Below are positions 1 to 64,000 of a DNA stretch of 64,000 nucleotides, in pieces. Below the pieces are notes generated by a model. The model searched no databases. It was given only the letters and a program-made list of their open reading frames with translations, and had not been told where the DNA came from. Position 1 is the stretch's first letter, and the number at the start of each line of letters is the position of its first letter. Source of the DNA: an uncultured Planctomycetia bacterium (GTDB lineage: Bacteria > Omnitrophota > Gorgyraeia > VGKH01 > JBHPFN01); the NCBI GenBank assembly GCA_964406665.1, contig CAYOSQ010000005.1, positions 21,929 to 85,928 of the forward strand. The letters are read 5' to 3'. The position numbers were made by a program, and so were the translations under genes.

Positions 1-1
1 T

Positions 2-868
2 GTTTATGGCTTAACGTCTAATTTTGATGAATACAAGAAAAGAATTTTTACTGAGGATGATTCTAGAGCTTATGCCATAAAGTTCTTTGTTAAGGGTTAT
101 GAATATGAATTGTTGGGGTTGTTTAAGTCTGACATTCACCTTTTTGGAGTCAATGAGCGTTCTCGTATATATCTTTGGGGAGCTGATTCTAGAGGGAGAG
201 ACTTGTTTACTCGTATAATTCATGGTTCACGTATATCTCTTAGCATAGGTTTGATTGGGGTAACATTTGCTTTTGTTATTGGTTTACTTGTGGGTGGGAT
301 ATCCGGTTATTACGGAGGTAAGACCGATAATATTATAATGAGAATTTGCGAGATGATTATGATGGTACCAGGATTTTATTTAATGCTTGCTCTTCGAGCT
401 GCTTTTCCACCTAATTTAAGTTCTTTTCAGATTTATATTCTAATAGTTCTTATTTTTTCTTTTATCGGCTGGGCTGGAATGGCAAGGGTTATTAGAGGCA
501 TGAGTATTTCTTTAAGAGAAAGGGAGTATGTTCTTGCTGCTAAGGCTTTAGGTATATCTGATATAAAAATTATCTTCAAGCATATTTTGCCGCATACTCT
601 TTCTTATACGATAGTGGCAGCTACTATGTCTATTCCAGGATATATTTTAGGCGAATCCGGATTAAGTTTTCTAGGATTGGGTATTCAGGATCCACAGGCT
701 AGCTGGGGAAATCTTCTCTCAGAAGCGATGGGAATTGCGCAGATTAAATTTCATCCCTGGATATTGTTGCCAGGGTTGTTTATTTTTATAACTGTAATTT
801 CTTTTAATTTATTTGGGGATTGCTTAAGGGATGTACTTGATCCAAAATTAAAATCTGAGGTTAAGTAG
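2..868 (+). CDS. Oligopeptide/dipeptide ABC transporter permease (OppC/DppC family), 5'-partial; the reading frame is open to the window start
   Basis: The frame is open from nt 2. Translation shows an OppC-type N-terminal region and the binding-protein-dependent permease core (EAA-like loop 'AAKALGISDIKIIFKHILPH'). Directly followed by two ABC ATPase genes. Confidence 0.8.
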   Translation, partial: VYGLTSNFDEYKKRIFTEDDSRAYAIKFFVKGYEYELLGLFKSDIHLFGVNERSRIYLWGADSRGRDLFTRIIHGSRISLSIGLIGVTFAFVIGLLVGGISGYYGGKTDNIIMRICEMIMMVPGFYLMLALRAAFPPNLSSFQIYILIVLIFSFIGWAGMARVIRGMSISLREREYVLAAKALGISDIKIIFKHILPHTLSYTIVAATMSIPGYILGESGLSFLGLGIQDPQASWGNLLSEAMGIAQIKFHPWILLPGLFIFITVISFNLFGDCLRDVLDPKLKSEVK

Positions 869-869
869 T

Positions 870-1652
870 ATGATAGAGCCACTTCTCAGTATCCAAAATT
901 TAGGCTTAAGTTTTTTCATAAATAGCAAAATCAAGAATATTGTAGAGGGGTTATCTCTAGATATTTATGAAAAAGAGATTGTAGCTCTTGTAGGTGGATC
1001 AGGCAGTGGTAAAACGCTTACAGGTCTTTCTATTTTGAAGTTACTTCCTCAGCAGGCAAAAGCTGCAGGTAAGATTATCTGGCAGGGAGTTGATTTAATG
1101 GAGTTGTCAGAGAAAAGAATGGGATTAATTAGAGGAAAAGAAATTAGCATGGTGTTTCAGGAGCCGTTAAGCAGCCTTAATCCTGTTTTTACCATAGGCT
1201 ATCAAATTGACGAAGTAGTTAAGCTTCATGCTAAAAAGAGAGGTAGAGACGTAAAAGAGTATTCAATTGAACTTCTCAATAAAGTTGGTATTCCTGATCC
1301 CAAAAAAACAATCGACGATTATCCTCATCAGCTTAGCGGTGGCATGCGTCAAAGGGCAATGATAGCTATGAGCATTGCGGCTAATCCTAGGCTGTTGATT
1401 GCTGATGAACCAACAAGTAATTTAGATGTAACTATACAGGCACAAATATTAGAACTATTTTCTAAATTAAAAGATGATTTAAATATCTCAATTATTTTAA
1501 TTACGCATGATTTAAGTATAGTTAAGCATTTATCGGACAGGGTTGCTGTTATGCATAAAGGAAAGATAGTTGAATGTGGCAAAACAGATGGTTTACTGGA
1601 AAATCCTCAACATTATTATACGCGTGATTTACTGGAAGCGGTGAAAATCTAA
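870..1652 (+). CDS. Oligopeptide/dipeptide ABC transporter ATP-binding protein (OppD/DppD-like)
   Basis: Walker A 'GGSGSGKT', ABC signature 'LSGGMRQR', Walker B 'LLIADEPTSNLD'. Translationally coupled to the permease upstream. Confidence 0.85.
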   Translation: MIEPLLSIQNLGLSFFINSKIKNIVEGLSLDIYEKEIVALVGGSGSGKTLTGLSILKLLPQQAKAAGKIIWQGVDLMELSEKRMGLIRGKEISMVFQEPLSSLNPVFTIGYQIDEVVKLHAKKRGRDVKEYSIELLNKVGIPDPKKTIDDYPHQLSGGMRQRAMIAMSIAANPRLLIADEPTSNLDVTIQAQILELFSKLKDDLNISIILITHDLSIVKHLSDRVAVMHKGKIVECGKTDGLLENPQHYYTRDLLEAVKI

Positions 1653-2605
1653 TGAGCAAAGTTGTTTTAGATTTAAAAAATGTCTGTAAAGATTTCTCAA
1701 TTAAAAGAGGAATTTTTAAGAGGTCTGCAGGTTGTATAAAAGCGGTTAACAATGTATCGTTTTCTCTGAGCGAAAAAGAAACTTTAGGATTGGTGGGGGA
1801 ATCTGGTTGTGGAAAAACTACATTAGCCAGGGCTATTATTCGGTTAATAGACTCCAATAAAGGAGAAATTGTTTTTAACGGTATTAACTTAGCCAAAATT
1901 TCTAAACGTAAAATTCGTCCCTTGCGTCAGCATATGCAGATAGTTTTTCAGGATCCATATACTAGTTTAGATCCATTATATAAAGTCAAAGATATTATTG
2001 CCGAGGCAATTTTATCTTTTTGGAAAATGGATCAACTGGTGGTTTTAGATAGGGTCAAGGAATTATTGGAATTGGTCAAGCTTCCTCCGGATGTACTGTA
2101 CCGTTATCCGCATGAGTTTAGTGGAGGAGAGCGTCAACGTATTGCTATAGCTCGAAGTTTAGCAACTAATCCTAAGCTGCTTATTTTAGATGAGGCAGTA
2201 TCTAGTCTTGATGTGGTAATTCAGTCTCAAATTATTAGGCTGTTGCTAGAATTGCAAGAGAAGTTAGGATTAACGTATTTATTTATTTCGCATAATTTAA
2301 GAGTTATCAGGGCAGTAAGCACGAAAATTGCTGTGATGTATTTAGGTAAAATTGTTGAAATGGCAGAAACTGAAGAATTGCTTAATCATAAATTACATCC
2401 TTATGCAGAAGCACTTTTTCTTGCTGCGATAGAGATGAAGTCTACGGTAGCTGAAACAGCAGAAATTAAAGAACAGAAAATAAAAGGTTGTCCGTATAGC
2501 CCTAGATGTAAGTTTGCCCAAAATATTTGTCGAGAAGAAGAGCCGGAATTAAAAGAAATCTCTGGCGGACATATGGTTGCTTGTCATTTTCCGCTTGGTA
2601 AATAA
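1652..2605 (+). CDS. Oligopeptide/dipeptide ABC transporter ATP-binding protein (OppF/DppF-like) with C-terminal oligopeptide-transporter Cys motif
   Basis: Walker A 'GESGCGKT', signature 'FSGGERQR', Walker B 'LLILDEAVSSLD'. C-terminal 'CPYSPRCKFAQNIC' extension is typical of OppF/DppF. Confidence 0.85.
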   Translation: MSKVVLDLKNVCKDFSIKRGIFKRSAGCIKAVNNVSFSLSEKETLGLVGESGCGKTTLARAIIRLIDSNKGEIVFNGINLAKISKRKIRPLRQHMQIVFQDPYTSLDPLYKVKDIIAEAILSFWKMDQLVVLDRVKELLELVKLPPDVLYRYPHEFSGGERQRIAIARSLATNPKLLILDEAVSSLDVVIQSQIIRLLLELQEKLGLTYLFISHNLRVIRAVSTKIAVMYLGKIVEMAETEELLNHKLHPYAEALFLAAIEMKSTVAETAEIKEQKIKGCPYSPRCKFAQNICREEEPELKEISGGHMVACHFPLGK

Positions 2606-2677
2606 GTTTGTAAATCATTAGATATATTCTTGAAAATAAAAATTTTATAGTATATAATAATCCTACTTTCCTAAGGA

Positions 2678-3142
2678 GTGCTTAAATTTATGTTAAGAAA
2701 AGCTAGGCTTGATGATGCAGATGTAATCAAATCTTTAATAGATTTTTATGCTAAAGAAGATCTTATGATTCCTCGTTCTCTTAACGAGATATACGAGAAC
2801 ATCAGGGATTTTTGGGTATACCAGGAAAATGACACTATTGTTGGTTGTTGTGCCCTGCACGTATTTGGCTGGGAAGGTTTAGCAGAAATAAAATCGTTCG
2901 CGGTTGATCAAGCACATCATAAAAAAGGCATCGGCAAAGAGTTAATCTCGTGTTGTTTAAAAGATGCGACAGAGCTAAGAATAAAAAAAATATTTGTTTT
3001 AACATACGTACCAGAGTTTTTTGAAAAGTTTGGTTTTTCCAGGGTGGATAAATCAATGTTCCCGCAGAAGATTTGGGCCGAGTGTTGCAACTGTCCTAAA
3101 TTTCCAGATTGTAAAGAAATTGCACTTATTAAGAAGTTATAA
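2678..3142 (+). CDS. GNAT family N-acetyltransferase (short ArgA-like amino-acid N-acetyltransferase)
   Basis: 154 aa. GNAT acetyl-CoA motif 'HHKKGIGKELI'. Resembles single-domain N-acetylglutamate synthases. A TTGAAA-17-TATAAT-like promoter precedes it at about 2628-2660. Confidence 0.55.
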   Translation: MLKFMLRKARLDDADVIKSLIDFYAKEDLMIPRSLNEIYENIRDFWVYQENDTIVGCCALHVFGWEGLAEIKSFAVDQAHHKKGIGKELISCCLKDATELRIKKIFVLTYVPEFFEKFGFSRVDKSMFPQKIWAECCNCPKFPDCKEIALIKKL

Positions 3143-3153
3143 AGGAGGAAGTA

Positions 3154-4311
3154 ATGGATTATATGTTGACTGAAGAACAGATAATGATTAAAGATTTATG
3201 TAAACAGATCGCCGATGAAAAGATTCGTCCGAAAGCTGCGGAATATGATCAAAGTGAACAGTTTCCCGCAGATATTATGAAGATACTGGCACAGTCAGAT
3301 CTTTTTGGGATTTTTGTCCCAGAAGAATACGGTGGAACCGGCGTAAATGTATTAAGTCTATGTCTGGCTACAGAAGAATTTTCTAAGGCCTGCGGAGGTA
3401 TCGCTGTTTGCTATGCTGCGTCTGCTTTGGGTACTTTTCCTATAATTCTTTTTGGGAATGAGGAGCAGAAGAAAAAATATCTACCACCTCTGGCAAAGGG
3501 AGAAAAGATTGCTGCCTTTGGAATAACAGAGCCTGCTGCAGGTTCTGATGCAAGTGCGATTCAAACCACTGCGAAGAAAGCTGGCGACCACTATATTTTA
3601 AATGGAACAAAACATTTTATTACAAATGGCGGCGATGCCGAGATATATGTTGTCATAGCTATGACAGATAAATCAAAAGGTCCGCGTGGTGCATCTGCAT
3701 TTATCGTTGAGAAAGGTACACCCGGTTTTGAATTCGGTAAAAAAGAAGATAAGATGGGTATACGTGCATCTTCTACTAGTGAGTTAATCTTTACTGATTG
3801 TAAGATCCCTAAGGAAAATCTTCTAGCCCGCGAAGGGATGGGTTTTATCGTAACAATGAAGACTTTTGATATGAGTCGTCCCGGAGTTGCTGCTCAAGCT
3901 TTAGGGATTGCTCAAGGTGCTCTTGATGAGGCGGTAAAATACGCCAAAGAGCGTGAGCAATTTGGTAAGAATATAGGAAACTTTCAGGGGATTCAATGGA
4001 TGCTTGCTGATATGGCAACAGAAGTAGAAGCCGCTAGAGCTCTTGTTTATTCGGTTGCCCGCATGCTTGATAATGGTAATACAAAAGTCGCTAAAGAATC
4101 AGCAATGGCAAAGATGTATGCGTCAGATGTTGCTATGCGCGTCTCTACAGATGCTGTTCAGATTCTTGGTGGTTATGGCTATATGAAAGATTATCCAGTC
4201 GAGAAGTATATGCGTGATGCTAAGATTACCCAGATTTATGAGGGGACTAATCAAATCCAAAGAAACATAATCGCATTAAATCTTTTTAAGGAGCTAGCTT
4301 CGAGAAAGTAA
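3154..4311 (+). CDS. Acyl-CoA dehydrogenase (short-chain/butyryl-CoA dehydrogenase-like)
   Basis: 385 aa with canonical ACAD blocks ('AFGITEPAAGSD', 'YEGTNQIQR', catalytic Glu near the C-terminus). RBS 'aaggaggaag' upstream. Confidence 0.9.
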   Translation: MDYMLTEEQIMIKDLCKQIADEKIRPKAAEYDQSEQFPADIMKILAQSDLFGIFVPEEYGGTGVNVLSLCLATEEFSKACGGIAVCYAASALGTFPIILFGNEEQKKKYLPPLAKGEKIAAFGITEPAAGSDASAIQTTAKKAGDHYILNGTKHFITNGGDAEIYVVIAMTDKSKGPRGASAFIVEKGTPGFEFGKKEDKMGIRASSTSELIFTDCKIPKENLLAREGMGFIVTMKTFDMSRPGVAAQALGIAQGALDEAVKYAKEREQFGKNIGNFQGIQWMLADMATEVEAARALVYSVARMLDNGNTKVAKESAMAKMYASDVAMRVSTDAVQILGGYGYMKDYPVEKYMRDAKITQIYEGTNQIQRNIIALNLFKELASRK

Positions 4312-4337
4312 ATTTATTGTATACCAGGTTATTAAAA

Positions 4338-4370
4338 GGCGTTTTGGCTGAATTACCAGAGCGCCTTTTT
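4338..4370 (+). terminator. Rho-independent terminator downstream of the acyl-CoA dehydrogenase
   Basis: GGCGTTTTGG...CCAGAGCGCC imperfect hairpin followed by TTTTT. Confidence 0.6.
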
Positions 4371-4452
4371 CATCTTGCCAAATTTACAAAAAAGATGTAA
4401 TATATTTATCTATTGAAGGTATCTTTTAGAGGAAATATAAAAAGGAGGAATC

Positions 4453-5007
4453 ATGGTATTTGGAATAGTTTTATTAGTACTTATACTGATTCTTATTGGA
4501 TGGTTTTTTGGAGTTTATAATTCATTAGTCAAGTTAAGGGTTAGGATTAAAAACGCTTGGTCGCAGATAGATGTTCAGCTTAAGCGTCGCCATGATCTTA
4601 TTCCTAATCTTGTAGAGACCGCTAAGGGATATATGGCACATGAGAAAGATACCCTTGAGAAAGTTATTAAGGCGCGTACTCAGGCAATTGATGCATCAAA
4701 TTTAAAGGATAAGGCTCAGGCTGAGAATTTTCTCACCCAGACTTTACGTTCATTGTTTGCTGTATCAGAGAGATATCCAGATCTTAAGGCAAACCAGAAT
4801 ATGTTAAAACTTCAGGAAGAGCTTACTTCAACGGAAAATAAGATTGCTTTTGCCCGGCAATATTATAACGACGAAGTTATGCGTTTTAATACTGCTATTC
4901 AGGTGGTGCCTAATAATATAGTCTCTGGCATGTGTAATTTTACTAAGGAAGAATTCTTCGAAATAGAAGATGCTTCGCAAAAAGAAACTCCTGAGGTAAA
5001 ATTCTAA
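4453..5007 (+). CDS. lemA: LemA family protein
   Basis: N-terminal TM helix followed by the LemA signature ('NSLVKLRVRIKNAWSQIDVQLKRRHDLIPNLVETAKGY'). Confidence 0.85.
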   Translation: MVFGIVLLVLILILIGWFFGVYNSLVKLRVRIKNAWSQIDVQLKRRHDLIPNLVETAKGYMAHEKDTLEKVIKARTQAIDASNLKDKAQAENFLTQTLRSLFAVSERYPDLKANQNMLKLQEELTSTENKIAFARQYYNDEVMRFNTAIQVVPNNIVSGMCNFTKEEFFEIEDASQKETPEVKF

Positions 5008-5033
5008 ATCCTTAAAACTTTTCTTAAAAACAT

Positions 5034-6698
5034 ATGCCTTTTTCCTTTATAGATATAGAAGAGAAAAAGAGCAGGCTGATATTTCTTGTATTTGCCTCTT
5101 TAATAGTTTTCTATTTTGCCACTGCCTGGCTTTTGGTTTTAGTGGTCAAAAATACCACGTTTCTTTATTACAGCAGTTCCAGAATAACGAAGTTTACTTT
5201 CCCTACAGCAAATCAAACATTCATAGCGTTAATAGTTGCATTTGTGGCCGGTTTGACTCACTGGGCATTTTCAACGCATAATCTTATCCAGAAAATCACC
5301 TCTTCGGTCGATGCTTATTTTGCAGATTCTAAGGATACGTATCATCAGTATTTAAAAAACATTGTAGATGAGGTTTCTGTTGCAGTAGGAGGGAGAAATA
5401 TTGATGCCTATGTTATCCCCTCGTCTGCAATGAATGCATTCTCAATCGCCGATTTTGAGGGTAATGCTGTAATCGGAGCAACAGAAGGTTTGCTTGCCCG
5501 TTTAAACAGGGCACAGATTGAAGCTGTAGTTGGGCATGAAGCTGCTCATATCGTAAGCGGTGATTGTCTTAACGCAACTTTAATATGTTCTTTATCTGAG
5601 CTTTACAGAGAATCATTCTCGAAATTATCTCAAGCAATAAGGGGTTCGCGTGGTAGAGGAGGTATACAGATAATGCCTGTTTTGTTAGTTCTTGGCATTA
5701 TGAATATTCTAAATAAATTATTAAATAGTTTCATTTCGCGACAGAGAGAATATCGTGCTGATGCAGTTGCTGTTAGGCTTACGCGAGACCCTCTTAGCCT
5801 TGCCCAAGCTCTTAAGATTATATCAAGTAAATGGAACGGTGCAGGTTTAAGCGGAGAAAACCTGGAGTCAATTTTCATTGTAAGCCCGAAATTAAATGCT
5901 CTTGATGAAAAAGATGGTTTAGGACCAGATCTTTTTTCTACTCATCCACCAGTAAGAAAAAGAATACAGGTACTTTTAGATATTGCTCATGAGGATGAAA
6001 AAACATTAGAAGAAAATATCAAGAATATGAGAAGGGCTTCTCCGGTTGCTAAAGCAGAATTCACAACTGATAAGCCAAAAGATAAAAAGAAATGGTTTGT
6101 TTTTAAAGAGAGTAAGTGGCAAGGTCCTTTTGGAATTCCAGAATTGAGAACACTGCCGGGTTTTTTACCTACTGATTGGATAAAGCTCGAAGGTGTAAAT
6201 GGCGTATCTGATGCATTTCAAGATAAAGATATTGCAGAGATTTTTGAAGAAAATAATAGTGCTGCAAATGTAGAAAAAACAGGATGTGCATGTCCACATT
6301 GTCATGTTGGCTTAGCTGAAATTAATTATGAGGGTGCGCCAGCTTTTAAGTGTCTGCATTGTGAAGGTGTTTTTGTTGAGCACAGTAAGATCCCACGCAT
6401 ATTAATACGTAAGGATAAGGCTTTTTCAAAAGAAGTTGAGGAGTTAGCCAATGCAGTACACAAAACAAAAAAGCCGACGTATAAAGATTTTGATAAACAT
6501 AAGGGAAGCAAAAGCTGGGTTATTGATTGCCCAAAATGCCATAAAAAAATGAAGAGGCAATATTTTGTTTATTCATATCCAGTAGAAATTGATCGCTGCT
6601 GGAGTTGTAGTGGGATTTGGTTTGATAAGCAGGAGCTGGAAGTCTTACAGTATATCTATGAATATAAAGATAAGTTTTTTTCCGGAAAGCAATTTTAA
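5034..6698 (+). CDS. M48-family zinc metallopeptidase (HtpX-like) with two C-terminal zf-TFIIB-type zinc-ribbon domains
   Basis: N-terminal TM helices. HExxH 'HEAAHI' with downstream 'STHPPVRKRI' as the third-ligand region. C-terminus has two CxxC...CxxC ribbons ('CPHCHVGL...CLHCEGVFVE' and 'CPKCHKKM...CWSCSGIWFDKQELE'). Confidence 0.7.
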   Translation: MPFSFIDIEEKKSRLIFLVFASLIVFYFATAWLLVLVVKNTTFLYYSSSRITKFTFPTANQTFIALIVAFVAGLTHWAFSTHNLIQKITSSVDAYFADSKDTYHQYLKNIVDEVSVAVGGRNIDAYVIPSSAMNAFSIADFEGNAVIGATEGLLARLNRAQIEAVVGHEAAHIVSGDCLNATLICSLSELYRESFSKLSQAIRGSRGRGGIQIMPVLLVLGIMNILNKLLNSFISRQREYRADAVAVRLTRDPLSLAQALKIISSKWNGAGLSGENLESIFIVSPKLNALDEKDGLGPDLFSTHPPVRKRIQVLLDIAHEDEKTLEENIKNMRRASPVAKAEFTTDKPKDKKKWFVFKESKWQGPFGIPELRTLPGFLPTDWIKLEGVNGVSDAFQDKDIAEIFEENNSAANVEKTGCACPHCHVGLAEINYEGAPAFKCLHCEGVFVEHSKIPRILIRKDKAFSKEVEELANAVHKTKKPTYKDFDKHKGSKSWVIDCPKCHKKMKRQYFVYSYPVEIDRCWSCSGIWFDKQELEVLQYIYEYKDKFFSGKQF

Positions 6699-6712
6699 CC
6701 AAGGGGAAGTGG

Positions 6713-7426
6713 ATGGATTTTACTCAAATGATTAATAATTTGATGACTTCAGAAGGGGGAAGGCAGCTTTTATTTTTTGTCGGTTTTGCAGTTTTAATTG
6801 TATTTATTGTTGCAACAAGAATTATAGGGGAAAAGAAAAGAAGAGAAGCAGTGAGCAATTTAGCCAGAAGGTTAGGCTTTTCTTATTCAAGTGAGTTCAT
6901 TGGAGATGTCGTAAGTTCATGTGGAAACTTTGCACTTTTTGGAAAAGGTCATTCAAAGAAAGCTTATAATGTTCTAAAAGGTTATAGTCAGGATATTTCT
7001 TGGACGATCTTTGACTATAAATACACGGTTGGCCATGGTAAGCATTCTCATACTTATAATCAAACAGTTGCCTCTGCCGAATTATCCGGAGTTAATTTTC
7101 CAAAGTTTTCTTTAGCTCCAGAATCATTTTTTCATAAACTTGGTGATGTTTTTGGTTCTAAAGATATTGATTTTAATACTCATCCTATGTTTTCTAAGAA
7201 ATATCTTTTAAAAGGTTCTGATGAGCAGGCCATTAGAAATATTTTTGTTTCACACATATTAAACTATTTTGAGCAAAAGACAAATGTTCATAATATTGAG
7301 GCAGATGGAGATAAGTTTGTAATTTATGGTTATTGTAAAAGAGTGAAACCAGAAGATTTTCAAAAGTTTTTGTTTGAGATTTCTGGAGCAGCACGTATGT
7401 TAACAAGCGCTGCTTCAGCTCAATAG
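6713..7426 (+). CDS. Hypothetical membrane-anchored protein (single N-terminal TM, DUF-like)
   Basis: ORF with good RBS 'aaggggaagtgg'. N-terminal TM segment. No recognisable catalytic motif. Confidence 0.4.
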   Translation: MDFTQMINNLMTSEGGRQLLFFVGFAVLIVFIVATRIIGEKKRREAVSNLARRLGFSYSSEFIGDVVSSCGNFALFGKGHSKKAYNVLKGYSQDISWTIFDYKYTVGHGKHSHTYNQTVASAELSGVNFPKFSLAPESFFHKLGDVFGSKDIDFNTHPMFSKKYLLKGSDEQAIRNIFVSHILNYFEQKTNVHNIEADGDKFVIYGYCKRVKPEDFQKFLFEISGAARMLTSAASAQ

Positions 7427-7437
7427 AGGGAGAGCTT

Positions 7438-8082
7438 ATGTCCGAGAAAAAATTTGATATTTCAGATGCAATAAGTTTCGGATGGGAAACGGTTACAAAA
7501 AATATTGGTTTTTTTATCGCAGTAATGCTGACTATAGGTGCAGTAGCTATACTTTCAAATGTTCTGATGTGGTTTTTGAAAGAGGAGCCCTATGCAATTA
7601 GAACGATTGTTAGCTTGTTGTTTTGGGTAGGTCAGACAATGATTGGCTTAGGATTAGCTAAGATTGCTTTAAAATTTTGTGATGGTGAGGAAGTAAAGTT
7701 TGAAGATTTATTTTCTTGTTTTCCTATGACGCTTAATTATATTGCCGGTATGTTTATTTTCGGTTTAATTGTTATGGGGGGATTTATTTTGTTGATTGTA
7801 CCTGGAATAATCTTCGCAATTCAGTTTCAATTTTGGTTTTTGTTTATTATTGATAAAGGACGTGGTCCAATAGAATCTCTTAAAATGAGTGCAGAAATTA
7901 CTGAAGGAGTTAAGCCGGATCTGTTTGTTTTTGGAATACTGCTGAGTATGATTAATTTTGTTGGTTTTATTTGTTTATTTGTCGGCTCAATAGTTACGAT
8001 TCCACTTGTTACACTTGCTCATGTTTTTGTTTTTCGACAATTGTTAAATTATAGTGGGTCTAAAGATACTCAGCTGGCATAA
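7438..8082 (+). CDS. Hypothetical polytopic membrane protein (possibly GDPD-membrane-domain/DUF975-like)
   Basis: Several hydrophobic helices, translationally close to neighbours, RBS 'gagggagag'. Confidence 0.35.
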   Translation: MSEKKFDISDAISFGWETVTKNIGFFIAVMLTIGAVAILSNVLMWFLKEEPYAIRTIVSLLFWVGQTMIGLGLAKIALKFCDGEEVKFEDLFSCFPMTLNYIAGMFIFGLIVMGGFILLIVPGIIFAIQFQFWFLFIIDKGRGPIESLKMSAEITEGVKPDLFVFGILLSMINFVGFICLFVGSIVTIPLVTLAHVFVFRQLLNYSGSKDTQLA

Positions 8083-8091
8083 AGGAGAGGG

Positions 8092-8283
8092 ATGTTCACA
8101 ATTCTAATTTTGAATTTGATTATTGCAGCTATAGGATTTTTTGCAACCGCTAATATAATAAAACCTACTTCACGTAGAGTTATTACCTGGATAGCTATTT
8201 TGATAGTATTGAGTGTTATTGAGTTTTTTGTTTTATCGAAACTGATCGTGGATAGTTATTCAGGAGTTAAATATATTAACTAG
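8092..8283 (+). CDS. Small two-helix membrane protein, hypothetical
   Basis: 63-aa ORF with RBS 'aaggagaggg' and two hydrophobic stretches. Confidence 0.3.
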   Translation: MFTILILNLIIAAIGFFATANIIKPTSRRVITWIAILIVLSVIEFFVLSKLIVDSYSGVKYIN

Positions 8284-8299
8284 ATAGTCAAAGACGTTT

Positions 8300-9055
8300 C
8301 TACTTGGCTTTTCCCTGATTTGCAACAGCCTCCATAGCTTTTTTTACTTTTTCCGGATCCCCCAAATAATAACGGTTAAGCGGCTTAAGATTTTCATCTA
8401 GCTCATATACTAGTGGCATGCCAGTAGGTATGTTAAGACTTACAATTTTTTCATCAGAAACATTATCTAGATATTTTACCAAAGCACGCAGGCTGTTTCC
8501 ATGGGCAGCGATGAGAACTTTTTTTCCTGATTTTATTGTTGGTGTAATAGTTTCATGCCAGTAAGGCAGGAATCTTGCTACAGTATCTTTTAAGCACTCT
8601 GTTAGAGGCGTGTCTTTTTCAGCAAGATCTTTGTATCTAGGGTCGTTACCGGGGAAACGCTCGTCTGTTTTCTCAAGGACAGGAGGAGGGGTATCATAGC
8701 TTCTTCTCCAGACAAGCACTTGTTCATCACCATATTTTTTTGCAGTCTCAGATTTATTTAGTCCCTGGAGAGCACCATAGTGTCTTTCATTTAAACGCCA
8801 GGAGCGCAATACTGGTATCCACATCAGGTCCATTTCTTCCAGGGTTATCCACAATGTCTTTATAGCTCTTTTTAGCACGGAAGTAAAAGCGATATCAAAT
8901 TCATAACCTTCTTTTTTTAATACTTGTCCGGATTCATGTGCTTCTTGGGTTCCTTTTTCAGATAGGCCAACGTCTGTCCAGCCGGTAAATCTGTTTTCTT
9001 TATTCCATGTGCTTTCACCATGACGCAAGAGTACTACTTTAATCATTTTTCCCAT
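8300..9055 (-). CDS. gpmA: 2,3-bisphosphoglycerate-dependent phosphoglycerate mutase
   Basis: Catalytic '[21 protein letters not shown]' histidine-phosphatase motif and overall dPGM length. Confidence 0.9.
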
Positions 9056-9261
9056 TTTTTCCTCCCAATAGAGTTTATTTCATTTAGTAGTGTTATTATA
9101 TAATAAATAATAATTATTACTATTATTTTTTCCTAAAAATATAAAAGATAACGCTTCCTTTATTTTCTCCACACCCCTTGAAAAGAGTCTATATTATGCT
9201 TTACTATATTATAGATAGACATATCCGAAAATTTCCTTTAGAATAAAGGAGACCTGTAGCT

Positions 9262-9360
9262 AAATTATTGGCAGGGGCAAACTTAGGGAAACCTAAGGAC
9301 GCAAAGTTTCGGGCCTAAAGAGAAGGATTCCAATGGCAGCCGAGCGTACCGAAAACGTGG
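9262..9360 (+). promoter_or_regulatory. c-di-GMP-I (GEMM) riboswitch aptamer
   Basis: Sequence 'GGCAGGGGCAAACUUAGGGAAACCUAAGGACGCAAAGUUUCGGGCCUAAAG...GCAGCCGAGCGUACCGA' matches the GEMM-I consensus nearly position by position. Matching blocks: GGGCAAAC, GNRA-capped P2 hairpin CUUAGG-GAAA-CCUAAG, GGACGCAAAG, CGGGCCUAAA, CAGCCG...UACCGA (compare the Vibrio Vc2 aptamer). Confidence 0.8.
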
Positions 9361-9385
9361 GAAAAATTATAAAAAATCTTTTAGA

Positions 9386-9416
9386 AGATTTAGCGCGTAA
9401 GTCTAAATTTTTTACT
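9386..9416 (+). terminator. Candidate riboswitch expression-platform terminator
   Basis: AGATTTAG-cgcgtaagt-CTAAATTT hairpin followed by a T-run. An overlapping alternative hairpin AATCTT/AAGATT sits immediately upstream (mutually exclusive pairing). Confidence 0.3.
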
Positions 9417-9474
9417 CTGTTTCTTTTTGGGAGCAGAGTTTTTATTTTGGCGAGAATTAAAAAAGGGGGAAGCA

Positions 9475-10776
9475 ATGTTTAGAAGAAAAAGAAGCAATAA
9501 TTCAGGTATATCTTTGGTAGAAATTTTGGTTACTGTTTTTATTGTTGTATTGCTATTATCTACAGCGGTAACAACACTTGTCAGAGGAGCTAGGTTAAGA
9601 GAGGTAGCTGATCAAAAGACAAGGGCAATATTAGATGGGCAAAGTGTTTTTGAAGCGATGCGCGAAATTGCTCAAAATGCTGGAATAAATGATTTGTACA
9701 GGTGCGGCGCATCTTTTCGTGCAAATGCATATGTTGATTTGAATCAAGTTTTAGGCGGTGCGTCACTTTTAGATGAGCAAATACGTATTTTTTATCCCAG
9801 TGGTGTTACGGCACGTCCATTGCATTGTAGGTTGCAGATTAGCTGGACAGATTTTCGCGGTCAAACCGTTGCAGAAACAATAGAAACGAAATTTTGGGAA
9901 TTGGTTGCAGTAACTCCTGATAATGGAAGCTGTGGCACCTGCTTCCTCGCCGGCACCCCTATCCTTATGGCTGATGGCTCAACTAAGGATATTGAAACAA
10001 TTAAGGTAGGAGATACTGTAATAGCCTTTGATCAAGAATCTGGTAAGAATAAATCTGATGAGGTAGTTGAGACATTCATTCATGAAGAAGATAGCTATCT
10101 TTTAATCAATAATCGCATTAAGGCAACATCCAACCACCCTGTATTTCATAAAGGAAGATGGGTAGATATCGGATTGCTTAACATAGGTGATGAATTAACT
10201 AAGGTAGATGGTTCTAAAGAAAAGATCACCAGCATAGAAAAGATCAAAGAACCTGTAATGGTATACAACCTTGAGGTTAACCCTTATCATACATATTATG
10301 CTGATAACATATTAGCTCATAATAAGGGCTGTCTATTACCAGGCACAACTATACTTATGGCTGATGGCACTAACAAGTTTATTGAAAATATAGTTACCGG
10401 GGATAAAGTAACCTCTTATGATGAAGAATCTAAGACCAAGTTAAAAGATACAGTTAAAGAAGTATTCATGCATGAGGTACAAGGATACCTGATAATCAAT
10501 GATAGCATTAAAGTAACAGCAGAACACCCCTTCTTCTCTAATGGTATATGGGTTAGAGCAAAAGATCTTAAAGAAGGAGATATATTACTTACTCAAGAAG
10601 GTAAAGAAGAAGCTATTACCAGCATAAAAGCTGTTGATAAGAAGATCGTCGTTTACAACATTGAAGTAAACCCATATCACAACTACTTTGCTAATGGATA
10701 TCTGGTGCATAATAAAAGTTTGCCACAGGTACCTGTTCCACCACCAGATCCACCAGGTGGAGGATATGGGAATTAG
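9475..10776 (+). CDS. Type IV pilin-like (pseudopilin) protein with two tandem C-terminal Hint / bacterial intein-like (BIL) domains
   Basis: RBS 'aaagggggaag'. Class III signal 'MFRRKRSNNSG|ISLVEILV' (Gly-1, Glu+5). A pilin globular region with a Cys pair follows. Then two ~135-aa repeats, each starting with Cys ('CFLAGTPILMADGS', 'CLLPGTTILMADGT'), containing TxxH ('TSNH', 'TAEH') and ending 'VNPYHxY...HN'. Pro-rich tail. Confidence 0.7.
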   Translation: MFRRKRSNNSGISLVEILVTVFIVVLLLSTAVTTLVRGARLREVADQKTRAILDGQSVFEAMREIAQNAGINDLYRCGASFRANAYVDLNQVLGGASLLDEQIRIFYPSGVTARPLHCRLQISWTDFRGQTVAETIETKFWELVAVTPDNGSCGTCFLAGTPILMADGSTKDIETIKVGDTVIAFDQESGKNKSDEVVETFIHEEDSYLLINNRIKATSNHPVFHKGRWVDIGLLNIGDELTKVDGSKEKITSIEKIKEPVMVYNLEVNPYHTYYADNILAHNKGCLLPGTTILMADGTNKFIENIVTGDKVTSYDEESKTKLKDTVKEVFMHEVQGYLIINDSIKVTAEHPFFSNGIWVRAKDLKEGDILLTQEGKEEAITSIKAVDKKIVVYNIEVNPYHNYFANGYLVHNKSLPQVPVPPPDPPGGGYGN

Positions 10777-10816
10777 AGCTTGAAAACTTTGAAGTATATA
10801 TTTTTGAAGTTATAGT

Positions 10817-11356
10817 TTGGAGATGGTTATGAGATTTATGTATACAACAAAAAAAGGATTTACTTTCATGGAAACTTTAGTTGCTACCTTGGTTACCACT
10901 GTTATGTCTGCAGTCGTGATAACCACGATAGTTTGTTTAATGAATTTCTTTTTTGGGGAAGTTGCCAATGCTGAACTAAAACGGAAGGCTCACCAGTCAT
11001 TATCAACAATTATCCAGGATTTAAGAACTGCTGAGCCTGATGGAGCTAATGGTATTGATGTTTTAAATGATGGTGATAACAATAAGATTACTGCACGACT
11101 TGCAGGTGGTTGGGATGCTAATGGTTTTCTTGTGTATTCTACTGATGATACTCATTATTGGTTAGATGGAGATGAACTGGTTAAAGACAATATTGATACT
11201 GGAGAACGTAGAGTTCTCTGTAATCTTGCTTCAAGATTTAACTGTACAGAATATGCTGAAGGTCATTATTCTATGACCTTAATTTTAACTAAGGATACTG
11301 TGTTGAAAACAATTACTTATACTGCTACTGAAAACTTTGGTGTAAGAAATGATTAG
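10817..11356 (+). CDS. Prepilin-type N-terminal cleavage/methylation domain protein (minor pilin-like)
   Basis: 'KKG|FTFMETLVATLV' class III signal with Glu+5 followed by a hydrophobic helix. Start could be at one of the in-frame Met codons 10817-10838. Confidence 0.6.
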   Translation: MEMVMRFMYTTKKGFTFMETLVATLVTTVMSAVVITTIVCLMNFFFGEVANAELKRKAHQSLSTIIQDLRTAEPDGANGIDVLNDGDNNKITARLAGGWDANGFLVYSTDDTHYWLDGDELVKDNIDTGERRVLCNLASRFNCTEYAEGHYSMTLILTKDTVLKTITYTATENFGVRND

Positions 11357-11371
11357 TTTATAATGCAAAAT

Positions 11372-11567
11372 TTGAAAGGGTAGTTAAAATGCTAGCTATG
11401 AGATTACGCAAAAATGGACTTGCTATGATATTGAGTTTGGTGCTGACACTTGTTGTGTCTTGGGTAACAGTACCTATAATCATGACAGCTTTAGGGCATA
11501 CTCAAAATTCCAAAATAACAACCACTGCAATTGAAGCTAGAGAGGTAGCTGAAGCCGGAATAGCTGA
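11372..11567 (+). repeat. 196-bp direct repeat (RBS + 5' coding end), copy 1; partner at 13254..13449
   Basis: Identical to 13254..13449 except for 1 mismatch (11546 t vs c). The bodies downstream are only about 50% identical at protein level. Confidence 0.9.
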
Positions 11568-13207
11568 GGATTAAGGACGGCTTTACTAATAATTCTCTTC
11601 CTGCCAACTTTCCTAAAAACCCTAGTGAAACCGGCTCTAGTTTTTCTTATAATATCTGGCCAGGTGGAGAAGCCTTTCCAGTAGGAAGTGGTTCTGAATA
11701 TTCAGTAAATGTAGAATTAACCTTGGCTACTAATGACTTCGTTGAAGGAATAGGTGGAAACGGAGTGTATCGCTATATTTTAACCTCTAGCGGTACTGTC
11801 CCAACTATGGGTGGAGAGGTTAAGAAAACTGTTCAGGCAGGAGTAACATTTGATTATTTCTTTGGTGAGAATGTTAGGATGTGCGAAACTGACGAAGGTC
11901 CAGATTGCACAAGAGATCTAGGACATTCTTATTTCAATAATCAAAAGTCAATTATTCATTTAGATACAACTAACATAGCTGAGGGACGCTATCTTCGTCC
12001 AGGCAGATATAACCTATCATATTTCGGAAGGTATGGAGAAGGTCAGGGACCGGGTGCTGAGGAGGACCATGCTCGTCAAAGTGCTGAGGACCTTGTGCTT
12101 CTTTTTGATGAATATAGATTAGAGTTTCCAGAATGGCGGGATGCTAACGGTGATCACCTCGGACGCGATCCAGGAGGTGGAGTGCAGTATGAAGAATTTT
12201 TAGTTGACTACAATTTACAGGATCATAACGAACAATTTTTTCAGTATATAGATGAAAATGGTACAAATAACGAAGACAGCCCACCCTTCAATTTTGAGGT
12301 TTTAAGCCGTGATCCAGAAAACGAAGATGATGTGTTTATCGCAGAATTGAACTGCAGATTTAATTCTTCGCAATCAGCCGGCTGTGAAGACGATCTTGAT
12401 TTAGAACCTGGTGCACCCTGTACCCAATTTTGTGATGCTACTGAAGCAGCATTTGGAAGTGGTTCTTGGCCAGATTATCAGGAAGCATGTATGAACGCTT
12501 GCTATAGAAACAGTAGTGAGGTTTCATTTTCTTTTCAAGATGTTCATCCTGATTCAGAGGCGCATGTTCGTTGCTCGACTCCTGATGTATGCTTGAGACA
12601 TTGCTCTCATAACTATCAGTGGAATTATTATGATTCAACATGTCGTCAGCAGTGCGATACTACACATGGTTTTCTCCCTAGCAGAAAACAGCCCCAGGTG
12701 TGGATGCAATGTATGGTAGACTGCACTAATATTGAAGAATCTTTTGTTGCAAGTGAGTGTAATCAGCTATGTGATAATCCAGATTTATGTTTTGATTACT
12801 TTGCAGGAGATTATCAGCGTTATGCTAGAACCGATGATCCCCAGCAAGGTTTTCCTGGAGCACCAATACAGTTAAATTCTGAATGCTTTCAATTGTGTTC
12901 AGGAGTAACTAATATTTGGGGTTGTCGTGAGAGATGTGACAAAAAATTCTTTAGACGAGACACAACAGGAGATATTGTTATTTCTGCAATGAATAGAGTT
13001 GTTAAGGATAAATATGGCAAGTTTTATTGGCATGATGAAGACGATGATAATTCTTGTCATTATCCGCCTTGCGAACCTGCAACTGGTGGAAGTGTACATT
13101 TTGGTGATGGTACTTCACTTGAAATAGGTTTTGTTCTGAATATAGAGCAAGATCAAAGAATTGTAATAGTAGATTTTCAGTGGTTAGAAGTTGGTGGGGA
13201 TTATTAG
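11389..13207 (+). pseudogene. PilX_N-type large cysteine-rich pseudopilin-like protein, frameshifted paralog of 13271..15112
   Basis: N-terminal 62 codons are nearly identical to the downstream gene. An 11-nt deletion relative to copy 2 at about 11567 produces a stop ('GIAED*'). Homology continues in another frame (ORF 11723..13207, TTG as first codon), including all CX3C motifs. Confidence 0.55.
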
Positions 13208-13253
13208 TTTTTTGATTAAATGGATTCTGGTAATTAAATATAACAGCACTGAA

Positions 13254-13449
13254 TTGAAAGGGTAGTTAAAATGCTAGCTATGAGATTACGCAAAAATGGA
13301 CTTGCTATGATATTGAGTTTGGTGCTGACACTTGTTGTGTCTTGGGTAACAGTACCTATAATCATGACAGCTTTAGGGCATACTCAAAATTCCAAAATAA
13401 CAACCACTGCAATTGAAGCTAGAGAGGCAGCTGAAGCCGGAATAGCTGA
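13254..13449 (+). repeat. 196-bp direct repeat, copy 2
   Basis: See 11372..11567. Confidence 0.9.
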
Positions 13450-15112
13450 AGCCTTGATGTGGATTAAGAATGGTTTTACTTATAATACTCTTCCTGCCAA
13501 CTTTCCCAAAAACCCATCCGAAGTCGGCCCTGGCTTTGCTTACGATATCTGGCCAGGTGGAGAAGCCTTTCCTGCAGGAGGAGATAATAAGTATGCTGTA
13601 AATGTAGAATTAACCTTGGCTACTAATAATTTCATTGAAGGAGTAGATGGAAATGGAGAGTATCGCTATATTCTAACCTCTAGCGGTACTGTTCCGACTC
13701 TAGGTGGAGAAATAGAAAAAACTGTTCAGGCAGCAGTAACTTTTGATTATTATTATGGTGATGATATCGATATTTGTACAGTAGGTTCAGGACAAGACTG
13801 CACTAGAGATTTAGGTTATGAATATGTAAATGATAGAAAGCCGATAATTCATCTTGATACAACTAATGAAGCAGAAGGTCGTTATGTGCGTCCTGGTTTT
13901 TATAGCATAAGCTATAACGGTGAGTATGATATTGATCAAGGAGCCGGAGCAGAAACAACTGGACCTGATAGAGAATATGCTATGTATGGTTCAGAAAATA
14001 TGGTTGTATATCTTGATGAAGCAGCTCTTCTTTTTCCTGAGTGGAGAGATTTAGATGGAAATGGACGTGCTTCTTATGGTGGAGAGATTAGTCCTGAAGA
14101 ATTTCTTGTAAAGCCATGGTTGCAAGATTATACGGTTCATTTGTTTGAAAACATTGATGCAAATGGTACAAATGACGACCCTCCATTTAATTTTGAGGTT
14201 ATTGAAAGGGATCCTGAGAATCCTGAAGATAGGTTTATAATTGAATTATTTTGCGAGTCTGATAGCCTCCCAATAGGAAGTTGTTCCGGAGACCTTGATC
14301 TTGAGTCAGGTTCTACATGTTCCAATTTCTGTGAAGCAGTAGAGGATGCATATACAACCTTGGCATGGCCAGACTATGAAGCAGCATGTATGGCTGCCTG
14401 TGGAAGAAATGTTCTTGTAGAATATTCTTTTCAAGATGAACATCCAGATTCAGAGGCTAATGTTCGCTGTGGTGACAGTCAAATATGTTTGATTTATTGC
14501 GCCCACAGCTATCAATGGAATTATTACGATTCTTATTGTCGTCAAATATGTGATGTACATTATAATTTTGATCCTAATGCTCCTAATTATGGTCTTAGGC
14601 AGTCTCGAGATTGGAATGAGTGCATGGTTGATTGCTCAGATTTTATTTATGTAACTCCGGGATTCGAGTGTCAAAATTGGTGCGATGATCATGAGTCTTG
14701 TATGGATTTCTTTAGTGAAGAATATCAGATGAATGCGACAGAAGACAATCCAGCTCAATTTATTCCTGCAGTTGATCCAAGACAATTCATGTCGCAATGC
14801 GATAGAATGTGTAAAAGTGTAGATAATATTGGAGAATGCCGCAGCAGCTGCGATAGAAGATTTTTCCGTCAAGATGTTACAGGCGATATTGTTATAACTT
14901 TAATGAATAAATTGGCTAAAGAGAAACGTAAGAGGTTTCATTGGAATTCAGCAGACGATAATAGCTATGATTGTGAGTGGCCATGTGAACCAATAACTGC
15001 AGGTAGCGTTCATTTCGGAGATGCTGAGGGTACGGCTTTTGAGCTTCAGATAAATGATGATCTTAGAATAATTTTGAAGGATTTTCAGTGGATAGAAATA
15101 CCAAATGAATAA
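13271..15112 (+). CDS. PilX_N-domain pseudopilin-like protein with large cysteine-rich C-terminal region (putative pilus-tip/adhesin component)
   Basis: 'RLRKNG|LAMILSLVLTLVV' prepilin-like signal lacking Glu+5 (as in GspK/PilX), then 'AIEAREAAEAGIAEA' typical of PilX_N. Nine CX3C motifs (CSNFC, CMAAC, CLIYC, CRQIC, CMVDC, CQNWC, CDRMC, CRSSC, CEWPC). RBS 'gaaagggtag'. Confidence 0.65.
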   Translation: MLAMRLRKNGLAMILSLVLTLVVSWVTVPIIMTALGHTQNSKITTTAIEAREAAEAGIAEALMWIKNGFTYNTLPANFPKNPSEVGPGFAYDIWPGGEAFPAGGDNKYAVNVELTLATNNFIEGVDGNGEYRYILTSSGTVPTLGGEIEKTVQAAVTFDYYYGDDIDICTVGSGQDCTRDLGYEYVNDRKPIIHLDTTNEAEGRYVRPGFYSISYNGEYDIDQGAGAETTGPDREYAMYGSENMVVYLDEAALLFPEWRDLDGNGRASYGGEISPEEFLVKPWLQDYTVHLFENIDANGTNDDPPFNFEVIERDPENPEDRFIIELFCESDSLPIGSCSGDLDLESGSTCSNFCEAVEDAYTTLAWPDYEAACMAACGRNVLVEYSFQDEHPDSEANVRCGDSQICLIYCAHSYQWNYYDSYCRQICDVHYNFDPNAPNYGLRQSRDWNECMVDCSDFIYVTPGFECQNWCDDHESCMDFFSEEYQMNATEDNPAQFIPAVDPRQFMSQCDRMCKSVDNIGECRSSCDRRFFRQDVTGDIVITLMNKLAKEKRKRFHWNSADDNSYDCEWPCEPITAGSVHFGDAEGTAFELQINDDLRIILKDFQWIEIPNE

Positions 15113-15139
15113 TTTAAAGAAATAAAAAAAGTTAAGTTT

Positions 15140-15173
15140 AGCGTTTTGACATGTTGTCAAAACGCTTTTTTTT
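15140..15173 (+). terminator. Strong rho-independent terminator ending the pilin-like operon
   Basis: Perfect hairpin AGCGTTTTGACA-tg-TGTCAAAACGCT followed by TTTTTTT. Confidence 0.8.
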
Positions 15174-15174
15174 G

Positions 15175-15202
15175 TTGACTAAACAAATAGTTTTGATAGA
15201 AT
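15175..15202 (+). promoter_or_regulatory. Sigma70-type promoter for etfBA
   Basis: TTGACT - 16 nt - TAGAAT immediately upstream of etfB. Confidence 0.45.
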
Positions 15203-15211
15203 AGCTCCATT

Positions 15212-15991
15212 ATGGATATTATAGTATGCATAAAACAGGTACCTGATACCACTGATGTTCGCATAGATCCGATGACTAACACCTTGATTCGAGAAGGTGT
15301 ACAGTCAATAATAAATCCTTTTGATATGTATGCAATTGAGGAAGGTATTCAGCTTAAAGAGCGTTTTGGTGGAAACGTTATTGTGGTTACCATGGGTCCT
15401 CCTCAGGCAGAAGCTGCCTTAAGAGAAGCAATTAGCTTAGGGGCGGATGAGGGAATTTTAGTTAGTGACCGCGCTTTTGCCGGAAGCGACACTTGGGCAA
15501 CTAGCTATACTTTAGCAGCTGCAATTAAGAAGATTGGAGGCTTTGATTTGATTATTTGCGGAAAACAAGCCTCAGACGGAGATACTGCACAGGTTGGGCC
15601 GGGAATTGCAGCTCATTTAGACTTACCACAGGTTACCTATGTAAAGAAAGTTGAAAATATCGATGAGAAACATGCTAAGGTCGAGCGCATGACAGAAGAG
15701 GGATATGAGGTTGTCGAGACACCGCTGCCATGTTTGTTAACTGTTGTAAAAGAGATTAACGAGCCAAGGCTTCCTTCTTTGAAGGGGATGATGCGTTCTA
15801 AAAAAGCTGAAATAAAGAAATTAATAAAAGACGACTTGGATGTTGATGAAGAAGGCTTAGGATTAAATGGTTCCCCTACTCAAGTAGTTAAGATTTTTAC
15901 TCCACCTCCCAGGGAGGGCGGACAGATGTTAGAAGGGGAAGTTTCTGAAGTTGCCAAAAAATTAGTCGAAGCTTTGAAAAACGATATATAA
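15212..15991 (+). CDS. etfB: Electron transfer flavoprotein beta subunit
   Basis: 'MDIIVCIKQVPDT' N-terminus. Full-length EtfB/FixA similarity. Confidence 0.9.
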   Translation: MDIIVCIKQVPDTTDVRIDPMTNTLIREGVQSIINPFDMYAIEEGIQLKERFGGNVIVVTMGPPQAEAALREAISLGADEGILVSDRAFAGSDTWATSYTLAAAIKKIGGFDLIICGKQASDGDTAQVGPGIAAHLDLPQVTYVKKVENIDEKHAKVERMTEEGYEVVETPLPCLLTVVKEINEPRLPSLKGMMRSKKAEIKKLIKDDLDVDEEGLGLNGSPTQVVKIFTPPPREGGQMLEGEVSEVAKKLVEALKNDI

Positions 15992-15993
15992 AA

Positions 15994-17193
15994 ATGTCTA
16001 TTGGAATAATTCTAGAAAAATGTACTGGCTGTACCCTATGCGTTAAAGCTTGTCCTTTTGATGCTATTAAGATTGAAAACAAAAAAGCGATTATCGATTT
16101 AGATAAATGTACGCTTTGCGGAGCTTGTGTTGAAGTTTGTAAATTTGATGCAATTTTTCTAGAGAAAGAAACAAAACCAAAAGAAGATATTGTTGATGAT
16201 TCTAAAGGAGTTTGGGTTTTTGCCGAGCAGAAAAAAGGTGTTGTTCAGTCAGTTGCTTTTGAACTTTTAGGAAAAGCCCGGGAACTTGCCGATAAGCTTA
16301 ATACAGAAGTAGCTGCGGTTTTATTAGGGGATGGCGTTGCAAAACAGGCAGATGAGTTAATTCATCGTGGAGCAGATAAAGTTTATTTAGTGGAAGCCAA
16401 AGAGCTTAAAAATTTCCAGGATGAGCCTTACACAGAGGTACTTGTTAAGTTGATCCAGAAATACAAACCCAACATTTTATTAAGTGGAGCTACTTCAATT
16501 GGCAGGTCTCTCATAGCTCGTGTGGCAATAAATATTAAAGCCGGCTTGACCGCAGATTGTACTGGATTAGATATTGATCCTGAAAAAAACATTTTACTTC
16601 AAACCCGTCCAGCCTTTGGTGGAAATATTATGGCTACAATCATAAGCCCAAATTACCGTCCGCAAATGGCAACAGTAAGACATAAAGTAATGAAGGAGGC
16701 CCAGCCAGATAAATCTCGCAAGGGAGAAGTGATAAAAGAAAGTTTTGATAAGAAAGTTTTAGTTTCTCGTACCAAGGTTTTAGATATTGTTGATGATATA
16801 ACATCTGCTGTCAATTTAACAGAAGCAGATATTATTGTTTCTGGAGGAAGAGGAATAAGGGAAGCTAAGAACTTTGCGCTTATTGAAGAGTTAGCAAAAG
16901 TTCTTGGAGCTGCAGTGGGTGCATCTCGCGCTACTGTTGATGCCGGTTGGATTCCTTATTCTCATCAGGTTGGTCAGACTGGAAGAACAGTTTGTCCAAA
17001 AATTTATATTGCCTGTGGAATTTCCGGACAGATTCAACATTTAGTTGGAATGCAGTCATCAAAGATTATTGTTGCAATCAATAGTGACCCCAGTGCTCCT
17101 ATTTTTAAAGTTGCCACTTACGGTATAGTAGGAGATGTTTTTGAAGTTGTCCCTGCCTTAACTAAGAAGTTCAAAGAAGTCCTCAAGAAGTAA
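15994..17193 (+). CDS. etfA: Electron transfer flavoprotein alpha subunit with N-terminal 2x[4Fe-4S] ferredoxin domain (FixB-like)
   Basis: Two CxxCxxCxxxCP motifs ('CTGCTLCVKACP', 'CTLCGACVEVCK') followed by an EtfA core with FAD-binding C-terminal domain ('IVSGGRGI', 'YIACGISGQIQH'). Confidence 0.9.
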   Translation: MSIGIILEKCTGCTLCVKACPFDAIKIENKKAIIDLDKCTLCGACVEVCKFDAIFLEKETKPKEDIVDDSKGVWVFAEQKKGVVQSVAFELLGKARELADKLNTEVAAVLLGDGVAKQADELIHRGADKVYLVEAKELKNFQDEPYTEVLVKLIQKYKPNILLSGATSIGRSLIARVAINIKAGLTADCTGLDIDPEKNILLQTRPAFGGNIMATIISPNYRPQMATVRHKVMKEAQPDKSRKGEVIKESFDKKVLVSRTKVLDIVDDITSAVNLTEADIIVSGGRGIREAKNFALIEELAKVLGAAVGASRATVDAGWIPYSHQVGQTGRTVCPKIYIACGISGQIQHLVGMQSSKIIVAINSDPSAPIFKVATYGIVGDVFEVVPALTKKFKEVLKK

Positions 17194-17326
17194 TCTGCAC
17201 AAATAATTTCTTAAAATATCCTTAAATATTTTCTGTAATTAAATGTATTACTATATCAATATATTGTATATGTTGACATTTTTTGACACAATATGTTGAA
17301 ACTAGTAAATTTATGAAAAAAAATGC

Positions 17327-17355
17327 TTGACATCTGTATCTATATGTCATAATAT
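17327..17355 (+). promoter_or_regulatory. Sigma70-type promoter upstream of the HTH/ACP genes, embedded in ATATGT-containing repeats
   Basis: TTGACA - 17 nt - TAATAT. The flanking region carries repeated 'ATATGTTGA(C/A)A' and 'ATATGT' motifs. Confidence 0.45.
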
Positions 17356-17363
17356 GTAATCAA

Positions 17364-17540
17364 ATGGTAGATCAAAACTTGATGACTATCGATGATCTCG
17401 CAAAATATTTGCGAGTCAAAAAAAGGACTATCTATGACTGGCTAAAGCAGCACAAGGTGCCGGCTTTTAAGCTAGTTGGTCAATGGCGTTTTAAAAAAGA
17501 AAGAATAGATGCTTGGTTAGAAAACCATGGTAGCAACTAA
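17364..17540 (+). CDS. Small helix-turn-helix DNA-binding protein (excisionase/MerR-type HTH)
   Basis: 58-aa ORF 'MVDQNLMTIDDLAKYLRVKKRTIYDWLKQHKVPAFKLVGQWRFKKERIDAWL'. It is below the ORF-track length cutoff. Classic excisionase-family HTH pattern. Confidence 0.55.
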   Translation: MVDQNLMTIDDLAKYLRVKKRTIYDWLKQHKVPAFKLVGQWRFKKERIDAWLENHGSN

Positions 17541-17551
17541 GGGAGGAAAAA

Positions 17552-17809
17552 ATGGGAGGTCTGAAATTGGCAAACTTAGAAAGTGATATTAGAGCCATAG
17601 TTGCAGAAGTGCTTGAGACTGAACCCGAATCGTTAAATCCGGATGCAAAGTTTGTTGAGGATTTAGGAATGGATTCTATGATGGCGCTTGAGATATTAGC
17701 TGCTATTGAGAAAAAATTCCGAGTTGCGATTCCTGAGGATAAGCTCTCGAGCTTTACTTCTTTGAACGAGACAATTAGGCTCATTGAAAAGATTATGTCA
17801 AAAAAATAA
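17552..17809 (+). CDS. Acyl carrier protein-like
   Basis: 'FVEDLGMDSMMALEI' phosphopantetheine-attachment Ser motif, 85 aa, RBS 'aagggaggaaaaa'. Confidence 0.65.
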   Translation: MGGLKLANLESDIRAIVAEVLETEPESLNPDAKFVEDLGMDSMMALEILAAIEKKFRVAIPEDKLSSFTSLNETIRLIEKIMSKK

Positions 17810-17842
17810 AAAATTCTTTAAGCTCTTTAGAAAGGAGTTTCC

Positions 17843-20800
17843 ATGTACCTTAAGAGATTAGATATTCTTGGTTTTAAATCTTTTGCCGATAAAACAGTTC
17901 TTAATTTTGAGCCTGGAATTGCCGTGGTGGTTGGACCAAACGGATGCGGGAAGAGTAATATCTTTGATAGTATCCGTTGGGTTTTAGGAGAGCAGAGCAT
18001 AAAATCTCTGCGTGGAACCAAGATGGAAGATGTTATTTTTAGTGGTACTGTAAACAAGCCGGCTTTGGGCTTTGCTGAGGTATCTCTTACTTTCAGCAAT
18101 GAACAAAAAGTCCTTCCGATAGAATACGATGAAGTAACTGTTTCTAGGAGGCTGTTTCGTTCAGGTGAAAGTGAGTATTTAATTAATAAGCTTCCGGTGC
18201 GCCTAAGAGATGTTAATGAATTATTTATGGGAACAGGCATTGGAGCTGAGAGCTATTCTCTGGTTGAGCAGGGTAAGATAGATTTAATGATAAGTTCTAA
18301 ACCAGAAGATAGGAGAATGATATTTGACGAGGCAGCTGGTATTACAAAGTATAAATCCAAAAAAAGAGAGGCGCTAAATAAATTAAAAGATACAGAAAAT
18401 AATCTCTTAAGGATAAGCGATATAATTACTGAATTAAAAAGACAAATCGGCTCAATCGAAAGACAGGCTAATAAAGCCAGAAAATACAAAGATGAATTTG
18501 AAAAGTTGAAGAAACTAGAAGTAAAGTCAGCTTTATATCAAACAAAAGAATTGGATAGTAAAAAAGTTGAGCTTACTTCAAGAAAAGATAGCATGAGTGA
18601 AAGAAATAATATTTTGGATTCTCAGATACAGAAAGTAATTGATACCATTGGTCAACAAAATCTAAGAGTAAAAGAAATGCAGGATAAAATAAATGAGGTT
18701 TCTTCAGAATGCCTTAAAAAAGATAGCGTCATCGAGCATAACACCCAGCATATAACCGTCAGCAAAGAGAGGATTCAGGAATCTGCAGTAAGAAAAGAAA
18801 AAATCCGCGAGCAAGAAGCGATACTTAAAGACAGGATTGCTGGGCAGAAAGAAAAGCTTAAGGTTTTAGAGGAAGAGTTTGGCACAATAGCTTCTTTAAA
18901 GAATCAAAAGAGTAAAACTTTAACTGAGAGAAATGAGCAGCTAAGTAATTATTCTAATGCGATTAAAGCTACCCAGGATCAAATAACTCAGTTAAAAATG
19001 ACAGTGATGGAGCTTACTACAGAGCAGACATCATTGAAAAATACTGTTACTGATACATCTGCCCGCTATCAACATCTGCTTGCACGTAAAAAGAGATTGG
19101 ATATTGAAAAGACAAAGGTATGTTCTGAAAAGGAAACTGTTGGCGAAGATTTTGAAAAAGTAAGCTCACAGTGGCAGGCCATTCAGGATCAGCTTACTGA
19201 ACTTTCCGGCTTACGCAGTAAAGTGTTTAATGATTGTAAATCTTTAAAAGAGGAAGCATCACATCTGCAAAAGGAAATTGTTGAATATCAGAATAAAAAA
19301 CTAAGCCTAGAGTCACAGAAAGAGTTTATCGAAGATCTGCAATTAAAATATGATGATATTCCCGGAGGAGGACACTCTGTCCTTATAACTAATCCGGGGA
19401 TGGCAGATGAAAAGGCAGCTGTATTGGGAAAGATAAAACAAGTTTCAGAGTTAGATACAAAATATCGTTCTTTGGCTAATCAGCATTTTGCCCAGGATGA
19501 TATCGTACAACTTAAACAAATAATGTGTGAGACAAAGTTTATTTCTTTAGATTTACAACAAATAACCAATAAGATTGAAGAGATTTCTGATTCGATTAAT
19601 CATTCAAAAAGCGAATTAAACGGGATAAAAGATCGCATTCAATCTAAAGAAGAAGAAATTACTGCTTTTGATGCAGGAATTCGTAAGCAAGAGTTGCAGT
19701 TAGCTAATAAGCAAACACAAAAAGATTCTATCAATGAAACACTTGTTAAGTTAAGAGAAGAGCTCGAGTTGGTTGATATGGAATTAACCGAGACAAGTGA
19801 AGATATTGAAAAAATAAAACAGAAGGAAGATGATCTTAAGTGTAAGCAAACTGAGATGGAGCAAAGAATAGAAGAAAACGAAGGTGAGATAATCCAGCAG
19901 CAAAGTTTGATTTCACAAAATAGCAGTAAACGGGAGGACGCAAATATATCTATTGCGCAACTTCAGGCGGAATTAGAATCTTTGGAGGAACGGCAAAATG
20001 GTGAACAAGATAAATATAAGATTTTGCAGAGTTCCTGGAAGCAAGATTTAGATAATTTAGCTTCTTTCGAAAAAGAACTTTTTGACCTTGAGGGTAAGAA
20101 AGAAGAGCTAGAAAAAAATATTTTGAGACTTGAAGAAGAAATTTCTCAGGCTCAAAAAAATAAGAAGGAATTGCTGGAAACATTAAATGAGCATCGCAGC
20201 GAACAAAAAGAATTGGATAGGGTAATTGAGCAGCACAGAAGCAATCTTGATAAGCAACAGAAAGAACTAGAGAGTGCACGTTCAGATATTCATAAGGTTA
20301 TGATGCAGGTGCAGGAGATAGAATTTCAGATTACCTCAGTACGAGATAGAATTTCTCAGGCTTATAAGGTTGATTTAACACAACAGCAGTCTGACCAAGA
20401 AGCTGAGTCGGCTGAGGAATTTAATCATGGCGAATTATTAAGTGAGATAGAGACATTAAAGAAAAGGGTTGAGCGGTATGGTTCAGTTAATCTGGTGGCA
20501 ATTGAAGAGTTTGAGGAATTAAAAAACAGATATGAATTTTTGACAAAACAACAGGAAGATTTGATTAAATCGAAAGAAGCCTTAACTGACACAATATCTA
20601 AAATCAATCGAACAAGCCGAAAGCTTTTCCTGGAGACTTTTCAGAGAGTATCAGAGGAATTTAAAAAGTATTTCAGGATGCTATTTGGTGGAGGTGATGG
20701 ACAATTAATTTTAATTGATCCTCATGATCCTCTTGAATCAGGCATAGAAATAATTGCAAAACCTCCAGGGAAGAAACTTCAGAGCATAAGTTTACTTTCC

Positions 20801-21112
20801 GGTGGGGAAAAAGCTCTTGCTGCTATTGCATTAATTTTTGGAGTTTTCAAAGTAAAGCCAAGTCCTTTCTGCGTGCTGGATGAAATTGATGCTCCTTTGG
20901 ATGAGTCTAACGTAGGAAGATTTAGTAGCTTGCTAAAAGAATTTACGAAAAATTCTCAGTTTGTGGTTATCTCTCATAATAAAAAGACTATGGTTAATGC
21001 AGATGTTATGTATGGCATAACCATGCAGGAAACCGGGGTTTCTAAGATTGTGTCGGTAAAATTCGGAGAGAGTGAACAAAAGCAGCCTGAAGAAGAATTG
21101 GTAGCAGCATAG
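17843..21112 (+). CDS. smc: Chromosome segregation protein SMC
   Basis: 1089 aa. N-terminal Walker A 'GPNGCGKSNI', long coiled coils, hinge, C-terminal 'LSGGEKALAAIALIF' signature and Walker B 'FCVLDEIDAPLD'. Confidence 0.92.
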   Translation: MYLKRLDILGFKSFADKTVLNFEPGIAVVVGPNGCGKSNIFDSIRWVLGEQSIKSLRGTKMEDVIFSGTVNKPALGFAEVSLTFSNEQKVLPIEYDEVTVSRRLFRSGESEYLINKLPVRLRDVNELFMGTGIGAESYSLVEQGKIDLMISSKPEDRRMIFDEAAGITKYKSKKREALNKLKDTENNLLRISDIITELKRQIGSIERQANKARKYKDEFEKLKKLEVKSALYQTKELDSKKVELTSRKDSMSERNNILDSQIQKVIDTIGQQNLRVKEMQDKINEVSSECLKKDSVIEHNTQHITVSKERIQESAVRKEKIREQEAILKDRIAGQKEKLKVLEEEFGTIASLKNQKSKTLTERNEQLSNYSNAIKATQDQITQLKMTVMELTTEQTSLKNTVTDTSARYQHLLARKKRLDIEKTKVCSEKETVGEDFEKVSSQWQAIQDQLTELSGLRSKVFNDCKSLKEEASHLQKEIVEYQNKKLSLESQKEFIEDLQLKYDDIPGGGHSVLITNPGMADEKAAVLGKIKQVSELDTKYRSLANQHFAQDDIVQLKQIMCETKFISLDLQQITNKIEEISDSINHSKSELNGIKDRIQSKEEEITAFDAGIRKQELQLANKQTQKDSINETLVKLREELELVDMELTETSEDIEKIKQKEDDLKCKQTEMEQRIEENEGEIIQQQSLISQNSSKREDANISIAQLQAELESLEERQNGEQDKYKILQSSWKQDLDNLASFEKELFDLEGKKEELEKNILRLEEEISQAQKNKKELLETLNEHRSEQKELDRVIEQHRSNLDKQQKELESARSDIHKVMMQVQEIEFQITSVRDRISQAYKVDLTQQQSDQEAESAEEFNHGELLSEIETLKKRVERYGSVNLVAIEEFEELKNRYEFLTKQQEDLIKSKEALTDTISKINRTSRKLFLETFQRVSEEFKKYFRMLFGGGDGQLILIDPHDPLESGIEIIAKPPGKKLQSISLLSGGEKALAAIALIFGVFKVKPSPFCVLDEIDAPLDESNVGRFSSLLKEFTKNSQFVVISHNKKTMVNADVMYGITMQETGVSKIVSVKFGESEQKQPEEELVAA

Positions 21113-21130
21113 TTATTGGTAATTGATATT

Positions 21131-22324
21131 TTAAATTGCTGAGCGGACTAAATTCTTACCGTCTTTCTTGGCTTTGAATAATGCTTCATCTGCAGCATTT
21201 ACAAGATTAGATTTGTTCTTGGCATCTTCCGGGTAGGTAGCTACTCCTAAGCTTATAGTAATTTTAGGCTCAGATTTAGTTTCACCAAAAGAAAAATTGT
21301 GGTTTTCGGTTATTTCACGCAATCGGTTAGCTATAAATAAAGCTTCCTTGCGAGGTGTTTGTGGTAATATTATTGCAAATTCCTCTCCACCATAACGACA
21401 AACATAATCCATTTTTCTGGAGTGTTCCTTAAAGATGGTGGAAAGCTCTTTTAGAATTTTATCTCCTACTTGGTGTCCTAGGGTATCGTTGTAAGATTTG
21501 AAGTTATCAATATCTATCATAATTAGACTAAGAGGTAGCTTCAAAGCTTTTGTTCTGCTTAACTCTTCTTGAAGATTAAGCTGGAAATAACCATGGTTCC
21601 ATAGTTCAGTAAGCGAGTCTGTATTGGTGCGCATGACAGCATGTTCGTAAAGCTGAGAATTTTCAATTGCTAAGCCTGCTTGGTTTGCAAGCATAGTGAA
21701 TATTCTTAGATTATCTTTGGTAATAGGTTTTTGTGTAAATATATTATCTGCAACTATAATGCCAACAACTTTATCTTTTGCCCTAAGAGGTATCAGGACG
21801 ACTTCAGTAGTATTAAATTTATCCAAAAGTGGATCTTTTCTATATTTGCCTATTGATTTTTTTGTGATATGCAATGGCATCATATCAAAATAACATAAAG
21901 AAAGCAGATTGTTTTGCTTGGGATCGAGCGGAAGCTTAAATTGTCTAACGAAGCGGTTGAATTCGGAATCAATCATCTTCCCGGACGCCTTATACGCTTC
22001 GATAAGATTGTTTAGATCCGTTTGTTCTTTTTCGATCTTATCCCATATTTTTTTTGCTTTTTCTCCGGTGACTGGGCCAATACCCATTTTCCCTTCAATA
22101 ATTTTATCGTTTTCATTTACCAGAAAAAGCATGGCTCGGTTAAACCTTAATCCTGAATGCGCTGTAACTCCGGTTAAAATAATATATAGGATTTCATCTA
22201 AGCGCAGAGTGGTGCGCATAGCATTGCTTACTTCATACAAAATAGAAAGCTCTGCCTGTGTTCGATTGAGTTCTTGCTGCAATTTTGATATTTGTTCAGG
22301 CTTTTTATCCATCATAGTATTCAA
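21131..22324 (-). CDS. GAF-domain diguanylate cyclase (GGDEF)
   Basis: C-terminal GGDEF domain with intact 'RYGGEEF' active site and 'DxLT' motifs. N-terminal coiled-coil/GAF-like region. Confidence 0.85.
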   Translation of the reverse strand: MNTMMDKKPEQISKLQQELNRTQAELSILYEVSNAMRTTLRLDEILYIILTGVTAHSGLRFNRAMLFLVNENDKIIEGKMGIGPVTGEKAKKIWDKIEKEQTDLNNLIEAYKASGKMIDSEFNRFVRQFKLPLDPKQNNLLSLCYFDMMPLHITKKSIGKYRKDPLLDKFNTTEVVLIPLRAKDKVVGIIVADNIFTQKPITKDNLRIFTMLANQAGLAIENSQLYEHAVMRTNTDSLTELWNHGYFQLNLQEELSRTKALKLPLSLIMIDIDNFKSYNDTLGHQVGDKILKELSTIFKEHSRKMDYVCRYGGEEFAIILPQTPRKEALFIANRLREITENHNFSFGETKSEPKITISLGVATYPEDAKNKSNLVNAADEALFKAKKDGKNLVRSAI

Positions 22325-22478
22325 AAGATAGCACTATTTTGTAGAATTGTCAAGGATGAGTGAAAAAAAATAGATAATCAACTATAACACATTTATTACC
22401 AGATAGTTATGTTCTAAAATAAAAGAAAGCGCTTCCTTGACACTAACATGTTCGCATGTTATACTTTACTGAATATTT

Positions 22479-23072
22479 ATGGAAAATTCTATTGCCAGCA
22501 AACTAAACTGGGTAGATGTGATAGTATGGCTTTTTGCCATTAGGATAATTCTTATAGGCTATAAAAAGGGTTTTGCCATTGAATTATTCAAGTTGACCGG
22601 TCTAATATTAGCAGTTTTCACTTCATTTCATTACTATACTCGCGTTTCCGATTTACTTAATACTAATTCAAAAAATACATCTGGTTTTATTGATCTTATC
22701 TCTTTAGTGATTTTGCTTTTTTCAGTTATAATAGTGTTTAAATTTATACGAGACAGCGTGTTATTGATAATTAAAATTCATCCTATTGAAGGTTTAGATA
22801 AGTGGGGAGCGTTAATTCTCAGTTTGTTTAGGGCTGCGATTGTATCAAGTTTAATTGTTGTGATAATGCAGCTTTCAACATTAGCATATGTCGAAAAATC
22901 GGCAAAGGAATCTTTTTCTAATAAGCACTTTTCAAGTTTGGCTCCCAGACTTTACGCGAAAGTATTTGAATCTGTTATCTTCAAATTTTCTCCCAAAGAA
23001 GATCTTAATTTCTCTATATTTAAAGCTTTGGAAGAAAATCCAATGAAGCAGAAAAAGCAACAACAGCAGTAA
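22479..23072 (+). CDS. CvpA-family membrane protein (colicin V production protein-like)
   Basis: Four hydrophobic helices, CvpA-like size and pattern. Gln-rich tail. Confidence 0.5.
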   Translation: MENSIASKLNWVDVIVWLFAIRIILIGYKKGFAIELFKLTGLILAVFTSFHYYTRVSDLLNTNSKNTSGFIDLISLVILLFSVIIVFKFIRDSVLLIIKIHPIEGLDKWGALILSLFRAAIVSSLIVVIMQLSTLAYVEKSAKESFSNKHFSSLAPRLYAKVFESVIFKFSPKEDLNFSIFKALEENPMKQKKQQQQ

Positions 23073-23093
23073 TTATTACTCAGGAGGAAAAAA

Positions 23094-24047
23094 TTGAAAT
23101 TAGGTCAAATTTATGATTTTGTAGTTAAGTTTGGTATGCAGGCAGATCCGCGTAGCCCTGTAGTCGTAAAGCAGCAAATTGCTGATGCAAAAAAAGAATA
23201 TCGCAAGTTAAAAGGACAAGATAAGAAAGAATTCGATTTAGAACGGCTGAAGAATCCTTATGCAGATACTAGGCTTCTTTATGGAAATAAAAATAAAGAC
23301 ATTAAGAATATTCTAGTCGGTATTGATATTGGACCGGCTGAAATATTGCTTGCAGATAGATTAAGAGAGAGTGGTATTAATGTGGACTTGGTGATATCTC
23401 ATCATCCTCAAGGTTCTGCGTTAGCAGGTTTATATGAAGTTATGCATATGCAGGCAGATATGTTAACTGGCTTGGGAATCTCTGCAAATATTGCAAAAGA
23501 ATCAATGAAAAGAAGAATTGATGAAGTTGAAAGAAGACTTCTTCCTGCAAATCATAGCCGTACACTTGATGCAGCTAAATTGTTGGATATTCCTTGCATG
23601 TGTGTTCATACTGCATCTGATAATCATGTTTCCACTTATTTGCAGAAAATAGTTAATAAGAAAAAGCCAAAGAAGCTAGCTGATCTACTTAGACTTTTAA
23701 AGCAGATTCCTGAGTATAGAGATGCCACTAAAGAAAAGGCTGGTCCTAAAATATATATTGGCAAACCTGCTAGTAAGGCAGGCAAGGTCGTCTTAGAGAT
23801 GACTGGTGGTACTGAAGGAACAAAAGAATTATTTGGTAGGCTATCACAAGTAGGTGTTAATACGCTTGTGGGGATGCACCTATCAGAAGAACACTTCAAA
23901 ATAGTCAAAAGCGAACATCTTAACGTTGTTATTGCCGGGCACATTTCCTCAGATACGCTCGGATTGAATCTTTTGTTTGATAAACTAGAGAAAAAAGAAA
24001 AACTTAAGTTTATTAACTGTTCTGGGTTCAAAAGAATTAGACGATAA
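23094..24047 (+). CDS. Nif3-family dinuclear metal centre protein
   Basis: 'VDLVISHHPQG' and C-terminal 'VIAGHISSDTLG' motifs typical of Nif3/YqfO. Conserved position upstream of dnaG-rpoD. Confidence 0.6.
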   Translation: MKLGQIYDFVVKFGMQADPRSPVVVKQQIADAKKEYRKLKGQDKKEFDLERLKNPYADTRLLYGNKNKDIKNILVGIDIGPAEILLADRLRESGINVDLVISHHPQGSALAGLYEVMHMQADMLTGLGISANIAKESMKRRIDEVERRLLPANHSRTLDAAKLLDIPCMCVHTASDNHVSTYLQKIVNKKKPKKLADLLRLLKQIPEYRDATKEKAGPKIYIGKPASKAGKVVLEMTGGTEGTKELFGRLSQVGVNTLVGMHLSEEHFKIVKSEHLNVVIAGHISSDTLGLNLLFDKLEKKEKLKFINCSGFKRIRR

Positions 24048-24063
24048 AAAATAAGGTAATTTT

Positions 24064-25824
24064 ATGCCGTTAATATCCGAAAGAGTACTTAGCGAAGTTC
24101 TCGAGCGTTGCGATATTGTCGAAATTATATCTTCGTATATTCCGCTTAAACGCGCAGGTAGAAATTTTAAGGCTAACTGTCCGTTTCATCACGAGAAGAC
24201 AGCATCTTTTATAGTTAGCCCCCAGAAACAGATTTACCATTGTTTTGGCTGTGGAGCCGGGGGGAATGTTTTTAATTTCCTTATGCGTTATGAAAAGCTT
24301 GAATTTCGTGAGGCTGCTCAGGCACTTGCAGAAAAAGTAGGCGTTGAAATTCAGCTAAGCGCAGAGAATCCTAAAGAGATAAGTGAAAATAGAGAGCTTT
24401 ATAAGATAAATGAATTAGCGGCTAATTTTTATCACGACCACATAAAATCAAAAGAAGCTTCAAGCGTTAGAAGTTATTTGGCGCAAAGAGGAATTTCAGC
24501 AGAATCTGTAAAAGAGCTTAAAATAGGATATGCCCCTGATGCTTGGGGTAGCCTTATGAGTTTTCTGCGTAACAAAAAAGCACCTTTAAGGCTTCAAGAA
24601 AAAGCGGGGTTAATTTTAAGTAAACAGCATTCCTCAGATTATTACGACAGATTTCGCAGTAGGGTTATTTTTCCGATCTTTGATATTAAATCTAGAGTAG
24701 TTGGTTTCGGCGGACGCATCTTAACAGATGCATTACCTAAATATATTAATTCTCCGGAAACGCCTGTTTATTCTAAGGGGCGCATCTTATATGGTTTTAA
24801 TTTCAGCAAAGATGCAATAGGCAAAAATGATCAGGCCGTAATTGTTGAAGGATATCTGGATTTCTTGATTCCTTATCAGGATGGATTTAAAAATATTGTT
24901 GCGTCTTCAGGAACTGCTCTTACGATTGAACAGATTAGATTGCTTAAGCGATATACTCATAACATTGTGACAATCTTTGATTCAGATAAAGCAGGTGAAT
25001 TTGCGACTTTGCGTAGCTTGGATTTATTTATTGAAGAAGGAATGAACGTTAAGGTAGCCAGTTTACCCAAAGGATTTGACCCTGATTTATTTGTAAGAGA
25101 AAGAGGTATCGAAGAATTTAAGAGAGTCGTGAGTGATGCTGTAAATCTTTTCGATTATAAGTTAAGTGTTCTTGTATCTAGGCATGATCCTAAGATAATC
25201 GAAAACAGAGCAAAGATAGCAGCCGAGATGCTCAGTACAATTTCTAGATTTAAAAATGCAGTTTTGCAGTCAGAATACGTAAAAAGATTATCAGATTCTC
25301 TTTCAGTGAAAGAAGAAGCTTTGCTTGTTGAGCTTGCAAAAATGAAAGATGGTTTAGTGATTTCGCGCAATCTAACAGAAACTGTTCACAAGAGCCCAGA
25401 AAAGCATAATCTTAAGGCAGCTGAGAAGATGATTTTGCGCTTAATGTTAGCTGAAAGAAAGTTTGTAACTTTGACAAAAGATAGATTGGAAATCGCTGAT
25501 TTTCATAATCAGCATTTAAAAGATGTGGTTGAGCATATGTTCGATTTGGATTCTCAGGGGGAAGATGTGCATGTTGGTCGTTTAGTTAATCGATTTGCCG
25601 AAAGCCCTATAGCTGAGATCTTGACTGAATTGAGCGTTGCTGAAGATTTGCAGAATGCTGACAAGGAAAAGATCTTGCATGACTGCATTCAAAGATTAAA
25701 AAAAGAGGGATTAAAGCTTAAGTGTAAGAAATTACATCATGAAATTAAACAAGCAGAAAATGAGCAGAATGAAGAGATGCTGAAATGTTTAATAGAAGAA
25801 TATAATCAGTTAATTAAGGGGTGA
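24064..25824 (+). CDS. dnaG: DNA primase
   Basis: Zinc-ribbon '[11 protein letters not shown]...CFGCG', TOPRIM 'VIVEGYLDF', '[11 protein letters not shown]'. Confidence 0.9.
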
Positions 25825-27401
25825 GCATGAATAATTTAGAATTGAAAAAAGATGTTGATAAACTTGTTGAAGAAGGCAAGAAAAAAGGTTTTCTTACTTT
25901 CGAAGAAGTAAACAAGGGCCTTCCTTCAAAGAAGATGTCTTCTAATGATCTAGATGCGGTATTTGATGTTCTTGAAGGTAATGAAATCAGCGTTATCGAT
26001 AGCGATTCAAAGCTTGCCAAGAAGAAGATCAAACAACCAAAAGCGCCGAAGTCTCCGGCTAAAGAAGGGCATGCTGAGTCAAGATTTCTTCCATTGGATG
26101 ATCCAGTTAAGATGTATCTAAAGCAAATGGGGTCTATATCTCTTCTCTCGCGAGAAAAAGAAATTGAACTAGCTAAAAAGATTGAAGATTCCGAGTTTAA
26201 GTTTACTGATTCAGTGATTTCAGTTAAATTTGCTCGCAATGAAATAATCGAAATATTGGATAAAATTATTGAAAAGAAAGTTAATATTGACGAGGTAATA
26301 AAGGAAGAATCTGCTAATAAAACGAAGCTAATCAATAAAATAAGAAAGATTAGAAATAAGCTTGTTGCTGCTAGAAGAAATCCTGCAAAGTTCTTAAAAA
26401 TACTTTCAGAGCTAACGATTAATTCTCCTACGATTATTCAGATTGTAGAAAATATTGATAAGGCTTTGAAAGAAATTGATTATATAAACAGGATATCTGA
26501 TAGAAGTCATGGAAGGATAAGAAAGCGTAAAGGAATAACACTTAGTAGCTTAATTAGTCGTAAGAAAAAAATCATAAAGAATTTTGGCGTGTCTCACAAA
26601 AATATTAAAGAATCTATGCGTTCTGTTAAGATCAAGCAGTCTAGGTTTAACCGCGCCAAAAAATTACTTGTTGAGGCAAACTTAAGGCTAGTTGTAAGCA
26701 TAGCAAAAAAATATATCAACAGGGGTTTATCTTTTCTTGACCTTATTCAGGAAGGTAATATGGGTTTGATAAGAGCTGTTGAGAAATTTGAATATCAGAG
26801 AGGCTATAAGTTTTCTACCTATGCTACTTGGTGGATTCGCCAAGCCATAACACGTTCCATTGCAGATCAGTCTAGAACCATAAGAATTCCTGTTCATATG
26901 ACAGAAACGATTAATAAGATAATTCGTGTTTCTCGAATATTTGTTCAGGAGAATGGCCGAGAGCCTACGGCACAGGAAATATCCAAGGTTATGAAAATAC
27001 CTGTTAGCAAGGTAAAGGAAATACTGAAAATTTCTCAGGAGCCTATATCTTTGCAGACTCCCATAGGTGATGAAGGAGACACCCATTTTGGAGATTTTAT
27101 TGAAGATAAGAAAGCTGTTTCTCCTGCAAATGCTACATTGCATTCTATGCTTAAGGATGAAATAGGTGGTGTATTAAGCTCTCTTACCGATAGGGAAAAA
27201 CAAATTCTAGCGCTTAGGTTTGGGATTGAAGACGGATCTTCTAGGACGCTTGAAGAGGTTGGTGAAATATTTAAGGTTACACGTGAGAGAGTGCGTCAGA
27301 TTGAAGCTAAGGCATTAAGAAAATTAAGACACCCCACACGTTCAAGAAGGCTTTTATCTTTTATGGATATGAGTTTGGTAAAAGAAGGTGAAGTTGTTTA
27401 A
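25821..27401 (+). CDS. rpoD: RNA polymerase sigma factor RpoD (sigma-70)
   Basis: Regions 1.2 to 4 present ('[11 protein letters not shown]', '[18 protein letters not shown]', '[14 protein letters not shown]', '[30 protein letters not shown]'). Confidence 0.92.
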
Positions 27402-27421
27402 AGTTTTGTTTAAGACAAGAA

Positions 27422-27452
27422 AGCCTATCTCTTCACGGGATAGGCTTTTTTT
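27422..27452 (+). terminator. Rho-independent terminator after rpoD
   Basis: AGCCTATC-tcttcacg-GATAGGCT hairpin followed by TTTTTT. Confidence 0.75.
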
Positions 27453-27545
27453 GTGTTATCCAGTAATTATCGGAGCAATTGATTTTTTGTACAAAACTCA
27501 AATTTAGGTTGAAAAAATACCTGATAGCTAATATAATAAATTTCA

Positions 27546-27956
27546 ATGTTAGTTTTTAGCATTCCTAGTGATAGAAAGTCTATTAAAAAGGCAACAAGTA
27601 AAATCTTAACATATATAGAAGATATGAATCTTCGGGAGAAACTTCTTTTTAATGTTAGATTGTGCTGTGAAGAAGCTATAATTAATGCTATTAAACACGG
27701 CAATGCCTATGATTCTGATCTCATGGTCAAAGTATCGGTTTCCAAGACTCCTGAGTATCTTAAGATAAGCGTTAAAGATCAAGGTAAAGGTTTTGATGTT
27801 AGTAAGGTTTCTAACCCTACTGCAAAAGAAAACTTACTTAAATTATCCGGCAGAGGAGTACATCTTATGAGAAATTATATGGATGAAGTTTCTTTCAGTG
27901 AAAAGGGAAACCGTGTTACAATGATGAAGTATATTAAAAAAGCTAATAGGAGGTAA
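27546..27956 (+). CDS. Anti-sigma factor / serine protein kinase (RsbW/SpoIIAB-like, HATPase_c)
   Basis: 'EEAIINAIKHG' N-box and 'VKDQGKGF' G1-box. 136 aa. Confidence 0.7.
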   Translation: MLVFSIPSDRKSIKKATSKILTYIEDMNLREKLLFNVRLCCEEAIINAIKHGNAYDSDLMVKVSVSKTPEYLKISVKDQGKGFDVSKVSNPTAKENLLKLSGRGVHLMRNYMDEVSFSEKGNRVTMMKYIKKANRR

Positions 27957-28291
27957 TGATGCAGATAAAAGAGTCTGAAAATAGCGGAGTTGTAGTTTTA
28001 TCAGTTGAAGGAGATATTGATTTAAATTCATCTCCCATAATGAGAGATAAGTTTAATGAATTGGCGCAAAAAGAAACTTCTAAAATTCTGTTAAACTTTT
28101 CTTCTGTTAATTATATTGATAGTTCAGGACTTGCCACTTTAATTGAAATGCTCCAGAGGTTGAAGAAATATCAGGGACAGTTGCGCCTGGCAAATGTTTC
28201 TGAAAAAATTAGAAGTCTTTTTGAGGTAACTAAATTAGATAAGCTTTTTAAGATGTATGCCAGCGAAGATGATGCCATAAAGGATTTCTAG
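27956..28291 (+). CDS. Anti-sigma factor antagonist (STAS domain, RsbV/SpoIIAA-like)
   Basis: 'VLSVEGDIDLNSSPIMRDKF...NYIDSSGLATLIEM' with the conserved phospho-Ser. Confidence 0.75.
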   Translation: MMQIKESENSGVVVLSVEGDIDLNSSPIMRDKFNELAQKETSKILLNFSSVNYIDSSGLATLIEMLQRLKKYQGQLRLANVSEKIRSLFEVTKLDKLFKMYASEDDAIKDF

Positions 28292-28303
28292 TCAAAAAAA
28301 TCT

Positions 28304-29101
28304 ATGTTAAATATATTCGAGAATATAGGTAAGAGTACTAAGGATTTAGTTAATCAAATAATTGGAGTAGCTAAGCTTTTGCTGGATACTCTTTACTGGA
28401 TAATAGTTGCGCCTTTCAAAGGTAAATCCCTTAAGCGTCAAAGTATTTTTGAACAGATGGTTTTTATGGGGATTAAGTCTATTGTTATAGTTTTCTTTGT
28501 AACGTTTTTCACAGGCGTTGTTCTTGCCATGCAGTCGGCCTATCAATTAAAACAACTTGGAGCAGAGATTTACGTTGCTAGTTTGGTTGCTGTGTCTTTA
28601 ACAAGAGAACTTGGTCCGGTCCTGACTGCTTTGGTTATTGCTGGGAGAATTGGGGCTGCCATTACTGCAGAGATAGGTTCAATGAAAGTATCTGAGCAGA
28701 TTGAAGCTCTTGATACCATGGCAATAAATCCTATCAGATTTTTAGTTGTTCCCAAGTTTTTGGCTTTAGTGATTATGCTTCCATGTCTTACTATAATTGG
28801 TGATTTTGTGGGTATGTTTGGTGGATATTTGGTTGGAATTTTCAATCTAAGGATTAACTCTGCATTATATATCCAGACTTCCTTGAAGTTTTTGGAGCTT
28901 AAGGATATTTATTCTGGCTTAGGTAAGTCGGTTGTGTTTGCTGTGATAATTGCCTTGATTGGGTGTTATCAGGGTTTAAATACAAAAGGTGGGGCTGAAG
29001 GTGTTGGCAAAGCTACTACCTTGAGTGTGGTGACTAGTTTTATTCTAATTATTCTAGCAGATTGTGTTATAACGGGAATATTGTATTTTTCTAACATGTA
29101 A
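28304..29101 (+). CDS. mlaE: MlaE-family ABC transporter permease
   Basis: 265-aa polytopic permease with the MlaE pattern ('IGSMKVSEQIEALDTMAINP'). Confidence 0.8.
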   Translation: MLNIFENIGKSTKDLVNQIIGVAKLLLDTLYWIIVAPFKGKSLKRQSIFEQMVFMGIKSIVIVFFVTFFTGVVLAMQSAYQLKQLGAEIYVASLVAVSLTRELGPVLTALVIAGRIGAAITAEIGSMKVSEQIEALDTMAINPIRFLVVPKFLALVIMLPCLTIIGDFVGMFGGYLVGIFNLRINSALYIQTSLKFLELKDIYSGLGKSVVFAVIIALIGCYQGLNTKGGAEGVGKATTLSVVTSFILIILADCVITGILYFSNM

Positions 29102-29107
29102 ATAACT

Positions 29108-29914
29108 ATGACAGAAGAAAAAAAAATAGCAATATCTATTCGTGGTTTAGAAAAATCTTTTGGTGATCATAGGGTTCTCTGTGGAGTTAATCTGGATATA
29201 AATAAAGGCGAGACTTTTGTTATTATGGGTGGTTCAGGTTGCGGAAAGAGCACTTTGTTAAGACATATTGTTGGTGCAATGAAACCTAATGCAGGAAAAA
29301 TATATTTTGGTGATAAAGATATTGTTTCAATTTCTGGATCTGAACTTGAGAACGTAAAAAGAAAATTTGGATTACTTTTTCAATCTGGAGCATTACTTGA
29401 TTCCCTTACTGTTGAAGAAAATGTGAGCCTTCCCCTTAAAGAGCATACAAAATTAGATTCTAGCATTATAAAGATTATAGTTAAGATGAAGTTGGCCCTT
29501 GTGGGTTTAAGAGGTTTTGAGCATTTAATGCCAAGTGAACTATCTGGTGGAATGAAGAAGCGTGTTGGTCTTGCCCGTGCAATAGCTATGGATCCTGAGA
29601 TGATCTTTTATGATGAGCCTACTGCGGGGCTAGACCCTGTAGTTGCTGCTGTTATAGATAAGCTAATTTTGGATTTAAGTAAGAAGTTACTCATTACATC
29701 AGTTGTGGTAACCCATGATATGCAGAGTGTCTTTAGGATAGCGGATAGAGTTGCTATGTTACATAAAGGTAGGGTTCTCGAAGTGGGCACCACTAAAGAA
29801 ATCAAGAATTCCAAGAATGAAATCGTCCAACAATTTATAAACGGCAATACAGAAGGTCCTTTAGATTTCTTTAAAAAGGGAGATGATTATCTTCAGGACC
29901 TTGTGGGGATTTAG
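29108..29914 (+). CDS. mlaF: MlaF-family ABC transporter ATP-binding protein
   Basis: Walker A 'GGSGCGKST', signature 'LSGGMKKR', Walker B 'MIFYDEPTAGLD'. Confidence 0.85.
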   Translation: MTEEKKIAISIRGLEKSFGDHRVLCGVNLDINKGETFVIMGGSGCGKSTLLRHIVGAMKPNAGKIYFGDKDIVSISGSELENVKRKFGLLFQSGALLDSLTVEENVSLPLKEHTKLDSSIIKIIVKMKLALVGLRGFEHLMPSELSGGMKKRVGLARAIAMDPEMIFYDEPTAGLDPVVAAVIDKLILDLSKKLLITSVVVTHDMQSVFRIADRVAMLHKGRVLEVGTTKEIKNSKNEIVQQFINGNTEGPLDFFKKGDDYLQDLVGI

Positions 29915-29932
29915 ATAATAAAGGAGCTAAGC

Positions 29933-30571
29933 ATGAAGATTAATAACGAAACTAAAATAGGTATAATGGTAACGATTTGCCTGATTGCTCTGGGGGCACT
30001 TACTTGTAAAGTGGGAGATTTTAGCCTTAACAAAAAAGGTTATGAGATTAAGGCGGAGTTTATCAATATCGATGGGGTTGAGACGAATGCTCCTGTTCGT
30101 TTAAATGGACTCGAGATTGGAAAAGTTACTGATATTGAAATTATTTATGGTGATCAAACAAAAATGTTGCTTACTATTTGGATTGATGAAACTGCAAAAG
30201 TAAAAGATCAGGTAAAAGCTTCAGTTAAGACTATGGGACTTATGGGTGAGAAATATATTGCCCTTACTGATTCTGGTGAAGGGGATGTTTATTTAGAAAA
30301 AGATTCACTAGTTATCGGGCAGGAACCTTTAGATATAGACGCGCTTATGGCCAAGGGTGATGTTATCGCTGATAATGTTAATTTGGCCTTAGAAAATATT
30401 GTAGAAATTACTGATAATGTTAAAGAAAGACTTGCTCTAAATAAAGAAAGCATAGATCAAATAATTGAAAATCTGAAATATGTAAGTGAGAATTTTGAAG
30501 AGTTAAGCGGGGATTTAAAACGCAATCCTTGGAAGTTGTTGTTCCGCACAAAAGAAAAGAAAGAAGAATAA
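29933..30571 (+). CDS. mlaD: MlaD-like MCE-domain protein
   Basis: N-terminal TM anchor followed by an MCE domain ('FINIDGVETNAPVRLNGLEIGKV'). Confidence 0.7.
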   Translation: MKINNETKIGIMVTICLIALGALTCKVGDFSLNKKGYEIKAEFINIDGVETNAPVRLNGLEIGKVTDIEIIYGDQTKMLLTIWIDETAKVKDQVKASVKTMGLMGEKYIALTDSGEGDVYLEKDSLVIGQEPLDIDALMAKGDVIADNVNLALENIVEITDNVKERLALNKESIDQIIENLKYVSENFEELSGDLKRNPWKLLFRTKEKKEE

Positions 30572-30587
30572 TCGGGGGTATATTTTT

Positions 30588-31385
30588 ATGAACAAATCAA
30601 TATTTGCTGTAATTTCAATTTTAGCTATATTATTTTCTTGCAGCACAGCTTTTGCTCAGGCTCATCAACTTCAGGCAGAGATTATTTATGTTGAAGGTAG
30701 TGTTTTTGTTAAACAAAGCATTGATTCTGATTGGGTAGATGCAAAAGTTGGCATGGTACTAGAGAAGAATGCAGTTGTTAGGGTTGGCGAGGGTTCAAAA
30801 TGCGATATTGTTTTTGATGGAAATAAAGAAAATATTATTGGTCTTTCCAAGAATACAGAAATATCCTTATCTGATGCTGCCCCTAGGAGTGTTCAGTTGG
30901 TCAGAGGAAGAGTTTTTTCACTTATTAAAAAATTAAAAAAGGATTCTAGGTTTGAGGTCAGAACTCCAACTGCAATTTCTGGTGCTAGGGGAACTGGATG
31001 GGCAAGTACCTATGATGGCAGTAAGACTAAATTTGAGGCACACGAGAAAGATATTTATGTTTCTGGTCTTGATAAGGATGGTAAATCTAGAGGAAAACAA
31101 ACATTAGGTGAAGGAAATTCTGTAAATATATCTGGGTTAGGTTTTATTGAGGACTTTTTAGGTTTAGGCTCAGAGGAGAAAAATCGTTGGAAAAAATGGA
31201 AGAAAGATTCTCTGGACCATCTAGGCGGATATAATAAGGGTAGTGGAATGAAGCCTATGGGAAACACCGAAGATCAGCTTGATGATTTTTCTGATAAGTT
31301 AGATGATATTCTTGAGCTTAAAGATTTAGATAAAATTGAGGATAGATTAGACGATGGTGGTTCCGGGGGCTATGAACTTGAATAA
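30588..31385 (+). CDS. Secreted FecR-domain-like protein, hypothetical
   Basis: Signal peptide 'ILAILFSCSTAFAQA'. FecR-like beta-rich central region. Acidic C-terminal tail. Confidence 0.4.
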   Translation: MNKSIFAVISILAILFSCSTAFAQAHQLQAEIIYVEGSVFVKQSIDSDWVDAKVGMVLEKNAVVRVGEGSKCDIVFDGNKENIIGLSKNTEISLSDAAPRSVQLVRGRVFSLIKKLKKDSRFEVRTPTAISGARGTGWASTYDGSKTKFEAHEKDIYVSGLDKDGKSRGKQTLGEGNSVNISGLGFIEDFLGLGSEEKNRWKKWKKDSLDHLGGYNKGSGMKPMGNTEDQLDDFSDKLDDILELKDLDKIEDRLDDGGSGGYELE

Positions 31386-31402
31386 TAAAACAAGGAAATC
31401 AA

Positions 31403-32425
31403 ATGAATAAAAAAACTTTAGTATTTTCAATATTTATTTTATTGTTTTGTTCAAATGTCTATTCCCAAACCATTACGGAGGATAAGCAGGAAAAGCATGA
31501 AGATAGAGAATCTTTTAGCCAAAGTTATTCTACTGAGCAAGATACAAGTGATGAATCGAGATATCAGATTGAGTCTAATTTTGGATTTTTTATAGGATTT
31601 GATAACAACGTATTCTTAGATTCAACTCGCAAGGGCGATACTTTTCAGAATTATATTTATAGTTTAAATTATTCAAATAAACTAAAAAGAGATTTAGATT
31701 TAAAGATTAAGTACAGCCTTAACTCGCTTCAGTATGATAGATACACTGATAATTCTTCTGTGGGTAATACAGGAAATTTTGCTTTAGAGAAAAAATTGGG
31801 TGGGCGTAATCTTGTGGGAATTTCTACTGAAATAGGTTCTGTTTATTATCCAAGCAATGATCAGGGTGAATATTTTACAGCTGGAGGTTCTTTGTATGGT
31901 AAACAGTTTTTAGGAAAGAACCTGTATCATCGAGCTGGTTATAGTTTTTTAAGTAAAAGTTTTATGCATCGTAAGGCGAAAGACGGCAACGGCGTTGATA
32001 TGGAAGAAGAGAGAGATGATGTGCGCCATGCTATAGATTACGAAGTAGGGTTTTATCCGGATAATCAATCATTATTTAAGTTAAAAGGTCAGGTATATAA
32101 TAATGATTCTCGAGATGGATATATGGATTATTATGATTATGATTCTTTTAAGCTTGGCGCAACATTTATAAAACTACTAAACGATAAATGGTCATCGCTT
32201 CTTAACTATAATTTTCGTAGAAATAATTATAAAACTCGCCTAATTAAAAATGGATCAGAGGCAGAGTATGATAATAATCATACTGGAAACGCAGGAATTA
32301 TTTATAAATTAAGTGAAAACACTTCAGCATCAGCAATATATTCTTATTCGCAGAATTATTCTAATGATAGCGGTCAGGAATATTCCGTTAGCATGGTATC
32401 TTTAGGCCTGCGATATGCCTTCTAA
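31403..32425 (+). CDS. Putative outer-membrane beta-barrel protein
   Basis: Signal peptide, alternating Tyr/Gly/Asn-rich amphipathic strands, C-terminal 'LGLRYAF' (terminal Phe). Confidence 0.4.
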   Translation: MNKKTLVFSIFILLFCSNVYSQTITEDKQEKHEDRESFSQSYSTEQDTSDESRYQIESNFGFFIGFDNNVFLDSTRKGDTFQNYIYSLNYSNKLKRDLDLKIKYSLNSLQYDRYTDNSSVGNTGNFALEKKLGGRNLVGISTEIGSVYYPSNDQGEYFTAGGSLYGKQFLGKNLYHRAGYSFLSKSFMHRKAKDGNGVDMEEERDDVRHAIDYEVGFYPDNQSLFKLKGQVYNNDSRDGYMDYYDYDSFKLGATFIKLLNDKWSSLLNYNFRRNNYKTRLIKNGSEAEYDNNHTGNAGIIYKLSENTSASAIYSYSQNYSNDSGQEYSVSMVSLGLRYAF

Positions 32426-34352
32426 AATTTCAAAGATAAAGTTAAACAATCATATTACCAAATCAATTTTATTCGTAGTTGTCGCTGTAATTATTTTTTG
32501 TCTTTCTTTTTTTAGAGTTTTTGATTTATACGAATTAGTACTTCTTGATCTGCGTTTTAAAATCCGACCGGTTCAACAATTCATTGACGATATAGTTATT
32601 ATTGAAATTTCTGATGATACTTTGCAGAATTTAAGCCAGTGGCCACTGCCTCGTGATTTTCATGCAAGTTTAATGGATGTTTTAAGAGAGCTTAAAGTAA
32701 AGCAGGTATTTTTTGACATTTTATTTAGTGAAAAGACTAGATGGGATGATGTTTTCAGGGCTTCTTTGAAAAAAGCAGATAATGCATATCTTTCATATGC
32801 TTTTAGATTAGATAGTGATCCACGCCCAGGTGCTTTTAGGGCTAGTTCTGAAATTATCGCTCCCTTACTTGATAATTTTAATAAAGTAGTACATGGAAGC
32901 GGACATATTAATATTTTAACTGATGCTGATGGTAAGAGTAGATGGGCACCTCTTTTCGTTAAATATAAAGACGATCTTCATCCCCATATTGCTTTAAAAG
33001 CCGCTTGTGATTATCTAGGGATTTCTTTGGAAGATGTGGCTTTGAAGAATAATTACTTATTAATAGGAAAAGAATTAAGTGTTCCTGTTTCAGATACAGG
33101 ATGTGTAATGATTAATTATGTTGGACCATGGACAAAAAGTTTCAAACATTACTCTTATTTTGACATACTTGCAGCTTATCAAGAAGAGAGAGAGGGCGTA
33201 GCTCCCCGAATCAATCTAAGAGCTTTAAGGGGTAAGGTTTGTTTTGTTGGTCTTACGGCTACAGGAACATTAGATCTGCATGCGATGCCACTTGAACCAA
33301 TTTATCCTATGGTGGGGTTGCATGCAAATATTTTCAATAGCATTGTTTTGAAGAAGTTTTTAACAAGATTAAGTAGAACTATTAATTTAGTTATTCTAGC
33401 TGTTTTAATTCTTTTAGCTTTATTGATTACGCTTAAATTTAGACCATTAAAAAGTTTTCTTACAGTTTTTGGTTTAGGTATTAGCTATGCTTTAATCTGT
33501 TTTGCTTTGTTTGTATTTCTTGGTTTATGGCTGGATTTATTCTTTCCTTTAGTAATTTTGATGGTAGTGTATTTGTCTGTAACGCTCTTGAAATTCCTTA
33601 GCGAGGCGAGAAAAAATGAGCTAATGGAAAAAGAGCTTTCAATTGCCAAAGAGATACAGATAAGTTTTCTTCCGGATGAGATAAATAAGTTTGCTGATAT
33701 AGAGATAGCCTCAGACATGGTAACAGCCAAGCACGTTGGTGGAGATTTGTATGATATCAGGGTATTAGATGATGATAAATTGGGAATATTTTTAGGAGAT
33801 GTTGCCGGCAAAGGTGTATCTGCTGCATTGGTTATGGCTAAGGCTATTTCACTGTTTAGGATTTTTTCGACTGAAACAGAATCTCCTGCAGCATTGCTTG
33901 AAAAATTAAATGATGCAATGGTTAAAGATTCTAAATCCGGATTGTTTGTAACTTCAACTTATATAATTTATGATTCTAAGCAGCATAAGGTAATACTTTC
34001 TAGCGGCGGACATCTTCCCACACTTCTGGTTAAAGGCAGGAGTGCAGAAAGTGAAATGATAGATGTTGAAGGTGGAATGCCTTTAGGAATAATGGATGGT
34101 GTAGAATTTTGTGATAAGACCATTGGTCTTAACATTGGTGATAGCGTAGTGCTGTATACTGATGGTGTTGTTGAAGCGAAAAACATTAAACGAGAAGATT
34201 TCGAAGAGGAAAGATTGGTAAGCTGCGTGGCTGAAAGTAAGAACTTAAGCGTACAAGATATTATTTCTACGATAAAGAGCAAATTAAGATTATTTGTTGG
34301 TAAAGCACCACAACATGATGATATAACTATTATTGTTTTTAAGAGAGTCTAA
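32415..34352 (+). CDS. CHASE2 sensor domain / PP2C (SpoIIE/RsbU-type) serine phosphatase
   Basis: N-terminal TM + periplasmic CHASE2-like region, 3 TM helices, then the PP2C core ('HVGGDLYD', 'GDVAGKGVSAALVMA', 'LYTDGVVEAKN'). Confidence 0.7.
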   Translation: MPSKISKIKLNNHITKSILFVVVAVIIFCLSFFRVFDLYELVLLDLRFKIRPVQQFIDDIVIIEISDDTLQNLSQWPLPRDFHASLMDVLRELKVKQVFFDILFSEKTRWDDVFRASLKKADNAYLSYAFRLDSDPRPGAFRASSEIIAPLLDNFNKVVHGSGHINILTDADGKSRWAPLFVKYKDDLHPHIALKAACDYLGISLEDVALKNNYLLIGKELSVPVSDTGCVMINYVGPWTKSFKHYSYFDILAAYQEEREGVAPRINLRALRGKVCFVGLTATGTLDLHAMPLEPIYPMVGLHANIFNSIVLKKFLTRLSRTINLVILAVLILLALLITLKFRPLKSFLTVFGLGISYALICFALFVFLGLWLDLFFPLVILMVVYLSVTLLKFLSEARKNELMEKELSIAKEIQISFLPDEINKFADIEIASDMVTAKHVGGDLYDIRVLDDDKLGIFLGDVAGKGVSAALVMAKAISLFRIFSTETESPAALLEKLNDAMVKDSKSGLFVTSTYIIYDSKQHKVILSSGGHLPTLLVKGRSAESEMIDVEGGMPLGIMDGVEFCDKTIGLNIGDSVVLYTDGVVEAKNIKREDFEEERLVSCVAESKNLSVQDIISTIKSKLRLFVGKAPQHDDITIIVFKRV

Positions 34353-34472
34353 TCTGGATTTATTTTAAGGCAGTTTATTGATATTTTCTTGCATTATAAA
34401 ACTAAATTTGCTATAAGATAAATAGAGCATAATATTGTAAATGAATTAATAAAAGTATACAAGAGAGAGGAG

Positions 34473-34895
34473 TTGGTTTTTATGCCGGGGAAAATCAAAA
34501 GAAGACTATTTATTATTGCAAATAAATACCAAAAACAGGTTATCCAGCTAGTTTTCTTTACTACCGTTGTTCCGGTAATTATTACCATAGTGGCGCTTTG
34601 CTATCTATTTTTTGATATAACTACTAATCTTATGCTTGGTGGGTATGATTCGATTCCTCTAATAAAAAAGATAATCTTGATAACAATTGTTACATTACCT
34701 CTATATATTATTATGTTGGGAATTTGGTCATATAAGATTTCTAATAGATTAACCGGACCAATATTAAGAATAAATCAAGATTTACAAGATATTATTGATG
34801 GAAAGTCAAAGCAACGTTTATTCGTCAGGGAAACAGATTATTTGAAAGATCTGGTTGATAAGATAAATGTTCTTATCGATAGGCTTAATCAATAA
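34473..34895 (+). CDS. Small membrane protein, hypothetical (two TM helices and an amphipathic tail)
   Basis: 140-aa ORF preceded by a TTGCAT-17-TATAAG promoter-like sequence and RBS 'agagaggag'. Confidence 0.35.
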   Translation: MVFMPGKIKRRLFIIANKYQKQVIQLVFFTTVVPVIITIVALCYLFFDITTNLMLGGYDSIPLIKKIILITIVTLPLYIIMLGIWSYKISNRLTGPILRINQDLQDIIDGKSKQRLFVRETDYLKDLVDKINVLIDRLNQ

Positions 34896-34978
34896 TATTT
34901 ATAAAACCCTCGCATTGTTTGTAATCTTTCATGCCAATCTTTTCGCTACTCCTGTCGTAATTTACAAAATAAAAGTAT

Positions 34979-35905
34979 ATGGATAAAACATTTAAAAGAT
35001 TTATAACACTTCCTGTAGTTGAGTTTACATTTTTCAGTATCTTAGGATTATTTTTCTGGTTTAGTCAAAAAGAGCAGAATATCTTACCTTTAATTATTTT
35101 CATTTATATTGCAGTGTTTGTACCAGGTGGAATGCTGCTTTATGCTTTTTTGCCGTCACAAAAGAAGAATATAGGTAGAAGGTTTACTTATATCATGGCA
35201 GGATTGCTTCTTTTTCTCGAGATCGGAATTTTAGGTAGACAAAACCTTCAGTTGGAAGGTTTATTTTTTACGCTACTTTCTGGTTTTTTTTCTGCAGCTC
35301 TGTTGCATTATTGTATAGCTAAGATTATTGGTCCTATAATTTTAAACAGGGCTTGGTGCGGCTGGGGTTGTTGGACAATGATGATCTTAGATTTACTTCC
35401 TTATAAAGAGAGCAGCGGTCGCCTTAAAGGAAAATGGGGATTCTTAAGATATCTTCATTTTATCGCAAGCCTGATTCTTGTAGTATGGTTCTGGAACACA
35501 TTTAGATATTCAATCCCTAAAGAAAACTGGGGCATGATAGGATTATACTGGTTTCTTATCGGAAATGCTCTGTATTACGCCTTGGGTATCATCCTGGCAA
35601 TAATTCTTAAGGATAATCGGGCTTTTTGTAAATATGCCTGTCCCATAACTGTCTTTCTTAAGCTATCCAGCATATTCTCTTTACTTAAGATAAAAACTGA
35701 CAAAGACTCTTGCCAGGGATGTCAGCAGTGTATGAAAGCCTGTCCTATGGATATACGTATACCCGAATACACTAAGTTAGGTACAAGGGTGCTTTCTAGT
35801 GAATGTACACTTTGTCTGAAATGCATAAACGCCTGCCCAAATAAAGCCCTTAAGGTTTCTGTTGGATTCGACATAGGAGGGAAGGATTTTTTGAATGAAA
35901 AGTAG
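34979..35905 (+). CDS. NapH/MauN-like membrane polyferredoxin (2x[4Fe-4S]), paralog 1
   Basis: Four or more TM helices. 'RAWCGWGCW' (NapH-type CxxxC box). Two ferredoxin motifs 'CQGCQQCMKACP' and 'CTLCLKCINACP'. Confidence 0.7.
   Translation: MDKTFKRFITLPVVEFTFFSILGLFFWFSQKEQNILPLIIFIYIAVFVPGGMLLYAFLPSQKKNIGRRFTYIMAGLLLFLEIGILGRQNLQLEGLFFTLLSGFFSAALLHYCIAKIIGPIILNRAWCGWGCWTMMILDLLPYKESSGRLKGKWGFLRYLHFIASLILVVWFWNTFRYSIPKENWGMIGLYWFLIGNALYYALGIILAIILKDNRAFCKYACPITVFLKLSSIFSLLKIKTDKDSCQGCQQCMKACPMDIRIPEYTKLGTRVLSSECTLCLKCINACPNKALKVSVGFDIGGKDFLNEK
35353..35899 (+). repeat. 547-bp perfect direct repeat, copy 1 (period 913 bp); partner at 36266..36812
   Basis: Exact nucleotide identity across the 3' halves of the two polyferredoxin genes. 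Confidence 0.95.
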
Positions 35906-36845
35906 AACTTCTTTTTTAAATCACTGGCTTGTTGCTCCCTTAATGATAATTTCGTTCTTTTTTACTATTGCAATCTTTCTTTGGATATCTGAAGGTATTT
36001 TTTCATTGCTTATATTTTCCACAGGTATATTTGTTGTCTCAGGTGCTATTTTGTATATAAAATTGCCTGAAACAAAGAAGTATCTTGCCCGTAGGATTTC
36101 TTTTTTCGCGGTAGGCATGTCGCTTTTCTTCGGCGTTGGTATCTTAGCTCAGGAGAACTTACAGCTTGAGGGATTTTTCTTCTCTATCTTAGGGGGTCTT
36201 TATCCTATGGCTATGATACATTATATGATTGGTAAAATATTTGGTACTATTATTCTACAGAGAGGTTGGTGCGGCTGGGGTTGTTGGACAATGATGATCT
36301 TAGATTTACTTCCTTATAAAGAGAGCAGCGGTCGCCTTAAAGGAAAATGGGGATTCTTAAGATATCTTCATTTTATCGCAAGCCTGATTCTTGTAGTATG
36401 GTTCTGGAACACATTTAGATATTCAATCCCTAAAGAAAACTGGGGCATGATAGGATTATACTGGTTTCTTATCGGAAATGCTCTGTATTACGCCTTGGGT
36501 ATCATCCTGGCAATAATTCTTAAGGATAATCGGGCTTTTTGTAAATATGCCTGTCCCATAACTGTCTTTCTTAAGCTATCCAGCATATTCTCTTTACTTA
36601 AGATAAAAACTGACAAAGACTCTTGCCAGGGATGTCAGCAGTGTATGAAAGCCTGTCCTATGGATATACGTATACCCGAATACACTAAGTTAGGTACAAG
36701 GGTGCTTTCTAGTGAATGTACACTTTGTCTGAAATGCATAAACGCCTGCCCAAATAAAGCCCTTAAGGTTTCTGTTGGATTCGACATAGGAGGGAAGGAT
36801 TTTTTGAATGAACGGGAGCCTGAATTCGATTCCCAATCTTCTTAG
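35895..36845 (+). CDS. NapH/MauN-like membrane polyferredoxin, paralog 2
   Basis: Same architecture. The N-terminal half is about 40% identical to paralog 1; the C-terminal half is nucleotide-identical. Start ATG overlaps the stop of paralog 1. Confidence 0.7.
   Translation: MKSRTSFLNHWLVAPLMIISFFFTIAIFLWISEGIFSLLIFSTGIFVVSGAILYIKLPETKKYLARRISFFAVGMSLFFGVGILAQENLQLEGFFFSILGGLYPMAMIHYMIGKIFGTIILQRGWCGWGCWTMMILDLLPYKESSGRLKGKWGFLRYLHFIASLILVVWFWNTFRYSIPKENWGMIGLYWFLIGNALYYALGIILAIILKDNRAFCKYACPITVFLKLSSIFSLLKIKTDKDSCQGCQQCMKACPMDIRIPEYTKLGTRVLSSECTLCLKCINACPNKALKVSVGFDIGGKDFLNEREPEFDSQSS
36266..36812 (+). repeat. 547-bp perfect direct repeat, copy 2
   Basis: See 35353..35899. Confidence 0.95.
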
Positions 36846-36925
36846 CAAGCGGTTTTTCGCCTTGCAAAAAGCTAAAATTTGAGCTAATATAATTATCAGA
36901 TTTACCCGTCGACTTTTATGCTTTA

Positions 36926-36998
36926 GGGCCGATAGTTCAGTTGGGAGAACGCCTGGTTCGCAATCAGGAGGTCGGGGGTTCAACTCCCCCTCGGTCCA
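36926..36998 (+). tRNA. tRNA-Ala (anticodon CGC)
   Basis: Cloverleaf: acceptor GGGCCGA/TCGGTCC with G3:U70 Ala identity pair, D-stem GTTC/GAAC, anticodon stem CCTGG/TCAGG with loop TTCGCAA, T-stem GGGGG/CCCCC with loop TTCAACT. CCA is not encoded. Confidence 0.85.
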
Positions 36999-37021
36999 CA
37001 AATTTAGGAAAAAATAGTAAA

Positions 37022-38119
37022 ATGAACAAAAAAAGCTTGATAACTCTCTTCTTGTTAATTATTTTAAGTGTAACGTTATTTTTCTCTAATGCTTATGTTT
37101 CTTCTAATCCTTTGAAGGAAGCGATGTATTATAAGAAACTTGAGGATAAAAAAGTTAATTGTCAACTTTGCCCTCGTAGGTGTTTAATCCAAAATAACAA
37201 AAGAGGATTTTGTGGGGTAAGAGAAAATAAGGAGGGGATTCTTTATTCTCTTGTTTACGGAGAACCCTGTGCAGTACATGTTGACCCCATTGAAAAAAAA
37301 CCACTTTTTCATTTTTTCCCCAAAAGCAAAGCGTTTTCAATCGCTACAGTTGGTTGTAATCTTAAGTGTAAATTTTGTCAGAACTGGGAGATTTCCCAGG
37401 CTTCTCCCGGAGACGTTAGAACTTACAAATTATCTCCTGAAGAAATCGTTGAGCATGCTATTAAGTCAGGATCGCGCTCCATTGCATATACGTATACTGA
37501 GCCCACGATTTTTTATGAATACATGATTGATATTGCTAAGATTGCTAAAAGAAGAGGCGTAAAAAATGTTATGCATTCTGCTGGACACATAAGTGAAGAA
37601 CCCTTAAGGCAACTGTGTAAATATCTTGATGCTGCTAATATTGATTTGAAGGGCTTTACTGAGGATTATTATAGTGAGATGTCTCTGGGAAGTCTGGAAT
37701 CTGTGCTTAAAACTTTAAAGATTTTGGATGAAGAAGGTGTTTGGGTTGAAATAACTAATCTTGTGGTACCCGGATTAAACGATGATCCCGAACTTATTAA
37801 GGCAATGAGTATTTGGATAAAAGATAATTTGGGTCCTGAGACTCCGCTACACTTTTCTAGATTCTGGCCGATGTATAAGCTAAAGAATCTTTCACCGACA
37901 CCTGTTAGTACTATTGAACGGGCAAGGAAAATTGCAATGGAGAATGGTCTTAAATTTGTATATATAGGAAATGTAGTAGGGCATAAAGCAGAGGATACGT
38001 TTTGCCCGGTTTGTGGTAAATCAATAATTGAACGCTCAGGTTATTCAATAAACAAAATAAATATAAAAGATGGAAAGTGCGTATTTTGCAATGCGGAGGT
38101 CCCTGGTGTCTGGAAATAA
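37022..38119 (+). CDS. AmmeMemoRadiSam system radical SAM enzyme with extra N-terminal signal/anchor segment
   Basis: 'VNCQLCPRRCLI...RGFCGVRE' N-terminal Cys box, 'DPIEKKPLFHF', radical SAM 'GCNLKCKFCQNWEIS'. The N-terminal 30 aa 'MNKKSLITLFLLIILSVTLFFSNA' are hydrophobic. The ORF-track start at 36941 is rejected because it overlaps the tRNA. Confidence 0.85.
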   Translation: MNKKSLITLFLLIILSVTLFFSNAYVSSNPLKEAMYYKKLEDKKVNCQLCPRRCLIQNNKRGFCGVRENKEGILYSLVYGEPCAVHVDPIEKKPLFHFFPKSKAFSIATVGCNLKCKFCQNWEISQASPGDVRTYKLSPEEIVEHAIKSGSRSIAYTYTEPTIFYEYMIDIAKIAKRRGVKNVMHSAGHISEEPLRQLCKYLDAANIDLKGFTEDYYSEMSLGSLESVLKTLKILDEEGVWVEITNLVVPGLNDDPELIKAMSIWIKDNLGPETPLHFSRFWPMYKLKNLSPTPVSTIERARKIAMENGLKFVYIGNVVGHKAEDTFCPVCGKSIIERSGYSINKINIKDGKCVFCNAEVPGVWK

Positions 38120-39575
38120 AATTGTCATAATATTAATTATTATTTTTTTAACGGGCACAGTTATTGTGGCTGAAGAAGAAATAAAATTGCCTAATGTCAG
38201 CGGGGCATTTTATCCTGCCAATAAGATTATTTTATCTACCCAGATTAATTCTTTTTTAAATAAGGCTCGAATTCCGGAGATTTCCCAAAACCCCGTTGCT
38301 TTAATATCTCCCCATGCAGGATATGTCTATTCTGGTGCAGTAGCTGCATATGGATATAAGGCTATAAAAGGAAGGCATTATAAAACCGTGGTGGTTATTG
38401 CCCCGAGTCATTTTGCTGATTTTCAAGGGTTTTCTGTGTGGAAGGAAGGAAAGTTTAAAACTCCTTTAGGTGACATTGAGGTTGATTCTGAATTTTCTAA
38501 TAGATTGATTAATGCAACAAATAAAATTAAATACTTGCCAAATGTTTTTGAAAAAGAACATTCTTTGGAGGTTCAACTTCCGTTCTTGCAAAAGGTCTTG
38601 AAGAATTTTAAAATAGTTCCCGTTATTGTTTCTCCACGAGCGAGCCTGGAAGATTGTAAAGATTTTGCTTCAATTTTAAATGATACGACAGGGAATCGAT
38701 CGGATGTTTTAGTTATTGCTAGTACAGATTTATCTCACTATCGTAGCGGTAAGGATGCAGATAAAATTGATGCAAAGACAATTTCCTGCATTAAAGATAT
38801 GGATTTAAATTCTCTTTGGGTAAAAAGCTCTTTAAAGGAAGTGGAGCTTTGTGGTCTTCGTCCGGTAGAGATTACAATTTTTTATGCAAAATTGAGAAAT
38901 GCAACAAATATTAAGATTTTAAAACATGCAAATTCTGGGGATGCTAGCGGTGATTATAAAAGGGTTGTAGGGTATTTAAGCGCTGTGTTTCTAAAAGCAG
39001 CTGTTGAAGGAGAGAAAGATATGCTTAACAATATTCAGAAAAAACAATTATTGGGAATTGCCAGAGAATCTTTAGAGTCTTATGTAAGAAGTAAAAAAAG
39101 AACTAATCCGCAAACTCAGGATGATAAACTTAAGCAAAAGACAGGTGCTTTTGTTACTCTTCATAAAAATGGACAGCTGCGTGGTTGCATTGGTAGGATT
39201 GTAGGGGATACGCCTTTGTATCAGGTTGTTGCTGATTATGCTGTTGAAGCTGCTGTAAACGATCCACGCTTTCCAGAAGTTAAAAGCGGCGAATTAAAAG
39301 AAATTGATCTGGAGATTTCAGCAATGACCCCGCTTAAAAAGATTAGCGATGTTAATATTATTGAGGTGGGAAAGCATGGAATATTGATGCGCAAAGGTTT
39401 CTATTCGGGTCTTTTACTCCCTCAGGTCGCAACTGAATACGGCTGGGATAGGGAAACATTCTTAGGGCATACCTGTCAGAAGGCCGGACTTCCAACAGAT
39501 TGCTGGAAAGACAAATCTACGCAAGTATTCATATTTAGTGCAGAAGTATTCTCAGAAGATTCTATTAAAGAATAA
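38091..39575 (+). CDS. Fused Memo-like (AmmeMemoRadiSam protein B) / AMMECR1-domain protein with N-terminal hydrophobic segment
   Basis: Memo motif 'ISPHAGYVYSGAVAAYGY...VVVIAPSH'. C-terminal AMMECR1 'GAFVTLHKNGQLRGCIGRI'. Start is ATG 38091 or GTG 38106; both overlap the radical SAM gene end. N-terminal 'IVIILIIIFLTGTVIVA'. Confidence 0.8.
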   Translation: MRRSLVSGNKIVIILIIIFLTGTVIVAEEEIKLPNVSGAFYPANKIILSTQINSFLNKARIPEISQNPVALISPHAGYVYSGAVAAYGYKAIKGRHYKTVVVIAPSHFADFQGFSVWKEGKFKTPLGDIEVDSEFSNRLINATNKIKYLPNVFEKEHSLEVQLPFLQKVLKNFKIVPVIVSPRASLEDCKDFASILNDTTGNRSDVLVIASTDLSHYRSGKDADKIDAKTISCIKDMDLNSLWVKSSLKEVELCGLRPVEITIFYAKLRNATNIKILKHANSGDASGDYKRVVGYLSAVFLKAAVEGEKDMLNNIQKKQLLGIARESLESYVRSKKRTNPQTQDDKLKQKTGAFVTLHKNGQLRGCIGRIVGDTPLYQVVADYAVEAAVNDPRFPEVKSGELKEIDLEISAMTPLKKISDVNIIEVGKHGILMRKGFYSGLLLPQVATEYGWDRETFLGHTCQKAGLPTDCWKDKSTQVFIFSAEVFSEDSIKE

Positions 39576-39576
39576 C

Positions 39577-40305
39577 ATGAAAAGATTTTTTTGTCCTAAA
39601 AATAACATCGGAGTTAATGAAATCAATATTGTTGATAAAAAAGAAATTCATCATATTGTTTCTGTGCTGCGTTGCAAAAATGGTGATAAAGTTAATATTT
39701 TTGATGGGGATGATAGAGAATATTATGGGAAGATTTCTCTTATTCAAAAAGATAGAGTAGTCATTGCTATTGCTAGTAAGCGTGAGAGTTCTGCTAAAAA
39801 GGTTACTTTAACAATTGCTTGCTCAATACCTAAGAAATCGAAGTTTGATTTTTTGCTTGAAAAGTGTACAGAACTCGGCGTCGATAGGATTATTCCAATG
39901 TTAACAGATAGAACGGTTGTTGTCTTAGACGATAAGCATAAAGCTTCTAAGGTTGAACGTTGGAGAAAGATTGTTTTATCTGCTTGCAAGCAGTGTGGTA
40001 GAAATTCTTTACCTGAGGTTGATAAAGTAAAAAGTTTTAAAGATGTTATAGGGGAAGCCGGAAATTATGATTTAGTTTTATTTTTATGCTTAGAAGACGA
40101 ACGTAGAGAAATAAAAGATGTATTAAGTAAATTTGAGGGGAAAAGTATTATCGTATTTATCGGCCCAGAGGGTGATTTTACAGAAAGAGAAATTTCTTTG
40201 GCTAAGCAGTCAGGTTGTAATCTGGTGAGTTTAGGAGATAAGGTGTTGAGAGTAGAAACTGCCGCAATATTCATTTCTTCTATCCATAAATTTATTTTTG
40301 ATTAG
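39577..40305 (+). CDS. rsmE: 16S rRNA (uracil1498-N3)-methyltransferase RsmE
   Basis: 'MKRFF' start, PUA-like N-domain, SPOUT C-domain ('IFIGPEGDFTEREI'). Confidence 0.8.
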   Translation: MKRFFCPKNNIGVNEINIVDKKEIHHIVSVLRCKNGDKVNIFDGDDREYYGKISLIQKDRVVIAIASKRESSAKKVTLTIACSIPKKSKFDFLLEKCTELGVDRIIPMLTDRTVVVLDDKHKASKVERWRKIVLSACKQCGRNSLPEVDKVKSFKDVIGEAGNYDLVLFLCLEDERREIKDVLSKFEGKSIIVFIGPEGDFTEREISLAKQSGCNLVSLGDKVLRVETAAIFISSIHKFIFD

Positions 40306-40307
40306 TT

Positions 40308-41627
40308 TTGCAAAATTCTTTTAATATGATTTCATCAATTTCCAAAATTAAAAACAAGAAAGTTAGATTTTTTACTATAGGCTGTAAGGTAAATCAATAT
40401 GAGACACAGTCAATGAGAGAGCAATTAATTAAAGCTGGCATTAAAGAATCTTCGAAGGGGCGGGCAGATATTTATGTAATAAATACTTGCACTGTAACTT
40501 CTCGTGCAGATAGAAAATCTATAAATTATATCAAAAAGGCAATTAAAGAAAATCCTAAAGGTCTGATTGTTGCTCTGGGATGTCTGGCTGAAAAGGATAG
40601 AGAAGAGATTGAATCAGTGGGCAAAGTAGATATTATAGCTACTAATAAGTCTAAGAATAATATCCTTAAGTTGATTTTAGATAAATTCAATTTTTCTTCG
40701 GGAATTGATAATTTATCCTGCGATAATTTAATAAGTTCTTTTTCTGGACATAGCAGGGCGTTTATCAAGGTTCAGGATGGTTGCAATAATAGCTGCGCTT
40801 ATTGTAAAATTCCTTCTGTAAGGGGAAGGTCGCGAAGCAGAAGTTTAGCTGAAATAACGAGAGAGGCAAAAGCATTGATCCAAAACGGCTATAAAGAGAT
40901 AGTCCTTTGCGGTATTTGTCTTGGCTGTTATGGAAAAGACCTGAAGCCGAAGAAAGCATTGGTTGACGTGATTTCAGCCATAATAAAATTAAAAGGTAAT
41001 TTTAGAGTACGCTTAAGCTCCATAGAAGCAAGAGATATTACTGATAGGCTTATAAAATTATTAGCAAGCTCTGATAAAATTTGTAGGCATATGCATATTC
41101 CTTTTCAAAGTGGAGATGATGAAATATTAAGACTTATGCAAAGAAAATATACAGCTTCGTTCTATAAAAAGATAGTTGATAAACTTAAAGAGCAAATTCC
41201 AGATATTGCAATTACCACTGATATTTTAGTGGGTTTTCCCGGTGAAGAAGATAAGCATTTTTTAACTACGGTTGAGCTTATTGAATATGTTGGGCCTTCT
41301 AGAATTCATATCTTTCCGTTTAGTTTGCGAAAGGATACATTGGCTTATGATTTGCCTTCGCGTGTTTCGATGAATATAATTAAAGAGAGAATTGAGAAAT
41401 TAGGTATTATTGCAAGAAGAAGTTCATATTTATATAGAAAACGTTTTTTAAATGAGAAACTTTATGTGCTTTTTGAAGATAAAAAAGACAGAAAGACCGG
41501 ATTCGCAAAAGGGTATACAGATAATTACATAGAAGTTCTTTGTGATAATTTAAACGTAACTAGTAGTACTTTAAGACCAGCTGAAGTCTTTAAAGTTAAT
41601 CCTGAATGTACATTTGTCCGGGTATAG
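40308..41627 (+). CDS. MiaB-family tRNA methylthiotransferase (MtaB/RimO-like radical SAM)
   Basis: MTTase N-domain 'FTIGCKVNQYETQ', radical SAM 'GCNNSCAYCKIP', C-terminal TRAM-like domain. Start may be the internal Met at 40326. Confidence 0.8.
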   Translation: MQNSFNMISSISKIKNKKVRFFTIGCKVNQYETQSMREQLIKAGIKESSKGRADIYVINTCTVTSRADRKSINYIKKAIKENPKGLIVALGCLAEKDREEIESVGKVDIIATNKSKNNILKLILDKFNFSSGIDNLSCDNLISSFSGHSRAFIKVQDGCNNSCAYCKIPSVRGRSRSRSLAEITREAKALIQNGYKEIVLCGICLGCYGKDLKPKKALVDVISAIIKLKGNFRVRLSSIEARDITDRLIKLLASSDKICRHMHIPFQSGDDEILRLMQRKYTASFYKKIVDKLKEQIPDIAITTDILVGFPGEEDKHFLTTVELIEYVGPSRIHIFPFSLRKDTLAYDLPSRVSMNIIKERIEKLGIIARRSSYLYRKRFLNEKLYVLFEDKKDRKTGFAKGYTDNYIEVLCDNLNVTSSTLRPAEVFKVNPECTFVRV

Positions 41628-41882
41628 ATGTTTTATCTTAGAGCCATAATTGATTATTTTGCATAATGTTATAGTTTTTTAGAGTTTTTAAGAAGTAATT
41701 GATATATCCAGCGACCCTGGAAAATGCAGGGTCACTATCCCTTCGCTTCTCTCAGGCCTCCTCGAAGAGTGCCGAGCAAAGGCGAGGTGCAGTATTAACA
41801 CTGAGTATGCCTCGTCGTGTGAGAATATGAAGAAATGGAAGATTATGATGTATCTTTGGGGCTATTGAGGTATACGAATGTG

Positions 41883-41912
41883 TTGACAAGGCTTACATTG
41901 ATATTGTATAAT
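41883..41912 (+). promoter_or_regulatory. Sigma70-type promoter for recA
   Basis: TTGACA - 18 nt - TATAAT about 30 nt upstream of the recA RBS 'aaggaggt'. Confidence 0.5.
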
Positions 41913-41941
41913 GCACTCTATCTGTTATCAAGGAGGTTTAC

Positions 41942-42949
41942 ATGCCACAAGAAAAGAAAAGTGACGGTTCTCATCGTCAAAAAGCATTAGAATTAGCCAT
42001 TGCTCAAATAGAGAAACAGTTTGGAAAAGGTTCTATCATGAAGCTCGGTTCTGATACCAAGCTTGATGTTGAGTCTATACCGACGGGTGCGATATCTTTG
42101 GATATTGCTTTAGGTGTAGGAGGTTTGCCTAGAGGTAGGGTTGCAGAAATTTTTGGCCCGGAAGCTTCGGGTAAAACTACTCTCACTTTAAGCGTTATTT
42201 CAGAAGTCCAGCGAAACGGAGGAGTTGCAGCATTTGTTGATGCAGAGCATGCTTTTGATCCCACATATGCAAAAAAAGTCGGAGTAGACTTAGATAATCT
42301 TTTAATGTCTCAACCTGATACCGGTGAGCAAGCATTAGAGATTACTGAAACATTAGTGCGCTCCAACGCCGTTGATTTAGTTGTTATAGATTCTGTTGCT
42401 GCACTTACTCCTCGTTCAGAGATTGAAGGAGAAATGGGTCAGATGCAAATTGGTTTACAGGCACGTCTTATGTCTCAGGCATTAAGAAAGCTTACAGGTG
42501 CTATTAGTAAATCTAAGACCTGTGTTGTATTTATTAATCAGATTAGAATGAAAATAGGTGTTATGTTTGGTTCTCCTGAAACTACTCCTGGAGGTAGGGC
42601 TTTGAAGTTTTATGCTTCAGTAAGGTTGGATTTGCGACGTATCGGTTCTGTTAAAGAGGGCGATCAGGTTGTCGGTAGTAGAGTAAGAGCAAAGGTTGTT
42701 AAAAATAAGGTTGCTCCACCTTTTAAAAATACTGAGTTTGAAATTATGCATGATGAAGGAATATCTAGAGTGGGAAATATTCTGGATATGGCAATTGAGT
42801 CAGGCATCATTGATAAATCTGGAGCATGGTTTGCTCTTGACGGGGAAAAAATAGGTCAAGGTAGAGAAAATGCCCGCCGTTTTTTAAAAGACCATTCTAA
42901 GATTTTAGATAAGGTAGAAAAGCAAGTTAGGCAGAAGGCAATTGCGTAA
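41942..42949 (+). CDS. recA: Recombinase RecA
   Basis: Walker A 'GPEASGKTT' and the rest of the canonical RecA sequence. Confidence 0.95.
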
Positions 42950-42972
42950 ATATTGAAGGAGGGTGTGTTTGT

Positions 42973-44487
42973 ATGTTTAGAAAAAAGCACATTGCTAGTT
43001 TTTGTGTTATTGTTCTTTCCGCAGGTATAGTTATCGGATTGCTTGTTGCGGCAAAATTAGATATGTCACCTAAGATTGATGCTGCGACAACCAATGCTTA
43101 TGATTCAACCCCAGGGATCCTCTTAGATTTGGAAAGCGCTTTTATTAAAGTTGCTGAAGAATTTGGGCCCGCGGTTGTGTCTATTAGTACTGTTCAAATA
43201 AACAAGACCGGAGGAAGAAGTTATTATTTTGGTTCTCCTTTTGATGGTGGGCCTAGAAATAGTCCTTTCGGAGATGATTTATTCGATAGGTTTTTCGAAG
43301 ATTTCTTTGGGGAGCTTCCCGAAAGAGAGCGTAGGCAGATGGGTTTAGGCTCTGGTTTTATAATTGATGAAAGAGGATATATTTTAACTAATCAGCATGT
43401 TGTTGAAGATGCTGATAAAATAACTGTTACCTTGCCTGACGGTAGAGAATTTGATGCAGAATTAAAAGGAACAGATCCGCGCTCTGACTTAGCCGTGATT
43501 AAAATTAAAGCAAAGAATTTGCCTGTTATTAAATTGGGAGATTCTGATAAAGTTAAGATTGGTCAATTAGTTGTAGCTATAGGAAATCCTTTTGGCTACG
43601 TAATGCATAGTCCTGAGCCAACTATAACAACCGGAGTAATAAGTGCGTTGCATAGATCATTACCTAGAACTACCAGAAGAGATAGGGATTACTCTGATTT
43701 AATTCAAACAGATGCTGCGATTAATCCGGGAAATTCTGGTGGTCCCTTGGTTAATTTAAACGGTGAAGTAGTGGGAATAAATGTAGCAATATTTTCAACA
43801 TCTGGTGGATATCAAGGTATAGGTTTTGCCATTCCTGTAAATACAGCCAGAAGAGTCATCGATAAACTTATTGAAGGTAAGAAGGTTCTTTACGGATGGT
43901 TGGGTGTGGCTGTGCAGGAACTTAATGAGGATTTATCTGAATATTTCGGGTTAAGTGACAAAAAAGGTGTTTTAATCAGTAATGTTTTTGATGACAGCCC
44001 GGCTAAAAAAGCTGGTATGGAATCTGGTGATGTCATTGTTGAATTTGACGGAAAGAAAATTGAAGATTTGAAAGCTTTGTTAAAACATGTTGGTCAAGCA
44101 GAGGTAGGTTCTAAGGCTAAGATTGTTGTCTTAAGAAATGAGAAAAAAGTTACTCTTACTGTTGAGATTGGTGAACGCCCAAGTGATATTGCAGAGTTAA
44201 GTCAAGAACCAGAGGTTTCCGAAGGCTGGAGAGGTATAAAGGTTGAAGATATCACTCCTGAATTACAAGCTCGTTTTAGAATAGACTCTAATGAAGGGGT
44301 TGTGATAGTTGATATTGACCCTGATTCATCTGCTGCTGAGTCTAGTTTAAGAATTGGCGATGTGATTAAAGAAATTGGAAAGAAATCAATTAAAAACGTT
44401 GCTGATTTTAACGAGGTTATTAAAAAACTAAAAGGCAATGCGTTAATACGTACCAATAACGGCTTTGCTATTATTAAAAAGAAATAG
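42973..44487 (+). CDS. HtrA/DegP-family periplasmic serine protease with two PDZ domains
   Basis: Catalytic triad contexts 'LTNQHVV', 'DLAVIKI', 'GNSGGPLVN'. N-terminal signal anchor. Two PDZ-like C-terminal domains. Confidence 0.9.
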   Translation: MFRKKHIASFCVIVLSAGIVIGLLVAAKLDMSPKIDAATTNAYDSTPGILLDLESAFIKVAEEFGPAVVSISTVQINKTGGRSYYFGSPFDGGPRNSPFGDDLFDRFFEDFFGELPERERRQMGLGSGFIIDERGYILTNQHVVEDADKITVTLPDGREFDAELKGTDPRSDLAVIKIKAKNLPVIKLGDSDKVKIGQLVVAIGNPFGYVMHSPEPTITTGVISALHRSLPRTTRRDRDYSDLIQTDAAINPGNSGGPLVNLNGEVVGINVAIFSTSGGYQGIGFAIPVNTARRVIDKLIEGKKVLYGWLGVAVQELNEDLSEYFGLSDKKGVLISNVFDDSPAKKAGMESGDVIVEFDGKKIEDLKALLKHVGQAEVGSKAKIVVLRNEKKVTLTVEIGERPSDIAELSQEPEVSEGWRGIKVEDITPELQARFRIDSNEGVVIVDIDPDSSAAESSLRIGDVIKEIGKKSIKNVADFNEVIKKLKGNALIRTNNGFAIIKKK

Positions 44488-44493
44488 TGTCTA

Positions 44494-44949
44494 ATGCAGC
44501 AAGAACTGATAAAGGCAAGAAATTCAGTTTTTCGACTTTTAAAATTTAGAGCAAGAAGTAAACAAGAAATAATCGATCGCTTAAAGAAAAAAAAGTTCAG
44601 TGGTAGTGTTATTAAAAACACAGTTGAATATTTCCAAGAGTTGAATTATATAAACGATAACGATTTTGCAGCTTCATGGGTAAGTACTAAAATTGCAAAG
44701 CCGCTTGGTCCTCGCAGAATCTTCTTTGAGTTAAAGCAAAAAGGCGTTGGGGAAGAAATTATTGAAGAGGCGTGGGATAAAGCCAGCAAAGATTATAGTG
44801 AGCTTTCAGTGGCTTTATCGCTTGCAGAAAAAAGGATGCGTTTAAATAGGGGTATAGATAAAAATAAAGCCAAACAGCGCATATACGGTTATTTAAACCG
44901 CAGAGGTTTTTCACCTGATGTAATTATTGAGGTTTTACAGAAATTATGA
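44494..44949 (+). CDS. recX: Recombination regulator RecX
   Basis: 151-aa helical-repeat protein with RecX pattern ('FRLLKFRARSKQEIIDRLKKK'). Confidence 0.75.
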   Translation: MQQELIKARNSVFRLLKFRARSKQEIIDRLKKKKFSGSVIKNTVEYFQELNYINDNDFAASWVSTKIAKPLGPRRIFFELKQKGVGEEIIEEAWDKASKDYSELSVALSLAEKRMRLNRGIDKNKAKQRIYGYLNRRGFSPDVIIEVLQKL

Positions 44950-47618
44950 AAACAGATTTAATCAGAAAGAAATTCTTAGATTTTTTTAAGGACAAAGGTC
45001 ATAAAATAGTCGCTAGTGATTATTTGGTGCCCAGTGGAGATCCTACTGTACTTTTTACATCGGCGGGAATGAATCAGTTTAAAAAGCAATTCTTAGGACA
45101 AATTACTGATTTCAAAAGAGCTGCAACATCACAAAAATGTCTTAGGACAGATGATCTTGAGCACGTAGGAAGAACTGCTGTACATCATACATTTTTTGAA
45201 ATGCTGGGTAACTTTTCTTTTGGTGACTATTTTAAAAAAGATGCAATTAACTGGGCATGGGAATTTCTTACAGTTGAACTTAGTTTGCCTGAAAATAAGC
45301 TTTGGGCATCTGTTTATAAGGATGATGATGAAGCTTATGATATTTGGATTAAAGATATAAAATTACCAAAGAGTAGAATTGTTAAATTAGGGGATAAAGA
45401 GAATTTCTGGCCGGCTGAAGCTAAGACTAAAGGACCCAATGGTCCTTGCGGCCCGTGTTCTGAAATTTTCTACGATTTTGGAAAAGATGTGGGATGTGGG
45501 AAAAATAACTGTACTTCAGCATGTGGCTGTGGTAGGTTTGCTGAAGTGTGGAATTTAGTTTTTACACAGTTCAACAGAAAAGAAGATACAACGCTTGAGC
45601 CACTACCAAATAAAAATATTGATACTGGTATGGGTTTAGAGAGATTAGCCAGTGTTATGCAGGGTGTAACAAACAATTTTGATACAGATTTATTTATTCC
45701 AATAGTTAATGCAATAAAAAAGGAAGTTGATGTTGCTAAAGTTAACAATGAACAACTAACAAAAATAAGAATAATCGCTGACCATATTAGGGCGGTTACC
45801 TTTGCCATATGTGATGGTGTAAATCCTTCTAATGAGGATCGTGGATATATTATCAGAAAATTGATTAGAATATGTGTTAACATTTATAGATCTTTGGGTA
45901 AAAATGATCCTATGTTGTATAAGATTATTCCTGTGGTTTCAGATGTTATGAAAAGCCCATATCCTGAAATGGTAAAGAGAAGAGAAAATATTTCTGATAT
46001 GGTTAAAAGGGAAGAAGAATCTTTCTTGAAAACTCTTAAAGATAAAGAACCAGAGTTAAAAAAAGATCTGGCGAAGCTTAAAGTTAAAGCTAAAAATCTT
46101 TCCGAAGAAAGTTTAGTTGTTGAGTTGGGCAATCTATTTTTTACATATTATGATACGAGTGGTGTCCCAGTTAGCTTAAGCGAGTCAACAGCATCAAACT
46201 ATTTTAGTAGTGCAACAATATTGCAAAGTAGCTCTAATTGTCGTCTTGTCCGTATGCCGGAACAGAAAGACCGTTCGCGTGCCGCAAGCACTATGGGAAA
46301 AGACGTTTTCTCAGGTTCTGATTTAAACTTAAAAGTAAAGGCCACTAAATTTATGGGTTATAATGCGAGTGATTCAGATTCGAAGATCATCAAAATCTTA
46401 AGTAGCAATAACGAAGAGGTTGATTCTGCAGGAAAACAAGATGAAGTTAAAATAGTTTTAGACAAAACTCCGTTTTACGGAGAATCAGGTGGTCAAATCG
46501 GAGATGCAGGCAGTATTTCTAAAAAGAGCGCTAAGTTAGAGGTATTTGATACTAAGGTTTTTGACGGTGTGATAGTGCATTTGTCTAAAATTGTTGAAGG
46601 GAAATTTAAGATTAACGATAAGGTCAAGGCCTCGGTTAATTATGAGCGTAGGATGTCTATTGCTAGGAATCATACAGCAACACATTTGTTGCAATCTGCC
46701 TTAAAGAAAGTTCTTGGTGATCATGTTCAACAACAAGGTTCTTTAGTTGCTGAGGATAGGTTGCGTTTTGACTTCTCACATTTTAAAGCTATATCAAAAG
46801 AAGAGTTTAGCCGAATAGAAGAAGTTGTTAATGGTTATATTCTCGATAATGATAAATTGGATTGCAAGGTTAAAGATTTAGAGGCTGCAAAAAAAGATGG
46901 TGCTCTGGCATTTTTCGGTGAGAAATATTCTGACAAAGTGCGCGTAGTCAGCACTGGAGATTATTCTAAAGAGCTTTGTGGGGGCACGCATCTTAATTCT
47001 ACTGGTGAGGTAGGATTGTTTAGCATCATTTCTGAAAGCTCTGTTGCTCAGGGTATCAGAAGGATTGAGGCAACTACAGGAAAATTTGCATATAAGCGCT
47101 TAAAACATAAAGAGGGGCTTATTGCTGATATTGAAAAGGTGCTAAAAGTTGAAGAAGATAAACTAATTAGTCAAACTTCTAAAATTAGCGAGGCATTAAA
47201 AAAAGCTGAGAAAAGTATCAGCAATTTGAGATTGGAGATATTCAAAAACAATTTAGATGATGTCGTAAGAAGAGGCAATGTTGTTAATGCCGTAAACGTC
47301 ATTGTTCAGAAGTGTGAAGATGCAGATTTTGGATTTTTAAGGTCTGCAGTTGATATGATAAAGAAAAGAGTTAGGTCATCAGCAATCGCCTTAGGTTCTG
47401 TAAAGGATGAAAAGGCATTGTTAGTTCTAGGTTTAACGGATGATTTAACCAAAAAAGGCTTGGACGCGTCTGAGCTAATTAAAGAAGTTGCAGTGATCGT
47501 TGATGGCAGTGGTGGAGGTAGAAAAGATTTTGCTCAAGCGGGCGGAAACAAGAAAGAAAAACTATCAGATGCACTTGATAAGGCAGCTGTAATTATTAAA
47601 GAAAGAGTAAGAAAATGA
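44946..47618 (+). CDS. alaS: Alanine--tRNA ligase
   Basis: 890 aa. Class II motifs, 'HHTFFEMLGNFSFGDYFK', editing domain 'HTATHLL', C-terminal DHHA1-like region. Confidence 0.95.
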   Translation: MKTDLIRKKFLDFFKDKGHKIVASDYLVPSGDPTVLFTSAGMNQFKKQFLGQITDFKRAATSQKCLRTDDLEHVGRTAVHHTFFEMLGNFSFGDYFKKDAINWAWEFLTVELSLPENKLWASVYKDDDEAYDIWIKDIKLPKSRIVKLGDKENFWPAEAKTKGPNGPCGPCSEIFYDFGKDVGCGKNNCTSACGCGRFAEVWNLVFTQFNRKEDTTLEPLPNKNIDTGMGLERLASVMQGVTNNFDTDLFIPIVNAIKKEVDVAKVNNEQLTKIRIIADHIRAVTFAICDGVNPSNEDRGYIIRKLIRICVNIYRSLGKNDPMLYKIIPVVSDVMKSPYPEMVKRRENISDMVKREEESFLKTLKDKEPELKKDLAKLKVKAKNLSEESLVVELGNLFFTYYDTSGVPVSLSESTASNYFSSATILQSSSNCRLVRMPEQKDRSRAASTMGKDVFSGSDLNLKVKATKFMGYNASDSDSKIIKILSSNNEEVDSAGKQDEVKIVLDKTPFYGESGGQIGDAGSISKKSAKLEVFDTKVFDGVIVHLSKIVEGKFKINDKVKASVNYERRMSIARNHTATHLLQSALKKVLGDHVQQQGSLVAEDRLRFDFSHFKAISKEEFSRIEEVVNGYILDNDKLDCKVKDLEAAKKDGALAFFGEKYSDKVRVVSTGDYSKELCGGTHLNSTGEVGLFSIISESSVAQGIRRIEATTGKFAYKRLKHKEGLIADIEKVLKVEEDKLISQTSKISEALKKAEKSISNLRLEIFKNNLDDVVRRGNVVNAVNVIVQKCEDADFGFLRSAVDMIKKRVRSSAIALGSVKDEKALLVLGLTDDLTKKGLDASELIKEVAVIVDGSGGGRKDFAQAGGNKKEKLSDALDKAAVIIKERVRK

Positions 47619-48832
47619 GAGTCTTGCGTGATACCAGTAAAGAATTAGAGAAAATTTATAATCGCCAGCTTTTTAGAAAAAAGAGCATTGCTCAGAAAGT
47701 TGCAAAGATAGTTGATGATGTCGCTCATCATGGGGATGATGCACTGCTGAAATATACCCGTAGATTTGATAGAGTAAAGTTGTCTTCTCGTCAATTGGTT
47801 GTCTCTGAGGCAGAGATAAGCGCAGCATATCAAAACATTACGCCTGATTTTGTTTCGAGTTTAAAAGTAATTATTGAAAATATTACAAAGTTTTATAAGA
47901 AGCAACAGAAGAAATCTTGGCGCCTTAAGGGAGATGATGGGATAATTTTAGGTGAGCAGATTCAGCCACTTGATACTGTGGGCATTTATATTCCTGGTGG
48001 TACTGCAGCTTTGGCATCGTCAGTATATATGACAGTTCTTCCTGCAAAGATTGCTGGAGTAAAAAGAATTATCCTTATGACACCTCCAGGTAAGAATGTT
48101 TATGTTGACCCACATATTCTGGTTGTTGCAAATTTACTTAAGGTTAAAGAGATTTATCGAGTTGGTGGTGCACAGGCTATTGCAGCTATGGCTTTCGGTA
48201 CAAAAACAATTCCTAGGGTTGATAAGATTGTTGGTCCAGGAAATATTTATGTAACCGAGGCAAAACGTCAGCTTTATGGGTTTGTTGATATAGATATGCT
48301 AGCTGGGCCGACAGAACTTGTAGTTATTGCTAATAGATATAGCAATCCACAATATGTAATTGCTGATTTAAAAGCTCAGGAAGAGCATCTTAAGGGGTTG
48401 TCTATATTGATAACTAACTCTAAATCTTTAATTAAACAAGTTAAGAATCAGGTTTCTACCGGATATGCTATCTTGGTTAAGAATGTAAATCAGGCAGTTG
48501 ATATAGCAAATAAGATCGCCCCGGAACATCTAGAAATACTGACCAATAATCCATTAAAGGTGGTCAAAAAAATTAAACATGCTGGTGCAATATTTCTTGG
48601 CCCGTATAGCCCAACCGCTGTAGGTGATTATGTTGCTGGACCAAGCCATGTATTGCCTACTTCTGGAACAGCAAGATTTTTCTCTGGATTAAGCTTGCAG
48701 GATTTCTTTAAAACGAGCCACGTAATTTCTTATTCCAAGAAGGCGCTTGAGAAAGTCAGAGGACCGTTAGAGAAAATATCTAGCATTGAAGGATTAAATA
48801 AACACACTGATTCAGTAAAGATAAGGTTTTAG
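47615..48832 (+). CDS. hisD: Histidinol dehydrogenase
   Basis: Full-length HisD similarity ('GIYIPGGTAALASSV', 'AGPSHVLPT'). Confidence 0.9.
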   Translation: MRVLRDTSKELEKIYNRQLFRKKSIAQKVAKIVDDVAHHGDDALLKYTRRFDRVKLSSRQLVVSEAEISAAYQNITPDFVSSLKVIIENITKFYKKQQKKSWRLKGDDGIILGEQIQPLDTVGIYIPGGTAALASSVYMTVLPAKIAGVKRIILMTPPGKNVYVDPHILVVANLLKVKEIYRVGGAQAIAAMAFGTKTIPRVDKIVGPGNIYVTEAKRQLYGFVDIDMLAGPTELVVIANRYSNPQYVIADLKAQEEHLKGLSILITNSKSLIKQVKNQVSTGYAILVKNVNQAVDIANKIAPEHLEILTNNPLKVVKKIKHAGAIFLGPYSPTAVGDYVAGPSHVLPTSGTARFFSGLSLQDFFKTSHVISYSKKALEKVRGPLEKISSIEGLNKHTDSVKIRF

Positions 48833-48847
48833 TAGAAAGGATTACTT

Positions 48848-49468
48848 ATGGTAAATAAGTCAAATAACCGTATTGCAGAGGTTAAGAGAAAAACAAAAGA
48901 AACAGAAATATCTCTTAAATTGAATATTGATGGAAAAGGTGAATCTTCCATAGAAACAGGTATTGGACTTCTAGATCACATGTTAGACCTTTTTGCTTTT
49001 CATGGTTTATTTGATTTGGATATTAAGGCCAAAGGTGATATAGAAAAGATTGATTTACATCACACCAATGAGGACATTGGTATTGTATTGGGTAAGGCTT
49101 TTAAAGAGGCACTTGGTGAGAAGGGCAGCATAAGACGCTTTGGTACTTCTTCTGTGCCTATGGAGCAGGTTGTTGCAACTGTTACTGCAGATATTAGCGG
49201 CAGGGGATATTTAGTCCTAGAAGTTAAAGAACCAGGACAGCTTCCTAAGCCTGAAGAAGGATATCAATTTTCGGATGTTGAGCATTTTCTGGATTCTTTT
49301 GCGAAAAATTTAGGAATGAATCTTGCGGTTAAAGTTGATACTCCTGGCCAGGATTTACACACTGATATTGAGCCGATATTTAAAGCTTTAGGGATTGCCA
49401 TGGATCAGGCTACTCAAATTGATCCTCGCAGAGAAGGAATACCCTCCACTAAAGGCGTGATAGATTAA
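48848..49468 (+). CDS. hisB: Imidazoleglycerol-phosphate dehydratase
   Basis: 'DHMLDLFAFHG', 'HHTNEDIGIVLG' metal-binding motifs. Confidence 0.9.
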   Translation: MVNKSNNRIAEVKRKTKETEISLKLNIDGKGESSIETGIGLLDHMLDLFAFHGLFDLDIKAKGDIEKIDLHHTNEDIGIVLGKAFKEALGEKGSIRRFGTSSVPMEQVVATVTADISGRGYLVLEVKEPGQLPKPEEGYQFSDVEHFLDSFAKNLGMNLAVKVDTPGQDLHTDIEPIFKALGIAMDQATQIDPRREGIPSTKGVID

Positions 49469-50073
49469 TGATTGTCGTTGTTGACTACGGAACCGGAAAT
49501 CTGCGCAGTGTTCAGAAAGCATTGGAGTCAGTTGGTGCTGATGCGAAGATTTCTAGCGATGTTAAGGAAATAAAGAATGCGCAGAAGCTTGTTCTTCCAG
49601 GAGTTGGTGCTTTTGGACAGGCAATGAATAAACTTTCTGATTGTGGGTTGGTTTCTGCGATAAAAGATTATATTGATTCTAAAAGACCTTTTTTAGGAAT
49701 TTGTTTGGGGTTACAGCTTTTGTTTACTGAGAGCGAAGAATGTTCTGGCTTAAAAGGTTTGGATATTTTTCCTGGAAAAGTACGCAAATTTTCTAAGCTA
49801 AAAGTTCCCCACATGGGTTGGAATCAGATTGTGATTGCAGATGATAAAAAAGATAACGTTTTGTTTAAAGGATTAGACGGTGGAGCATATGCTTATTTTT
49901 GTCATTCATATTATGTTGATCCCAAAGATAAACAAATAGCTGCTACTACAACTTCTTATGGATTAGATTTTGTTTCTATGATCGCAGTTGATAATGTTTG
50001 GGCTGTACAGTTTCACCCTGAAAAAAGTCAGGATGTTGGGCTTAAGATGCTGAAGAATTTCGTGGAGATTTAA
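49468..50073 (+). CDS. hisH: Imidazole glycerol phosphate synthase glutaminase subunit
   Basis: 'MIVVVDYGTGNLRSV', catalytic 'GICLGLQLL', 'HPEKS'. Confidence 0.9.
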   Translation: MIVVVDYGTGNLRSVQKALESVGADAKISSDVKEIKNAQKLVLPGVGAFGQAMNKLSDCGLVSAIKDYIDSKRPFLGICLGLQLLFTESEECSGLKGLDIFPGKVRKFSKLKVPHMGWNQIVIADDKKDNVLFKGLDGGAYAYFCHSYYVDPKDKQIAATTTSYGLDFVSMIAVDNVWAVQFHPEKSQDVGLKMLKNFVEI

Positions 50074-50074
50074 A

Positions 50075-50806
50075 ATGGATATTATACCTGCAATAGATTT
50101 AAAAGACGGCAAGGTTGTTCGTCTCACACAGGGAAAGTTTCAGGAGGTAACAATTTATTCTGACAACCCTGTTGACACTGCCAAGAAATGGGTAGAATTT
50201 GGTGCGCAATCTCTGCATGTGGTTGATTTAGATGGAGCAGTAGCTGGTGAGAGTAAGAATATGCAGATAATTTCTCAGATAGCTAGACAGGTAGATGTCC
50301 CTATTCAAGTTGGTGGCGGCATTAGGGATGAGGAAGCTATTTTACAACTGTTTAATGCTGGGGTTAATAGGGTTGTCTTGGGAACAAAAGCTGTTGAGGA
50401 TAGTTCTTTTGTGGAATCTGTTACTAGTCAGTTTGGAAGCAGGATAATCGTCAGCATTGATAGCTCAATGGGTAAGGTTGCTACTGACGGATGGACTAGC
50501 ATTACTCAACAGGATGCTTTTGAATTAGCTAAGTCTTTTGAGAAGATCGGTGTAAAGACACTTATTTTTACAGACATCTCACGTGATGGTACGTTAATTG
50601 GGCCGAATTTTGCTAATATTGAAAAAATGCTAGCTGCAGTTAGCATACCTATAATTGCTGCTGGGGGAATTTCAAATATTGAAGATATAAAGAAGCTTTT
50701 GGATATGAGCCCTAAGGGTATAGAGGGTGTTATAATTGGGAAAGCTTTATATGAAACCAAAGTATTTTTAAAGGAGGCTATTGATCTGTGCTCGCCAGAC
50801 GAATAA
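50075..50806 (+). CDS. hisA: 1-(5-phosphoribosyl)-5-[(5-phosphoribosylamino)methylideneamino]imidazole-4-carboxamide isomerase
   Basis: '[17 protein letters not shown]', 'GGGIRDEE', '[13 protein letters not shown]'. Confidence 0.9.
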
Positions 50807-51543
50807 TCCCATGTTTAGATGTTAAGGACGGCCGAGTTGTCAAAGGTGTTCGCTTTGTTTCTTTAAGGGATGCCGGAGATCCTGTTGAAGTAGCCGCAAC
50901 GTATAATCAAGAAGGGGCAGATGAAATAGTATTTTTAGATATTACTGCAAGTTTTGAAAAGCGTCCTATATTGATTGATGTTGTAAGAAGAACTGCTGAG
51001 CGTGTTTTCATGCCCTTAACCGTTGGCGGTGGGATAAGAAATATCGATGATATTAGAGAGTTGCTTAATGCCGGTGCTGATAAAATTTCAATCAACACTC
51101 AGGCAATTAAGACACCGGAGTTGGTTAAGGAGTCAGCTGATAAATTCGGCAGTCAGTGTATTGTTGTTGCAGTTGATGCTAAGAATGCAGGAGATCATTG
51201 GCAAGTGTATATAAATGGAGGAAGAACTCCGATAGATAAAGATGCGATAAGCTGGGTAAAAGAGGTAGAATCTCTCGGTGCTGGTGAAATATTGCTCACA
51301 AGTATGGATTGTGATGGTACAAAAGACGGATATGATTTACCTTTAACAAAAGCTATTTGTGATGCGGTAAATATTCCTGTGATTGCATCCGGTGGGGCAG
51401 GAAACTTAGAACATTTCTCTGATGTGTTTACCAAGACTACTGCTGATGCAGCTTTAGCGGCAAGTATATTTCATTATCAAGAAATAGGTATAAAGCAAGT
51501 TAAGAATTACCTAAAAGAAAAAAGGATTGAAATAAGACCATGA
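50788..51543 (+). CDS. hisF: Imidazole glycerol phosphate synthase cyclase subunit
   Basis: '[20 protein letters not shown]', 'TVGGGIR', '[12 protein letters not shown]'. Confidence 0.9.
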
Positions 51544-51872
51544 AAGCATTAACTTTAAAAAATATTAAAAACTTGAAATTTGACAAAAAAGGATTAATTC
51601 CTGTAATTATCCAGGATTATAAGGTTAATGATGTTCTTATGCTTGCATATATGAACAAAGATTCAATCAAAAGAACTATTAAGCTGAAAAAGACGTGTTT
51701 TTGGTCGCGTTCACGTAAGAAATTCTGGGTGAAAGGGGAAACCTCAGGACATTTTCAAATTGTTAAGAAAATATATTTTGACTGCGATGCAGATACTTTA
51801 TTAATTAAGGTTAGGCAAGTTGGAGTTGCATGCCATACAGGTAAGAGGAGTTGTTTTTTTAGAACACTATGA
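51540..51872 (+). CDS. hisI: Phosphoribosyl-AMP cyclohydrolase (HisI domain only)
   Basis: '[25 protein letters not shown]...[17 protein letters not shown]...CDADTLL...CHTGKRSCF'. Confidence 0.85.
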
Positions 51873-53380
51873 TTTATCCGTCAAAGAAAGAATTCTTAAA
51901 ATTAAGCAAAAAAGGTAATGTTATTCCTGTTTATAAGGAAGTCTTAGCTGATTTTGATTCGCCGGTTTCTGCATATTTGAAACTTAGTAAATCTAAATAT
52001 TCATTTTTGTTGGAATCAGTTGAAGGTGAAGAAAAGGTTGCTCGTTATTCTTTCTTGGGAGATAGCCCATCATTGATATTTGAGAGTAAAGCCAGTAAGA
52101 TAAAAATAATTCGTTTCAGAGGAAAAACAAAAAGAGTCAAAGTCTACACTGCTAAACTCGATGCTTTAGAAGAAATTAAAAGAATAATGCAGCAGTATAA
52201 GTTCGTATCAGTAAAAGGATTACCCCGATTTTCCGGAGGTTTAGTTGGGTATATAGGCTATGATATGGTAAGATTTTTTGAGCCACGTCTTCAAAAAACA
52301 GGAAAGATAAATCCTGATGATTTAAAACTTCAAGATGTTGTAATGGTTCTTGCTGATAAATTAGTAATTTTTGATCATCGAGAACATACGCTAAAGATAA
52401 TTTATTGTATTCATACAGATTCTTCTAAAAGCTCTCCATCTAAATTGTATGACAATGCTGTTAAAGAAATCGAAGTCAGATCTCAAAAGCTTGAGAAGGC
52501 ATTGGGCTCGAAATCCACATCTCTTCATAAATCAATCTTTGATTTTAATGCTAAATCCAATTTTTCTAAAAGTCGATTTGAAGAAGCTGTTAGAAAGGCA
52601 AAGAAGTATATAAGATCAGGCGATATTATTCAAGCAGTTTTATCTCAGAGATTCCGCTTGAAGCTGCGCACCGATTCATTTAATATTTACAGAGCTCTCA
52701 GACAGATTAATCCGTCTGCATATATGTATTATCTTAAATTTGATAAACTGAGTATCGTAGGATCGTCCCCGGAACTTCTTGTCCGTTGTGAGGATAGATT
52801 AGTACAGACTCGTCCTATCGCCGGGACAAGACAACGAGGCAAGAACGAAAAGGAAGATGAGGCATTAAGTAAAAATCTTATTAACGATAAGAAAGAAAGA
52901 GCCGAGCACATTATGCTTGTTGATTTAGGACGCAATGATTTAGGACGGGTTTGTGAAAGAGGTTCGGTTAAGCTTTCTGAGTTTATGAAGATAGAGAAGT
53001 TTTCACACGTAATGCATATTGTTAGTAATGTGGTGGGTAAGCTTTCAAAGAATAAAAATATTTATGATTTATTGCGCGCAACGTTTCCCGCAGGTACCGT
53101 AACAGGGGCTCCGAAAATCAGGGCAATGGAAATAATTGACGAATTAGAAAATGTCAAAAGAGGGCCTTACGCAGGGTGCATCGGTTACTTTAGTTTTTCC
53201 GGGAACTTAGATACTTGTATCACAATAAGGACAATAGTTGTTAAGGGTAATGTGGCTTATATGCAAGCTGGAGCAGGAATTGTTGCTGATTCTAAACCGA
53301 GCAAAGAGTATTTAGAAACAGTGAATAAAGCAAAGGCTCAGTTGTTGGCCATACAATTAGCACAAAATTATTTTAAATAA
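51869..53380 (+). CDS. Chorismate-utilising enzyme, anthranilate synthase component I-like (TrpE/PabB family)
   Basis: 'PIAGTRQRG', '[17 protein letters not shown]', '[15 protein letters not shown]', '[24 protein letters not shown]'. No adjacent glutamine amidotransferase partner gene. Confidence 0.8.
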
Positions 53381-53394
53381 GGAGGAGTTGAAAA

Positions 53395-53637
53395 ATGTCT
53401 GTACGTTTAAGGTTGAAGAAAGTTGGTAAGAGTTCAAAGGGGGCATATAATTACAGAATTGTTGCCTGTACTAAAACAGCGGCAAGAGACGGTCGTTTCT
53501 TAGATGAGATTGGCTATTACGATCCAGCAAAAAAGCCTGCTTCGGTAAAAATCAATAAAGCAAAGGCCGAATATTGGCTAAAAAAAGGAGCTATTCCATC
53601 TAATACTGTAAAAAGTTTATTAAAAAAGGAGAAATAA
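53395..53637 (+). CDS. rpsP: 30S ribosomal protein S16
   Basis: 'MSVRLRLKKVGKSSKGAYNYRIVA...DGRFLDEIGYYDP'. Confidence 0.9.
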   Translation: MSVRLRLKKVGKSSKGAYNYRIVACTKTAARDGRFLDEIGYYDPAKKPASVKINKAKAEYWLKKGAIPSNTVKSLLKKEK

Positions 53638-53640
53638 AAC

Positions 53641-53922
53641 ATGAACGGAGCACCTCAAGGAAGTCCTATGGTACATTTTATTCCTATAATTCTGATTTTC
53701 GGAATTTTCTATTTTTTACTTATCCGTCCTCAGAAACAGAAACAGGATGAGCATAAGACAATGGTTTCTGGTCTTAAGAAGAATGATGAAGTTATAACTG
53801 CCGGGGGAATTCACGGCACTGTTGTGAATGTTAAAGATAGAAGTGTAATCGTCAGAGTTGATGATAATGTAAAGATTGAGATAGAGAGAGATTTTGTAAG
53901 TACAATTGTTAAAAAGGCATAA
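53641..53922 (+). CDS. yajC: Preprotein translocase subunit YajC
   Basis: Single TM followed by 'LKKNDEVITAGGIHGTVVNVKD'. Confidence 0.8.
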   Translation: MNGAPQGSPMVHFIPIILIFGIFYFLLIRPQKQKQDEHKTMVSGLKKNDEVITAGGIHGTVVNVKDRSVIVRVDDNVKIEIERDFVSTIVKKA

Positions 53923-53927
53923 TTATT

Positions 53928-56135
53928 ATGAAGATGAATAAAGATTTAAGGGTAAAACTTGTTTTCATTTTAGGAGTTGTTATTCTGTTTAGCTGGTTTG
54001 CTTTTCCTCTAGAGAAAAGAATCAACTTAGGCTTGGACTTAAAGGGCGGTATGCATCTAGTGTTAAGGGTAGATACTGCAAATTTATCCGAAAATGCTAA
54101 AACAGATGCTGTGGAGCGTGCTTTAGAGATTATCAGGAATAGAATTGATGAGTTTGGTGTCGGAGAGCCTTCGATCCAGCGTCAGGGAGAAGAAGAGATC
54201 GTTGTTCAGCTTCCTGGTATAACTGATAGAAACCGGGCTATAGAATTGATTGGAAGAACAGCTCTTCTGGAATTTAAACTGGTAAATGCTGATCCTGAAA
54301 AATTAAAACACTCTGCTGAGGGAAATGTCCCTGAAGGGTATGAGCTAAAAACCTATATGAAAGATGAAGAGGAAGCTCAGCTGCTTATTGAAAAAAAGGC
54401 TGTTTTAATCGGAGATGCAGTTGTTGATGCTCAAGTTAGTTTTGACAGAACCGGTTTTGGTGAGCCGTATGTTAGCCTTAAATTTAACTCTCAGGGTGCT
54501 AGAGAGTTTGCAAAGATAACACGTGAAAATGTTGGTAAACAATTAGCAATTGTTTTGGATGGAAAAGTTCATTCTGCTCCTGTTATCAGGGAAGCAATTC
54601 CTTCGGGGGAGGCGCAGATTACCGGAAGCTTTGATCTTAATGAAGCAAGGGACTTATCTATTATTTTAAGAGTTGGCGCTCTTCCTGCGCCTATGTATAT
54701 CGAAGAAGAAAGAACTGTTGGTCCTTTATTGGGTCAAGATTCAATTAATAGCGGAATTAAAGCATGTCTTATCGGTGGAGCGCTTGTTTTATTATTCATG
54801 ACAGTTTATTATTTTAACGCCGGAATAATCGCAAATATCGCATTGATGCTTAATATGGTTCTTATCCTTGGTGCTTTAGGGATGTTTCGTGTATTGCTTC
54901 TACAGCAGCAGGTAACTTTAACTCTTCCTGGTATTGCTGGTATTGTTTTAACATTAGGTATGGCAGTGGATGCTAATGTTTTGATCAATGAAAGGATCAG
55001 GGAAGAGCTTCGTATCGGCCGGCCGCTTTATGCAGCAATCAGAAGTGGATATAACAAAGCGTTTAGTGCGATTATTGATTCAAACGTTACAACCCTTATT
55101 GCGGCTTTTCTTCTGTTTCAGTTTGGTACGGGTCCGATAAGAGGTTTTGCCGTAACTTTAACCATAGGTATTTTAGTAAGTTTATTTACTGCAATCTTTG
55201 TAACGCGTACCATCTTTGAGACATTAATTGCTATGAAGTTGATGAAGAAGATTCATATGGTGCCGTTTCTTACGAATACAAAGTTTGATTTTGTCGGTAA
55301 GCGAAAAATATTTTATGCTTTTTCTATTGTCTTGATTATTTTCGGTTTGATTGTTTTTCAAGGTAAAGGAAAAGATAAATACGGAATTGATTTTTCCGGA
55401 GGAGAATTGCAGAGGTACAAATTTCAACAAGTCGTTTCTATCGAAGATATACGTGATAGCTTAAAGGAAGTAGGTCTTGCAGAATCTACTATTTTGCCGT
55501 TTAAGGATAGTCCTAGGGCAGTAGCAATAAGGACTTTCGAAGAGAGCTCAAATAAAGTACAAGAGGTTTTTAAAGAAAAGTTTCCCAATAACAAATTTGA
55601 GATCATGGGAATCGAAAAAGTTGGACCTCTTGTTGGCCAGGAGTTAAGAAAGAGGGCAATGCAGGCAATTCTTTTCGCGCTTTTGGGTATTCTTATATAT
55701 GTGGGATTTCGTTTTAAGCATTTTAATTATGCCGCAGCAGGAATTATTGCACTTTTCCATGATGTGTTTTTGACTATTGGCATCTTGGCAATTATGGGTA
55801 GGTCTATAGACCTGCTTGTTGTAACAGCCCTTTTGACTATTGCGGGTTATTCGATTAATGATACGATAGTTATTTTCGACCGAGTCCGTGAAATAGAGCG
55901 AACCCATGGACGTAAAGCATCGCTGGGTGAGATTATAAATTTAGGAGTTAATCAAACCCTTTCAAGAACTATTCTTACCACAGTTCTGACATTATTGGTT
56001 GTATTTGCCTTATTCTTTTTCGGCGGTGAAGTTTTAAACAGCTTTGCTCTTGCATTGATAATTGGAATTAGTTCGGGGGTGTATTCAACTATTTTCATTG
56101 CTTCACCACTGGTTTTAGCTTGGCAGAAAAAATAA
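53928..56135 (+). CDS. secDF: Protein translocase subunit SecDF (fused)
   Basis: 735 aa. SecD periplasmic domain and 6 TM helices, then SecF-like domain and 6 TM helices. Confidence 0.9.
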   Translation: MKMNKDLRVKLVFILGVVILFSWFAFPLEKRINLGLDLKGGMHLVLRVDTANLSENAKTDAVERALEIIRNRIDEFGVGEPSIQRQGEEEIVVQLPGITDRNRAIELIGRTALLEFKLVNADPEKLKHSAEGNVPEGYELKTYMKDEEEAQLLIEKKAVLIGDAVVDAQVSFDRTGFGEPYVSLKFNSQGAREFAKITRENVGKQLAIVLDGKVHSAPVIREAIPSGEAQITGSFDLNEARDLSIILRVGALPAPMYIEEERTVGPLLGQDSINSGIKACLIGGALVLLFMTVYYFNAGIIANIALMLNMVLILGALGMFRVLLLQQQVTLTLPGIAGIVLTLGMAVDANVLINERIREELRIGRPLYAAIRSGYNKAFSAIIDSNVTTLIAAFLLFQFGTGPIRGFAVTLTIGILVSLFTAIFVTRTIFETLIAMKLMKKIHMVPFLTNTKFDFVGKRKIFYAFSIVLIIFGLIVFQGKGKDKYGIDFSGGELQRYKFQQVVSIEDIRDSLKEVGLAESTILPFKDSPRAVAIRTFEESSNKVQEVFKEKFPNNKFEIMGIEKVGPLVGQELRKRAMQAILFALLGILIYVGFRFKHFNYAAAGIIALFHDVFLTIGILAIMGRSIDLLVVTALLTIAGYSINDTIVIFDRVREIERTHGRKASLGEIINLGVNQTLSRTILTTVLTLLVVFALFFFGGEVLNSFALALIIGISSGVYSTIFIASPLVLAWQKK

Positions 56136-56139
56136 TCAA

Positions 56140-58029
56140 ATGTTCAGATCTATCAAGCTTTATTCTTCAGGGTCTATTAGTCTTGAGGAACTAAGGCAAA
56201 CTTTAATTGATTTTGGCTATAAAAGAGTCGCTGGGATTTGTGAAGAAGGTGATTTCTCCGTAAAGGGAGGAATCGTTGATGTTTATCCTGCCAGCTTCGA
56301 TTGTCCTATCCGCATAGACTTGGATATGGATAAAGTAAATTCCATATTCAGTTTTAATATCATAAACGGTAAACGTTTATGGGAACATTCTACAGTAATA
56401 ATCCTGCCAATCAAAAGAACGAAAACTACCCGACATGCAAAGTTTTCCGAGGAGCAACCGATAGAGAATTTTATTGAGTTGCAAGAGGGAGATTATGCAG
56501 TTCATGTTAACCACGGGGTGGGAAGATATTTAGGAATAGAAAAACTCAGGACAGAAGAAAACTTTAGGGATCATTTTGTCTTAGAATATGATGGAGGCGA
56601 TAAACTCTATGTTCCTACAGAACATATGCATTTAATTCAGAAATATATCGCATTTCAAGGTGGACAACCAAAACTATATAAGCTGGGTTCTAGAGAGTGG
56701 CAGAAAGTAAAAAACAGAACAAAAAAGAACATCAAGAAATTGGCTTTAGATCTTCTTCAGGTTCAGGCACTGCGTAATAGTCTTCCGGGTTTTAAATTTT
56801 CAAAAGATGCTGATTGGCAGAAGCAATTTGAGGAAACATTTACTTTTGTAGAGACTCCCGATCAAGCCAAGGCAACAGAAGAAGTAAAAAAAGATATGGA
56901 GTCAGAAAGGCCGATGGACAGACTTGTTTGTGGAGATGTTGGATATGGAAAAACTGAGGTGGCCATGCGGGCAGCCTTTAAAGCCGTAATGAGCAATAAG
57001 CAAGTTGCTTTTCTGGTACCCACAACTATTCTTGCCGAACAGCATTATTATAACTTTACTAAACGCTTAAAGAAATTTCCTATCCGTGTTGAAATGCTCA
57101 GTCGTTTTAATTCTCCTAGACAGCAGAAGAAGATTGTTGAAGACTTAAAAAAAGGTAGTGTTGATATTGTTATAGGAACTCATAGATTGTTATCCGGGGA
57201 TATCAATTATAAAGATTTGGGTCTTGTTATAATAGATGAAGAACAACGTTTCGGGGTAAAAGCTAAAGAAAAGTTTAAGCATCTAAGGCTTTTAGTTGAT
57301 GTGATTACTTTAACTGCTACACCAATTCCGCGAACTTTGTATATGGCAGTAATGAATGCAAAAGATATGTCTGTTATAAATACCCCACCAGAGAACCGGA
57401 TTCCTGTTAGGACACATGTTGCACAGGCTGACGATGTTTTAATTAAGCAGGCAATTGCCAGGGAACTGTCAAGAAAAGGCCAGGTTTACTTTGTGCATAA
57501 CCGTGTTGAGGGAATTGAAGAAATTAAAGAAAAGGTTGAGAAGTTGTCTAAATCGCGTAAAATAGGATTAGCGCATGGTCAGATGCCTTCTAAGCTACTG
57601 GAAAAGGTTATCCTTTCTTTTTTGAAAGGCGAGTTAGACATCTTGGTTTGTACGATGATTATTGAATCCGGAATGGATATACCTAATGCGAACACTTTAA
57701 TTGTTAATAGGGCAGACAACTTTGGCTTGGCAGATTTACACCAGTTGCGCGGCCGCGTGGGACGGTTTAATAAACAAGCATACGCTTACTTTTTATTTCC
57801 TAAACATGGGATTTTAACTTCTGATGCCCAACGACGACTAGAGGCAATTGAACGATTTAGTAGTCTTGGTTCAGGATTTAATATTGCTTTTGAAGATTTA
57901 CAGATTAGAGGTGCAGGAAATATTTTAGGGTCTCAGCAGCATGGGTACATAAGTGCAGTTGGATTTGATTTGTATTGTAGGATGTTAAGGGAAGTAATTT
58001 CTCAAATCAACTATAGGAGTGGAAAATGA
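56140..58029 (+). CDS. mfd: Short Mfd-like transcription-repair coupling factor (RNAP-interacting domain + SF2 translocase; lacks UvrB-homology N-module and C-terminal D7)
   Basis: RID/CarD-like 'LQEGDYAVHVNHGVGRYLGIE', helicase motifs 'GDVGYGKTEVA', 'DEEQRFG', 'TATPIPRT', 'QLRGRVGR'. Only 629 aa, starting 4 nt after secDF. Confidence 0.75.
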   Translation: MFRSIKLYSSGSISLEELRQTLIDFGYKRVAGICEEGDFSVKGGIVDVYPASFDCPIRIDLDMDKVNSIFSFNIINGKRLWEHSTVIILPIKRTKTTRHAKFSEEQPIENFIELQEGDYAVHVNHGVGRYLGIEKLRTEENFRDHFVLEYDGGDKLYVPTEHMHLIQKYIAFQGGQPKLYKLGSREWQKVKNRTKKNIKKLALDLLQVQALRNSLPGFKFSKDADWQKQFEETFTFVETPDQAKATEEVKKDMESERPMDRLVCGDVGYGKTEVAMRAAFKAVMSNKQVAFLVPTTILAEQHYYNFTKRLKKFPIRVEMLSRFNSPRQQKKIVEDLKKGSVDIVIGTHRLLSGDINYKDLGLVIIDEEQRFGVKAKEKFKHLRLLVDVITLTATPIPRTLYMAVMNAKDMSVINTPPENRIPVRTHVAQADDVLIKQAIARELSRKGQVYFVHNRVEGIEEIKEKVEKLSKSRKIGLAHGQMPSKLLEKVILSFLKGELDILVCTMIIESGMDIPNANTLIVNRADNFGLADLHQLRGRVGRFNKQAYAYFLFPKHGILTSDAQRRLEAIERFSSLGSGFNIAFEDLQIRGAGNILGSQQHGYISAVGFDLYCRMLREVISQINYRSGK

Positions 58030-58961
58030 GTATTAAGTTACTAAGAGCATTAATATTTTGTTTTTTGGGTTTAACTTTTTTAATTGCTGGCGAAATTTAT
58101 GCAGTGGAGGATAGGATTGTAGCTGTAGTCAATAATGAGATTATTACAAAAAGCTATATGGATAATTTTATTAATTTGTTGAATATTCAGACGCAGACAA
58201 ACAATTTAACTGATTCCCTGGGAGAAGATGCAGAAGAGATTGAAAAGCAGGTCTTGGAAAGATTAATTGAGGACAGGTTGATTCTTCAAGAAGCTCAGCG
58301 TCAAGGCATTGAAGCTGACGAAGAATTAATTAATGAAAAAATAAACGGACTAAGAGATAGTTTTAATTCTGTAGAAATGTTTAATGAGTATCTTTCCATG
58401 CAGGGTTTTACTATAGCTGATTTACAGCAGACCATTGCAGAACAAATTATTATGCGTAATATAGTTCAGCGGGAAGTAAAAAATAAGATTTTCGTCCATC
58501 CAAAGGAAGTAACCGATTATTTTAATGAGTTCGCTGAGCAATTTCGCAAACCAGAAAGTGTTAATCTGGACTCAATTTTTATCGGAAATCAACAAAGTAA
58601 GAAAGAGACAAAAAAGCAAGTTAAAGAAGCCGTGAAGCTTTTAAAAGAAGGCAAGGGTTTCAAGGAAGTTGCTGCAGGTTATTCAGATATTGATTCTTTA
58701 GGGATTGTTTTTCGTGGGCAGCTAATGAAAGAAATAGAAGATGTCATTTTTAGTTTAAAGGTTGGAGAAATAAGTAATCCGGTTGAAATAGATACAGGAT
58801 ACTTTATTTTTGTAATTCTTGAAAAAATATCTCCATCAGCGAAAGCTTTAAAAGAAGTCCAGTCTCAAATCCATCAGCAAATTTTTGAGGAAAAGTTTCA
58901 GCAAAGATTCGTGGAGTGGACCGATAAACTCAAGGAAGATGCTTACATCGTCATCAAATAA
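58026..58961 (+). CDS. SurA/PrsA-like periplasmic chaperone peptidyl-prolyl isomerase
   Basis: Signal peptide. SurA N-terminal chaperone region ('VAVVNNEIITKSYMDNF'). One parvulin-like domain ('GYFIFVILEK'). Confidence 0.65.
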   Translation: MSIKLLRALIFCFLGLTFLIAGEIYAVEDRIVAVVNNEIITKSYMDNFINLLNIQTQTNNLTDSLGEDAEEIEKQVLERLIEDRLILQEAQRQGIEADEELINEKINGLRDSFNSVEMFNEYLSMQGFTIADLQQTIAEQIIMRNIVQREVKNKIFVHPKEVTDYFNEFAEQFRKPESVNLDSIFIGNQQSKKETKKQVKEAVKLLKEGKGFKEVAAGYSDIDSLGIVFRGQLMKEIEDVIFSLKVGEISNPVEIDTGYFIFVILEKISPSAKALKEVQSQIHQQIFEEKFQQRFVEWTDKLKEDAYIVIK

Positions 58962-59907
58962 GCCGGTCATCTGCATTACAATGGGAGATCCTTCCGGCAT
59001 TGGGCCGGAAGTAACCGCAAAAGCACTGCTTAATTCTAAGATATCCCGCCTTGCCAATTTTGTTGTTGTGGGCGATTCGTTTGTTTTATCAAAGTATTTT
59101 CCTAAAAAGAAATCATTTCCATCAGTTGTTGTGGCTGATGCAGATAATGTAAACCGAAAAAAATTCAGACTTGGTGTTACGGATGCTTGTTATGGAAGGG
59201 CAGCAATCGAGTATATCGATATTGCACTTACTATGCTTAAAGAAGGTTATGTTGATGCATTGGTAACTGCTCCTGTAAGCAAAGAATCAATAAAACTATC
59301 AGGGCTTAAATCATTTCAAGGTCATACAGAATATTTGGCACAGAAGACAAAGACAAAAAAGATCATGATGATGTTGCTTGCTGATAATTTTAGAGTTTCA
59401 CTTGTTACTAGACATATCCCGATAAACAAAATAAGTGAGGCAATTACAAAAAAGAAAGTTTATGAAACGCTGATCCAAACTTACCTTTGTCTTAAAAGTT
59501 ATTTTAAAATAGAAAATCCAAAAATTGGTGTTTGCGGATTGAATCCTCATGCCGGGGAAGGTGGCCTCTTAGGTTGTGAAGAGCAGCAAGTTGTTATTCC
59601 AGCGATAAAACGTGCCAGAAGCAAATGTAGTAATATTTCAGACCCATTGCCAGCAGATACAATGTTTGTAAGTAGCCGTAGAGCTCAGCTTGATGCAATA
59701 GTTGCCATGTATCATGACCAAGGTCTTATTCCTTTAAAGACAATAGGTTTTAGTAATTCGGTGAATCTTTCTTTTGGGCTACCTTTTATAAGAACTTCTC
59801 CTGCACATGGTACTGGGTTTAACATTGCAGGAAAAGGTGCAGCTGAGCCTACTTCGATGATTGAAGCAATTAAGTTAGCCTGCAAGCTTTATAAGAATTC
59901 TAGATGA
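58939..59907 (+). CDS. pdxA: 4-hydroxythreonine-4-phosphate dehydrogenase
   Basis: 'PVICITMGDPSGIGPEV' N-terminus (starts at the internal Met of ORF 58885), 'GHTEYLA', 'HDQGLIP'. Classic surA-pdxA-ksgA order. Confidence 0.85.
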   Translation: MLTSSSNKPVICITMGDPSGIGPEVTAKALLNSKISRLANFVVVGDSFVLSKYFPKKKSFPSVVVADADNVNRKKFRLGVTDACYGRAAIEYIDIALTMLKEGYVDALVTAPVSKESIKLSGLKSFQGHTEYLAQKTKTKKIMMMLLADNFRVSLVTRHIPINKISEAITKKKVYETLIQTYLCLKSYFKIENPKIGVCGLNPHAGEGGLLGCEEQQVVIPAIKRARSKCSNISDPLPADTMFVSSRRAQLDAIVAMYHDQGLIPLKTIGFSNSVNLSFGLPFIRTSPAHGTGFNIAGKGAAEPTSMIEAIKLACKLYKNSR

Positions 59908-60725
59908 TAATGAAGTCTTTTCTTCCTGCAAAAAAATCCTTAGGCCAGAATTTTTTAACTGATGATAATATACGTAGAAAAATTATCTCTTCCTGTAATA
60001 TCTTAGACAGCGAAACCGTTTTAGAAATTGGACCTGGTAAAGGTGCGCTTACACAAGAACTTGTAATAAATGCCAAAAGTGTTATTGCAGTTGAAAAAGA
60101 CACGCGTTTTTTTGAGTTTCTTTCTGAAGTATTCAAAGGTTATCGTAATCTTACTTTGATTAATCAGGATATTCTGAAATTTACTATCTTAGAGAAAAAT
60201 ACCAAGGTTATCGGCAACATTCCTTACAATATCACCTCGCCATTAATTGAGCATTTATTCTCTCAGAAGAAAATGATTAGTGTAATTTATTTGTGTCTGC
60301 AGAAAGAGCTAGCTCAGCGCATGGTAGCGGAGGTAGGTTGCAAGGCATACGGTTCATTTAGTTTATTCGTGCAGTATTATTCTGTGCCACGCATACTATT
60401 TCCTATTAAAAGTACATGTTTTCGACCTAAACCAAGAGTGGATTCTTGTTTTATGGAGTTGCAGGTTCATAGGAAACCTCTGGTTGAAGTTAAGGATGAG
60501 AAATTAATGTTTGAAATAATAAGAGCTTGTTTCAATCAAAGAAGAAAGATGATTTCTAATTCCTTGAGGTCTTTTTTTGCTGAAGAAGTTTTAAGTGGTA
60601 TATTTGCAAATACAAAGATAAAATCTTGCATGCGTCCTGAGCAATTAAAACTTGGGGATTTTGCAAAACTAGCCAATTTCATTGCTTCAAGTACAAAAAA
60701 TAATCATAAATCTATTGTCTACTGA
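59904..60725 (+). CDS. rsmA: 16S rRNA (adenine1518/1519-N6)-dimethyltransferase RsmA/KsgA
   Basis: 'KKSLGQNFLTDDN', 'EIGPGKGALT', 'VIGNIPYNITSP'. Confidence 0.9.
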   Translation: MIMKSFLPAKKSLGQNFLTDDNIRRKIISSCNILDSETVLEIGPGKGALTQELVINAKSVIAVEKDTRFFEFLSEVFKGYRNLTLINQDILKFTILEKNTKVIGNIPYNITSPLIEHLFSQKKMISVIYLCLQKELAQRMVAEVGCKAYGSFSLFVQYYSVPRILFPIKSTCFRPKPRVDSCFMELQVHRKPLVEVKDEKLMFEIIRACFNQRRKMISNSLRSFFAEEVLSGIFANTKIKSCMRPEQLKLGDFAKLANFIASSTKNNHKSIVY

Positions 60726-60742
60726 TAAAAAATAAAGGAGTC

Positions 60743-61222
60743 GTGATGGCAGCGAAAGTGTTAACAAAGAAAATTGTAAAGTTTTTGAAAACTAATGAAT
60801 TCCTGAATATTGCTACTTGTAGTTCTGATATGCAACCTAATGTTGCACCTAAAATTTTATTGAAGATAGATGGTGACTGTGTCTATTTGGGAGATTATAA
60901 TATTGATAGGACATGGATGAATATCCGTTCTAATCATAGGGTTTCACTTTCTTGCATTGATATGGATACATTAGTGGGTTATCAGTTAAACGGTGTGGCA
61001 GAGTCTATAGATGAAGGTTTGCAGCAGGATAAACTTTCTAAATTATTCAATAAAAAGAAGCTGGATTTTTCTACTAATCGAATAATCGAAGGTGTGCGCT
61101 GCGGCAAGGAGCACAGAAGTTCTGAAATGGTGTTTCCTGACCGAGTGATTGTATATAAAATTAGATTAGAAGAAGTTATTGAAATACAGCCGGAAGGAAC
61201 ATTAGAAAGAAAGAAGTTATGA
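60743..61222 (+). CDS. Pyridoxamine 5'-phosphate oxidase-like FMN-binding split-barrel protein, hypothetical
   Basis: 159 aa, RBS 'aaggag'. PNPOx-like pattern ('EFLNIATCSSDMQPNVAPK'). Confidence 0.45.
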   Translation: MMAAKVLTKKIVKFLKTNEFLNIATCSSDMQPNVAPKILLKIDGDCVYLGDYNIDRTWMNIRSNHRVSLSCIDMDTLVGYQLNGVAESIDEGLQQDKLSKLFNKKKLDFSTNRIIEGVRCGKEHRSSEMVFPDRVIVYKIRLEEVIEIQPEGTLERKKL

Positions 61223-61605
61223 AGATAAAGAAGCTGATGATTATTTTGCTATGTTGGATATCGGTGAGTAATACAGGATTATGTTTTGCAGATGGAGAAG
61301 ATTCTGACAAAGCTGTTTTTTTAAATCAAAAAGGCATTAGCGCAAAATCTACTTCGGGAAAAAGTATGAATGCTATGCCGGATGTTTGCCAATCGCCAGC
61401 TGTTGATTCTGTATCGATTCCGTATGCGAATACTGCAAGTGCTTCTGAATCAGCAAAGGGGAGCAAGAAGGTTAAGGTAGAAGATTCTCAGCCTTTGATA
61501 AAAGACGAATCATTCCAGCCAAGTTTGTTTGAGGAAGAAGGCGCAGCGAATGATGATCTTGAATATGAAACATTGAAAAAGGTTGAGGAAATCAGGAAAA
61601 AATGA
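61219..61605 (+). CDS. Small secreted/lipoprotein-like hypothetical protein
   Basis: Signal peptide with a lipobox-like 'NTGLC'. Acidic C-terminus. Confidence 0.4.
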   Translation: MKIKKLMIILLCWISVSNTGLCFADGEDSDKAVFLNQKGISAKSTSGKSMNAMPDVCQSPAVDSVSIPYANTASASESAKGSKKVKVEDSQPLIKDESFQPSLFEEEGAANDDLEYETLKKVEEIRKK

Positions 61606-61824
61606 TCAAAAAGAACTATTACTAAATTTTTAGAACGCGTATATTGTAACTATTGTGTAGTTTGAGTAAAAACGAAGGAGTTTTTCAGGCCGAATAAATT
61701 CGGCCTTGTTCATTTTAAGACAATGTTTAGAATAGTTTTTTTTCAAATAATCATTGGATAAAACAAATTTTTGAAGTAAAATATATAATTGTAATCTATT
61801 GAAAATAAACACAATCCGGGAAAA

Positions 61825-62109
61825 ATGCTTACCAATAAAGATATTCGATATGTAGCGCAATTAGCGCGGATAAACCTTGATCAAGAAGAGCTTAAGTTCT
61901 TCACTAAGCAGCTTGAAGATATCCTAGAGTATATTCAAAAGCTTGACAAGTTGGATGTAACCAAGGTTGAGCCTACCGCCCATGTATTACCAATAAAGAA
62001 TGTTTTACGAGGTGATAACCTAAAGAAATCATTACCTGTAAAAGAAGTTTTGCAAAATGCACCTTCAAAGGATGATAAATTTTTTAAGGTCCCAAAGGTA
62101 ATAGAATGA
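61825..62109 (+). CDS. gatC: Glu/Asp-tRNA amidotransferase subunit C
   Basis: 'MLTNKDIRYVAQLARINLDQEELKFFTKQLEDILEYIQKL'. Confidence 0.85.
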   Translation: MLTNKDIRYVAQLARINLDQEELKFFTKQLEDILEYIQKLDKLDVTKVEPTAHVLPIKNVLRGDNLKKSLPVKEVLQNAPSKDDKFFKVPKVIE

Positions 62110-63539
62110 ATCTGCATGAATTAGCCGCACACGAGCTACAAAAAAAAATAAACAGCAAAGAAATAGAAAGTTGCGTATTCATTGATTCTTTGTTAAAGCG
62201 CATATCTTCAGTAGATAAGAAGATAAAATCTTTCGCACGCGTATTTGATAAACCTATTTTTGAATCTAAAAATGGAAAGTCAATGAGCGGTATCCCGATT
62301 GCAATTAAAGATAATATCTGCATAAAAGATGAATTAACCACTTGCTGCTCAAAGATTTTAGATGGTTTTCGCCCACCCTACAATGCAACTGTTGTTGATC
62401 GCTTAAAGGATGTTGGTGTAGCATTAATTGGAAACACAAATATGGATGAATTTGCTTTTGGTTCATCGACGGAAAACTCTTGTTACGGGCCCACCCGTAA
62501 CCCTTGGGATACTGAAAGAGTTGTGGGTGGTTCTAGTGGTGGTTCTGCAGCAGCGGTGGCAGCGCGCCTCGTTCCTTGGGCATTAGGGTCGGATACTGGT
62601 GGTTCTATCAGGCAACCTGCAGCGCTTTGTGGTGTAGTAGGGTTAAAGCCAACCTATGGATGTGTTTCACGTTTTGGTCTGATTGCATTCGCTTCAAGCT
62701 TGGATCAGATAGGTCCAATTACTAGAGATGTTGAAGATTCAGCTCTTTTGATGAATATAATTGCTGGTCACGATGCTAACGATACAACTTCAGTTGAGGC
62801 AGAAAAACAAGATTATACAAAGTCGCTTAAAAAAGATATTAAGGGATTAAGAATTGGAATCCCCAAGGAATATTTTACTGAAGGTATTAATCTTGAGGTT
62901 AAGACTGCAGTTCAGGAGGCTATTGAACTTCTCAAAAAGCAAGGCGCGAAGGTTGAGGAGATTTCTCTCCCGCATACCGAATATGCTGTACCTACTTATT
63001 ATATTGTTGCAACAGCAGAGGCAAGTTCCAATCTAGCACGTTTTGACGGTGTACAGTATGGCTTGCGCTCAACGCTGGATAAGGAAAATGCAATGATTGA
63101 AATGTATAAGGAAACGCGTAAACAGGGTTTTGGAAAAGAGGCCAAGCGAAGGATAATCTTAGGCACATATGCGCTTTCTTCCGGATATTATGATGCTTAT
63201 TACCTTCGAGCACTTAAGGTACGTACGCTTATCAAGAAAGATTTCGATGAGGCATTCAAGAGTGTAGATTGTATTGTAACGCCAACTTCGCCTACGCCGG
63301 CATTTAAAATTGGTGAGAAATCAGATAATCCGCTTTCTATGTATTTATCAGATATTTACACAATTTCGGCAAATTTAGCAGGTATACCAGCGATTTCAAT
63401 TCCTTGTGGTTTTACAAAAGGAAACTTGCCTATTGGTCTACAGATTTTAGCAAAACCATTTGCTGAAAGTACATTGTTTAATGTTGCCTATACTTATGAG
63501 CAGAGTACCGACTGGCACAAAAAGAGTCCAAAGTTATGA
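62106..63539 (+). CDS. gatA: Glu/Asp-tRNA amidotransferase subunit A
   Basis: Amidase signature '[12 protein letters not shown]', '[12 protein letters not shown]'. Confidence 0.9.
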
Positions 63540-64000
63540 GTGAGCATGAAATAGTTATTGGATTAGAAGTTCACGTTCACCTGAAGACAAAAACAAAAGC
63601 TTTTTGTGGGTGTTCGACTGAATTCGGCAATGAGCCTAATTCTCAGACTTGTCCTGTTTGCTTAGGAATGCCGGGATCTTTGCCAGTATTAAATAAACAA
63701 TTTTTAGAGTTGGGAATACGTACAGCACTTGCACTGGGTTGTGAAATAGCTGAGTTTACAAAGTTTGATAGAAAGAATTATTATTATCCTGATTTGCCTA
63801 AGAACTATCAGATTTCTCAGTATGATTTGCCTATGTCGCACCGTGGTTTTATTATGATAGAGATTGAGGGAAAGCAGAAAAAGATTGGCATTACCCGTGT
63901 GCATATGGAAGAAGATGCGGGTAAACTTATCCATGATGAAAAAAAGCCTGTTAGTTATGTTGATTATAATCGAACCGGAATGCCGCTTTTAGAAATTGTT
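63536..64000 (+). CDS. gatB: Glu/Asp-tRNA amidotransferase subunit B (3'-partial, runs off the window)
   Basis: '[26 protein letters not shown]' N-terminus. ATGA overlap with gatA. Confidence 0.9.

What the first reader, a model, noticed from the sequence alone, without database searches (positions are those of the whole stretch)
9262..15173. c-di-GMP-riboswitch-controlled minor-pilin/tip-adhesin module with Hint-domain pseudopilin and CX3C-rich PilX_N proteins
One transcription unit appears to run from a GEMM-I riboswitch (9262-9360) to a strong terminator (15140-15173). It contains, in order, a pseudopilin with two Hint/BIL domains, a small prepilin, a frameshifted PilX_N-type protein, and an intact 613-aa PilX_N-type cysteine-rich protein. 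The layout resembles the Pseudomonas fimU-pilVWXY1 minor-pilin operon. Three things differ from anything I can place in a described family: the regulator is an RNA c-di-GMP sensor, the tip components carry autoprocessing Hint domains, and the paralogs have a ninefold CX3C array. No pilus assembly ATPase, platform protein or prepilin peptidase lies in the window, so the module would plug into machinery encoded elsewhere. A GAF-GGDEF cyclase sits 6 kb downstream.
Basis: partly seen in the sequence, partly recalled or inferred. Interest (0 to 1): 0.85.

Follow-up and report, generated by a model that had tools for sequence, protein, structure and literature searches.

The report
Riboswitch-controlled pilus-tip gene cassette with intein-like inserts
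An uncultured Omnitrophota bacterium puts a small operon of pilus-tip-type proteins behind an RNA sensor of the signal c-di-GMP; one protein carries two self-cutting intein-like domains and another belongs to a very rare cysteine-rich family, and I found no paper describing either combination.

Summary
Window 9266-9353 is a strong c-di-GMP-I aptamer (RF01051, 68.2 bits against a cut-off of 35). A terminator-like hairpin follows it, then four same-strand genes, then a strong terminator at 15140-15166.

- Gene 1 (9475-10776) is a prepilin-type protein with two intact type-A bacterial intein-like (Hint) domains.
- Gene 2 (10829-11356) is a second prepilin-type protein.
- Copy A (11389-13207) is disabled by a single 11-nt deletion.
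- Copy B (13271-15112) is an intact 613-aa protein with 24 Cys and nine CX3C motifs.

Three points are new.
1. The cassette is conserved in other Omnitrophota. In one orthologous cassette (L097) gene 1 has no Hint domains, so the Hint pair is an intein-like insertion about 20 residues from the C-terminus.
2. c-di-GMP-I aptamers recur upstream of Hint-bearing prepilin genes in at least three other loci.
3. The CX3C family is very rare: 12 hits among 1.84 billion representative proteins.

Pfam PilX_N is not detected, no PilY1 gene is present, and whether c-di-GMP switches the operon on or off is unresolved.

My reading is an accessory minor-pilin/tip cassette for a type IV filament encoded elsewhere. 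I class it as a new variant of a known kind. Interest about 0.6.

The parts
9216..9244 (+). Promoter-like site TAGACA-17-TAGAAT, 22 nt upstream of the aptamer
   Evidence: Consensus scan, 10 of 12 matches. This is a pattern match only; the site count in the region does not exceed the shuffled expectation.
9266..9353 (+). c-di-GMP-I (GEMM-I) riboswitch aptamer
   Evidence: RF01051, 68.2 bits against a cut-off of 35, E 3.1e-11. Related aptamers upstream of Hint genes keep the fold: 93.9% of cells paired and 13 of 22 pairs with changes on both sides, against 33-44% paired when the partners are slid.
9382..9449 (+). Expression platform: an AU-rich hairpin (about 9382-9413), then a terminator-like hairpin at 9414-9439 with a U-run
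   Evidence: Terminator scan: 11 pairs, tail TTTTTATTTTG. RNA folds. The terminator is predicted to form whether or not the aptamer is enforced, so the switching logic is unresolved.
9475..10776 (+). Gene 1: prepilin-type pseudopilin (433 aa) with a tandem pair of type-A BIL/Hint domains inserted 20 residues before the C-terminus
   Evidence: The G|ISLVE motif is visible in the sequence. N_methyl scores 18.1 bits, below the cut-off. With the Hint pair removed, the protein aligns end to end with the Hint-less 168-aa protein of L097: 34% identity over 167 columns, E 7e-28.
9940..10323 (+). Hint/BIL domain 1 (residues C156-N283)
   Evidence: PT-HINT. Best solved relative is 2LWY, 'bacterial intein-like domain', E 1e-14 over residues 156-283. 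Cys1, TxxH and the terminal HN are invariant in 13 homologues. The +1 residue is Lys.
10330..10713 (+). Hint/BIL domain 2 (residues C286-N413), followed by the 20-residue tail KSLPQVPVPPPDPPGGGYGN
   Evidence: PT-HINT best stretch, 310-428 in the 449-aa ORF numbering. PDB hits cover residues 283-413. AF2 pLDDT is 72-91 across both Hint domains.
10829..11356 (+). Gene 2: small prepilin-type pseudopilin (175 aa), G|FTFME, ends ...FGVRND
   Evidence: RBS GGAG lies 6 nt before the ATG. N_methyl 15.5 bits and TIGR02532 13.4 bits are both below cut-off. It matches L097's 175-aa protein at 34% identity over its full length, E 4e-31. The 5.8-billion-protein word-index search found only the protein itself.
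11370..11567 (+). 5' repeat of copy A (RBS plus the first 179 nt of coding sequence), nearly identical to 13252-13449 of copy B
   Evidence: One mismatch across alignment columns 11-208. Identity drops to 82-84% and then to 52-73% downstream. This is consistent with gene conversion.
11389..13207 (+). Copy A of the CX3C family: a pseudogene split by an 11-nt deletion between 11567 and 11568 (61-aa N-terminal piece; body frame open 11564-13207)
   Evidence: The same lesion occurs in L004-L006 and L095. The junction GAG GAU UAA G is not a slippery site, so I do not propose programmed frameshifting.
13271..15112 (+). Copy B: intact 613-aa protein with a pilin-like N-terminus (KNG|LAMILSLV, no Glu5, AEAG motif) and a Cys-rich helical region
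   Evidence: AF2 predicts helix 2-71 and four strands 91-160 at pLDDT 69-84 in most 10-residue blocks (56 and 49 in two). The family has only 12 hits in 1.84 billion representatives. No Pfam, NCBIfam or PDB match.
14252..14986 (+). Cys-rich region of copy B (residues 328-572) with nine CX3C motifs, eight of them arranged as four helix-loop-helix pairs
   Evidence: One search gives the positions. AF2 places 350/354, 373/377, 406/410, 423/427, 451/455, 467/471, 510/514 and 523/527 in consecutive short helices; pLDDT is 72-92 through 345-430 and about 79-88 at 450-490, lower (56-82) around 510-530. These Cys columns are invariant or nearly so in the family.
15140..15176 (+). Intrinsic terminator that closes the unit
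   Evidence: 12-bp stem, 5 GC pairs, 3-nt loop, TTTTTTTTGTT tail. The next gene, etfB, has its own promoter-like site at 15175-15202.
21131..22324 (-). GAF-GGDEF diguanylate cyclase (context only; any link to the riboswitch is inferred)
   Evidence: GGDEF E 2.4e-48 and GAF E 1.6e-07. GGEEF and an upstream RxxD are visible in the translation.

Best explanation
This is an accessory minor-pilin (pseudopilin) cassette of an Omnitrophota bacterium, transcribed from about 9245 to 15170 and gated by a c-di-GMP-I riboswitch that works through an intrinsic terminator in the leader.

The cassette encodes three kinds of class-III-signal proteins. By position and architecture they would form the priming/tip complex of a type IV filament whose motor, platform and peptidase are encoded elsewhere:
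- a small GspI/PilV-like pseudopilin (gene 1);
- a GspJ/PilW-like pseudopilin (gene 2);
- a large cap protein lacking Glu5 (copy B). Its exposed head is a bundle of helical hairpins, probably stapled by disulfides between paired CX3C motifs, and is the likely adhesin or recognition surface.

Copy A is a recently inactivated paralogue. The two copies exchange their 5' ends by gene conversion.

Gene 1 has acquired two tandem type-A bacterial intein-like (Hint) domains 20 residues from its C-terminus. After export they most likely cut themselves out (N-terminal thioester plus Asn cyclisation). That leaves a normal-sized pseudopilin, either ligated to its short Pro-rich tail or simply truncated.

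Shown: the aptamer, the domain content, the insertion status of the Hint pair, conservation of the cassette, recurrence of the riboswitch, and the rarity of the CX3C family.
Inferred: co-transcription, tip location, adhesin role, disulfides, autoprocessing, and the direction of c-di-GMP control.
For: Riboswitch and terminators.

Class III signal motifs are visible on genes 1 and 2. Copy B has G-1 but no Glu5, as in cap pseudopilins.

The full-length orthologue P0007 (42% identity) lies in a complete filament cluster: three response regulators, two PilZ proteins, an MshEN-T2SSE ATPase, T2SSF, pilins, a 257-aa protein with a pilin-like N-terminal helix and no G-1, the Hint pseudopilin, a 200-aa pilin and a PilM fusion.

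An orthologous cassette in L097 has a 168-aa Hint-less gene 1 (34% identity, E 7e-28), a 175-aa gene 2 (34%, E 4e-31) and three tandem CX3C paralogues. It sits behind a near-threshold RF01051 match of 33.4 bits with a 67-nt insertion. L098 has the same three gene types. L007 has two tandem CX3C genes in synteny with etfBA.

RF01051 lies directly upstream of prepilin-Hint genes in L008 (50.5 bits), L016 (60.7) and L026 (56.9).

Hint catalytic residues are invariant and the +1 residue is Lys. The closest solved protein is a BIL domain. In L008 a Hint-containing pseudopilin has a Hint-less paralogue that aligns on both sides of the insert. Type-A BILs splice or, more often, cleave (PMC4031507).

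The CX3C helices are predicted with good confidence. Type IV pili are near-universal in Omnitrophota and are proposed to mediate host attachment (PMC10066038).
Against: - No Pfam or NCBIfam model for PilX_N, GspK, GspI or GspJ reaches threshold on any of the four proteins.
- The AF2 models of the pilin parts are weak. Gene 1's N-domain has pLDDT below 50. Copy B averages 59.5, and Foldseek found nothing.
- No machinery lies in the window, so the partner filament is unidentified.
- Thermodynamic folding shows no mutually exclusive aptamer/terminator structures.
- L098 has the cassette but no detectable aptamer.
- Co-transcription is not measured.
- One of the two cap genes is broken, so the locus could be decaying.
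Confidence: 0.6

Rival explanations
1. The proteins form the tip of a type II secretion pseudopilus (GspI-J-K-like) that pushes substrates out, rather than an adhesive pilus. Copy B would be a GspK-like cap with no adhesin role.
For: All three protein types are pseudopilin-like. Gene 1 gives a weak hit to XpsI/GspI (E 5e-4, 20 bits) and a relative gives a faint GspK hit. L001's ATPase is of the T2SSE/MshE type and no secretin was seen within 21 kb. Giant-gene loci in Omnitrophota sit next to T2SS-like systems (bioRxiv 10.1101/2023.11.21.568195).
Against: The hits are far below their cut-offs (150 and 130 bits). A 613-aa cap that exists as tandem, rapidly diverging paralogues, and is swapped for unrelated 750-830-aa proteins in sister loci, fits a variable recognition surface better than a conserved secretion piston. 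L001 also carries PilM/PilO-like genes typical of pili.
Confidence: 0.17
2. The Hint pair is a selfish, intein-like passenger with no benefit to the host. It splices or cleaves out cleanly, and the interesting biology is only the riboswitch-controlled pilin cassette.
For: The insert is present or absent among orthologues and paralogues at defined sites (window versus L097; L008 397-aa versus 218-aa proteins). The catalytic residues are intact. Copy number varies from one to three. The Hint segments are much more conserved than the host pilin parts: 54-62% identity against unalignable N-terminal domains.
Against: No homing endonuclease is present. The +1 residue is Lys, so canonical splicing is impossible and cleavage should dominate (PMC4031507). 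The same Hint type ends many other Omnitrophota surface proteins that have only a short tail (L014, L015 and the domain lists). That pattern suggests a host-level use.
Confidence: 0.3
3. The locus is a polymorphic-toxin-like delivery system. PT-HINT would release a C-terminal effector, and the downstream genes would be effector or immunity cassettes.
For: The Pfam family is 'pretoxin HINT'. A 96%-identical variant (L003/L096) switches to different sequence exactly at the end of Hint 2 and carries different downstream genes. This resembles C-terminal displacement in polymorphic toxins.
Against: Only 20 residues follow Hint 2 in the window, and no toxin domain is found. In L003 the region after the Hint is the C-terminal strand region of a pseudopilin (39% identity to L008's Hint-less 218-aa pilin), not a toxin. 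The downstream genes all start with pilin-like helices.
Confidence: 0.04
4. The cassette is a decaying remnant and is no longer functional.
For: Copy A is frameshifted in every assembly that contains it. In two assemblies gene 2 joins copy B directly. Gene 1 lacks the long C-extein seen in L003.
Against: The aptamer scores far above threshold. Genes 1, 2 and copy B are intact with good RBS spacing. Gene 1's architecture (Hint pair plus short tail) matches that of P0006-P0008 inside a full pilus cluster. All 24 Cys of copy B sit in conserved columns.
Confidence: 0.07

Closest known systems
Clostridioides difficile pilA1 type IV pilus operon under the Cdi2_4 c-di-GMP riboswitch
   Same: An RNA c-di-GMP sensor with a transcription terminator in the leader of type IV pilin genes, tying pilus gene expression to c-di-GMP (PMC6366702).
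   Different: That switch is class II, controls the major pilin, is an experimentally shown ON switch, and is in a Gram-positive bacterium. Here the aptamer is class I, it controls an accessory minor-pilin/cap cassette without machinery, the direction is unknown, and the host is an Omnitrophota (PVC-group) bacterium.
Minor (pseudo)pilin tip complexes: T2SS GspI-GspJ-GspK and T4aP FimU-PilVWX(-PilY1)
   Same: Several small class-III-signal proteins plus one larger subunit that lacks Glu5, encoded together. A relative places the same genes inside a filament cluster.
   Different: No HMM of these families reaches threshold. There is no PilY1. The large subunit is an unrelated CX3C-rich family or, in sister loci, unrelated 750-830-aa proteins. 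The comparison with the known complexes rests on established knowledge of those systems, not on a structural match obtained here.
Type-A bacterial intein-like (BIL) domains / Pfam PT-HINT
   Same: Cys1, TxxH and a terminal His-Asn with no +1 nucleophile. The closest solved structure is the BIL domain 2LWY, E 1e-14. Such domains are known to sit in variable secreted proteins and to cleave or, less often, splice (PMC4031507).
   Different: The host protein is a type IV pseudopilin. The domains come in tandem sets of one to three. The site is either about 20 residues from the C-terminus or between the N-terminal part and the last strands. No toxin follows. I found no paper linking BIL/Hint domains to pilins.
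Twin-CX3C helical hairpins (small Tim proteins / CHCH-type folds)
   Same: Pairs of CX3C motifs lie on consecutive short helices joined by short loops. That is the geometry which allows two inter-helix disulfides (positions; helices). The comparison with small Tims is from general knowledge.
   Different: Four such pairs are concatenated in one 613-aa exported bacterial protein with a pilin-like N-terminus. There is no sequence similarity to any solved protein. The disulfides are not demonstrated.
MshE/MSHA-type c-di-GMP control of pili (MshEN domain, PilZ)
   Same: In relative L001 the same Hint pseudopilin is encoded with an MshEN-domain ATPase and two PilZ proteins. c-di-GMP control of this filament family therefore recurs at the protein level as well.
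   Different: In the window the sensor is an RNA element acting on gene expression, and none of these protein receptors is present in the 64 kb.

Membership tests
c-di-GMP-I riboswitch (Rfam RF01051) | Covariance-model score at or above the curated gathering score over the full model | tested here: met
   68.2 bits against 35, model positions 1-87 of 87, E 3.1e-11. It was the best member of clan CL00126 at this site.
c-di-GMP-I riboswitch (Rfam RF01051) | Two-hairpin fold kept through compensatory changes in related copies | tested here: met
   Across seven aptamers upstream of Hint genes, 93.9% of cells are paired and 13 of 22 pairs change on both sides; 0 of 500 shuffles reach this, and slid controls give 33-44%. 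Caveat: the alignment was fitted to the model.
c-di-GMP-I riboswitch (Rfam RF01051) | Binds c-di-GMP and changes expression through an expression platform | not testable with these tools
   A terminator-like hairpin follows at 9414-9439. Folding gives no alternative pairing. In-line probing and termination assays are needed.
Type IV pilin / pseudopilin (class III signal peptide; Pfam N_methyl PF07963, TIGR02532) | Short basic leader, Gly at -1, hydrophobic helix with Glu at +5 | tested here: met
   Gene 1 has RSNNSG|ISLVEILV and gene 2 has TTKKG|FTFMETLV, read directly from the sequence.
Type IV pilin / pseudopilin (class III signal peptide; Pfam N_methyl PF07963, TIGR02532) | HMM score at or above the curated cut-off | tested here: not met
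   N_methyl scores 18.1 bits (gene 1) and 15.5 bits (gene 2) against 21.2. TIGR02532 scores 13.4 against 16.3. These are short-motif models, and the homologues P0018, P0036, P0043 and P0050 do carry precomputed PF07963 hits.
PilX_N (Pfam PF14341) | HMM match to the PilX N-terminal domain | tested here: not met
   No hit on copy A or copy B at E up to 1-10. One of 12 family members reaches E 0.018. None of eight large proteins in the equivalent position in sister loci hits it. Only a motif-level resemblance remains: G-1, no Glu5, '..AEAG..'.
T2SS GspK / GspI / GspJ | NCBIfam or Pfam equivalog score at or above cut-off | tested here: not met
   XpsI (GspI) scores 20 bits against 150 on gene 1. 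GspK scores 9.9 bits against 130 on an L008 protein. Nothing hits copy B.
fimU-pilVWXY1 minor pilin operon | Presence of a PilY1-type protein next to the minor pilins | tested here: not met
   No PilY1/PilC family hit on any of the four proteins. The large proteins have no Pfam domain.
Hint superfamily, type-A bacterial intein-like domain (Pfam PT-HINT PF07591) | HMM score at or above cut-off | tested here: met
   144.8 bits against 27.7, two stretches. TIGR01445 intein_Nterm scores 26.4 against 24.5 and TIGR01443 intein_Cterm 20.3 against 15.6.
Hint superfamily, type-A bacterial intein-like domain (Pfam PT-HINT PF07591) | Catalytic Cys1, TxxH and C-terminal His-Asn, with no Cys/Ser/Thr at +1 | tested here: met
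   C156, T218, H221, H282 and N283 are invariant in 13 sequences. The +1 residues are K284 and K414. The definition of the type is taken from PMC4031507.
Hint superfamily, type-A bacterial intein-like domain (Pfam PT-HINT PF07591) | Autocatalytic cleavage or splicing | not testable with these tools
   Needs expression and mass spectrometry of the gene 1 products and of C156A, N283A, C286A and N413A mutants.
Polymorphic toxin system | Toxin domain C-terminal to PT-HINT, with a cognate immunity gene | tested here: not met
   Only 20 residues follow Hint 2. No toxin or immunity family is found. The downstream genes carry pilin-like N-termini.

The most novel reading that the evidence does not exclude
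The Hint domains are not passengers but a maturation chemistry for pilus-tip and other surface proteins of Omnitrophota. The N-terminal thioester made at Cys1 would be resolved by a nucleophile other than water or the protein's own tail. This would resemble cholesterol transfer in Hedgehog, and it would covalently join the pseudopilin's new C-terminus to a partner: the cap protein, a lipid, the cell envelope or a prey surface.

In addition, the conserved Hint-coding DNA would serve as the recombination joint that swaps whole tip cassettes (window type versus L003 type). Together these would give a c-di-GMP-gated, polymorphic, covalently assembled pilus tip.
Probability: 0.1. Interest if true: 0.9.

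Novelty: new variant of a known kind. Interest (0 to 1): 0.6.

Why it matters
Omnitrophota are abundant, uncultured, ultra-small bacteria thought to live on other cells. Nearly all encode type IV pili, which are proposed to be used for host attachment (PMC10066038).

This locus and its relatives suggest three things about how those pili may be built and controlled.
- These bacteria keep separate, swappable cassettes of tip proteins.
- Many of the cassettes are wired to c-di-GMP through class I riboswitches, a regulon not described for this phylum in the papers I could search.
- Pseudopilins can host active intein-like domains. That would add a self-processing step to pilus biogenesis that I did not find described.

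The CX3C-rich cap family is a compact, probably disulfide-rich fold with no relatives of known structure, and it is a candidate recognition surface. Each point can be tested with simple biochemistry on synthetic genes, without culturing the organism.

Tried and rejected
1. Fold assignment of copy B. The AF2 model averages pLDDT 59.5. Foldseek against the PDB gave nothing below E 0.25. A profile search against PDB sequences gave no hits.
2. Typing gene 1's pilin domain by structure. AF2 gives pLDDT below 50 for residues 37-154, so I ran no fold search.
3. ON/OFF logic from thermodynamics. The terminator pairs have probability 0.57-1.0 whether or not the aptamer is enforced. In the four sister leaders folded the same way (L008, L016, L026, L011), aptamer and platform also fold independently. 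In those leaders the terminator's 5' arm (CCCAUC) is complementary to the aptamer segment GAUGGG, which would suggest OFF switches. The window leader lacks this feature, so I do not commit to a direction.
4. Programmed frameshift in copy A. The junction GAG GAU UAA G has no slippery site and the lesion is an 11-nt deletion. Rejected.
5. Polymorphic toxin reading. No toxin domain is present. Rejected.
6. The metagenome scan with the CX3C alignment found no relatives. The 12-sequence alignment was too divergent for the pattern scan.
7. PilX_N, GspK and PilY1 membership: HMM tests failed.
8. Literature searches for Hint or BIL domains together with pilins or pseudopilins, and for Omnitrophota together with riboswitch or c-di-GMP, found nothing relevant.

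Full report
**Observation check.** The window carries a full-length c-di-GMP-I aptamer at 9266-9353 (RF01051, 68.2 bits against a gathering score of 35, E 3.1e-11). A promoter-like site lies 22 nt upstream, at 9216-9244. An 11-pair hairpin with a U-run lies at 9414-9439, between the aptamer and the first start codon at 9475, which has the RBS AAAGGGGG. Four ORFs follow on the same strand with gaps of 52, 32 and 63 nt. A 12-bp hairpin plus T8 at 15140-15166 closes the string, and the next gene (etfB) has its own promoter-like site. The scan found no convincing terminator in the intergenic gaps, and promoter-like sites are not enriched over shuffles (28 against 23.2 ± 5.2). A single transcription unit is therefore the simplest reading, but it is inferred.

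**The four genes.**
- *Gene 1* (9475-10776, 433 aa) starts MFRRKRSNNSG|ISLVEILV and contains two Hint domains (PT-HINT 144.8 bits, E 2.5e-42).
- *Gene 2* (10829-11356, 175 aa) starts MRFMYTTKKG|FTFMETLV.
- *N_methyl scores.* The N_methyl HMM scores 18.1 and 15.5 bits on genes 1 and 2, below the 21.2 cut-off. By motif they are prepilin-type; by curated HMM threshold they are not confirmed.
- *Copy A* (11389-13207) and *copy B* (13271-15112) are paralogues with 51% protein identity.
- *Lesion in copy A.* It lacks 11 nt between 11567 and 11568. Its body frame is open from 11564 to 13207, so this is the only lesion. Four other metagenome contigs carry it (L004-L006 and L095).
- *Shared 5' end.* The first ~200 nt, including the RBS, differ at one position between the copies. 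Identity then falls to 82-84% and to 52-73%. The deletion sits exactly at the 3' edge of the identical tract. This looks like gene conversion with a scar.
- *Cysteines.* Copy B has 24 Cys and nine CX3C motifs. Shuffles of residues 321-570 give a mean of 1.7 and never more than 6, against 8 observed.
- *PilX_N.* Pfam PilX_N does not match either copy. Only one of 12 family members reaches E 0.018.

**Organism and context.**
- *Organism.* Homologues of gene 1 are mostly annotated Candidatus Omnitrophota. A contig of Omnitrophota SAG AM-311-J20 (L007) is syntenic with window 12.4-18 kb: two tandem CX3C genes, then etfB, etfA, acpP and smc.
- *Rest of the window.* The other genes I scanned are mostly housekeeping: DnaG, RpoD, AlaRS, SecDF, HisD and others.
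- *No machinery.* tblastn with a relative's ATPase, platform and PilM proteins finds nothing in the window.
- *Cyclase.* The GAF-GGDEF gene at 21131-22324 (-) is real.

**Evidence that this is pilus-related.** The closest full-length relative of gene 1 outside the window's own population is P0007 (42% identity over 97% of the query). It lies in a 14-gene cluster: three response regulators, two PilZ proteins, an MshEN-T2SSE ATPase, T2SSF, two small pilins, a TPR membrane protein, a 257-aa protein with a pilin-like N-terminal helix, the Hint pseudopilin, a 200-aa pilin, and a PilM fusion with two small partners. This places the protein family in a type IV filament system that is itself linked to c-di-GMP at the protein level.

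**The cassette is conserved.** The exhaustive search with copy B returned only 12 hits among 1.84 billion representatives. The 5.8-billion word-index search returned only copy B itself and copy A.
- *L097* (assembly GCA_042567325.1) encodes a 168-aa pseudopilin, a 175-aa pseudopilin and three tandem CX3C proteins of 685, 657 and 631 aa.
- *L098* encodes 146-aa, 218-aa and 592-aa versions, followed by FIST, GAF-histidine kinase and response-regulator-GGDEF genes.
- Gene 2 matches L097's 175-aa protein over its full length (34% identity, E 4e-31).

**The Hint pair is an insertion.** With residues 156-413 removed, gene 1 aligns end to end with L097's 168-aa protein (34% identity over 167 columns, E 7e-28). 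The alignment runs across the junction: DNGSCGT|KSLPQVPVPP in the window against IDYSCEATGGVIPELPEPP in L097. L098's version ends before the insertion point, so the tail is dispensable.

The same pattern appears in SAG AM-311-J20 (L008). A 397-aa pseudopilin with one Hint has a 218-aa paralogue that matches it on both sides of the insert: residues 1-147 to 1-144 at 58% identity, and 156-218 to 335-397 at 48%.

Among 89 homologue clusters, 16 have a strict class III motif plus Hint. Most of these are the inserted type, with an 80-115-residue C-terminal part.

All 13 aligned Hint pseudopilins keep Cys1, TxxH and the terminal His-Asn, and have Lys, Gly or Ser at +1. The closest solved protein is a 'bacterial intein-like domain', 2LWY (E 1e-14). 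This is the type-A BIL pattern. Such domains form the N-terminal thioester and cyclise the terminal Asn; cleavage dominates, with some ligation of the flanks (PMC4031507). I therefore infer that gene 1 matures by self-excision of both domains after export. This is not shown.

**The riboswitch association recurs.** I combined Rfam with a covariance model built from the window aptamer, the L008 aptamer and the Rfam consensus.

| Locus | Rfam result | What follows the aptamer |
|---|---|---|
| L008 | RF01051, 50.5 bits | Prepilin-Hint gene, start codon 82 nt downstream |
| L016 | RF01051, 60.7 bits | Prepilin-Hint gene, start codon 108 nt downstream |
| L026 | RF01051, 56.9 bits | Prepilin-Hint gene, start codon 109 nt downstream |
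| L097 | RF01051, 33.4 bits, just under threshold; 67-nt insertion in the first hairpin | The Hint-less orthologous cassette |
| L014 | RF01051, 37.6 bits | A secreted, non-pilin protein ending in Hint |
| L015 | RF03167 (GGC variant), 60.5 bits | A 260-aa protein with a pilin-like N-terminal helix, then a signal-peptide protein ending in Hint |

- Weak hits from my model only precede prepilin-Hint genes in L011/L013 and L010.
- Hint pseudopilins that lie inside full pilus clusters (L001, L002, L009) have no aptamer.
- The seven aptamers keep the fold with many compensatory changes.

**Direction of control.** Each of the leaders of L008, L016, L026, L011, L014 and the window has a terminator-like hairpin after the aptamer. 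In the window the hairpin forms in silico whether or not the aptamer is enforced, so I cannot say whether c-di-GMP turns the operon on or off. In L008, L016, L026 and L011 the 5' arm of the terminator is complementary to the 3' strand of the aptamer's first hairpin. That would make them OFF switches. It is a sequence observation only, and it does not apply to the window leader.

**Copy B.** AF2 with the 12-sequence alignment gives a low overall confidence (mean pLDDT 59.5). Two regions are usable.
- An N-terminal helix (2-71) and a four-stranded sheet (91-160), with pLDDT 69-84 in most 10-residue blocks. This has the layout of a pilin.
- An all-helical Cys-rich region, with pLDDT 72-92 through 345-430 and about 79-88 at 450-490.

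Eight CX3C motifs fall on consecutive short helices joined by short loops: 350/354 with 373/377, 406/410 with 423/427, 451/455 with 467/471, and 510/514 with 523/527. This geometry allows two disulfides per hairpin, as in twin-CX3C proteins. These Cys columns are invariant or nearly so in the family. No fold or sequence relative was found.

The N-terminus (RKNG|LAMILSLV, no Glu5, AEAG motif) resembles cap pseudopilins such as GspK and PilX. No HMM supports membership.

**Variation between cassettes.** In sister loci the position after the pseudopilin is taken by unrelated proteins of about 744-834 aa with similar N-termini and no Pfam domain. A variant 96% identical to window 9306-10725 (L003, L096) diverges exactly after Hint 2. 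It continues into a pseudopilin C-terminal segment and an L008-type large protein. In two assemblies gene 2 joins copy B directly. These could be real recombinant alleles or assembly effects at repeats. Short-read contigs cannot decide.

**Comparison with known systems.**
- RNA-level c-di-GMP control of type IV pili is established for C. difficile pilA1, through a class II ON switch (PMC6366702).
- Type IV pili are near-universal in Omnitrophota (PMC10066038).
- I found no paper that mentions riboswitches or c-di-GMP in this phylum's pili, or Hint/BIL domains in pilins.
- I therefore file the locus as a new variant of a known kind. It has two components that appear undescribed: BIL insertions in pseudopilins, and the CX3C cap family.

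**Verdict.** Its interpretation is largely right but overstates the novelty of RNA control. It also treats the Hint pair as a fixed feature, when it is a facultative insertion. Confidence in the minor-pilin/tip cassette model is about 0.6. Interest is 0.6.

Noticed in passing
L093 2770-3198 and L094 1360-1788 (equivalent to the junction of window gene 2 and copy B): In two other samples' assemblies gene 2 is followed directly by copy B (429 of 429 nt identical) and copy A is missing. Both contigs stop at the same point. This could be a loop-out deletion between the ~200-nt identical 5' repeats or an assembler jump.
   Followed up: partly
L003 1-3558 and L096 1-2247 (equivalent to window 9306-10725, then divergent): A variant 96% identical to the window from mid-aptamer to the end of Hint 2 continues into a pseudopilin C-terminal segment (...SSVTLRN) and an L008-type large protein. 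Both contigs start at the same base inside the aptamer, which suggests an assembly-graph branch point: a second locus or an allele.
   Followed up: partly
L008 4450-15907: SAG AM-311-J20 has a riboswitch followed by three consecutive pairs of pseudopilin plus large protein. The pseudopilins carry three, one and zero Hint domains, so Hint copy number varies between paralogues within one locus.
   Followed up: yes
L015 4221-4306: An RF03167 c-di-GMP-I-GGC variant aptamer (60.5 bits) in a high-GC organism precedes a 260-aa protein with a pilin-like N-terminal helix and a signal-peptide protein that ends in a Hint domain.
   Followed up: no
L014 2132-2281: A c-di-GMP-I aptamer of 150 nt against the 87-position model, with the extra sequence just after the first hairpin (37.6 bits), precedes a 1110-aa secreted protein that ends in Hint plus the short tail KPPNGYCKDC. 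The 'surface protein-Hint-short tail' architecture is therefore not confined to pilins.
   Followed up: no
Leaders of L008 (4533-4614), L016 (3869-3976), L026 (5244-5352) and L011 (4914-5076): The 5' arm of each leader terminator (CCCAUC...) is complementary to the 3' strand of the aptamer's first hairpin plus the following Gs (GAUGGG). This is a possible antiterminator pairing that would make these OFF switches. It is absent from the window leader.
   Followed up: partly
L098 10066-13763: The CX3C cassette of L098 has no detectable aptamer. It is followed directly by FIST, GAF-histidine kinase and response-regulator-GGDEF genes, and lies near RcpC and Rotamase_2 genes.
   Followed up: no
L001 7721-9208: Inside the pilus cluster of the relative there is a 495-aa multi-pass membrane protein with C-terminal TPR repeats, next to the pilin genes. 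It could be a pilin-modifying enzyme, but I did not examine it.
   Followed up: no
L012 1-13698: One Hint protein homologue (P0009, 591 aa) sits in a phage-like contig with RNA ligase, PNKP-type kinase, endonuclease VII, GIY-YIG and SSB genes.
   Followed up: no
window 9930-9942 (gene 1 residues 152-156): A Cys lies four residues before Cys1 of Hint 1 (SCGT|C), and Cys-rich linkers precede the Hint domains in L008 and P0012. This could be a redox trap for the autoprocessing step in the periplasm. It is an untested idea.
   Followed up: no
window 17364-17540, 32415-34352 and 36926-36998: A 58-aa ORF lies upstream of an 85-aa ORF at 17552-17809 that resembles acyl carrier protein; I ran no family search on either, and my reading of the 58-aa product as a helix-turn-helix protein is by eye only. 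A CHASE2-SpoIIE phosphatase lies at 32415-34352. The tRNA at 36926-36998 overlaps the listed TTG start of the radical-SAM ORF at 36941, so that start is probably wrong.
   Followed up: no

Follow-up and report, generated by a model that had tools for sequence, protein, structure and literature searches.

Riboswitches of the c-di-GMP-I class, their terminator-type outputs and their link to pilus genes are already known. The type example of Rfam family RF01051, Vc2 of Vibrio cholerae, has been reported to lie upstream of tfoY and to work as an OFF switch, in part via RNA stability (bioRxiv 10.1101/617340). Cd1 of Clostridioides difficile is a transcriptional OFF switch placed before flagellar genes, and its aptamer and terminator folds coexist (PMC9262584). 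The pilM riboswitch of Geobacter metallireducens belongs to the GEMM-Ib type, has 3'3'-cGAMP as its ligand and is an ON switch with transcriptional output located before pilus-related genes; in pilM the aptamer and the terminator are mutually exclusive (PMC9262584). Bc1 of Bacillus thuringiensis carries two typical rho-independent terminators 28 bp apart, of which the first unfolds with c-di-GMP while the second remains intact and hides the response; it shows that a strong second terminator can leave a c-di-GMP-I riboswitch unresponsive (PMC11218506). Omnitrophota have no cultured members, and they are believed to attach to host cells by means of type IV pili (PMC10066038). The main paper on Omnitrophota genomics mentions neither riboswitches nor Hint pilins (PMC10066038), and a full-text literature search returned no paper centred on a c-di-GMP riboswitch in this group. 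Here we describe such an element in Omnitrophota DNA, analysed within a continuous stretch of 64,000 nt, which we call the window, together with the operon behind it and the related leaders found at other loci.

The whole 64 kb window was scanned against Rfam with covariance models (cmscan), the gathering score of RF01051 being 35 bits. This gave a match to RF01051 of 68.2 bits (E 3.1e-11) covering model positions 1-87 of 87. At the gathering score no second or tandem aptamer was found in the 64 kb, and this match is the sole riboswitch in the Rfam scan. The preliminary description had called a GEMM-I riboswitch at this place, proposing its Infernal score against the gathering threshold as the check; the call is upheld by a full-length match above that threshold, and the sequence blocks that had been listed, including a hairpin capped by a GNRA loop and the linker GGACGCAAAG, were all found. 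The conserved blocks GGCAAAC, GACGCAAAG and CAGCC agree with the consensus in the cmscan alignment, where G9276, A9303 and C9340 correspond to upper-case, that is, highly conserved, consensus residues. We take the G before GCAAAC, the A in GACGCAAAG and the C in CAGCC to be the counterparts of the ligand-pocket positions G20, A47 and C92 of Vc2, and presumably the residue directly before GCAAAC (in Vc2 numbering) decides between a preference for c-di-GMP and one for cGAMP. Since this residue is G9276 and not A, and since the best clan match is RF01051, the predicted ligand is c-di-GMP rather than cGAMP. Two neighbouring identities were considered and rejected: GEMM-Ib (3'3'-cGAMP) by the G at the pocket position, and the c-di-GMP-I-GGC variant (RF03167) by the clan match.

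In the same alignment, the second hairpin of the aptamer carries a receptor-like CCUAAA / AAUGG internal loop and has two non-canonical positions at its tip. The closing helix, as seen in a fold of 9262-9358, is formed by UUGG 9268-9271 and CCGA 9349-9352 and has 4 bp including one G-U; past a mismatch it gains two A-U pairs. The helix of the related leaders described below has 6-7 bp, as in CUUGUUG/CAACAAG. The window element shares with Vc2 the two-hairpin layout, the GNRA first loop, the three conserved blocks and the site in the 5' leader, and it differs from Vc2 in its Omnitrophota host, in the length of the closing helix, in an extra 5' leader hairpin and in the presence of a terminator. 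Judged by its sequence, the element is a genuine, ordinary class-I c-di-GMP riboswitch aptamer, for which ligand binding is predicted. The coordinates of the leader and of the operon are collected in Table 1.

Table 1. Features of the riboswitch leader and of the operon behind it, in window coordinates.
Feature	Position	Strand	Description
Promoter	9178..9205	+	-35 TTGAAA 9178-9183, 16-nt spacer, TGC-TTTACT -10 (9200-9205)
5' leader hairpin	9236..9252	+	UCCUUUA-GAA-UAAAGGA, -5.3 kcal/mol
c-di-GMP-I aptamer	9266..9353	+	RF01051 full-length match
Aptamer first hairpin	9282-9297		6 bp CUUAGG/CCUAAG, GAAA loop (GNRA tetraloop)
Linker between aptamer hairpins	9297-9306		GGACGCAAAG
Aptamer second hairpin	9305-9347		aligns to the model, posterior probabilities near 1
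HA, first AU-rich hairpin of the preliminary description	9374..9391	+	AAAUCUU-UUAG-AAGAUUU, -3.4 kcal/mol
HB, second hairpin of the preliminary description	9383..9413	+	-7.5 kcal/mol; -9.4 kcal/mol with flanks
Intrinsic terminator	9414..9448	+	stem 9414-9424 / 9429-9439, loop UUUU, tail UUUUAUUUU
RBS and start codon	9462..9477	+	RBS AAAGGGGG 9462-9469 and ATG 9475-9477, from sequence
First gene	9475..10776	+	433-aa pilin-like protein with two tandem Hint domains (Pfam)
Second gene	10817..11356	+	small pilin-like protein (KKGFTFMETLVA), 179 aa; weak ComGF-pilin N-terminal match, E 0.005
Frameshifted paralogue of last gene	11389..13207	+	11-nt deletion near 11568, giving 61-aa and 494-aa ORFs
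Last gene	13271..15112	+	613-aa cysteine-rich protein, hydrophobic N-terminus; no Pfam family
Operon-end terminator	15140..15176	+	12-pair stem, then TTTTTTTTGTT

The aptamer belongs to a unit of promoter, aptamer, terminator, RBS and genes that forms a five-ORF operon (9475-15112) with observed boundaries. The start codon of the first gene is the first ATG in the frame of ORF 9427-10776 and lies 26 nt past the terminator. In keeping with the Hint-pilin cluster named in the preliminary description, the product of this gene is a fusion of a pilin-like protein with Hint domains. PT-HINT is matched with 144.8 bits in two stretches, each Hint domain extending from a Cys to a His-Asn, and the N-terminus has the prepilin motif G|ISLVE, with an N_methyl score of 18.1 bits that is below the cut-off of 21.2. 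All of 13 homologues keep C156, H282 and N283, and nearly all keep E16, the pilin Glu; the named homologues come nearly all from Candidatus Omnitrophota. The residue after each His-Asn is Lys, so that the Hint domains have no splicing nucleophile, and only a 19-aa proline-rich tail is found past the second one. Autocleavage or thioester chemistry at the pilin C-terminus is conceivable.

The frameshifted paralogue and the last gene show 51% identity over 503 aligned positions in BLASTP, and the deletion is seen in the alignment of their DNA. The first about 210 nt of these tandem paralogues (11389-13207 and 13271-15112), including the RBS, are about 99% identical, and beyond them the identity is only that of 51% in protein. 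Such a pattern resembles gene conversion at the 5' end or an exchange of cassettes; alternatively, the first copy is a pseudogene. Directly past the operon terminator, and ahead of etfB, there is a promoter-like TTGACT-N16-TAGAAT with TG before the -10 (15175-15202).

We searched 167 fetched loci, numbered with the prefix L, with a covariance model made from three aptamers and confirmed the matches with Rfam. Seven other loci have an RF01051 aptamer, with scores of 37.6-61.6 bits that are all exceeded by that of the window. An eighth locus, L089 (3221-3306, GC-rich), matches RF03167 best, with 60.5 bits where the gathering score is 59, and is located ahead of a Hint-protein cluster; being a different variant, it was left out of the six supporting loci. 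At all eight loci the aptamer lies on the coding strand and is followed by a terminator, found at the same place in every leader, and then by a Hint-protein gene or cluster. The first gene combines a pilin-like N-terminus with a Hint domain at six of them (L006, L007, L008, L011, L092 and L120), and at L088 its product has FG-GAP repeats and a Hint domain at the C-terminus; the genomes to which L007, L008 and L011 belong are named Candidatus Omnitrophota. The pairing of this riboswitch with a Hint-pilin gene is therefore recurrent, as it is found at no fewer than six further loci besides the window. A promoter TTGAAA-N16-TATACT with TG(C) before the -10 can be aligned in L006 and L007 and is visible in L008, L011, L092 and L120, and the promoter of L088 is TTGAAA-N17-CATACT. 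The six leaders have the promoter layout, the order of aptamer, terminator and RBS, and the Hint-pilin first gene in common with the window. They differ from it in that the window is longer on both sides of the aptamer, by about 30 nt on the 5' side and about 45 nt on the 3' side, and in that the window terminator is not a copy of the first hairpin. In the leader alignment the 5' leader hairpin of the window is missing from the shorter leaders of the relatives. L092 also carries, directly 5' of its full aptamer at about 3725-3785, a truncated GEMM-like element (CGTTGAAAAGGGTAAGCCCCGTTGGAAATAATGGGGC...) that may be left over from a tandem arrangement.

Among full-length orthologues of the protein the closest have 42-43% identity, and both orthologue loci that were scanned, L002 and L004, lie inside type IV pilus operons and have no riboswitch. 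When the window leader was compared by blastn with the 167 fetched loci only L001, from a second sample, SAMN10231901, matched it, being 100% identical over the 175 nt present on its contig; this sole close relative of the platform offers no sequence changes from which covariation could be read. The Hint-pilin of L001 (1-3558, compared with window 9306-12900) is 94% identical, and the genes downstream of it differ, with products of 272 aa and more than 331 aa in place of the 179-aa protein and the cysteine-rich paralogues of the window. Comparison of these two sequences suggests a variable cargo behind a fixed leader.

The six related leaders have a platform of a distinct kind. Their terminators (L006 1875-1903, L007 4551-4580, L008 3485-3515 and L011 226-251, and those in the L092 and L120 leaders) are near copies of the first hairpin of the aptamer, the 3' core being identical in 6-7/7 positions to the 3' strand of that hairpin. 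The 5' core of the terminator pairs in 7/7 positions with the same strand of the first hairpin, giving an antiterminator of 7-11 bp; the duplexes so formed range from -13.0 to -17.8 kcal/mol, and their p values against shuffles are 0.0005-0.04 per locus. In L092 changes on both sides keep the pairing (AGAUGGG : CCCAUCU versus GGGUGGG : CCCAUCC). Furthermore, when the transcripts of L006, L007, L008 and L011 are cut before the 3' arm of the terminator, the minimum-energy fold opens the first hairpin and pairs it with the 5' arm of the terminator in 4/4 cases. By this pairing analysis the loop and the 3' strand of the first hairpin, and not the closing helix, serve as the antiterminator strand. 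Because an aptamer locked by its ligand would block such an antiterminator, we infer that the six related leaders are OFF switches by design. The c-di-GMP riboswitch literature that was examined holds no description of a platform in which the terminator is a copy of the first hairpin.

For the window itself, the terminator scan combined with folding gave a hairpin at 9414-9439 with 11 pairs, -13.7 kcal/mol and the tail TTTTATTTTG (U4AU4), which is the sole terminator call in the leader region. Only two sites with at least 11 pairs exist in window positions 1-20000, this one and 15140-15166, and weak terminator-like matches in these first 20 kb are as frequent as expected from shuffles (11 observed, 11.4 expected). 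The element of the preliminary description ended at 9426, inside this hairpin, and the real terminator had been overlooked. Transcription attenuation, which that description had suggested, keeps its place as the most likely output, but its assignment to the pair of AU-rich hairpins finds no support in the form given. No nucleotide belongs to both the aptamer and the terminator, and the minimum-energy fold contains the two together. The probability of the terminator is 0.96 with or without the aptamer forced, in an equilibrium ensemble, which leaves room for a kinetic antiterminator; consequently, in this model the terminator does not respond to the ligand. Compared with shuffles, the complete leader has no better fold (z = -0.9).

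A strand able to block the terminator was looked for among six candidate partners of its 5' arm, and against shuffles all of them gave p values above 0.1. The junction GGCAGGG pairs with -8.3 kcal/mol (p 0.11-0.14), the 5' leader AAAGGAGAC with -7.8 kcal/mol (p 0.23-0.30), the tip of the second hairpin with -7.0 kcal/mol (p 0.14-0.66), the strand after the closing helix with -4.5 kcal/mol (p 0.85) and the A-rich linker with -2.0 kcal/mol (p 0.43-0.60). The pairing used by the relatives, between the 3' strand of the first hairpin and the 5' arm of the terminator, reaches -4.3 kcal/mol in the window (p 0.44), and the same first-hairpin pairing tried with HB is at chance level with -3.1 kcal/mol.

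Together, these observations point to a class-I c-di-GMP riboswitch that probably regulates the Hint-pilin operon via premature termination at 9414-9448, with a leaning to OFF. RNA polymerase would start near 9212, the start predicted from the TTGAAA-N16-TTTACT promoter, and c-di-GMP would bind the aptamer at 9266-9353; the ligand would lock the aptamer, so that the terminator would form and the operon would be silenced. We infer that this terminator is the regulated element. As to polarity, the balance tips towards OFF, since the coexistence of aptamer and terminator is a trait of Cd1 and not of pilM, and since the six related leaders have an OFF design. The likeness to Cd1 extends to the absence of any aptamer-terminator overlap and to a terminator that is the thermodynamic end state, so that an antiterminator would need to act kinetically (PMC9262584). 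The antiterminator of Cd1, however, is defined and invades the binding pocket, whereas none above chance was found in the window, and the genes controlled by Cd1 are flagellar and those of the window pilin-like. With pilM the window shares the aptamer fold before pilus-related genes and the transcriptional output, and differs from it in the coexistence of its two folds and in having G and not A before GCAAAC. Several points speak against the preferred reading: no pairing that would block the terminator rises above chance, the terminator has the same probability in both aptamer states, the closing helix has only 4 bp, and Bc1 is a precedent for an unresponsive switch (PMC11218506).

The preliminary description had located control further upstream, with HB and its U-run (9383-9413) as the regulated terminator and HA as the antiterminator. 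In an extended version of the same model, c-di-GMP would free GCUAAAUU (9259-9266) to pair with the 5' arm of HB, GAUUUAGC (9387-9394), HB would unfold, and a weak first terminator would thereby be switched ON by the ligand, in the sense of more read-through. We consider control at HB rather unlikely. The two hairpins do exist (HA pairs 9374-9380 with 9385-9391), and they are mutually exclusive as described because both use 9383-9391; the U-run is also real (9408-9413). Both hairpins are weak, however, and in the best fold the U-run sits in the 3' arm of HB and not in a free tail, so that it is consumed in the stem; without it the core stem has only -2.7 kcal/mol. HB has about two G-C pairs, that is, fewer than 3, and was not called by the terminator scan. 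As the main working terminator, HB was rejected on stem strength and on the scan criteria, and the assignment of antiterminator and terminator to HA and HB is thus unsupported as described, with a strong terminator directly following.

A ligand-dependent change nevertheless exists in the model, and it is the only one. When the aptamer is forced in a transcript that ends at 9400, the probability of HA falls from 0.53 to 0.16 and that of the pairing 9259-9266 : 9387-9394 rises from 0.0 to 0.50. This shift occurs early in transcription. The pairing concerned has 8 bp and -8.8 kcal/mol, and its GCUAAAUU strand directly abuts the closing helix on the 5' side; against shuffles its p value is about 0.002-0.007 for a 13-nt partner chosen beforehand and 0.45, not significant, when the whole upstream leader is allowed. 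After 9413 has been transcribed HB stands at 0.82-0.97 with and without the aptamer forced, and an effect at HB would be masked, since the strong terminator directly downstream would stop transcripts regardless of HA and HB. Bc1, whose first terminator unfolds with c-di-GMP, is a precedent for a weak-strong dual terminator (PMC11218506). Like that of Bc1, the platform in the window is long and AU-rich, and in it a weak hairpin and U-run are followed by a strong terminator, the upstream element being ligand-sensitive and the downstream one staying folded. Unlike the two terminators of Bc1, HB fails the terminator criteria and abuts the strong terminator, and there is no sequence relationship between the two platforms. 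In the preferred reading, termination at 9414-9448, the two hairpins may still play a part: HA and HB probably work either as a relay that is sensitive to the ligand or as a weak first terminator upstream of the strong one.

Improbable, in our view, is an ON switch acting at the strong terminator itself. According to this explanation the ligand would free AAACGUGGG (9353-9361) to pair with CUCUGUUU (9415-9422) and so block the terminator; in the free state AACGU would be held by a small hairpin, 9344-9347 / 9355-9358, until the ligand pulls 9344-9347 into the aptamer. This small hairpin recurs in several folds, the pairing AAACG-GGG : CUC-UGUUU around HB is the minimum-energy fold of the fragment 9352-9428 (-10.5 kcal/mol versus -9.4 kcal/mol for HB alone), and c-di-GMP commonly turns pili and adhesins on (PMC9262584). 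However, the pairing nets only about 1 kcal/mol and does no better than chance (p 0.85), in the ensemble it has a probability of 0.00-0.01 with and without the aptamer forced, and the related leaders of homologous genes appear to be built as OFF switches. Little credence is given, likewise, to a decayed or masked switch, whose aptamer would bind c-di-GMP in front of a strong terminator that works as a constitutive attenuator, with little response unless another factor intervenes. The absence of an antiterminator above chance would fit such a state, as would the unchanged terminator probability of 0.96 and a platform that lacks the conserved antiterminator of the relatives and has about 60 extra AU-rich nt, and Bc1 behaves in this way experimentally (PMC11218506). 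On the other hand, the aptamer outscores those of all relatives and has its conserved blocks intact, the leader is identical in the second sample despite the divergence of the protein to 94% identity, and an operon that is always terminated should decay. Translational control, alone or in addition, seems very unlikely. It would require that the 5' arm of the terminator, UUUCUUUUU, pairs with the A/G-rich RBS region AAAAAGGGG and sets ribosome access on read-through transcripts. The complementarity of these two segments is visible in the sequence, and Bc1 combines transcription and translation control via its second terminator (PMC11218506), but the RBS is unpaired in all folds to 9480, and the candidate pairing would hold three G-U pairs.

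If the preferred reading, premature termination at 9414-9448, is set beside the related loci, a wider picture can be drawn tentatively: c-di-GMP-I riboswitches might define a conserved regulon of Hint-domain modular pilins in host-dependent nanobacterial Omnitrophota, in which the switching strand of most leaders would be the tetraloop hairpin and the terminator its copy, and of which the window would be a derived, weak-strong tandem form. The aptamer alone adds little, and it is the context that gives a direct, testable link from c-di-GMP to a surface structure in Omnitrophota. The related leaders lend themselves well, as a clean set from nature, to the study of antiterminators that derive from the tetraloop hairpin of an aptamer, and the window leader would be a second natural weak-strong tandem platform resembling that of Bc1, with the reservation that HB itself fails the terminator criteria. 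What makes the locus moderately interesting is its regulon together with the platform designs seen in the relatives, the riboswitch class not being new.

The neighbours of the operon that were examined include no type IV pilus machinery and are mostly housekeeping genes (gpmA, etfBA, smc, dnaG, rpoD). A gene for a GAF-GGDEF diguanylate cyclase (21131-22324, minus strand; GGDEF 164 bits) follows the riboswitch operon at a distance of 6 kb downstream, and its product is a possible local source of the ligand. The only tRNA gene in the window is that of tRNA-Ala (anticodon CGC), at 36926-36999 on the plus strand.

Follow-up and report, generated by a model that had tools for sequence, protein, structure and literature searches.

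What does a cell make from a pseudopilin gene that also encodes two complete protein-splicing-type domains, and do these domains stay in the product? The question is raised by an intact open reading frame at 9475-10776 on the + strand of a 64-kb stretch of Omnitrophota DNA (the window, by which the whole analysed stretch of 64,000 nucleotides is meant), which by ORF reading and translation encodes a 433-residue protein of 48.1 kDa. It consists of four parts, namely a class III signal, a pseudopilin module, two tandem Hint domains and a Pro-rich tail of 20 residues. The exact 433-residue protein recurs independently in JGI, ENA and NCBI assemblies, on contigs of up to 108 kb, and the pilin-Hint gene is therefore not an assembly artefact.

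The cassette and its leader

The features of the gene, of its 5' leader and of the genes that follow it are listed below in window coordinates.

9216-9244, + strand: promoter-like site TAGACA-17-TAGAAT, 5' of the cassette (consensus scan, 10/12 matches; a pattern match only)
9266-9353, + strand: aptamer of a c-di-GMP-I riboswitch, within the 5' leader that precedes the pilin-Hint gene (Rfam RF01051)
9414-9449, + strand: terminator-like hairpin and U-run between aptamer and start codon (terminator scan; 11-pair stem, then TTTTTATTTTG)
9475-10776, + strand: pseudopilin precursor with two Hint domains, the whole ORF, with an RBS-like GGGGGAAG at 9465-9472
9475-9507, + strand: class III (prepilin) leader, residues 1-11 with Gly11 last; predicted prepilin-peptidase site between this Gly and ISLVE, Glu16 being +5 (read from the sequence)
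9508-9903, + strand: complete small minor-pseudopilin module, residues 12-143, GspI/PilV-like; alpha1 at 12-69, beta strands at 102-106, 116-125 and 131-140
9904-9939, + strand: low-confidence linker, residues 144-155, ELVAVTPDNGSCGT, which holds Cys153 and ends in residue 155, the -1 position of Hint 1 (AlphaFold pLDDT 53-67; alignment with the Hint-free ortholog P0091)
9940-10323, + strand: Hint domain 1, residues 156-283, with Cys156, TSNH 218-221 and His282-Asn283 (PT-HINT match; PDB 2LWY, E=1.8e-15; Hint alignment)
10324-10329, + strand: two-residue spacer Lys284-Gly285, Lys284 being +1 of Hint 1
10330-10713, + strand: Hint domain 2, residues 286-413, with Cys286, TAEH 348-351 and His412-Asn413 (Pfam match; Hint alignment)
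10714-10773, + strand: Pro-rich C-terminal tail KSLPQVPVPPPDPPGGGYGN, residues 414-433, the C-extein (the Hint-free ortholog and the family-A relatives close with a similar tail)
10817-11356, + strand: second pseudopilin of the cassette, GspJ/PilW-like, about 175 residues, without a Hint; likely start ATG 10829
11389-13207, + strand: GspK/PilX-like large Cys-rich protein, copy 1, with a frameshift near 11570
13271-15112, + strand: GspK/PilX-like large Cys-rich protein, copy 2, 613 residues, hydrophobic and pseudopilin-like at the N-terminus and rich in CxxxC motifs
15140-15176, + strand: terminator-like hairpin closing the cassette (terminator scan; 12-pair stem, then a T run)

The aptamer lies 122 nt 5' of the pilin-Hint start codon and matches the full-length RF01051 model with 68.2 bits against a gathering score of 35 (E=3e-12). 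The same family is found 5' of a related cassette (L003, 50.5 bits) and, slightly below the gathering score with 33.4 bits, 5' of a syntenic one (L005). The hairpin at 9414-9449, which is present in both the MFE and the centroid folds, is likely the expression platform of the riboswitch. What the riboswitch precedes is a cassette comprising the pilin-Hint gene, a J-like pseudopilin gene and the genes of two K/PilX-like Cys-rich proteins.

The second pseudopilin has the N-terminus GFTFMETL and a weak N_methyl match, and is 34% identical over its full length to the product of the second gene of the syntenic L005 cassette. Copy 1 of the GspK/PilX-like protein, owing to its frameshift, is either a pseudogene or the result of a sequencing error, and it is missing from, or replaced in, an otherwise identical locus (L087). 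Copy 2 matched no Pfam or NCBIfam family, and is 29-33% identical over its full length to three large proteins of the L005 cassette. The preliminary description had taken these downstream CX3C proteins to be adhesin-like, for which large minor-pseudopilin partners of the GspK/PilX type is the better description. No filament machinery genes were found within the 64-kb window, and neither type II secretion nor pilus machinery is encoded near the cassette in it; one relative (P0005) is encoded in an operon that also holds T2SSE, T2SSF, PilM and further pseudopilin genes.

A pseudopilin module and two Hint domains

The N-terminus, MFRRKRSNNSG followed after the predicted cleavage site by ISLVEILVTVFIVVLLL, combines a short basic leader with Gly at -1, Glu at +5 and a hydrophobic helix, and the class III signal proposed earlier thus stands as read from the sequence. 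The Pfam N_methyl profile reaches 18.1 bits on the protein, under its gathering score of 21.2, and NCBIfam XpsI reaches 20 bits (E=5e-4) against a cut-off of 150, which leaves the protein outside the GspI family by profile. With the pilin module alone as query, a word-indexed search for homologs returned only an identical fragment; an exhaustive HMMER search with residues 1-155 as query retrieved 33 relatives, nearly all of them stand-alone proteins of 125-170 residues. Among ten scanned relatives, eight match N_methyl at E<0.01 and six reach at least the gathering score. The AlphaFold model of residues 1-155, for which 28 remote homologs were used, has a pLDDT of 88 and shows a long alpha1 helix with a three-stranded sheet, i.e. 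a pilin fold. In the whole-protein model, made from an 8-sequence alignment, the Hints reached ~80 pLDDT and the pilin part stayed below 50, which made that model unusable for fold comparison.

Size, class III signal and the combination of alpha1 with a three-stranded sheet are common to the window protein and to the minor pseudopilins GspI/XcpV/EpsI and PilV, and, as for the GspI-J-K tip complex, the genes of J-like and K-like partners lie beside its own. The protein differs from GspI/XcpV/EpsI and PilV in that its sequence similarity to named families is marginal and in that no machinery is encoded nearby in the window. The resemblance to GspI is structural and contextual only, and not by family profile. 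A Cys pair had also been described in the pilin part; such a pair exists, but the module has three cysteines (77, 118 and 153), and the pair kept in the Hint-free ortholog is 77/153 and not 77/118.

For the Hint region, the Pfam scan gives PT-HINT (PF07591) in two stretches, with 144.8 bits against a cut-off of 27.7 (E=2.5e-42), and Intein_splicing, Hom_end_hint, Vint, Hint and Hint_2 likewise score above their own cut-offs. The best PDB sequence match, over the whole domain, is 2LWY (E=1.8e-15), a "bacterial intein-like domain" that represents an A-type BIL of Clostridium thermocellum. Pfam, with PT-HINT, Hint, Hint_2 and Intein_splicing all above cut-off, 2LWY and the alignment consequently agree with the preliminary description of a type IV pseudopilin fused to two tandem, bacterial intein-like Hints that carry all catalytic motifs. 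The nucleophilic Cys had been placed directly after Gly-Thr in both copies; this is correct for the first Hint, whereas the Cys of the second follows Lys-Gly.

The two Hints are 128 residues long each and 50% identical to one another. Both copies and their relatives have Cys1, TxxH and His-Asn without exception, the +1 residue after each His-Asn is a Lys (Lys284 and Lys414), and Lys is found at +1 or +2 in 50 of 52 mini-Hints. Neither a homing endonuclease nor a remnant of one is present, and no insertion separates blocks B and F in either domain. A search of the window yielded neither extra Hint copies nor a family-B C-terminal domain of the kind seen in a 94%-identical protein (P0001). The window Hints show the features of A-type BILs, namely Cys1, TxxH and a terminal His-Asn with a non-nucleophilic +1 residue, in mini domains that lack an endonuclease; their host is an exported pseudopilin, in the relatives of which the domains number 0-3. 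A canonical intein would have Cys, Ser or Thr at +1, where the window Hints have Lys284 and Lys414, and the classical PT-HINTs among the matches have Ser or Thr there, not Lys. As judged from these residues, the Hint chemistry of the window protein is likely active.

Excision, retention or transfer

The syntenic L005 cassette, with the same order of I-like, J-like and K-like genes, encodes an I-like protein of 168 residues without any Hint (P0091), which over its entire length, at 35% identity, is collinear with what remains of the window protein once the Hints are left out, and this includes Cys153 as well as the Pro-rich tail. In L003, a 218-residue Hint-free GspJ/PilW-like pseudopilin aligns with a 397-residue paralog on either side of a 190-residue Hint-containing block, the identity being 58% before and 48% after the block; since the Hint-free paralog aligns on both sides, the Hint here interrupts the pilin fold. 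As with canonical inteins, the flanks are contiguous in Hint-free homologs (P0091 and the L003 paralogs), and in related pseudopilins the Hint copies vary from 0 to 3 while the flanks are conserved. Conservation extends to the tail, whose motif K-x-[IL]-P-x-[IV]-P...PGG-x-G recurs in otherwise very divergent pilin modules. The collinear Hint-free ortholog, the Hints that interrupt GspJ/PilW-like folds and the Hint-free paralogs together argue that the Hints behave as intein-like insertions.

Such insertions might be decaying selfish elements, now unreactive and no more than tolerated, and the lack of a homing endonuclease, the copy number of 0 to 3 and the non-essential, fast-evolving hosts would be in line with that. 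However, neither copy has lost a catalytic residue, nearly all relatives have likewise kept them, the Hints are 50-70% identical between proteins as against about 25-35% for the host pilins, and the differences between Hint 2 alleles are mostly synonymous, all of which makes inactive remnants very improbable.

The best explanation of the whole, to which we would give about an even chance, is that the gene encodes a self-processing minor pseudopilin of a type IV filament, in which two A-type BILs of the PT-HINT class have been inserted head to tail between a complete GspI/PilV-like module and its native Pro-rich tail. The Hints would then probably cut themselves out after export. In a scheme that follows the chemistry of the Hint family, the class III signal would insert the precursor in the inner membrane, with the Hints folding on the periplasmic side, whereupon each Hint would convert the peptide bond before its Cys (Cys156 or Cys286) to a thioester, and its terminal Asn (Asn283 or Asn413) would cyclise, so that the chain is cut ahead of Lys284 or Lys414. 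The C-flank, which now starts with Lys, could then attack the thioester with its freed amino group (aminolysis, i.e. splicing) and give an 18-kDa pilin with the tail, or else water could attack it (cleavage) and give a 15.8-kDa pilin without the tail. With either outcome, the 48-kDa precursor would become an ordinary-sized pseudopilin, able to combine with the J-like and K-like proteins of the downstream genes, and the c-di-GMP-I riboswitch would control the expression of the entire cassette.

In allowing for splicing, this scheme departs from the preliminary description, which held it to be unlikely with Lys at +1; that argument does not hold, because the closest relative of solved structure, 2LWY, is an A-type BIL, and such BILs have been reported to splice without a +1 nucleophile. 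Dassa et al., in the J Biol Chem of 2004, are said to have found A-type BILs that splice as well as cleave without it. Complete splicing of A-type BILs lacking a +1 nucleophile, with frequent C-terminal cleavage, has been reported in one review (PMC5874633), and splicing is chemically possible on that account; a second review, in conflict with the first, allows A-type BILs cleavage but no ligation (PMC7765530). The C-terminal His-Asn of an A-type BIL is commonly followed by a non-nucleophilic residue (PMC7765530, PMC5874633). Since the Hints lie between parts that are contiguous in Hint-free relatives, excision with re-joining fits at least as well as simple cleavage.

Some observations count against the self-excision scheme. 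The likeness between the P0091 tail and the window tail is one of low-complexity, Pro-rich sequence in a single ortholog of 35% identity. The 64-kb window is without filament machinery genes, and two of the contigs with a related Hint 2 (L006 and L088, see below) are possibly chimeric. The near-invariant Lys, too, is not explained by excision alone. It has to be considered that the Lys after His-Asn might itself be an acceptor nucleophile, its epsilon-amino group, or an amine of a partner or of a host cell, attacking the Hint thioester to form an isopeptide-linked product; we hold this to be rather improbable.

In the pilin family typified by P0004, the Hint-free relatives carry a different module of ~110 residues after the same Gly-rich linker and have no bare tail, which points to module swapping rather than to a removable insertion. 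That the same linker carries either Hints or an unrelated module would be consistent with Hints that are retained as a displayed C-terminal spacer or binding domain, partial or triggered processing of which would give mixed tip variants. Amitai et al. reportedly proposed in 2003 that BIL processing raises protein variability. That proposal (summarised in PMC7765530) would accord with such variants, and modular pilins that carry a bulky module at the C-terminus occur widely, filament tips being tolerant of them (PMC8179133). However, Hints of this class have no known binding function, all catalytic residues are kept under purifying selection, the Hint-free ortholog does without any module, and the family-B relatives, with up to three Hints (about 400 residues) inside the fold, are hard to see as designed display, so that retention seems unlikely to us.

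Re-joining would also seem pointless in the many non-pilin Omnitrophota proteins that have one Hint at the extreme C-terminus followed by a tail of 4-15 residues, and these, too, count against the self-excision scheme. Surface proteins that end in one Hint and a very short tail resemble Hedgehog, of which the N-terminal part is the product, and by analogy, in line with what the preliminary description suggested, the Thr155~Cys156 thioester of the window protein might react with an external nucleophile, be it a lipid, a glycan, a partner's lysine (for instance in the K-like proteins) or a molecule on a host or prey cell, to which the tip subunit would become covalently attached. The catalytic Cys and TxxH are conserved; GspI-type pseudopilins are situated at filament tips (PMC8179133), and Omnitrophota have been proposed to be host-dependent (PMC10066038). 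A transfer of this type is nonetheless doubtful: no sterol- or acceptor-recognition region follows the Hints, there being 20 residues only; the strictly conserved His-Asn and Lys are not needed for a pure N-terminal transfer; the tail is itself conserved, and the Hint-free ortholog has it too; and no candidate acceptor was found, nor does any evidence favour a specific one.

Probable exchange of Hint DNA and comparison with known systems

On either side of Hint 2, locus L087 matches the window with 100% identity, but 54 mismatches fall within Hint 2 itself. This second Hint 2 allele occurs at the same locus in another sample, and is 99.5% identical to the Hint 2 of L006 and L088, which there is linked to another pseudopilin C-terminus. 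The alleles differ by 26 synonymous and 16 nonsynonymous codons, with the catalytic residues unchanged. The comparison shows Hint 2 to be a gene-conversion mosaic between strains; the L006 and L088 hybrid contigs could be real recombinants or else chimeric assemblies across the repeated Hint 2. The conserved Hint-coding DNA may act as a portable homology block, through which Hint alleles, and possibly C-terminal parts, would be exchanged between pseudopilin genes.

The mosaic resembles the C-terminal cassette swapping of polymorphic toxins (PMC4287609), the pretoxin HINT is the best Pfam family, and NCBI names relatives "polymorphic toxin-type HINT domain-containing protein". It could accordingly be asked whether the Hints, as in MafB, CdiA or Rhs proteins, free the 20-residue Pro-rich peptide as an effector or a signal. 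We consider this extremely improbable, given that in the Hint-free ortholog the tail belongs to the pilin and that the window Hints have Lys where classical PT-HINT matches have Ser or Thr. The PT-HINTs of polymorphic toxins (MafB class 1, CdiA, Rhs) do belong to the same Pfam family and separate a constant N-terminal part from an exchangeable C-terminal one, and recombination at Hint-coding DNA is a further likeness (compare PMC4287609); they differ in that the C-flank in the window is a 20-residue tail, in relatives the last pilin strands, and in that the +1 residue is Lys and not Ser or Thr. A polymorphic toxin system was rejected as a candidate, as no toxin domain follows the Hints and no immunity-like gene lies downstream, the next gene being that of a pseudopilin.

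The BIL domain studied in Clostridium thermocellum presumably has Ala at +1. BIL4 of that species (PDB 2LWY; Amitai 2003, Dassa 2004, Aranko 2013) is, like the window Hints, a mini Hint of ~130-140 residues with Cys1, TxxH, His-Asn, a non-nucleophilic +1 residue and no endonuclease, and is located in variable regions of secreted, non-conserved proteins. It differs in its host, which in the window is a type IV pseudopilin, in the tandem copies (two here, up to three in relatives) and in the near-invariance of the Lys. Canonical mini-inteins have blocks A, B, F and G and insertion between contiguous parts in common with the window Hints, which in contrast do not occupy a conserved site of an essential protein, would be periplasmic or extracellular, and have no Cys, Ser or Thr at +1 and no endonuclease. 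The Hog domain of Hedgehog is also a C-terminal Hint on an exported protein, with an N-terminal product and a junction thioester; unlike it, the window Hints keep His-Asn, belong to a bacterial lineage and have neither a sterol-recognition region nor a known acceptor. Modular type IV pilins, e.g. PilB of Streptococcus sanguinis (PMC8179133), likewise consist of a small pilin with a C-terminal module grafted via a short linker, but the graft in the window protein would be a self-processing and not an adhesion domain, probably removed rather than displayed.

Full-text literature searches, Omnitrophota genome papers included, found no earlier description of a pilin with a BIL, Hint or intein. The published record consists of a single uncommented entry, the architecture IPR012902-PF07591 (N_methyl-PF07591) in the modular pilin list of Dataset S1 (PMC8179133), which upholds the initial impression that pilin-Hint fusions have not been characterised. 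In our survey, 25 of 89 relatives, mostly from Omnitrophota, are pilin-Hint fusions. The finding extends a known kind of domain, the A-type BIL, to a new class of host protein, the type IV pseudopilin.

The Hint-free and Hint-containing orthologs and paralogs constitute a natural before-and-after set in which possible splicing of A-type BILs in native hosts can be examined, and the 128-residue Hints with Lys at +1 are candidate tools for the cysteine-free ligation of proteins. The mosaic suggests that conserved Hint DNA aids the shuffling of pilin C-termini, as has been proposed for MafB toxins, and with one to three tandem Hints several products from one gene are possible. Omnitrophota are, to our knowledge, a phylum without cultured, genetically tractable members, and the c-di-GMP riboswitch offers a testable regulatory input for their surface filaments. 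If the amine of the Lys did attack the thioester, a trans version of the reaction would covalently couple a pilus-tip subunit to its target, a built-in, enzyme-free analogue of attachment mediated by sortases or thioester domains in the type IV filament of host-dependent nanobacteria. Protein-splicing-type domains had previously not been studied in subunits of type IV filaments, and if the Hints excise in the periplasm, the maturation of a pilin can include an autocatalytic step besides the cleavage by prepilin peptidase.

Identity of the pilin and Hint domains

The intact 433-codon ORF at 9475-10776 (+), with an RBS-like GGGGGAAG just 5' of its ATG, encodes a protein whose N-terminus reads MFRRKRSNNSG followed from +1 by ISLVEILVTVFIVVLLL. 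The canonical class III (prepilin) signal claimed for it in the preliminary description stands by sequence (short basic leader, Gly at -1, Glu at +5, hydrophobic helix), but the Pfam N_methyl profile reaches 18.1 bits, under its cut-off. The NCBIfam minor-pseudopilin matches (XpsI, ComGE, PilV) are marginal and all far under cut-offs, and no named family's cut-off is reached; it is by its fold and its context that the host counts as a GspI/PilV-like pseudopilin. An exhaustive HMMER search with the pilin module (residues 1-155) gave 33 relatives, nearly all of them stand-alone proteins of 125-170 aa spanning query residues ~4-138, with the common motif L..E.I.V.YP.G...PL.v.V.W.d..GR....T..T.R; eight of the ten scanned match N_methyl at E<0.01, six of these with scores no lower than the cut-off. 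By itself the pilin module is complete. Behind it lie two Hints, which share 50% identity:

Hint1, residues 156-283 (128 aa): Cys156, TxxH 218-221, His-Asn 282-283, Lys284
Hint2, residues 286-413 (128 aa): Cys286, TxxH 348-351, His-Asn 412-413, Lys414

The proposed tandem Hints are real and far beyond chance, as, in addition to these motifs, PT-HINT (PF07591) matches in two stretches (144.8 bits vs a cut-off of 27.7, E=2.5e-42), the remaining Pfam Hint and intein families all score above their cut-offs, intein N- and C-terminal splicing regions are matched in NCBIfam, and the closest solved relative by sequence is 2LWY, a Clostridium thermocellum BIL (bacterial intein-like) domain of A type (E=1.8e-15). 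By every sequence criterion tested, the Hints are PT-HINT/A-type BIL domains. A canonical intein was ruled out, there being no +1 nucleophile, endonuclease or conserved essential host, as was a Hog domain, no acceptor-recognition region following the Hints. Neither a toxin nor an immunity gene accompanies them, which ruled out part of a polymorphic toxin; toxin-like release of a peptide is regarded as extremely improbable.

The catalytic residues are unchanged in every Hint copy compared, and the two Hint2 alleles described below differ at 26 synonymous vs 16 nonsynonymous codons, which indicates purifying selection on Hint2; that the Hints are inactive remnants is considered very unlikely. 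The Lys noted earlier after each His-Asn is indeed present, and of 52 mini-Hints, 50 carry a Lys at position +1 or +2, unlike the classical PT-HINTs among the relatives, which have Ser or Thr at +1.

Host families and insertion of the Hints

The full window protein has 89 relatives (E<=1e-3), most from Candidatus Omnitrophota where the source names an origin, and the genome loci closest to its own belong to Omnitrophota MAGs and SAGs. Co-occurrence of pilin and Hint was borne out by the N-terminal class III signal in 25 of the 89. Three pseudopilin families bear these Hints: the window type; the type of P0004, with one or two Hints and then a similar Pro-rich tail; and family B, which is GspJ/PilW-like, with one to three Hints and a C-flank of 70-100 aa ending ...S.V.LRN. 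The P0004-type protein P0005 is encoded in an operon that also specifies response regulators, PilZ, T2SSE, T2SSF, PilM, a major pilin, and PilX-like and PilW-like pseudopilins; family-B genes sit in repeated modules of a pseudopilin and a ~750-830-aa protein. Very large surface proteins other than pilins also have the same mini-Hint at their C-terminal end, followed by a tail of 4-15 aa. Four Omnitrophota loci (L008, L009, L011, L014) have it, with Lys at +1, in surface proteins of 1350-2600 aa; the tail is 12-15 aa in three and ~505 aa in L014. A Saccharibacteria protein (L022) combines a class III signal with a terminal Hint and a 4-aa tail.

Judged from alignments, the Hints behave as insertions. 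The cassette of locus L005 has the same gene order as that of the window (J-like genes 34% identical over full length, K-like genes 29-35%), and its first gene encodes a 168-aa protein without Hint, P0091. The window protein minus both Hints (175 aa) is collinear with P0091 from end to end, including Cys77, Cys153 and the Pro-rich tail (window SCGT-KSLPQVPVPPPDPPGGG vs P0091 SCEATGGVIPELPEPPGPQ). Consistent with that, two paralogs in L003, Hint-free (218 aa) and Hint-containing (397 aa), share 58% identity in residues 1-147 and 48% in the final 63, with 8 residues of the short form replaced in the long form by a 190-aa block of Cys-rich linker, Hint and ~31-aa segment; the pilin fold of the long paralog is thus predicted to be interrupted by the Hint. 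It has to be noted that the P0004-type pattern runs against this reading and looks like module exchange, since the Hint-free relatives have a different ~110-aa module behind the same FGAGSGGG linker. This beta-rich C-terminal module (P0125-P0141), which ends ...SYSW and belongs to no Pfam family, is an alternative pilin tip module. In family B (L003 8993-10186, P0041, P0024, P0009, P0003) the inserted block is larger than the Hint, having a Cys-rich segment (CxNGxCExGE...CxxDC type) before it and a conserved ~17-aa segment (..L..FF....AFAD..) after the Lys, both missing from the Hint-free paralog.

Since Hint1/Hint2 of the window are nearest to those of family B (P0002 90%/88%, P0003 71%/55%) and more distant from P0004-type Hints (61%/50%), the tandem pair has moved between unrelated pseudopilin hosts. 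The exact window protein is present in several independent assemblies. L087, the same locus, matches the window at 100% identity on either side of Hint2 and has 54 mismatches inside it, a mosaic that points to gene conversion in the Hint DNA; its Hint2 allele is 99.5% identical to that of L006 and L088, the contigs of P0001 and P0146. Compared with window 9306-10725, these two contigs have zero nucleotide differences in the upstream region, pilin module and Hint1, change to the other allele exactly at the Hint1/Hint2 border, and continue beyond Hint2 with a C-terminus of the family-B (GspJ/PilW) type, after which comes a large protein of family B. This pattern was seen in two samples; either the hybrids are genuine recombinants or the repeated Hint has led to chimeric assembly.

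The cassette and its riboswitch

The pilin-Hint gene is the first of a four-gene cassette:

9266-9353 (+), c-di-GMP-I riboswitch aptamer (RF01051, 68.2 bits vs 35, E=3e-12), within the pilin-Hint 5' leader
9414-9449, terminator-like hairpin between aptamer and pilin-Hint gene
10817-11356, GspJ/PilW-like pseudopilin without Hint, second gene
11389-13207, large Cys-rich protein, copy 1, PilX/GspK-like hydrophobic N-terminus, frameshift near 11570
13271-15112, large Cys-rich protein, copy 2, paralog of copy 1 with the same type of N-terminus
15140, terminator-like hairpin after the cassette

RF01051 also lies 5' of related pseudopilin cassettes with or without Hints: L003 (4450-4532, 50.5 bits), L005 (7772-7908, 33.4 bits, just below the gathering score) and, weakly, L004 (5885-5948, 23 bits). 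The Cys-rich copies are 89% identical over their first ~440 nt and their proteins otherwise only 51%, which suggests gene conversion between them. In L087, the gene after the J-like pseudopilin matches the 5' end of copy 2 at 100% identity, and frameshifted copy 1 is therefore absent or replaced there.

The surrounding DNA is chromosomal (G+C about 36%; dnaG, rpoD, recA, alaS, hisD, secDF, mfd and others of this kind); a filament machinery was not found within the 64 kb. Two adjacent, very similar genes (34979-35905, 308 aa; 35895-36845, 316 aa), with 4Fe-4S ferredoxin-type domains at matching positions, appear to be a tandem duplication. A tRNA gene (36926-36998 (+), RF00005, 67.1 bits) overlaps TTG 36941, the listed start of the radical SAM ORF 36941-38119, which therefore probably starts further downstream.

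Possible processing and its significance

Domain identities, insertion pattern, conservation and regulation are observed; the chemistry we infer. Dassa et al. 2004 reportedly described such chemistry for A-type BILs (thioester, Asn cyclisation, splicing or cleavage). In these domains a thioester is formed at Cys1 and the C-terminus is cut through Asn cyclisation (PMC5874633; PMC7765530), following which the thioester can be attacked by the freed amine of the C-flank, giving splicing, or by water, giving cleavage (PMC5874633). Self-excision of the Hints is favoured here, with evenly balanced confidence, and would convert the 48.1-kDa precursor to a 15.8-kDa pilin, or to one of 18.0 kDa with the tail. 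We lean towards at least partial re-joining: the tail shows conservation, the ortholog without Hint has it too, and in family B the pilin fold is predicted to take in the C-flank. Transfer of the thioester to an external acceptor is unlikely, and retention of the Hints as a displayed module is likewise doubtful. The near-invariant Lys is accounted for by none of the readings weighed in this text; that it hints at a variant reaction in which an isopeptide is formed is a quite speculative suggestion.

The earlier view that pilin-Hint fusions are uncharacterised agrees with our literature search, which found no study of them; they appear as automatic annotation in a few MAGs and as one entry among modular pilins tabulated in a supplement. 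They form a natural collection in which BIL splicing can be cleanly tested, they may add a new step to the maturation of pilins, and the unexplained Lys is part of the interest of these Hints.

Follow-up and report, generated by a model that had tools for sequence, protein, structure and literature searches.

Results

The candidate minor-pilin cassette

The window, i.e., the whole 64,000-nucleotide stretch of DNA analysed, carries on its + strand two prepilin-like genes followed by two tandem copies of a much larger gene, the product of which is rich in CX3C motifs. The first gene (9427–10776, with ATG 9475 as the likelier start) encodes a prepilin-like minor pilin with the N-terminal motif SNNSG/ISLVEILV (the slash marks the presumed cleavage site) and two C-terminal Hint/intein-like domains. 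In Pfam it matches N_methyl with E=0.002 and 18.1 bits, which is below the 21.2-bit cutoff, and PT-HINT with 2.5e-42 over two stretches. Its apparent counterparts at two related loci (168 aa in L006 and 136 aa in L007), recognized by eye and without an alignment, are too short to accommodate Hint domains. The second gene (10817–11356, + strand) also encodes a prepilin-like minor pilin, with the motif KKG/FTFMETLV and a sub-threshold N_methyl match (E=0.013). Counterparts of 175–218 aa with the same type of prepilin motif at their start are present in L006, L007, and L009, and score 22.1 bits (above the 21.2-bit cutoff) in L006 and 18.7 bits (below it) in L007; N_methyl was found above threshold in three small neighbour proteins. 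The order small prepilin, medium prepilin, and large CX3C protein(s) is shared by the window, L006, L007, L009, and L010.

No pilus machinery genes were found within the 64-kb window and its cassette stands alone. In a sister subfamily comprising the large proteins P0008–P0011, on the other hand, the cassette adjoins PPIase-RcpC-secretin genes in all three loci, and a CpaE/CpaF fusion comes next in both contigs that are long enough. The window does encode MlaDEF, SurA, and a DegP-like protease, which indicates a cell with a periplasm and an outer membrane.

The tandem large genes

The intact large gene, paralog 2 (13271–15112, + strand), encodes 613 aa with 24 cysteines and nine CX3C motifs, and is proposed to specify a large K-type/KilN-like minor pilin. 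Residues 1–160 (13271–13750) constitute a pilin-like module with the leader RKNG/LAMIL, a long alpha-1 helix with the motif AxEAAEAG and a beta-sheet, whereas the Cys-rich all-alpha domain spans residues 328–527 (14252–14851) and has its counterpart in paralog 1 at 12353–12937, all on the + strand. Paralog 1 is interrupted by an 11-nt deletion relative to paralog 2. Its N-terminal fragment (11389–11574, + strand; 61 codons) encodes the leader plus alpha-1, the hydrophobic helix, and ends at a TAA after the deletion. The body is read in another frame (11564–13207, + strand), which is open for 547 codons and specifies 24 cysteines, eight CX3C and one CX4C. The sequence-only reading had described two paralogous proteins that are only about 50% identical in the body; both tandem copies are present and are 53% identical across 556 aligned residues, with 24 cysteines each at aligned positions, but the frameshift in the upstream copy had been overlooked. 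The shared motifs WPDY(E/Q)xACMxAC and FPEWRD were found in both paralogs as claimed. The claim of nine CxxxC pairs in each is correct for paralog 2, but paralog 1 has eight, as the ninth motif of paralog 2 (CEWPC, residues 568–572; 14972–14986, + strand) is CX4C (CHYPPC) in paralog 1. The short cysteine spacings of paralog 2 are exactly the nine CX3C and no other kind, while the shuffled whole protein averaged 0.9 and the shuffled Cys-rich region 1.8, with a maximum of 8 (P<5e-5). The CX3C array is thus real and far above chance expectation.

The frame break of paralog 1 is also present in three further metagenome assemblies (L001–L003) from different samples. It lies at the edge of a near-identical 5' segment (11372–11567, + strand), which differs by one mismatch from 13254–13449 of paralog 2 and takes in the 17 nt that precede the start codon; both alignment and blastn place the 3' edge of this segment exactly at the 11-nt deletion. 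From these sequence features the segment may be read as a gene-conversion tract. The tandem pair in L009 is the same kind of mosaic, its two members having identical N-termini but bodies that have diverged, and identities across genomes do not sort upstream and downstream copies into orthologs. Paralog 1 is probably a recently inactivated pseudogene. Rescue by programmed frameshifting at 11564–11574 was rejected as the 11-nt frame overlap (CTGAGGATTAA) is without a slippery codon. An assembly artefact is an unlikely source of the deletion, which recurs unchanged in L001–L003; there is a small chance that the pipelines share an artefact at the edge of the repeat.

Conservation of the cysteines

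An exhaustive HMMER search identified only about 11 relatives, and all named sources are Candidatus Omnitrophota. A word-index protein search, whether with a single protein or with the 11-sequence profile, matched the two window proteins and nothing else. A degenerate DNA pattern (FQxxHPDSE…C…C…C) gave no match in the metagenome contigs, nor did a protein-guided scan, and a genome scan for further loci returned just the SAG locus found before. Across the 11 proteins, which are 27–55% identical to the intact copy, 16 of 20 cysteine positions are invariant and the other four nearly so, i.e., the cysteines are kept in relatives down to 27% identity. The sequence-only reading had named a lack of cysteine conservation in orthologs from related genomes as a ground for refutation, and on this count it stands. 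Family-wide conservation covers eight CX3C motifs, while the ninth (568/572) is confined to the closer subfamily.

Additional cysteines are mostly gained or lost two at a time, namely at 169+177, 269+274, 361+368/369 (364+368 in P0004), 428+433, and 568+572. In P0008–P0011 positions 396 and 481 were acquired together, by which C400 and C477 each become part of a CX3C and a fifth twin unit arises. Three members have odd cysteine totals, and P0007 is without C354 and C523, which are located in different hairpins (see below) and whose loss does not fit with simple intra-hairpin pairing.

Predicted fold of the Cys-rich domain

The domain-only AlphaFold2 model is all-alpha, with a pLDDT of 76, a pTM of 0.72 and values of 83–93 for most 10-residue blocks of the core; the full-length model is weak except in two regions (pLDDT 61.8). 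All eight conserved CX3C motifs are helical in the prediction, and each helix joins with the next to give four CX3C-Xn-CX3C units, in paralog 2 residues 350/354+373/377, 406/410+423/427, 451/455+467/471, and 510/514+523/527. The domain further contains a fifth helix pair with C400 and C477, and a loop pair, C328/C338. The four units are conserved in the family, and their spacings in the intact copy (n = 18, 12, 11, and 8) fall within the range of CX3C-X4-20-CX3C, a helix-loop-helix disulfide motif (PMC11591084). Searched against PDB sequences, the profile had 0 matches at E<=10, Foldseek with the full-length model against the PDB gave nothing below E=0.1, and the Cys-rich domain is without a counterpart among solved structures. 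No homology was found to Tim10/DDP, nor to the hairpinin/vicilin precursors of plants.

The sequence-only reading had left a choice between disulfide-stapled twin-CX3C hairpins and a metal-binding array. Hairpins fit the predicted helix pairing and the cysteine conservation, and judged from the model the CX3C pairs are most likely disulfide staples. This is favoured over metal because cysteines come and go mostly by twos and not by fours, and because CXXC, CXXCH, CX3CH, and the ferredoxin-type CX2CX2CX3C are absent from all 11 aligned members; on the same absence haem or ferredoxin-type binding was rejected. A metal array is quite unlikely. In place of disulfides, thiolates in groups of four would then coordinate Zn2+ or Fe-S clusters between paired helices, as might suit a pilus tip that is redox-active or conductive. 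Such a reading could draw on the small Tim proteins, which in their reduced twin-CX3C form can bind zinc, on the failure to identify a gene for a disulfide-forming enzyme within the 64-kb window, and on the missing C354 and C523 of P0007. Many Omnitrophota are moreover anaerobic and conductive pilins have been predicted in them (PMC10066038). Against this, the cysteines are predicted at i and i+4 within helices, the isolated pairs 169/177, 269/274, and 328/338 span short loops as is typical of disulfides, and the pilin-type leader predicts an exported protein.

Classification of the large protein

The large protein had been called a PilX_N protein. However, neither window copy matches Pfam PilX_N (PF14341) at E<=1 and none of the 11 family members is above the Pfam threshold, the single weak match having E=0.018. 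This identity is therefore not upheld, and what links the protein to pili is the neighbourhood of its gene, together with a fold that weakly matches GspK. PilX_N domains start with a hydrophobic helix followed by an Ala/Glu-rich motif of the AxxAAEAG type; the family alignment shows a conserved A-x-E-[AI]-[AS]-E-[AS]-G, the likeness of which to PilX_N was judged by eye. Sequence models of PilX_N, GspK (NCBIfam NF037980), and TadG were likewise not matched above threshold, and the TadG/TadE-like Pfam models PF13400 and PF07811 matched none of the 11 members at E<=10 and none of the small neighbours.

Two traits of K-type minor pilins are present. First, the prepilin-like leader, the cleavage of which is predicted, has Gly at -1 and no Glu at +5: the presumed site of the intact copy (RKNG/LAMIL) conforms to this, and among the nine members with the N-terminus present Gly is found at -1 in seven (Ala in P0003, Ser in P0008) and Glu at +5 in none. 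Second, the large gene directly follows the genes of two smaller minor pilins, in the positions expected of I-like and J-like ones. For GspK itself the fold match is weak and Foldseek gave no match. A trait of TadG/KilN, i.e., nearby Tad machinery (RcpC, RcpA/CpaC secretin, CpaE/TadZ, and CpaF/TadA), is seen in three of three loci of the P0008–P0011 subfamily.

Discussion

We consider it somewhat more probable than otherwise that the CX3C proteins are large tip-forming K-type minor pilins of the GspK/PilX/TadG/KilN kind, which carry a disulfide-stapled distal domain and probably belong to a Tad-like filament. The large protein would, together with the two small minor pilins encoded upstream (9427–10776 and 10817–11356), form an initiating cap that probably comes to occupy the tip of a type IV filament, and a Tad-like machine is probably what assembles the copy found in the window. 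The N-terminal hydrophobic helix and the beta-sheet would dock into the filament, and the part turned outward would be a poorly predicted beta-rich region with the all-alpha domain of about 200 residues inserted into it. About ten disulfides would rigidify this domain: two CX3C motifs would staple each of the four hairpins, C400-C477 would link the fifth helix pair and C328-C338 the loop. The result may be a stable, protease-resistant surface that recognizes or adheres to a partner cell or surface, which would make the protein a putative adhesin. As the tandem copies have a homogenized N-terminal docking module and a diverged distal domain, they could serve as interchangeable tips.

Alternatively, the large protein could cap a short pseudopilus as GspK does, one that stays in the periplasm and powers secretion via a secretin, with the Cys-rich domain touching cargo or secretin; it would then not be the exposed tip of an adhesive pilus. 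This is unlikely. The neighbouring RcpC, CpaC-type secretin, and CpaE/CpaF fusion are Tad-like and not Gsp, and GspC, L, M, and F genes were not seen among the genes listed for the P0008–P0011 loci. Loci with several tandem copies that diverge from one another are furthermore better suited to variable tips that face outward than to a conserved piston cap.

A different function of the distal domain can be imagined by analogy to plant alpha-hairpinins, which are antimicrobial or protease-inhibiting. The Cys-rich domain would then be an effector made of tandem alpha-hairpinin-like modules that damages or disarms a host or prey cell, whether it stays on the tip or is set free. The four units do fit the motif of alpha-hairpinins, for which plants are known to have tandem modular precursors (PMC11591084), contact-dependent killing by Myxococcus requires Tad-like tips (PMC12075869), and Omnitrophota are suspected parasites or predators (PMC10066038). 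The units are however predicted to form one compact domain (pTM 0.72) and not beads on cleavable linkers, and no likeness of the domain to any toxin or inhibitor was found in sequence or fold, which makes an effector very improbable.

Omnitrophota are abundant, uncultured, and ultra-small, and are suspected of living on other cells. They have both Tad and T4a pili, for which a link to the attachment to hosts has been made (PMC10066038), and the CX3C proteins may plausibly form the tips of the Tad-like pili. With them, the idea of interchangeable tips that was recently shown in Myxococcus would be carried to a further phylum. The compact domain of four or five twin-CX3C hairpins, which has no structural counterpart among solved structures, would also be a case from bacteria, and outside the cytoplasm, of a motif best known in mitochondria and plant defence peptides. 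It is tempting to speculate further, doubtful as this remains, that the CX3C bundle is a bacterial fold not seen before, which arose independently of small Tims and alpha-hairpinins and acts as a module for recognition (or killing) of host or prey on the tip of a Tad-like pilus, the paralogs being swappable tips. If true, this would provide a defined molecular handle on partner-cell attachment by uncultured Omnitrophota nanobacteria. With about a dozen sequences and a function that is inferred, the impact is limited for now.

Comparison with known systems

A characterized parallel is the Kil (Tad-like) pilus of Myxococcus xanthus, whose Tip complexes consist of KilL, KilM, and KilN, homologs of TadE, TadF, and TadG (Herrou et al., 2025, PMC12075869). 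As here, three genes form the cassette for a Kil Tip and encode a small, a medium, and a large pilin-like protein, and there are several paralogous cassettes, some beside a Tad-like machine and others elsewhere in the genome; the window's cassette without adjacent machinery resembles Myxococcus Tip1-3 (PMC12075869). The large tip-forming minor pilins of Kil/Tad have variable distal domains with "numerous predicted intramolecular disulfide bonds" (PMC12075869), and KilN, like the large CX3C protein, has a distal domain without a PDB counterpart and many such predicted disulfides. The lifestyles are also alike, Myxococcus being a predator and Omnitrophota suspected parasites. On the other hand, no sequence homology to Kil was shown, and the tip HMMs of that study match Myxococcota alone (PMC12075869). 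A Pfam Tad/TadE match is absent here, and the small partners bear leaders of the classical N_methyl type. In KilN4 the distal domain consists of a large beta-scaffold with two long helices, in contrast to the predicted all-alpha CX3C bundle, and here it is the large gene itself that is tandemly duplicated, in two or three copies.

Compared to GspK, core minor pilins of the PilX/PilK type, and Thermus ComZ, the protein described here is 2–3 times larger and matches no model above threshold. GspK has a small alpha-domain as its inserted domain and ComZ a beta-solenoid, and neither is known to be Cys-rich. The sequence-only reading had regarded a CX3C array on a pilus-tip protein as new: the literature searched contained no pilin with such an array, but tip pilins with many predicted disulfides were described in 2025 (PMC12075869). 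The arrangement of CX3C-Xn-CX3C on two antiparallel helices is shared with the mitochondrial small Tims (Tim9/Tim10) and with plant alpha-hairpinins and vicilin-derived peptides, and as modular alpha-hairpinin precursors consist of tandem units (PMC11591084), so four such units are found in the Cys-rich domain described here.

The CX3C cassette and its broken paralog

The two CX3C paralogs are the last of four same-strand genes that form a cassette (9427-15112), flanked by gpmA (minus strand) on one side and etfB/etfA on the other. Gene 1 (9427-10776, +) begins with a prepilin-type leader (SNNSG/ISLVEILV; Pfam N_methyl E=0.002, just sub-threshold) and gene 2 (10817-11356, +) carries a weaker prepilin motif (KKG/FTFMETLV). 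Gene 3, the first paralog, consists of an N-terminal ORF of 61 codons ending in TAA (11389-11574, +) and a body that is open for 547 codons in a different frame (11564-13207, +), while gene 4, the second paralog, is unbroken (13271-15112, +; 613 aa). The window genes outside the cassette are housekeeping genes only; they include MlaDEF, SurA and a DegP-like protease, which points to a diderm envelope, and no pilus machinery was found in the window besides the cassette.

Gene 1 also contains two Hint/intein-like domains in tandem (PT-HINT, E=2.5e-42), starting CFLAGT and CLLPGT, followed by a Pro-rich tail of 20 residues. Both end in HN and then Lys, where a canonical intein has a Cys, Ser or Thr nucleophile. 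Apparent counterparts of gene 1 at three loci elsewhere (L006, L007 and L009) are alike by eye and, at 136-168 aa, have no room for Hint domains. It would be unusual for a pilus-tip subunit to carry an autoprocessing domain.

The division of gene 3 into two frames was overlooked in the sequence-only reading. DNA alignment shows that it is caused by an 11-nt deletion relative to gene 4, located exactly at the 3' end of a 196-nt tract that genes 3 and 4 share with one mismatch (11372-11567 vs 13254-13449) and that runs from 17 nt 5' of the ATG to codon 60. Past the deletion the identity is about 85% across the next ~300 nt, and there is no blastn match past ~500 nt. Three contigs from other metagenome samples match the window at 99.9% identity and show this break too. 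We read the tract as a recent gene conversion, the imprecise end of which inactivated gene 3. As the body of gene 3 is still open and every Cys is kept, the inactivation is probably recent.

Conservation of the cysteines

The earlier observation of paralogs about 50% identical in the body, each with nine CX3C pairs, is largely correct. The measured identity is 53%, and both proteins have 24 Cys at aligned positions; the count of nine holds for gene 4, which has no CX0-2C or CX4C spacing, whereas gene 3 has eight CX3C and one CX4C. Shuffling the whole protein or only its Cys-rich stretch gave a mean of 0.9-1.8 CX3C, and none of 20,000 trials produced as many as nine, so the motif array is real. 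The label PilX_N was not confirmed when membership was tested by homology.

A word-indexed search of 5.8 billion clusters returned no relatives beyond the two window proteins. An exhaustive HMMER search brought out 11 relatives (E 5e-111 to 9e-15) and one marginal match among 1.84 billion representatives, and scans of JGI metagenome contigs gave no further family members. Relatives with a named source are from Candidatus Omnitrophota single-cell genomes, and the others are from metagenomes, including the project that gave the contigs nearly identical to the window. The family is thus very small and lineage-restricted.

The expectation that the cysteines would be conserved in relatives was borne out across 11 proteins with 27-55% identity to gene 4 (gene 4 numbering is used throughout). 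Sixteen are invariant (C328, C338, C350, C373, C377, C400, C406, C410, C423, C455, C467, C471, C477, C510, C514 and C527), and C354, C427, C451 and C523 are each absent from one sequence only. This conservation defines the family by eight CX3C motifs and four single Cys. The pair 568/572 is found only in the closer subfamily and the pair 169/177 only in the window paralogs, while members of a distant subfamily (P0008-P0011) have still more CX3C motifs, 9-13 per protein. The most conserved non-Cys features are two acidic motifs beside the Cys array, GDLDLE (D341, D343; residues 341-345) and HPDSE (H391-E395). They flank the first hairpins, show little or no variation, and are candidate ligand or Ca2+ sites.

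Predicted structure and probable disulfides

The full-length AF2 model of gene 4 is mediocre (pLDDT 61.8), with residues 41-160, an N-terminal helix and beta-sheet, confident (block means mostly >80) and the Cys-rich region partly confident. Modelled alone, residues 322-548 reached pLDDT 76 and pTM 0.72, with most 10-residue core blocks at 83-93. This model is all-alpha, each conserved CX3C lies within a helix, and the predicted helices follow each other in pairs (349-360/368-377, 403-417/422-430, 446-461/466-471 and 509-514/520-531). Each of the four pairs makes up one CX3C-Xn-CX3C unit (n = 18, 12, 11 and 8), which is the spacing of disulfide-stapled helix-loop-helix motifs, defined in alpha-hairpinins as CX3C-X4-20-CX3C (PMC11591084). 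C400 and C477 are modelled on two more helices, one before unit 2 and one after unit 3.

The pattern of Cys variation across the family is the best indirect evidence for disulfides. Extra Cys mostly come paired (169+177, 269+274, 361+368/369 or, in P0004, 364+368, 428+433 and 568+572). In the distant subfamily Cys 396 and 481 are gained together, each four residues from C400 or C477, which makes a fifth twin-CX3C unit there. This evidence has caveats: these proteins are one clade, so that each paired gain counts as one event; one member, P0007, is without C354 and C523, which belong to different units; and three family members have odd Cys totals. Less probably, the array binds metal, as the sequence-only reading had also proposed. 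CXXC, CXXCH, CX3CH and CX2CX2CX3C are absent from every family member, which speaks against a haem site and against thioredoxin-like or ferredoxin-like chemistry, and helix-borne CX3C pairs, hairpin spacing and paired Cys gain make disulfide hairpins the best supported reading.

Before the Cys domain, residues ~261-316 of gene 4 (14070-14220) are weakly like a DUF5801 module that occurs repeatedly in an RTX/cadherin-like adhesin of 2306 aa (E=2.7e-4 library-wide; segments of 31-59 residues in BLASTP, 31-47% identical, pairwise E at least 0.004). This hints that the beta-rich region may be an adhesin-type module.

Gene context at other loci

For an association with pili, gene context provides the stronger argument. 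At L006/L008, L007, L009 and L010 the same order recurs: a small prepilin (~140-170 aa), a medium prepilin (~175-218 aa) and one to three large CX3C proteins. Cassettes of the distant subfamily directly adjoin a PPIase, RcpC and a CpaC-type secretin in 3/3 loci, and in the two contigs that extend far enough a CpaE/CpaF fusion comes next; together these genes represent a Tad-like machine. Its ATPase is a single ~716-aa protein (L007 7933-10083; L009 1-198, extending beyond the locus) that matches both the CpaE/TadZ-like ParA and the CpaF/TadA T2SSE families, which points to a fusion of two normally separate components.

At L009 3878-7475 (-) a second tandem family pair (626 and 567 aa) adjoins a Tad-like locus; a Gly/Pro/Ser-rich repeat (…GGASQPKGLPPASGGASQPK…) is inserted in the 626-aa copy. 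The pair is 100% identical over the N-terminal 65 residues and over a 52-residue block of the pilin module, and only ~50-60% identical elsewhere; the first 60 codons of the window paralogs are near-identical, with one amino-acid difference. Such mosaic identity fits a shared docking module with diversifying tips. The L006 contig carries a second small/medium/large cassette (2742-5363, +; 151, 183 and 509 aa), in which the 509-aa protein has the AEAG-type N-terminus of the CX3C family and a C-terminal part wholly unlike it by inspection; that genome would then have a further type of tip.

Proposed function and comparison with known systems

From this context and a recent Myxococcus precedent we infer a pilus-tip role for the CX3C proteins. 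The large protein would be exported, its leader perhaps cut by prepilin peptidase, and its distal domain oxidised in the periplasm, where about ten disulfides would make it a rigid bundle. It may then join the two small minor pilins via their alpha-1 helices in an initiation complex, below which the major pilin would polymerise and drive the complex through the secretin, placing the CX3C domain at the filament tip, where it could bind a partner cell or surface. Less probably, the large protein is a periplasmic pseudopilus cap, or its Cys domain an effector-like hairpinin array.

Tad and T4a pili are common in Omnitrophota, in which some secretins fall into one group with secretins from predatory myxobacteria (PMC10066038). 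The closest described system to the CX3C family is the Kil Tad-like pilus of Myxococcus, for which heterotrimeric 'Tips' of KilL, KilM and KilN (TadE/F/G-like) are predicted, with the large KilN as the tip backbone exposing a variable distal domain without PDB homolog; there are four paralogous tip clusters at separate loci, with 'numerous predicted intramolecular disulfide bonds' (PMC12075869). The CX3C family is like KilN, TadG and GspK in architecture and context, whereas a homology test did not place it among them. New relative to these proteins are the tandem duplication of the large gene and the predicted distal module, in which four or five twin-CX3C hairpins form a compact bundle.
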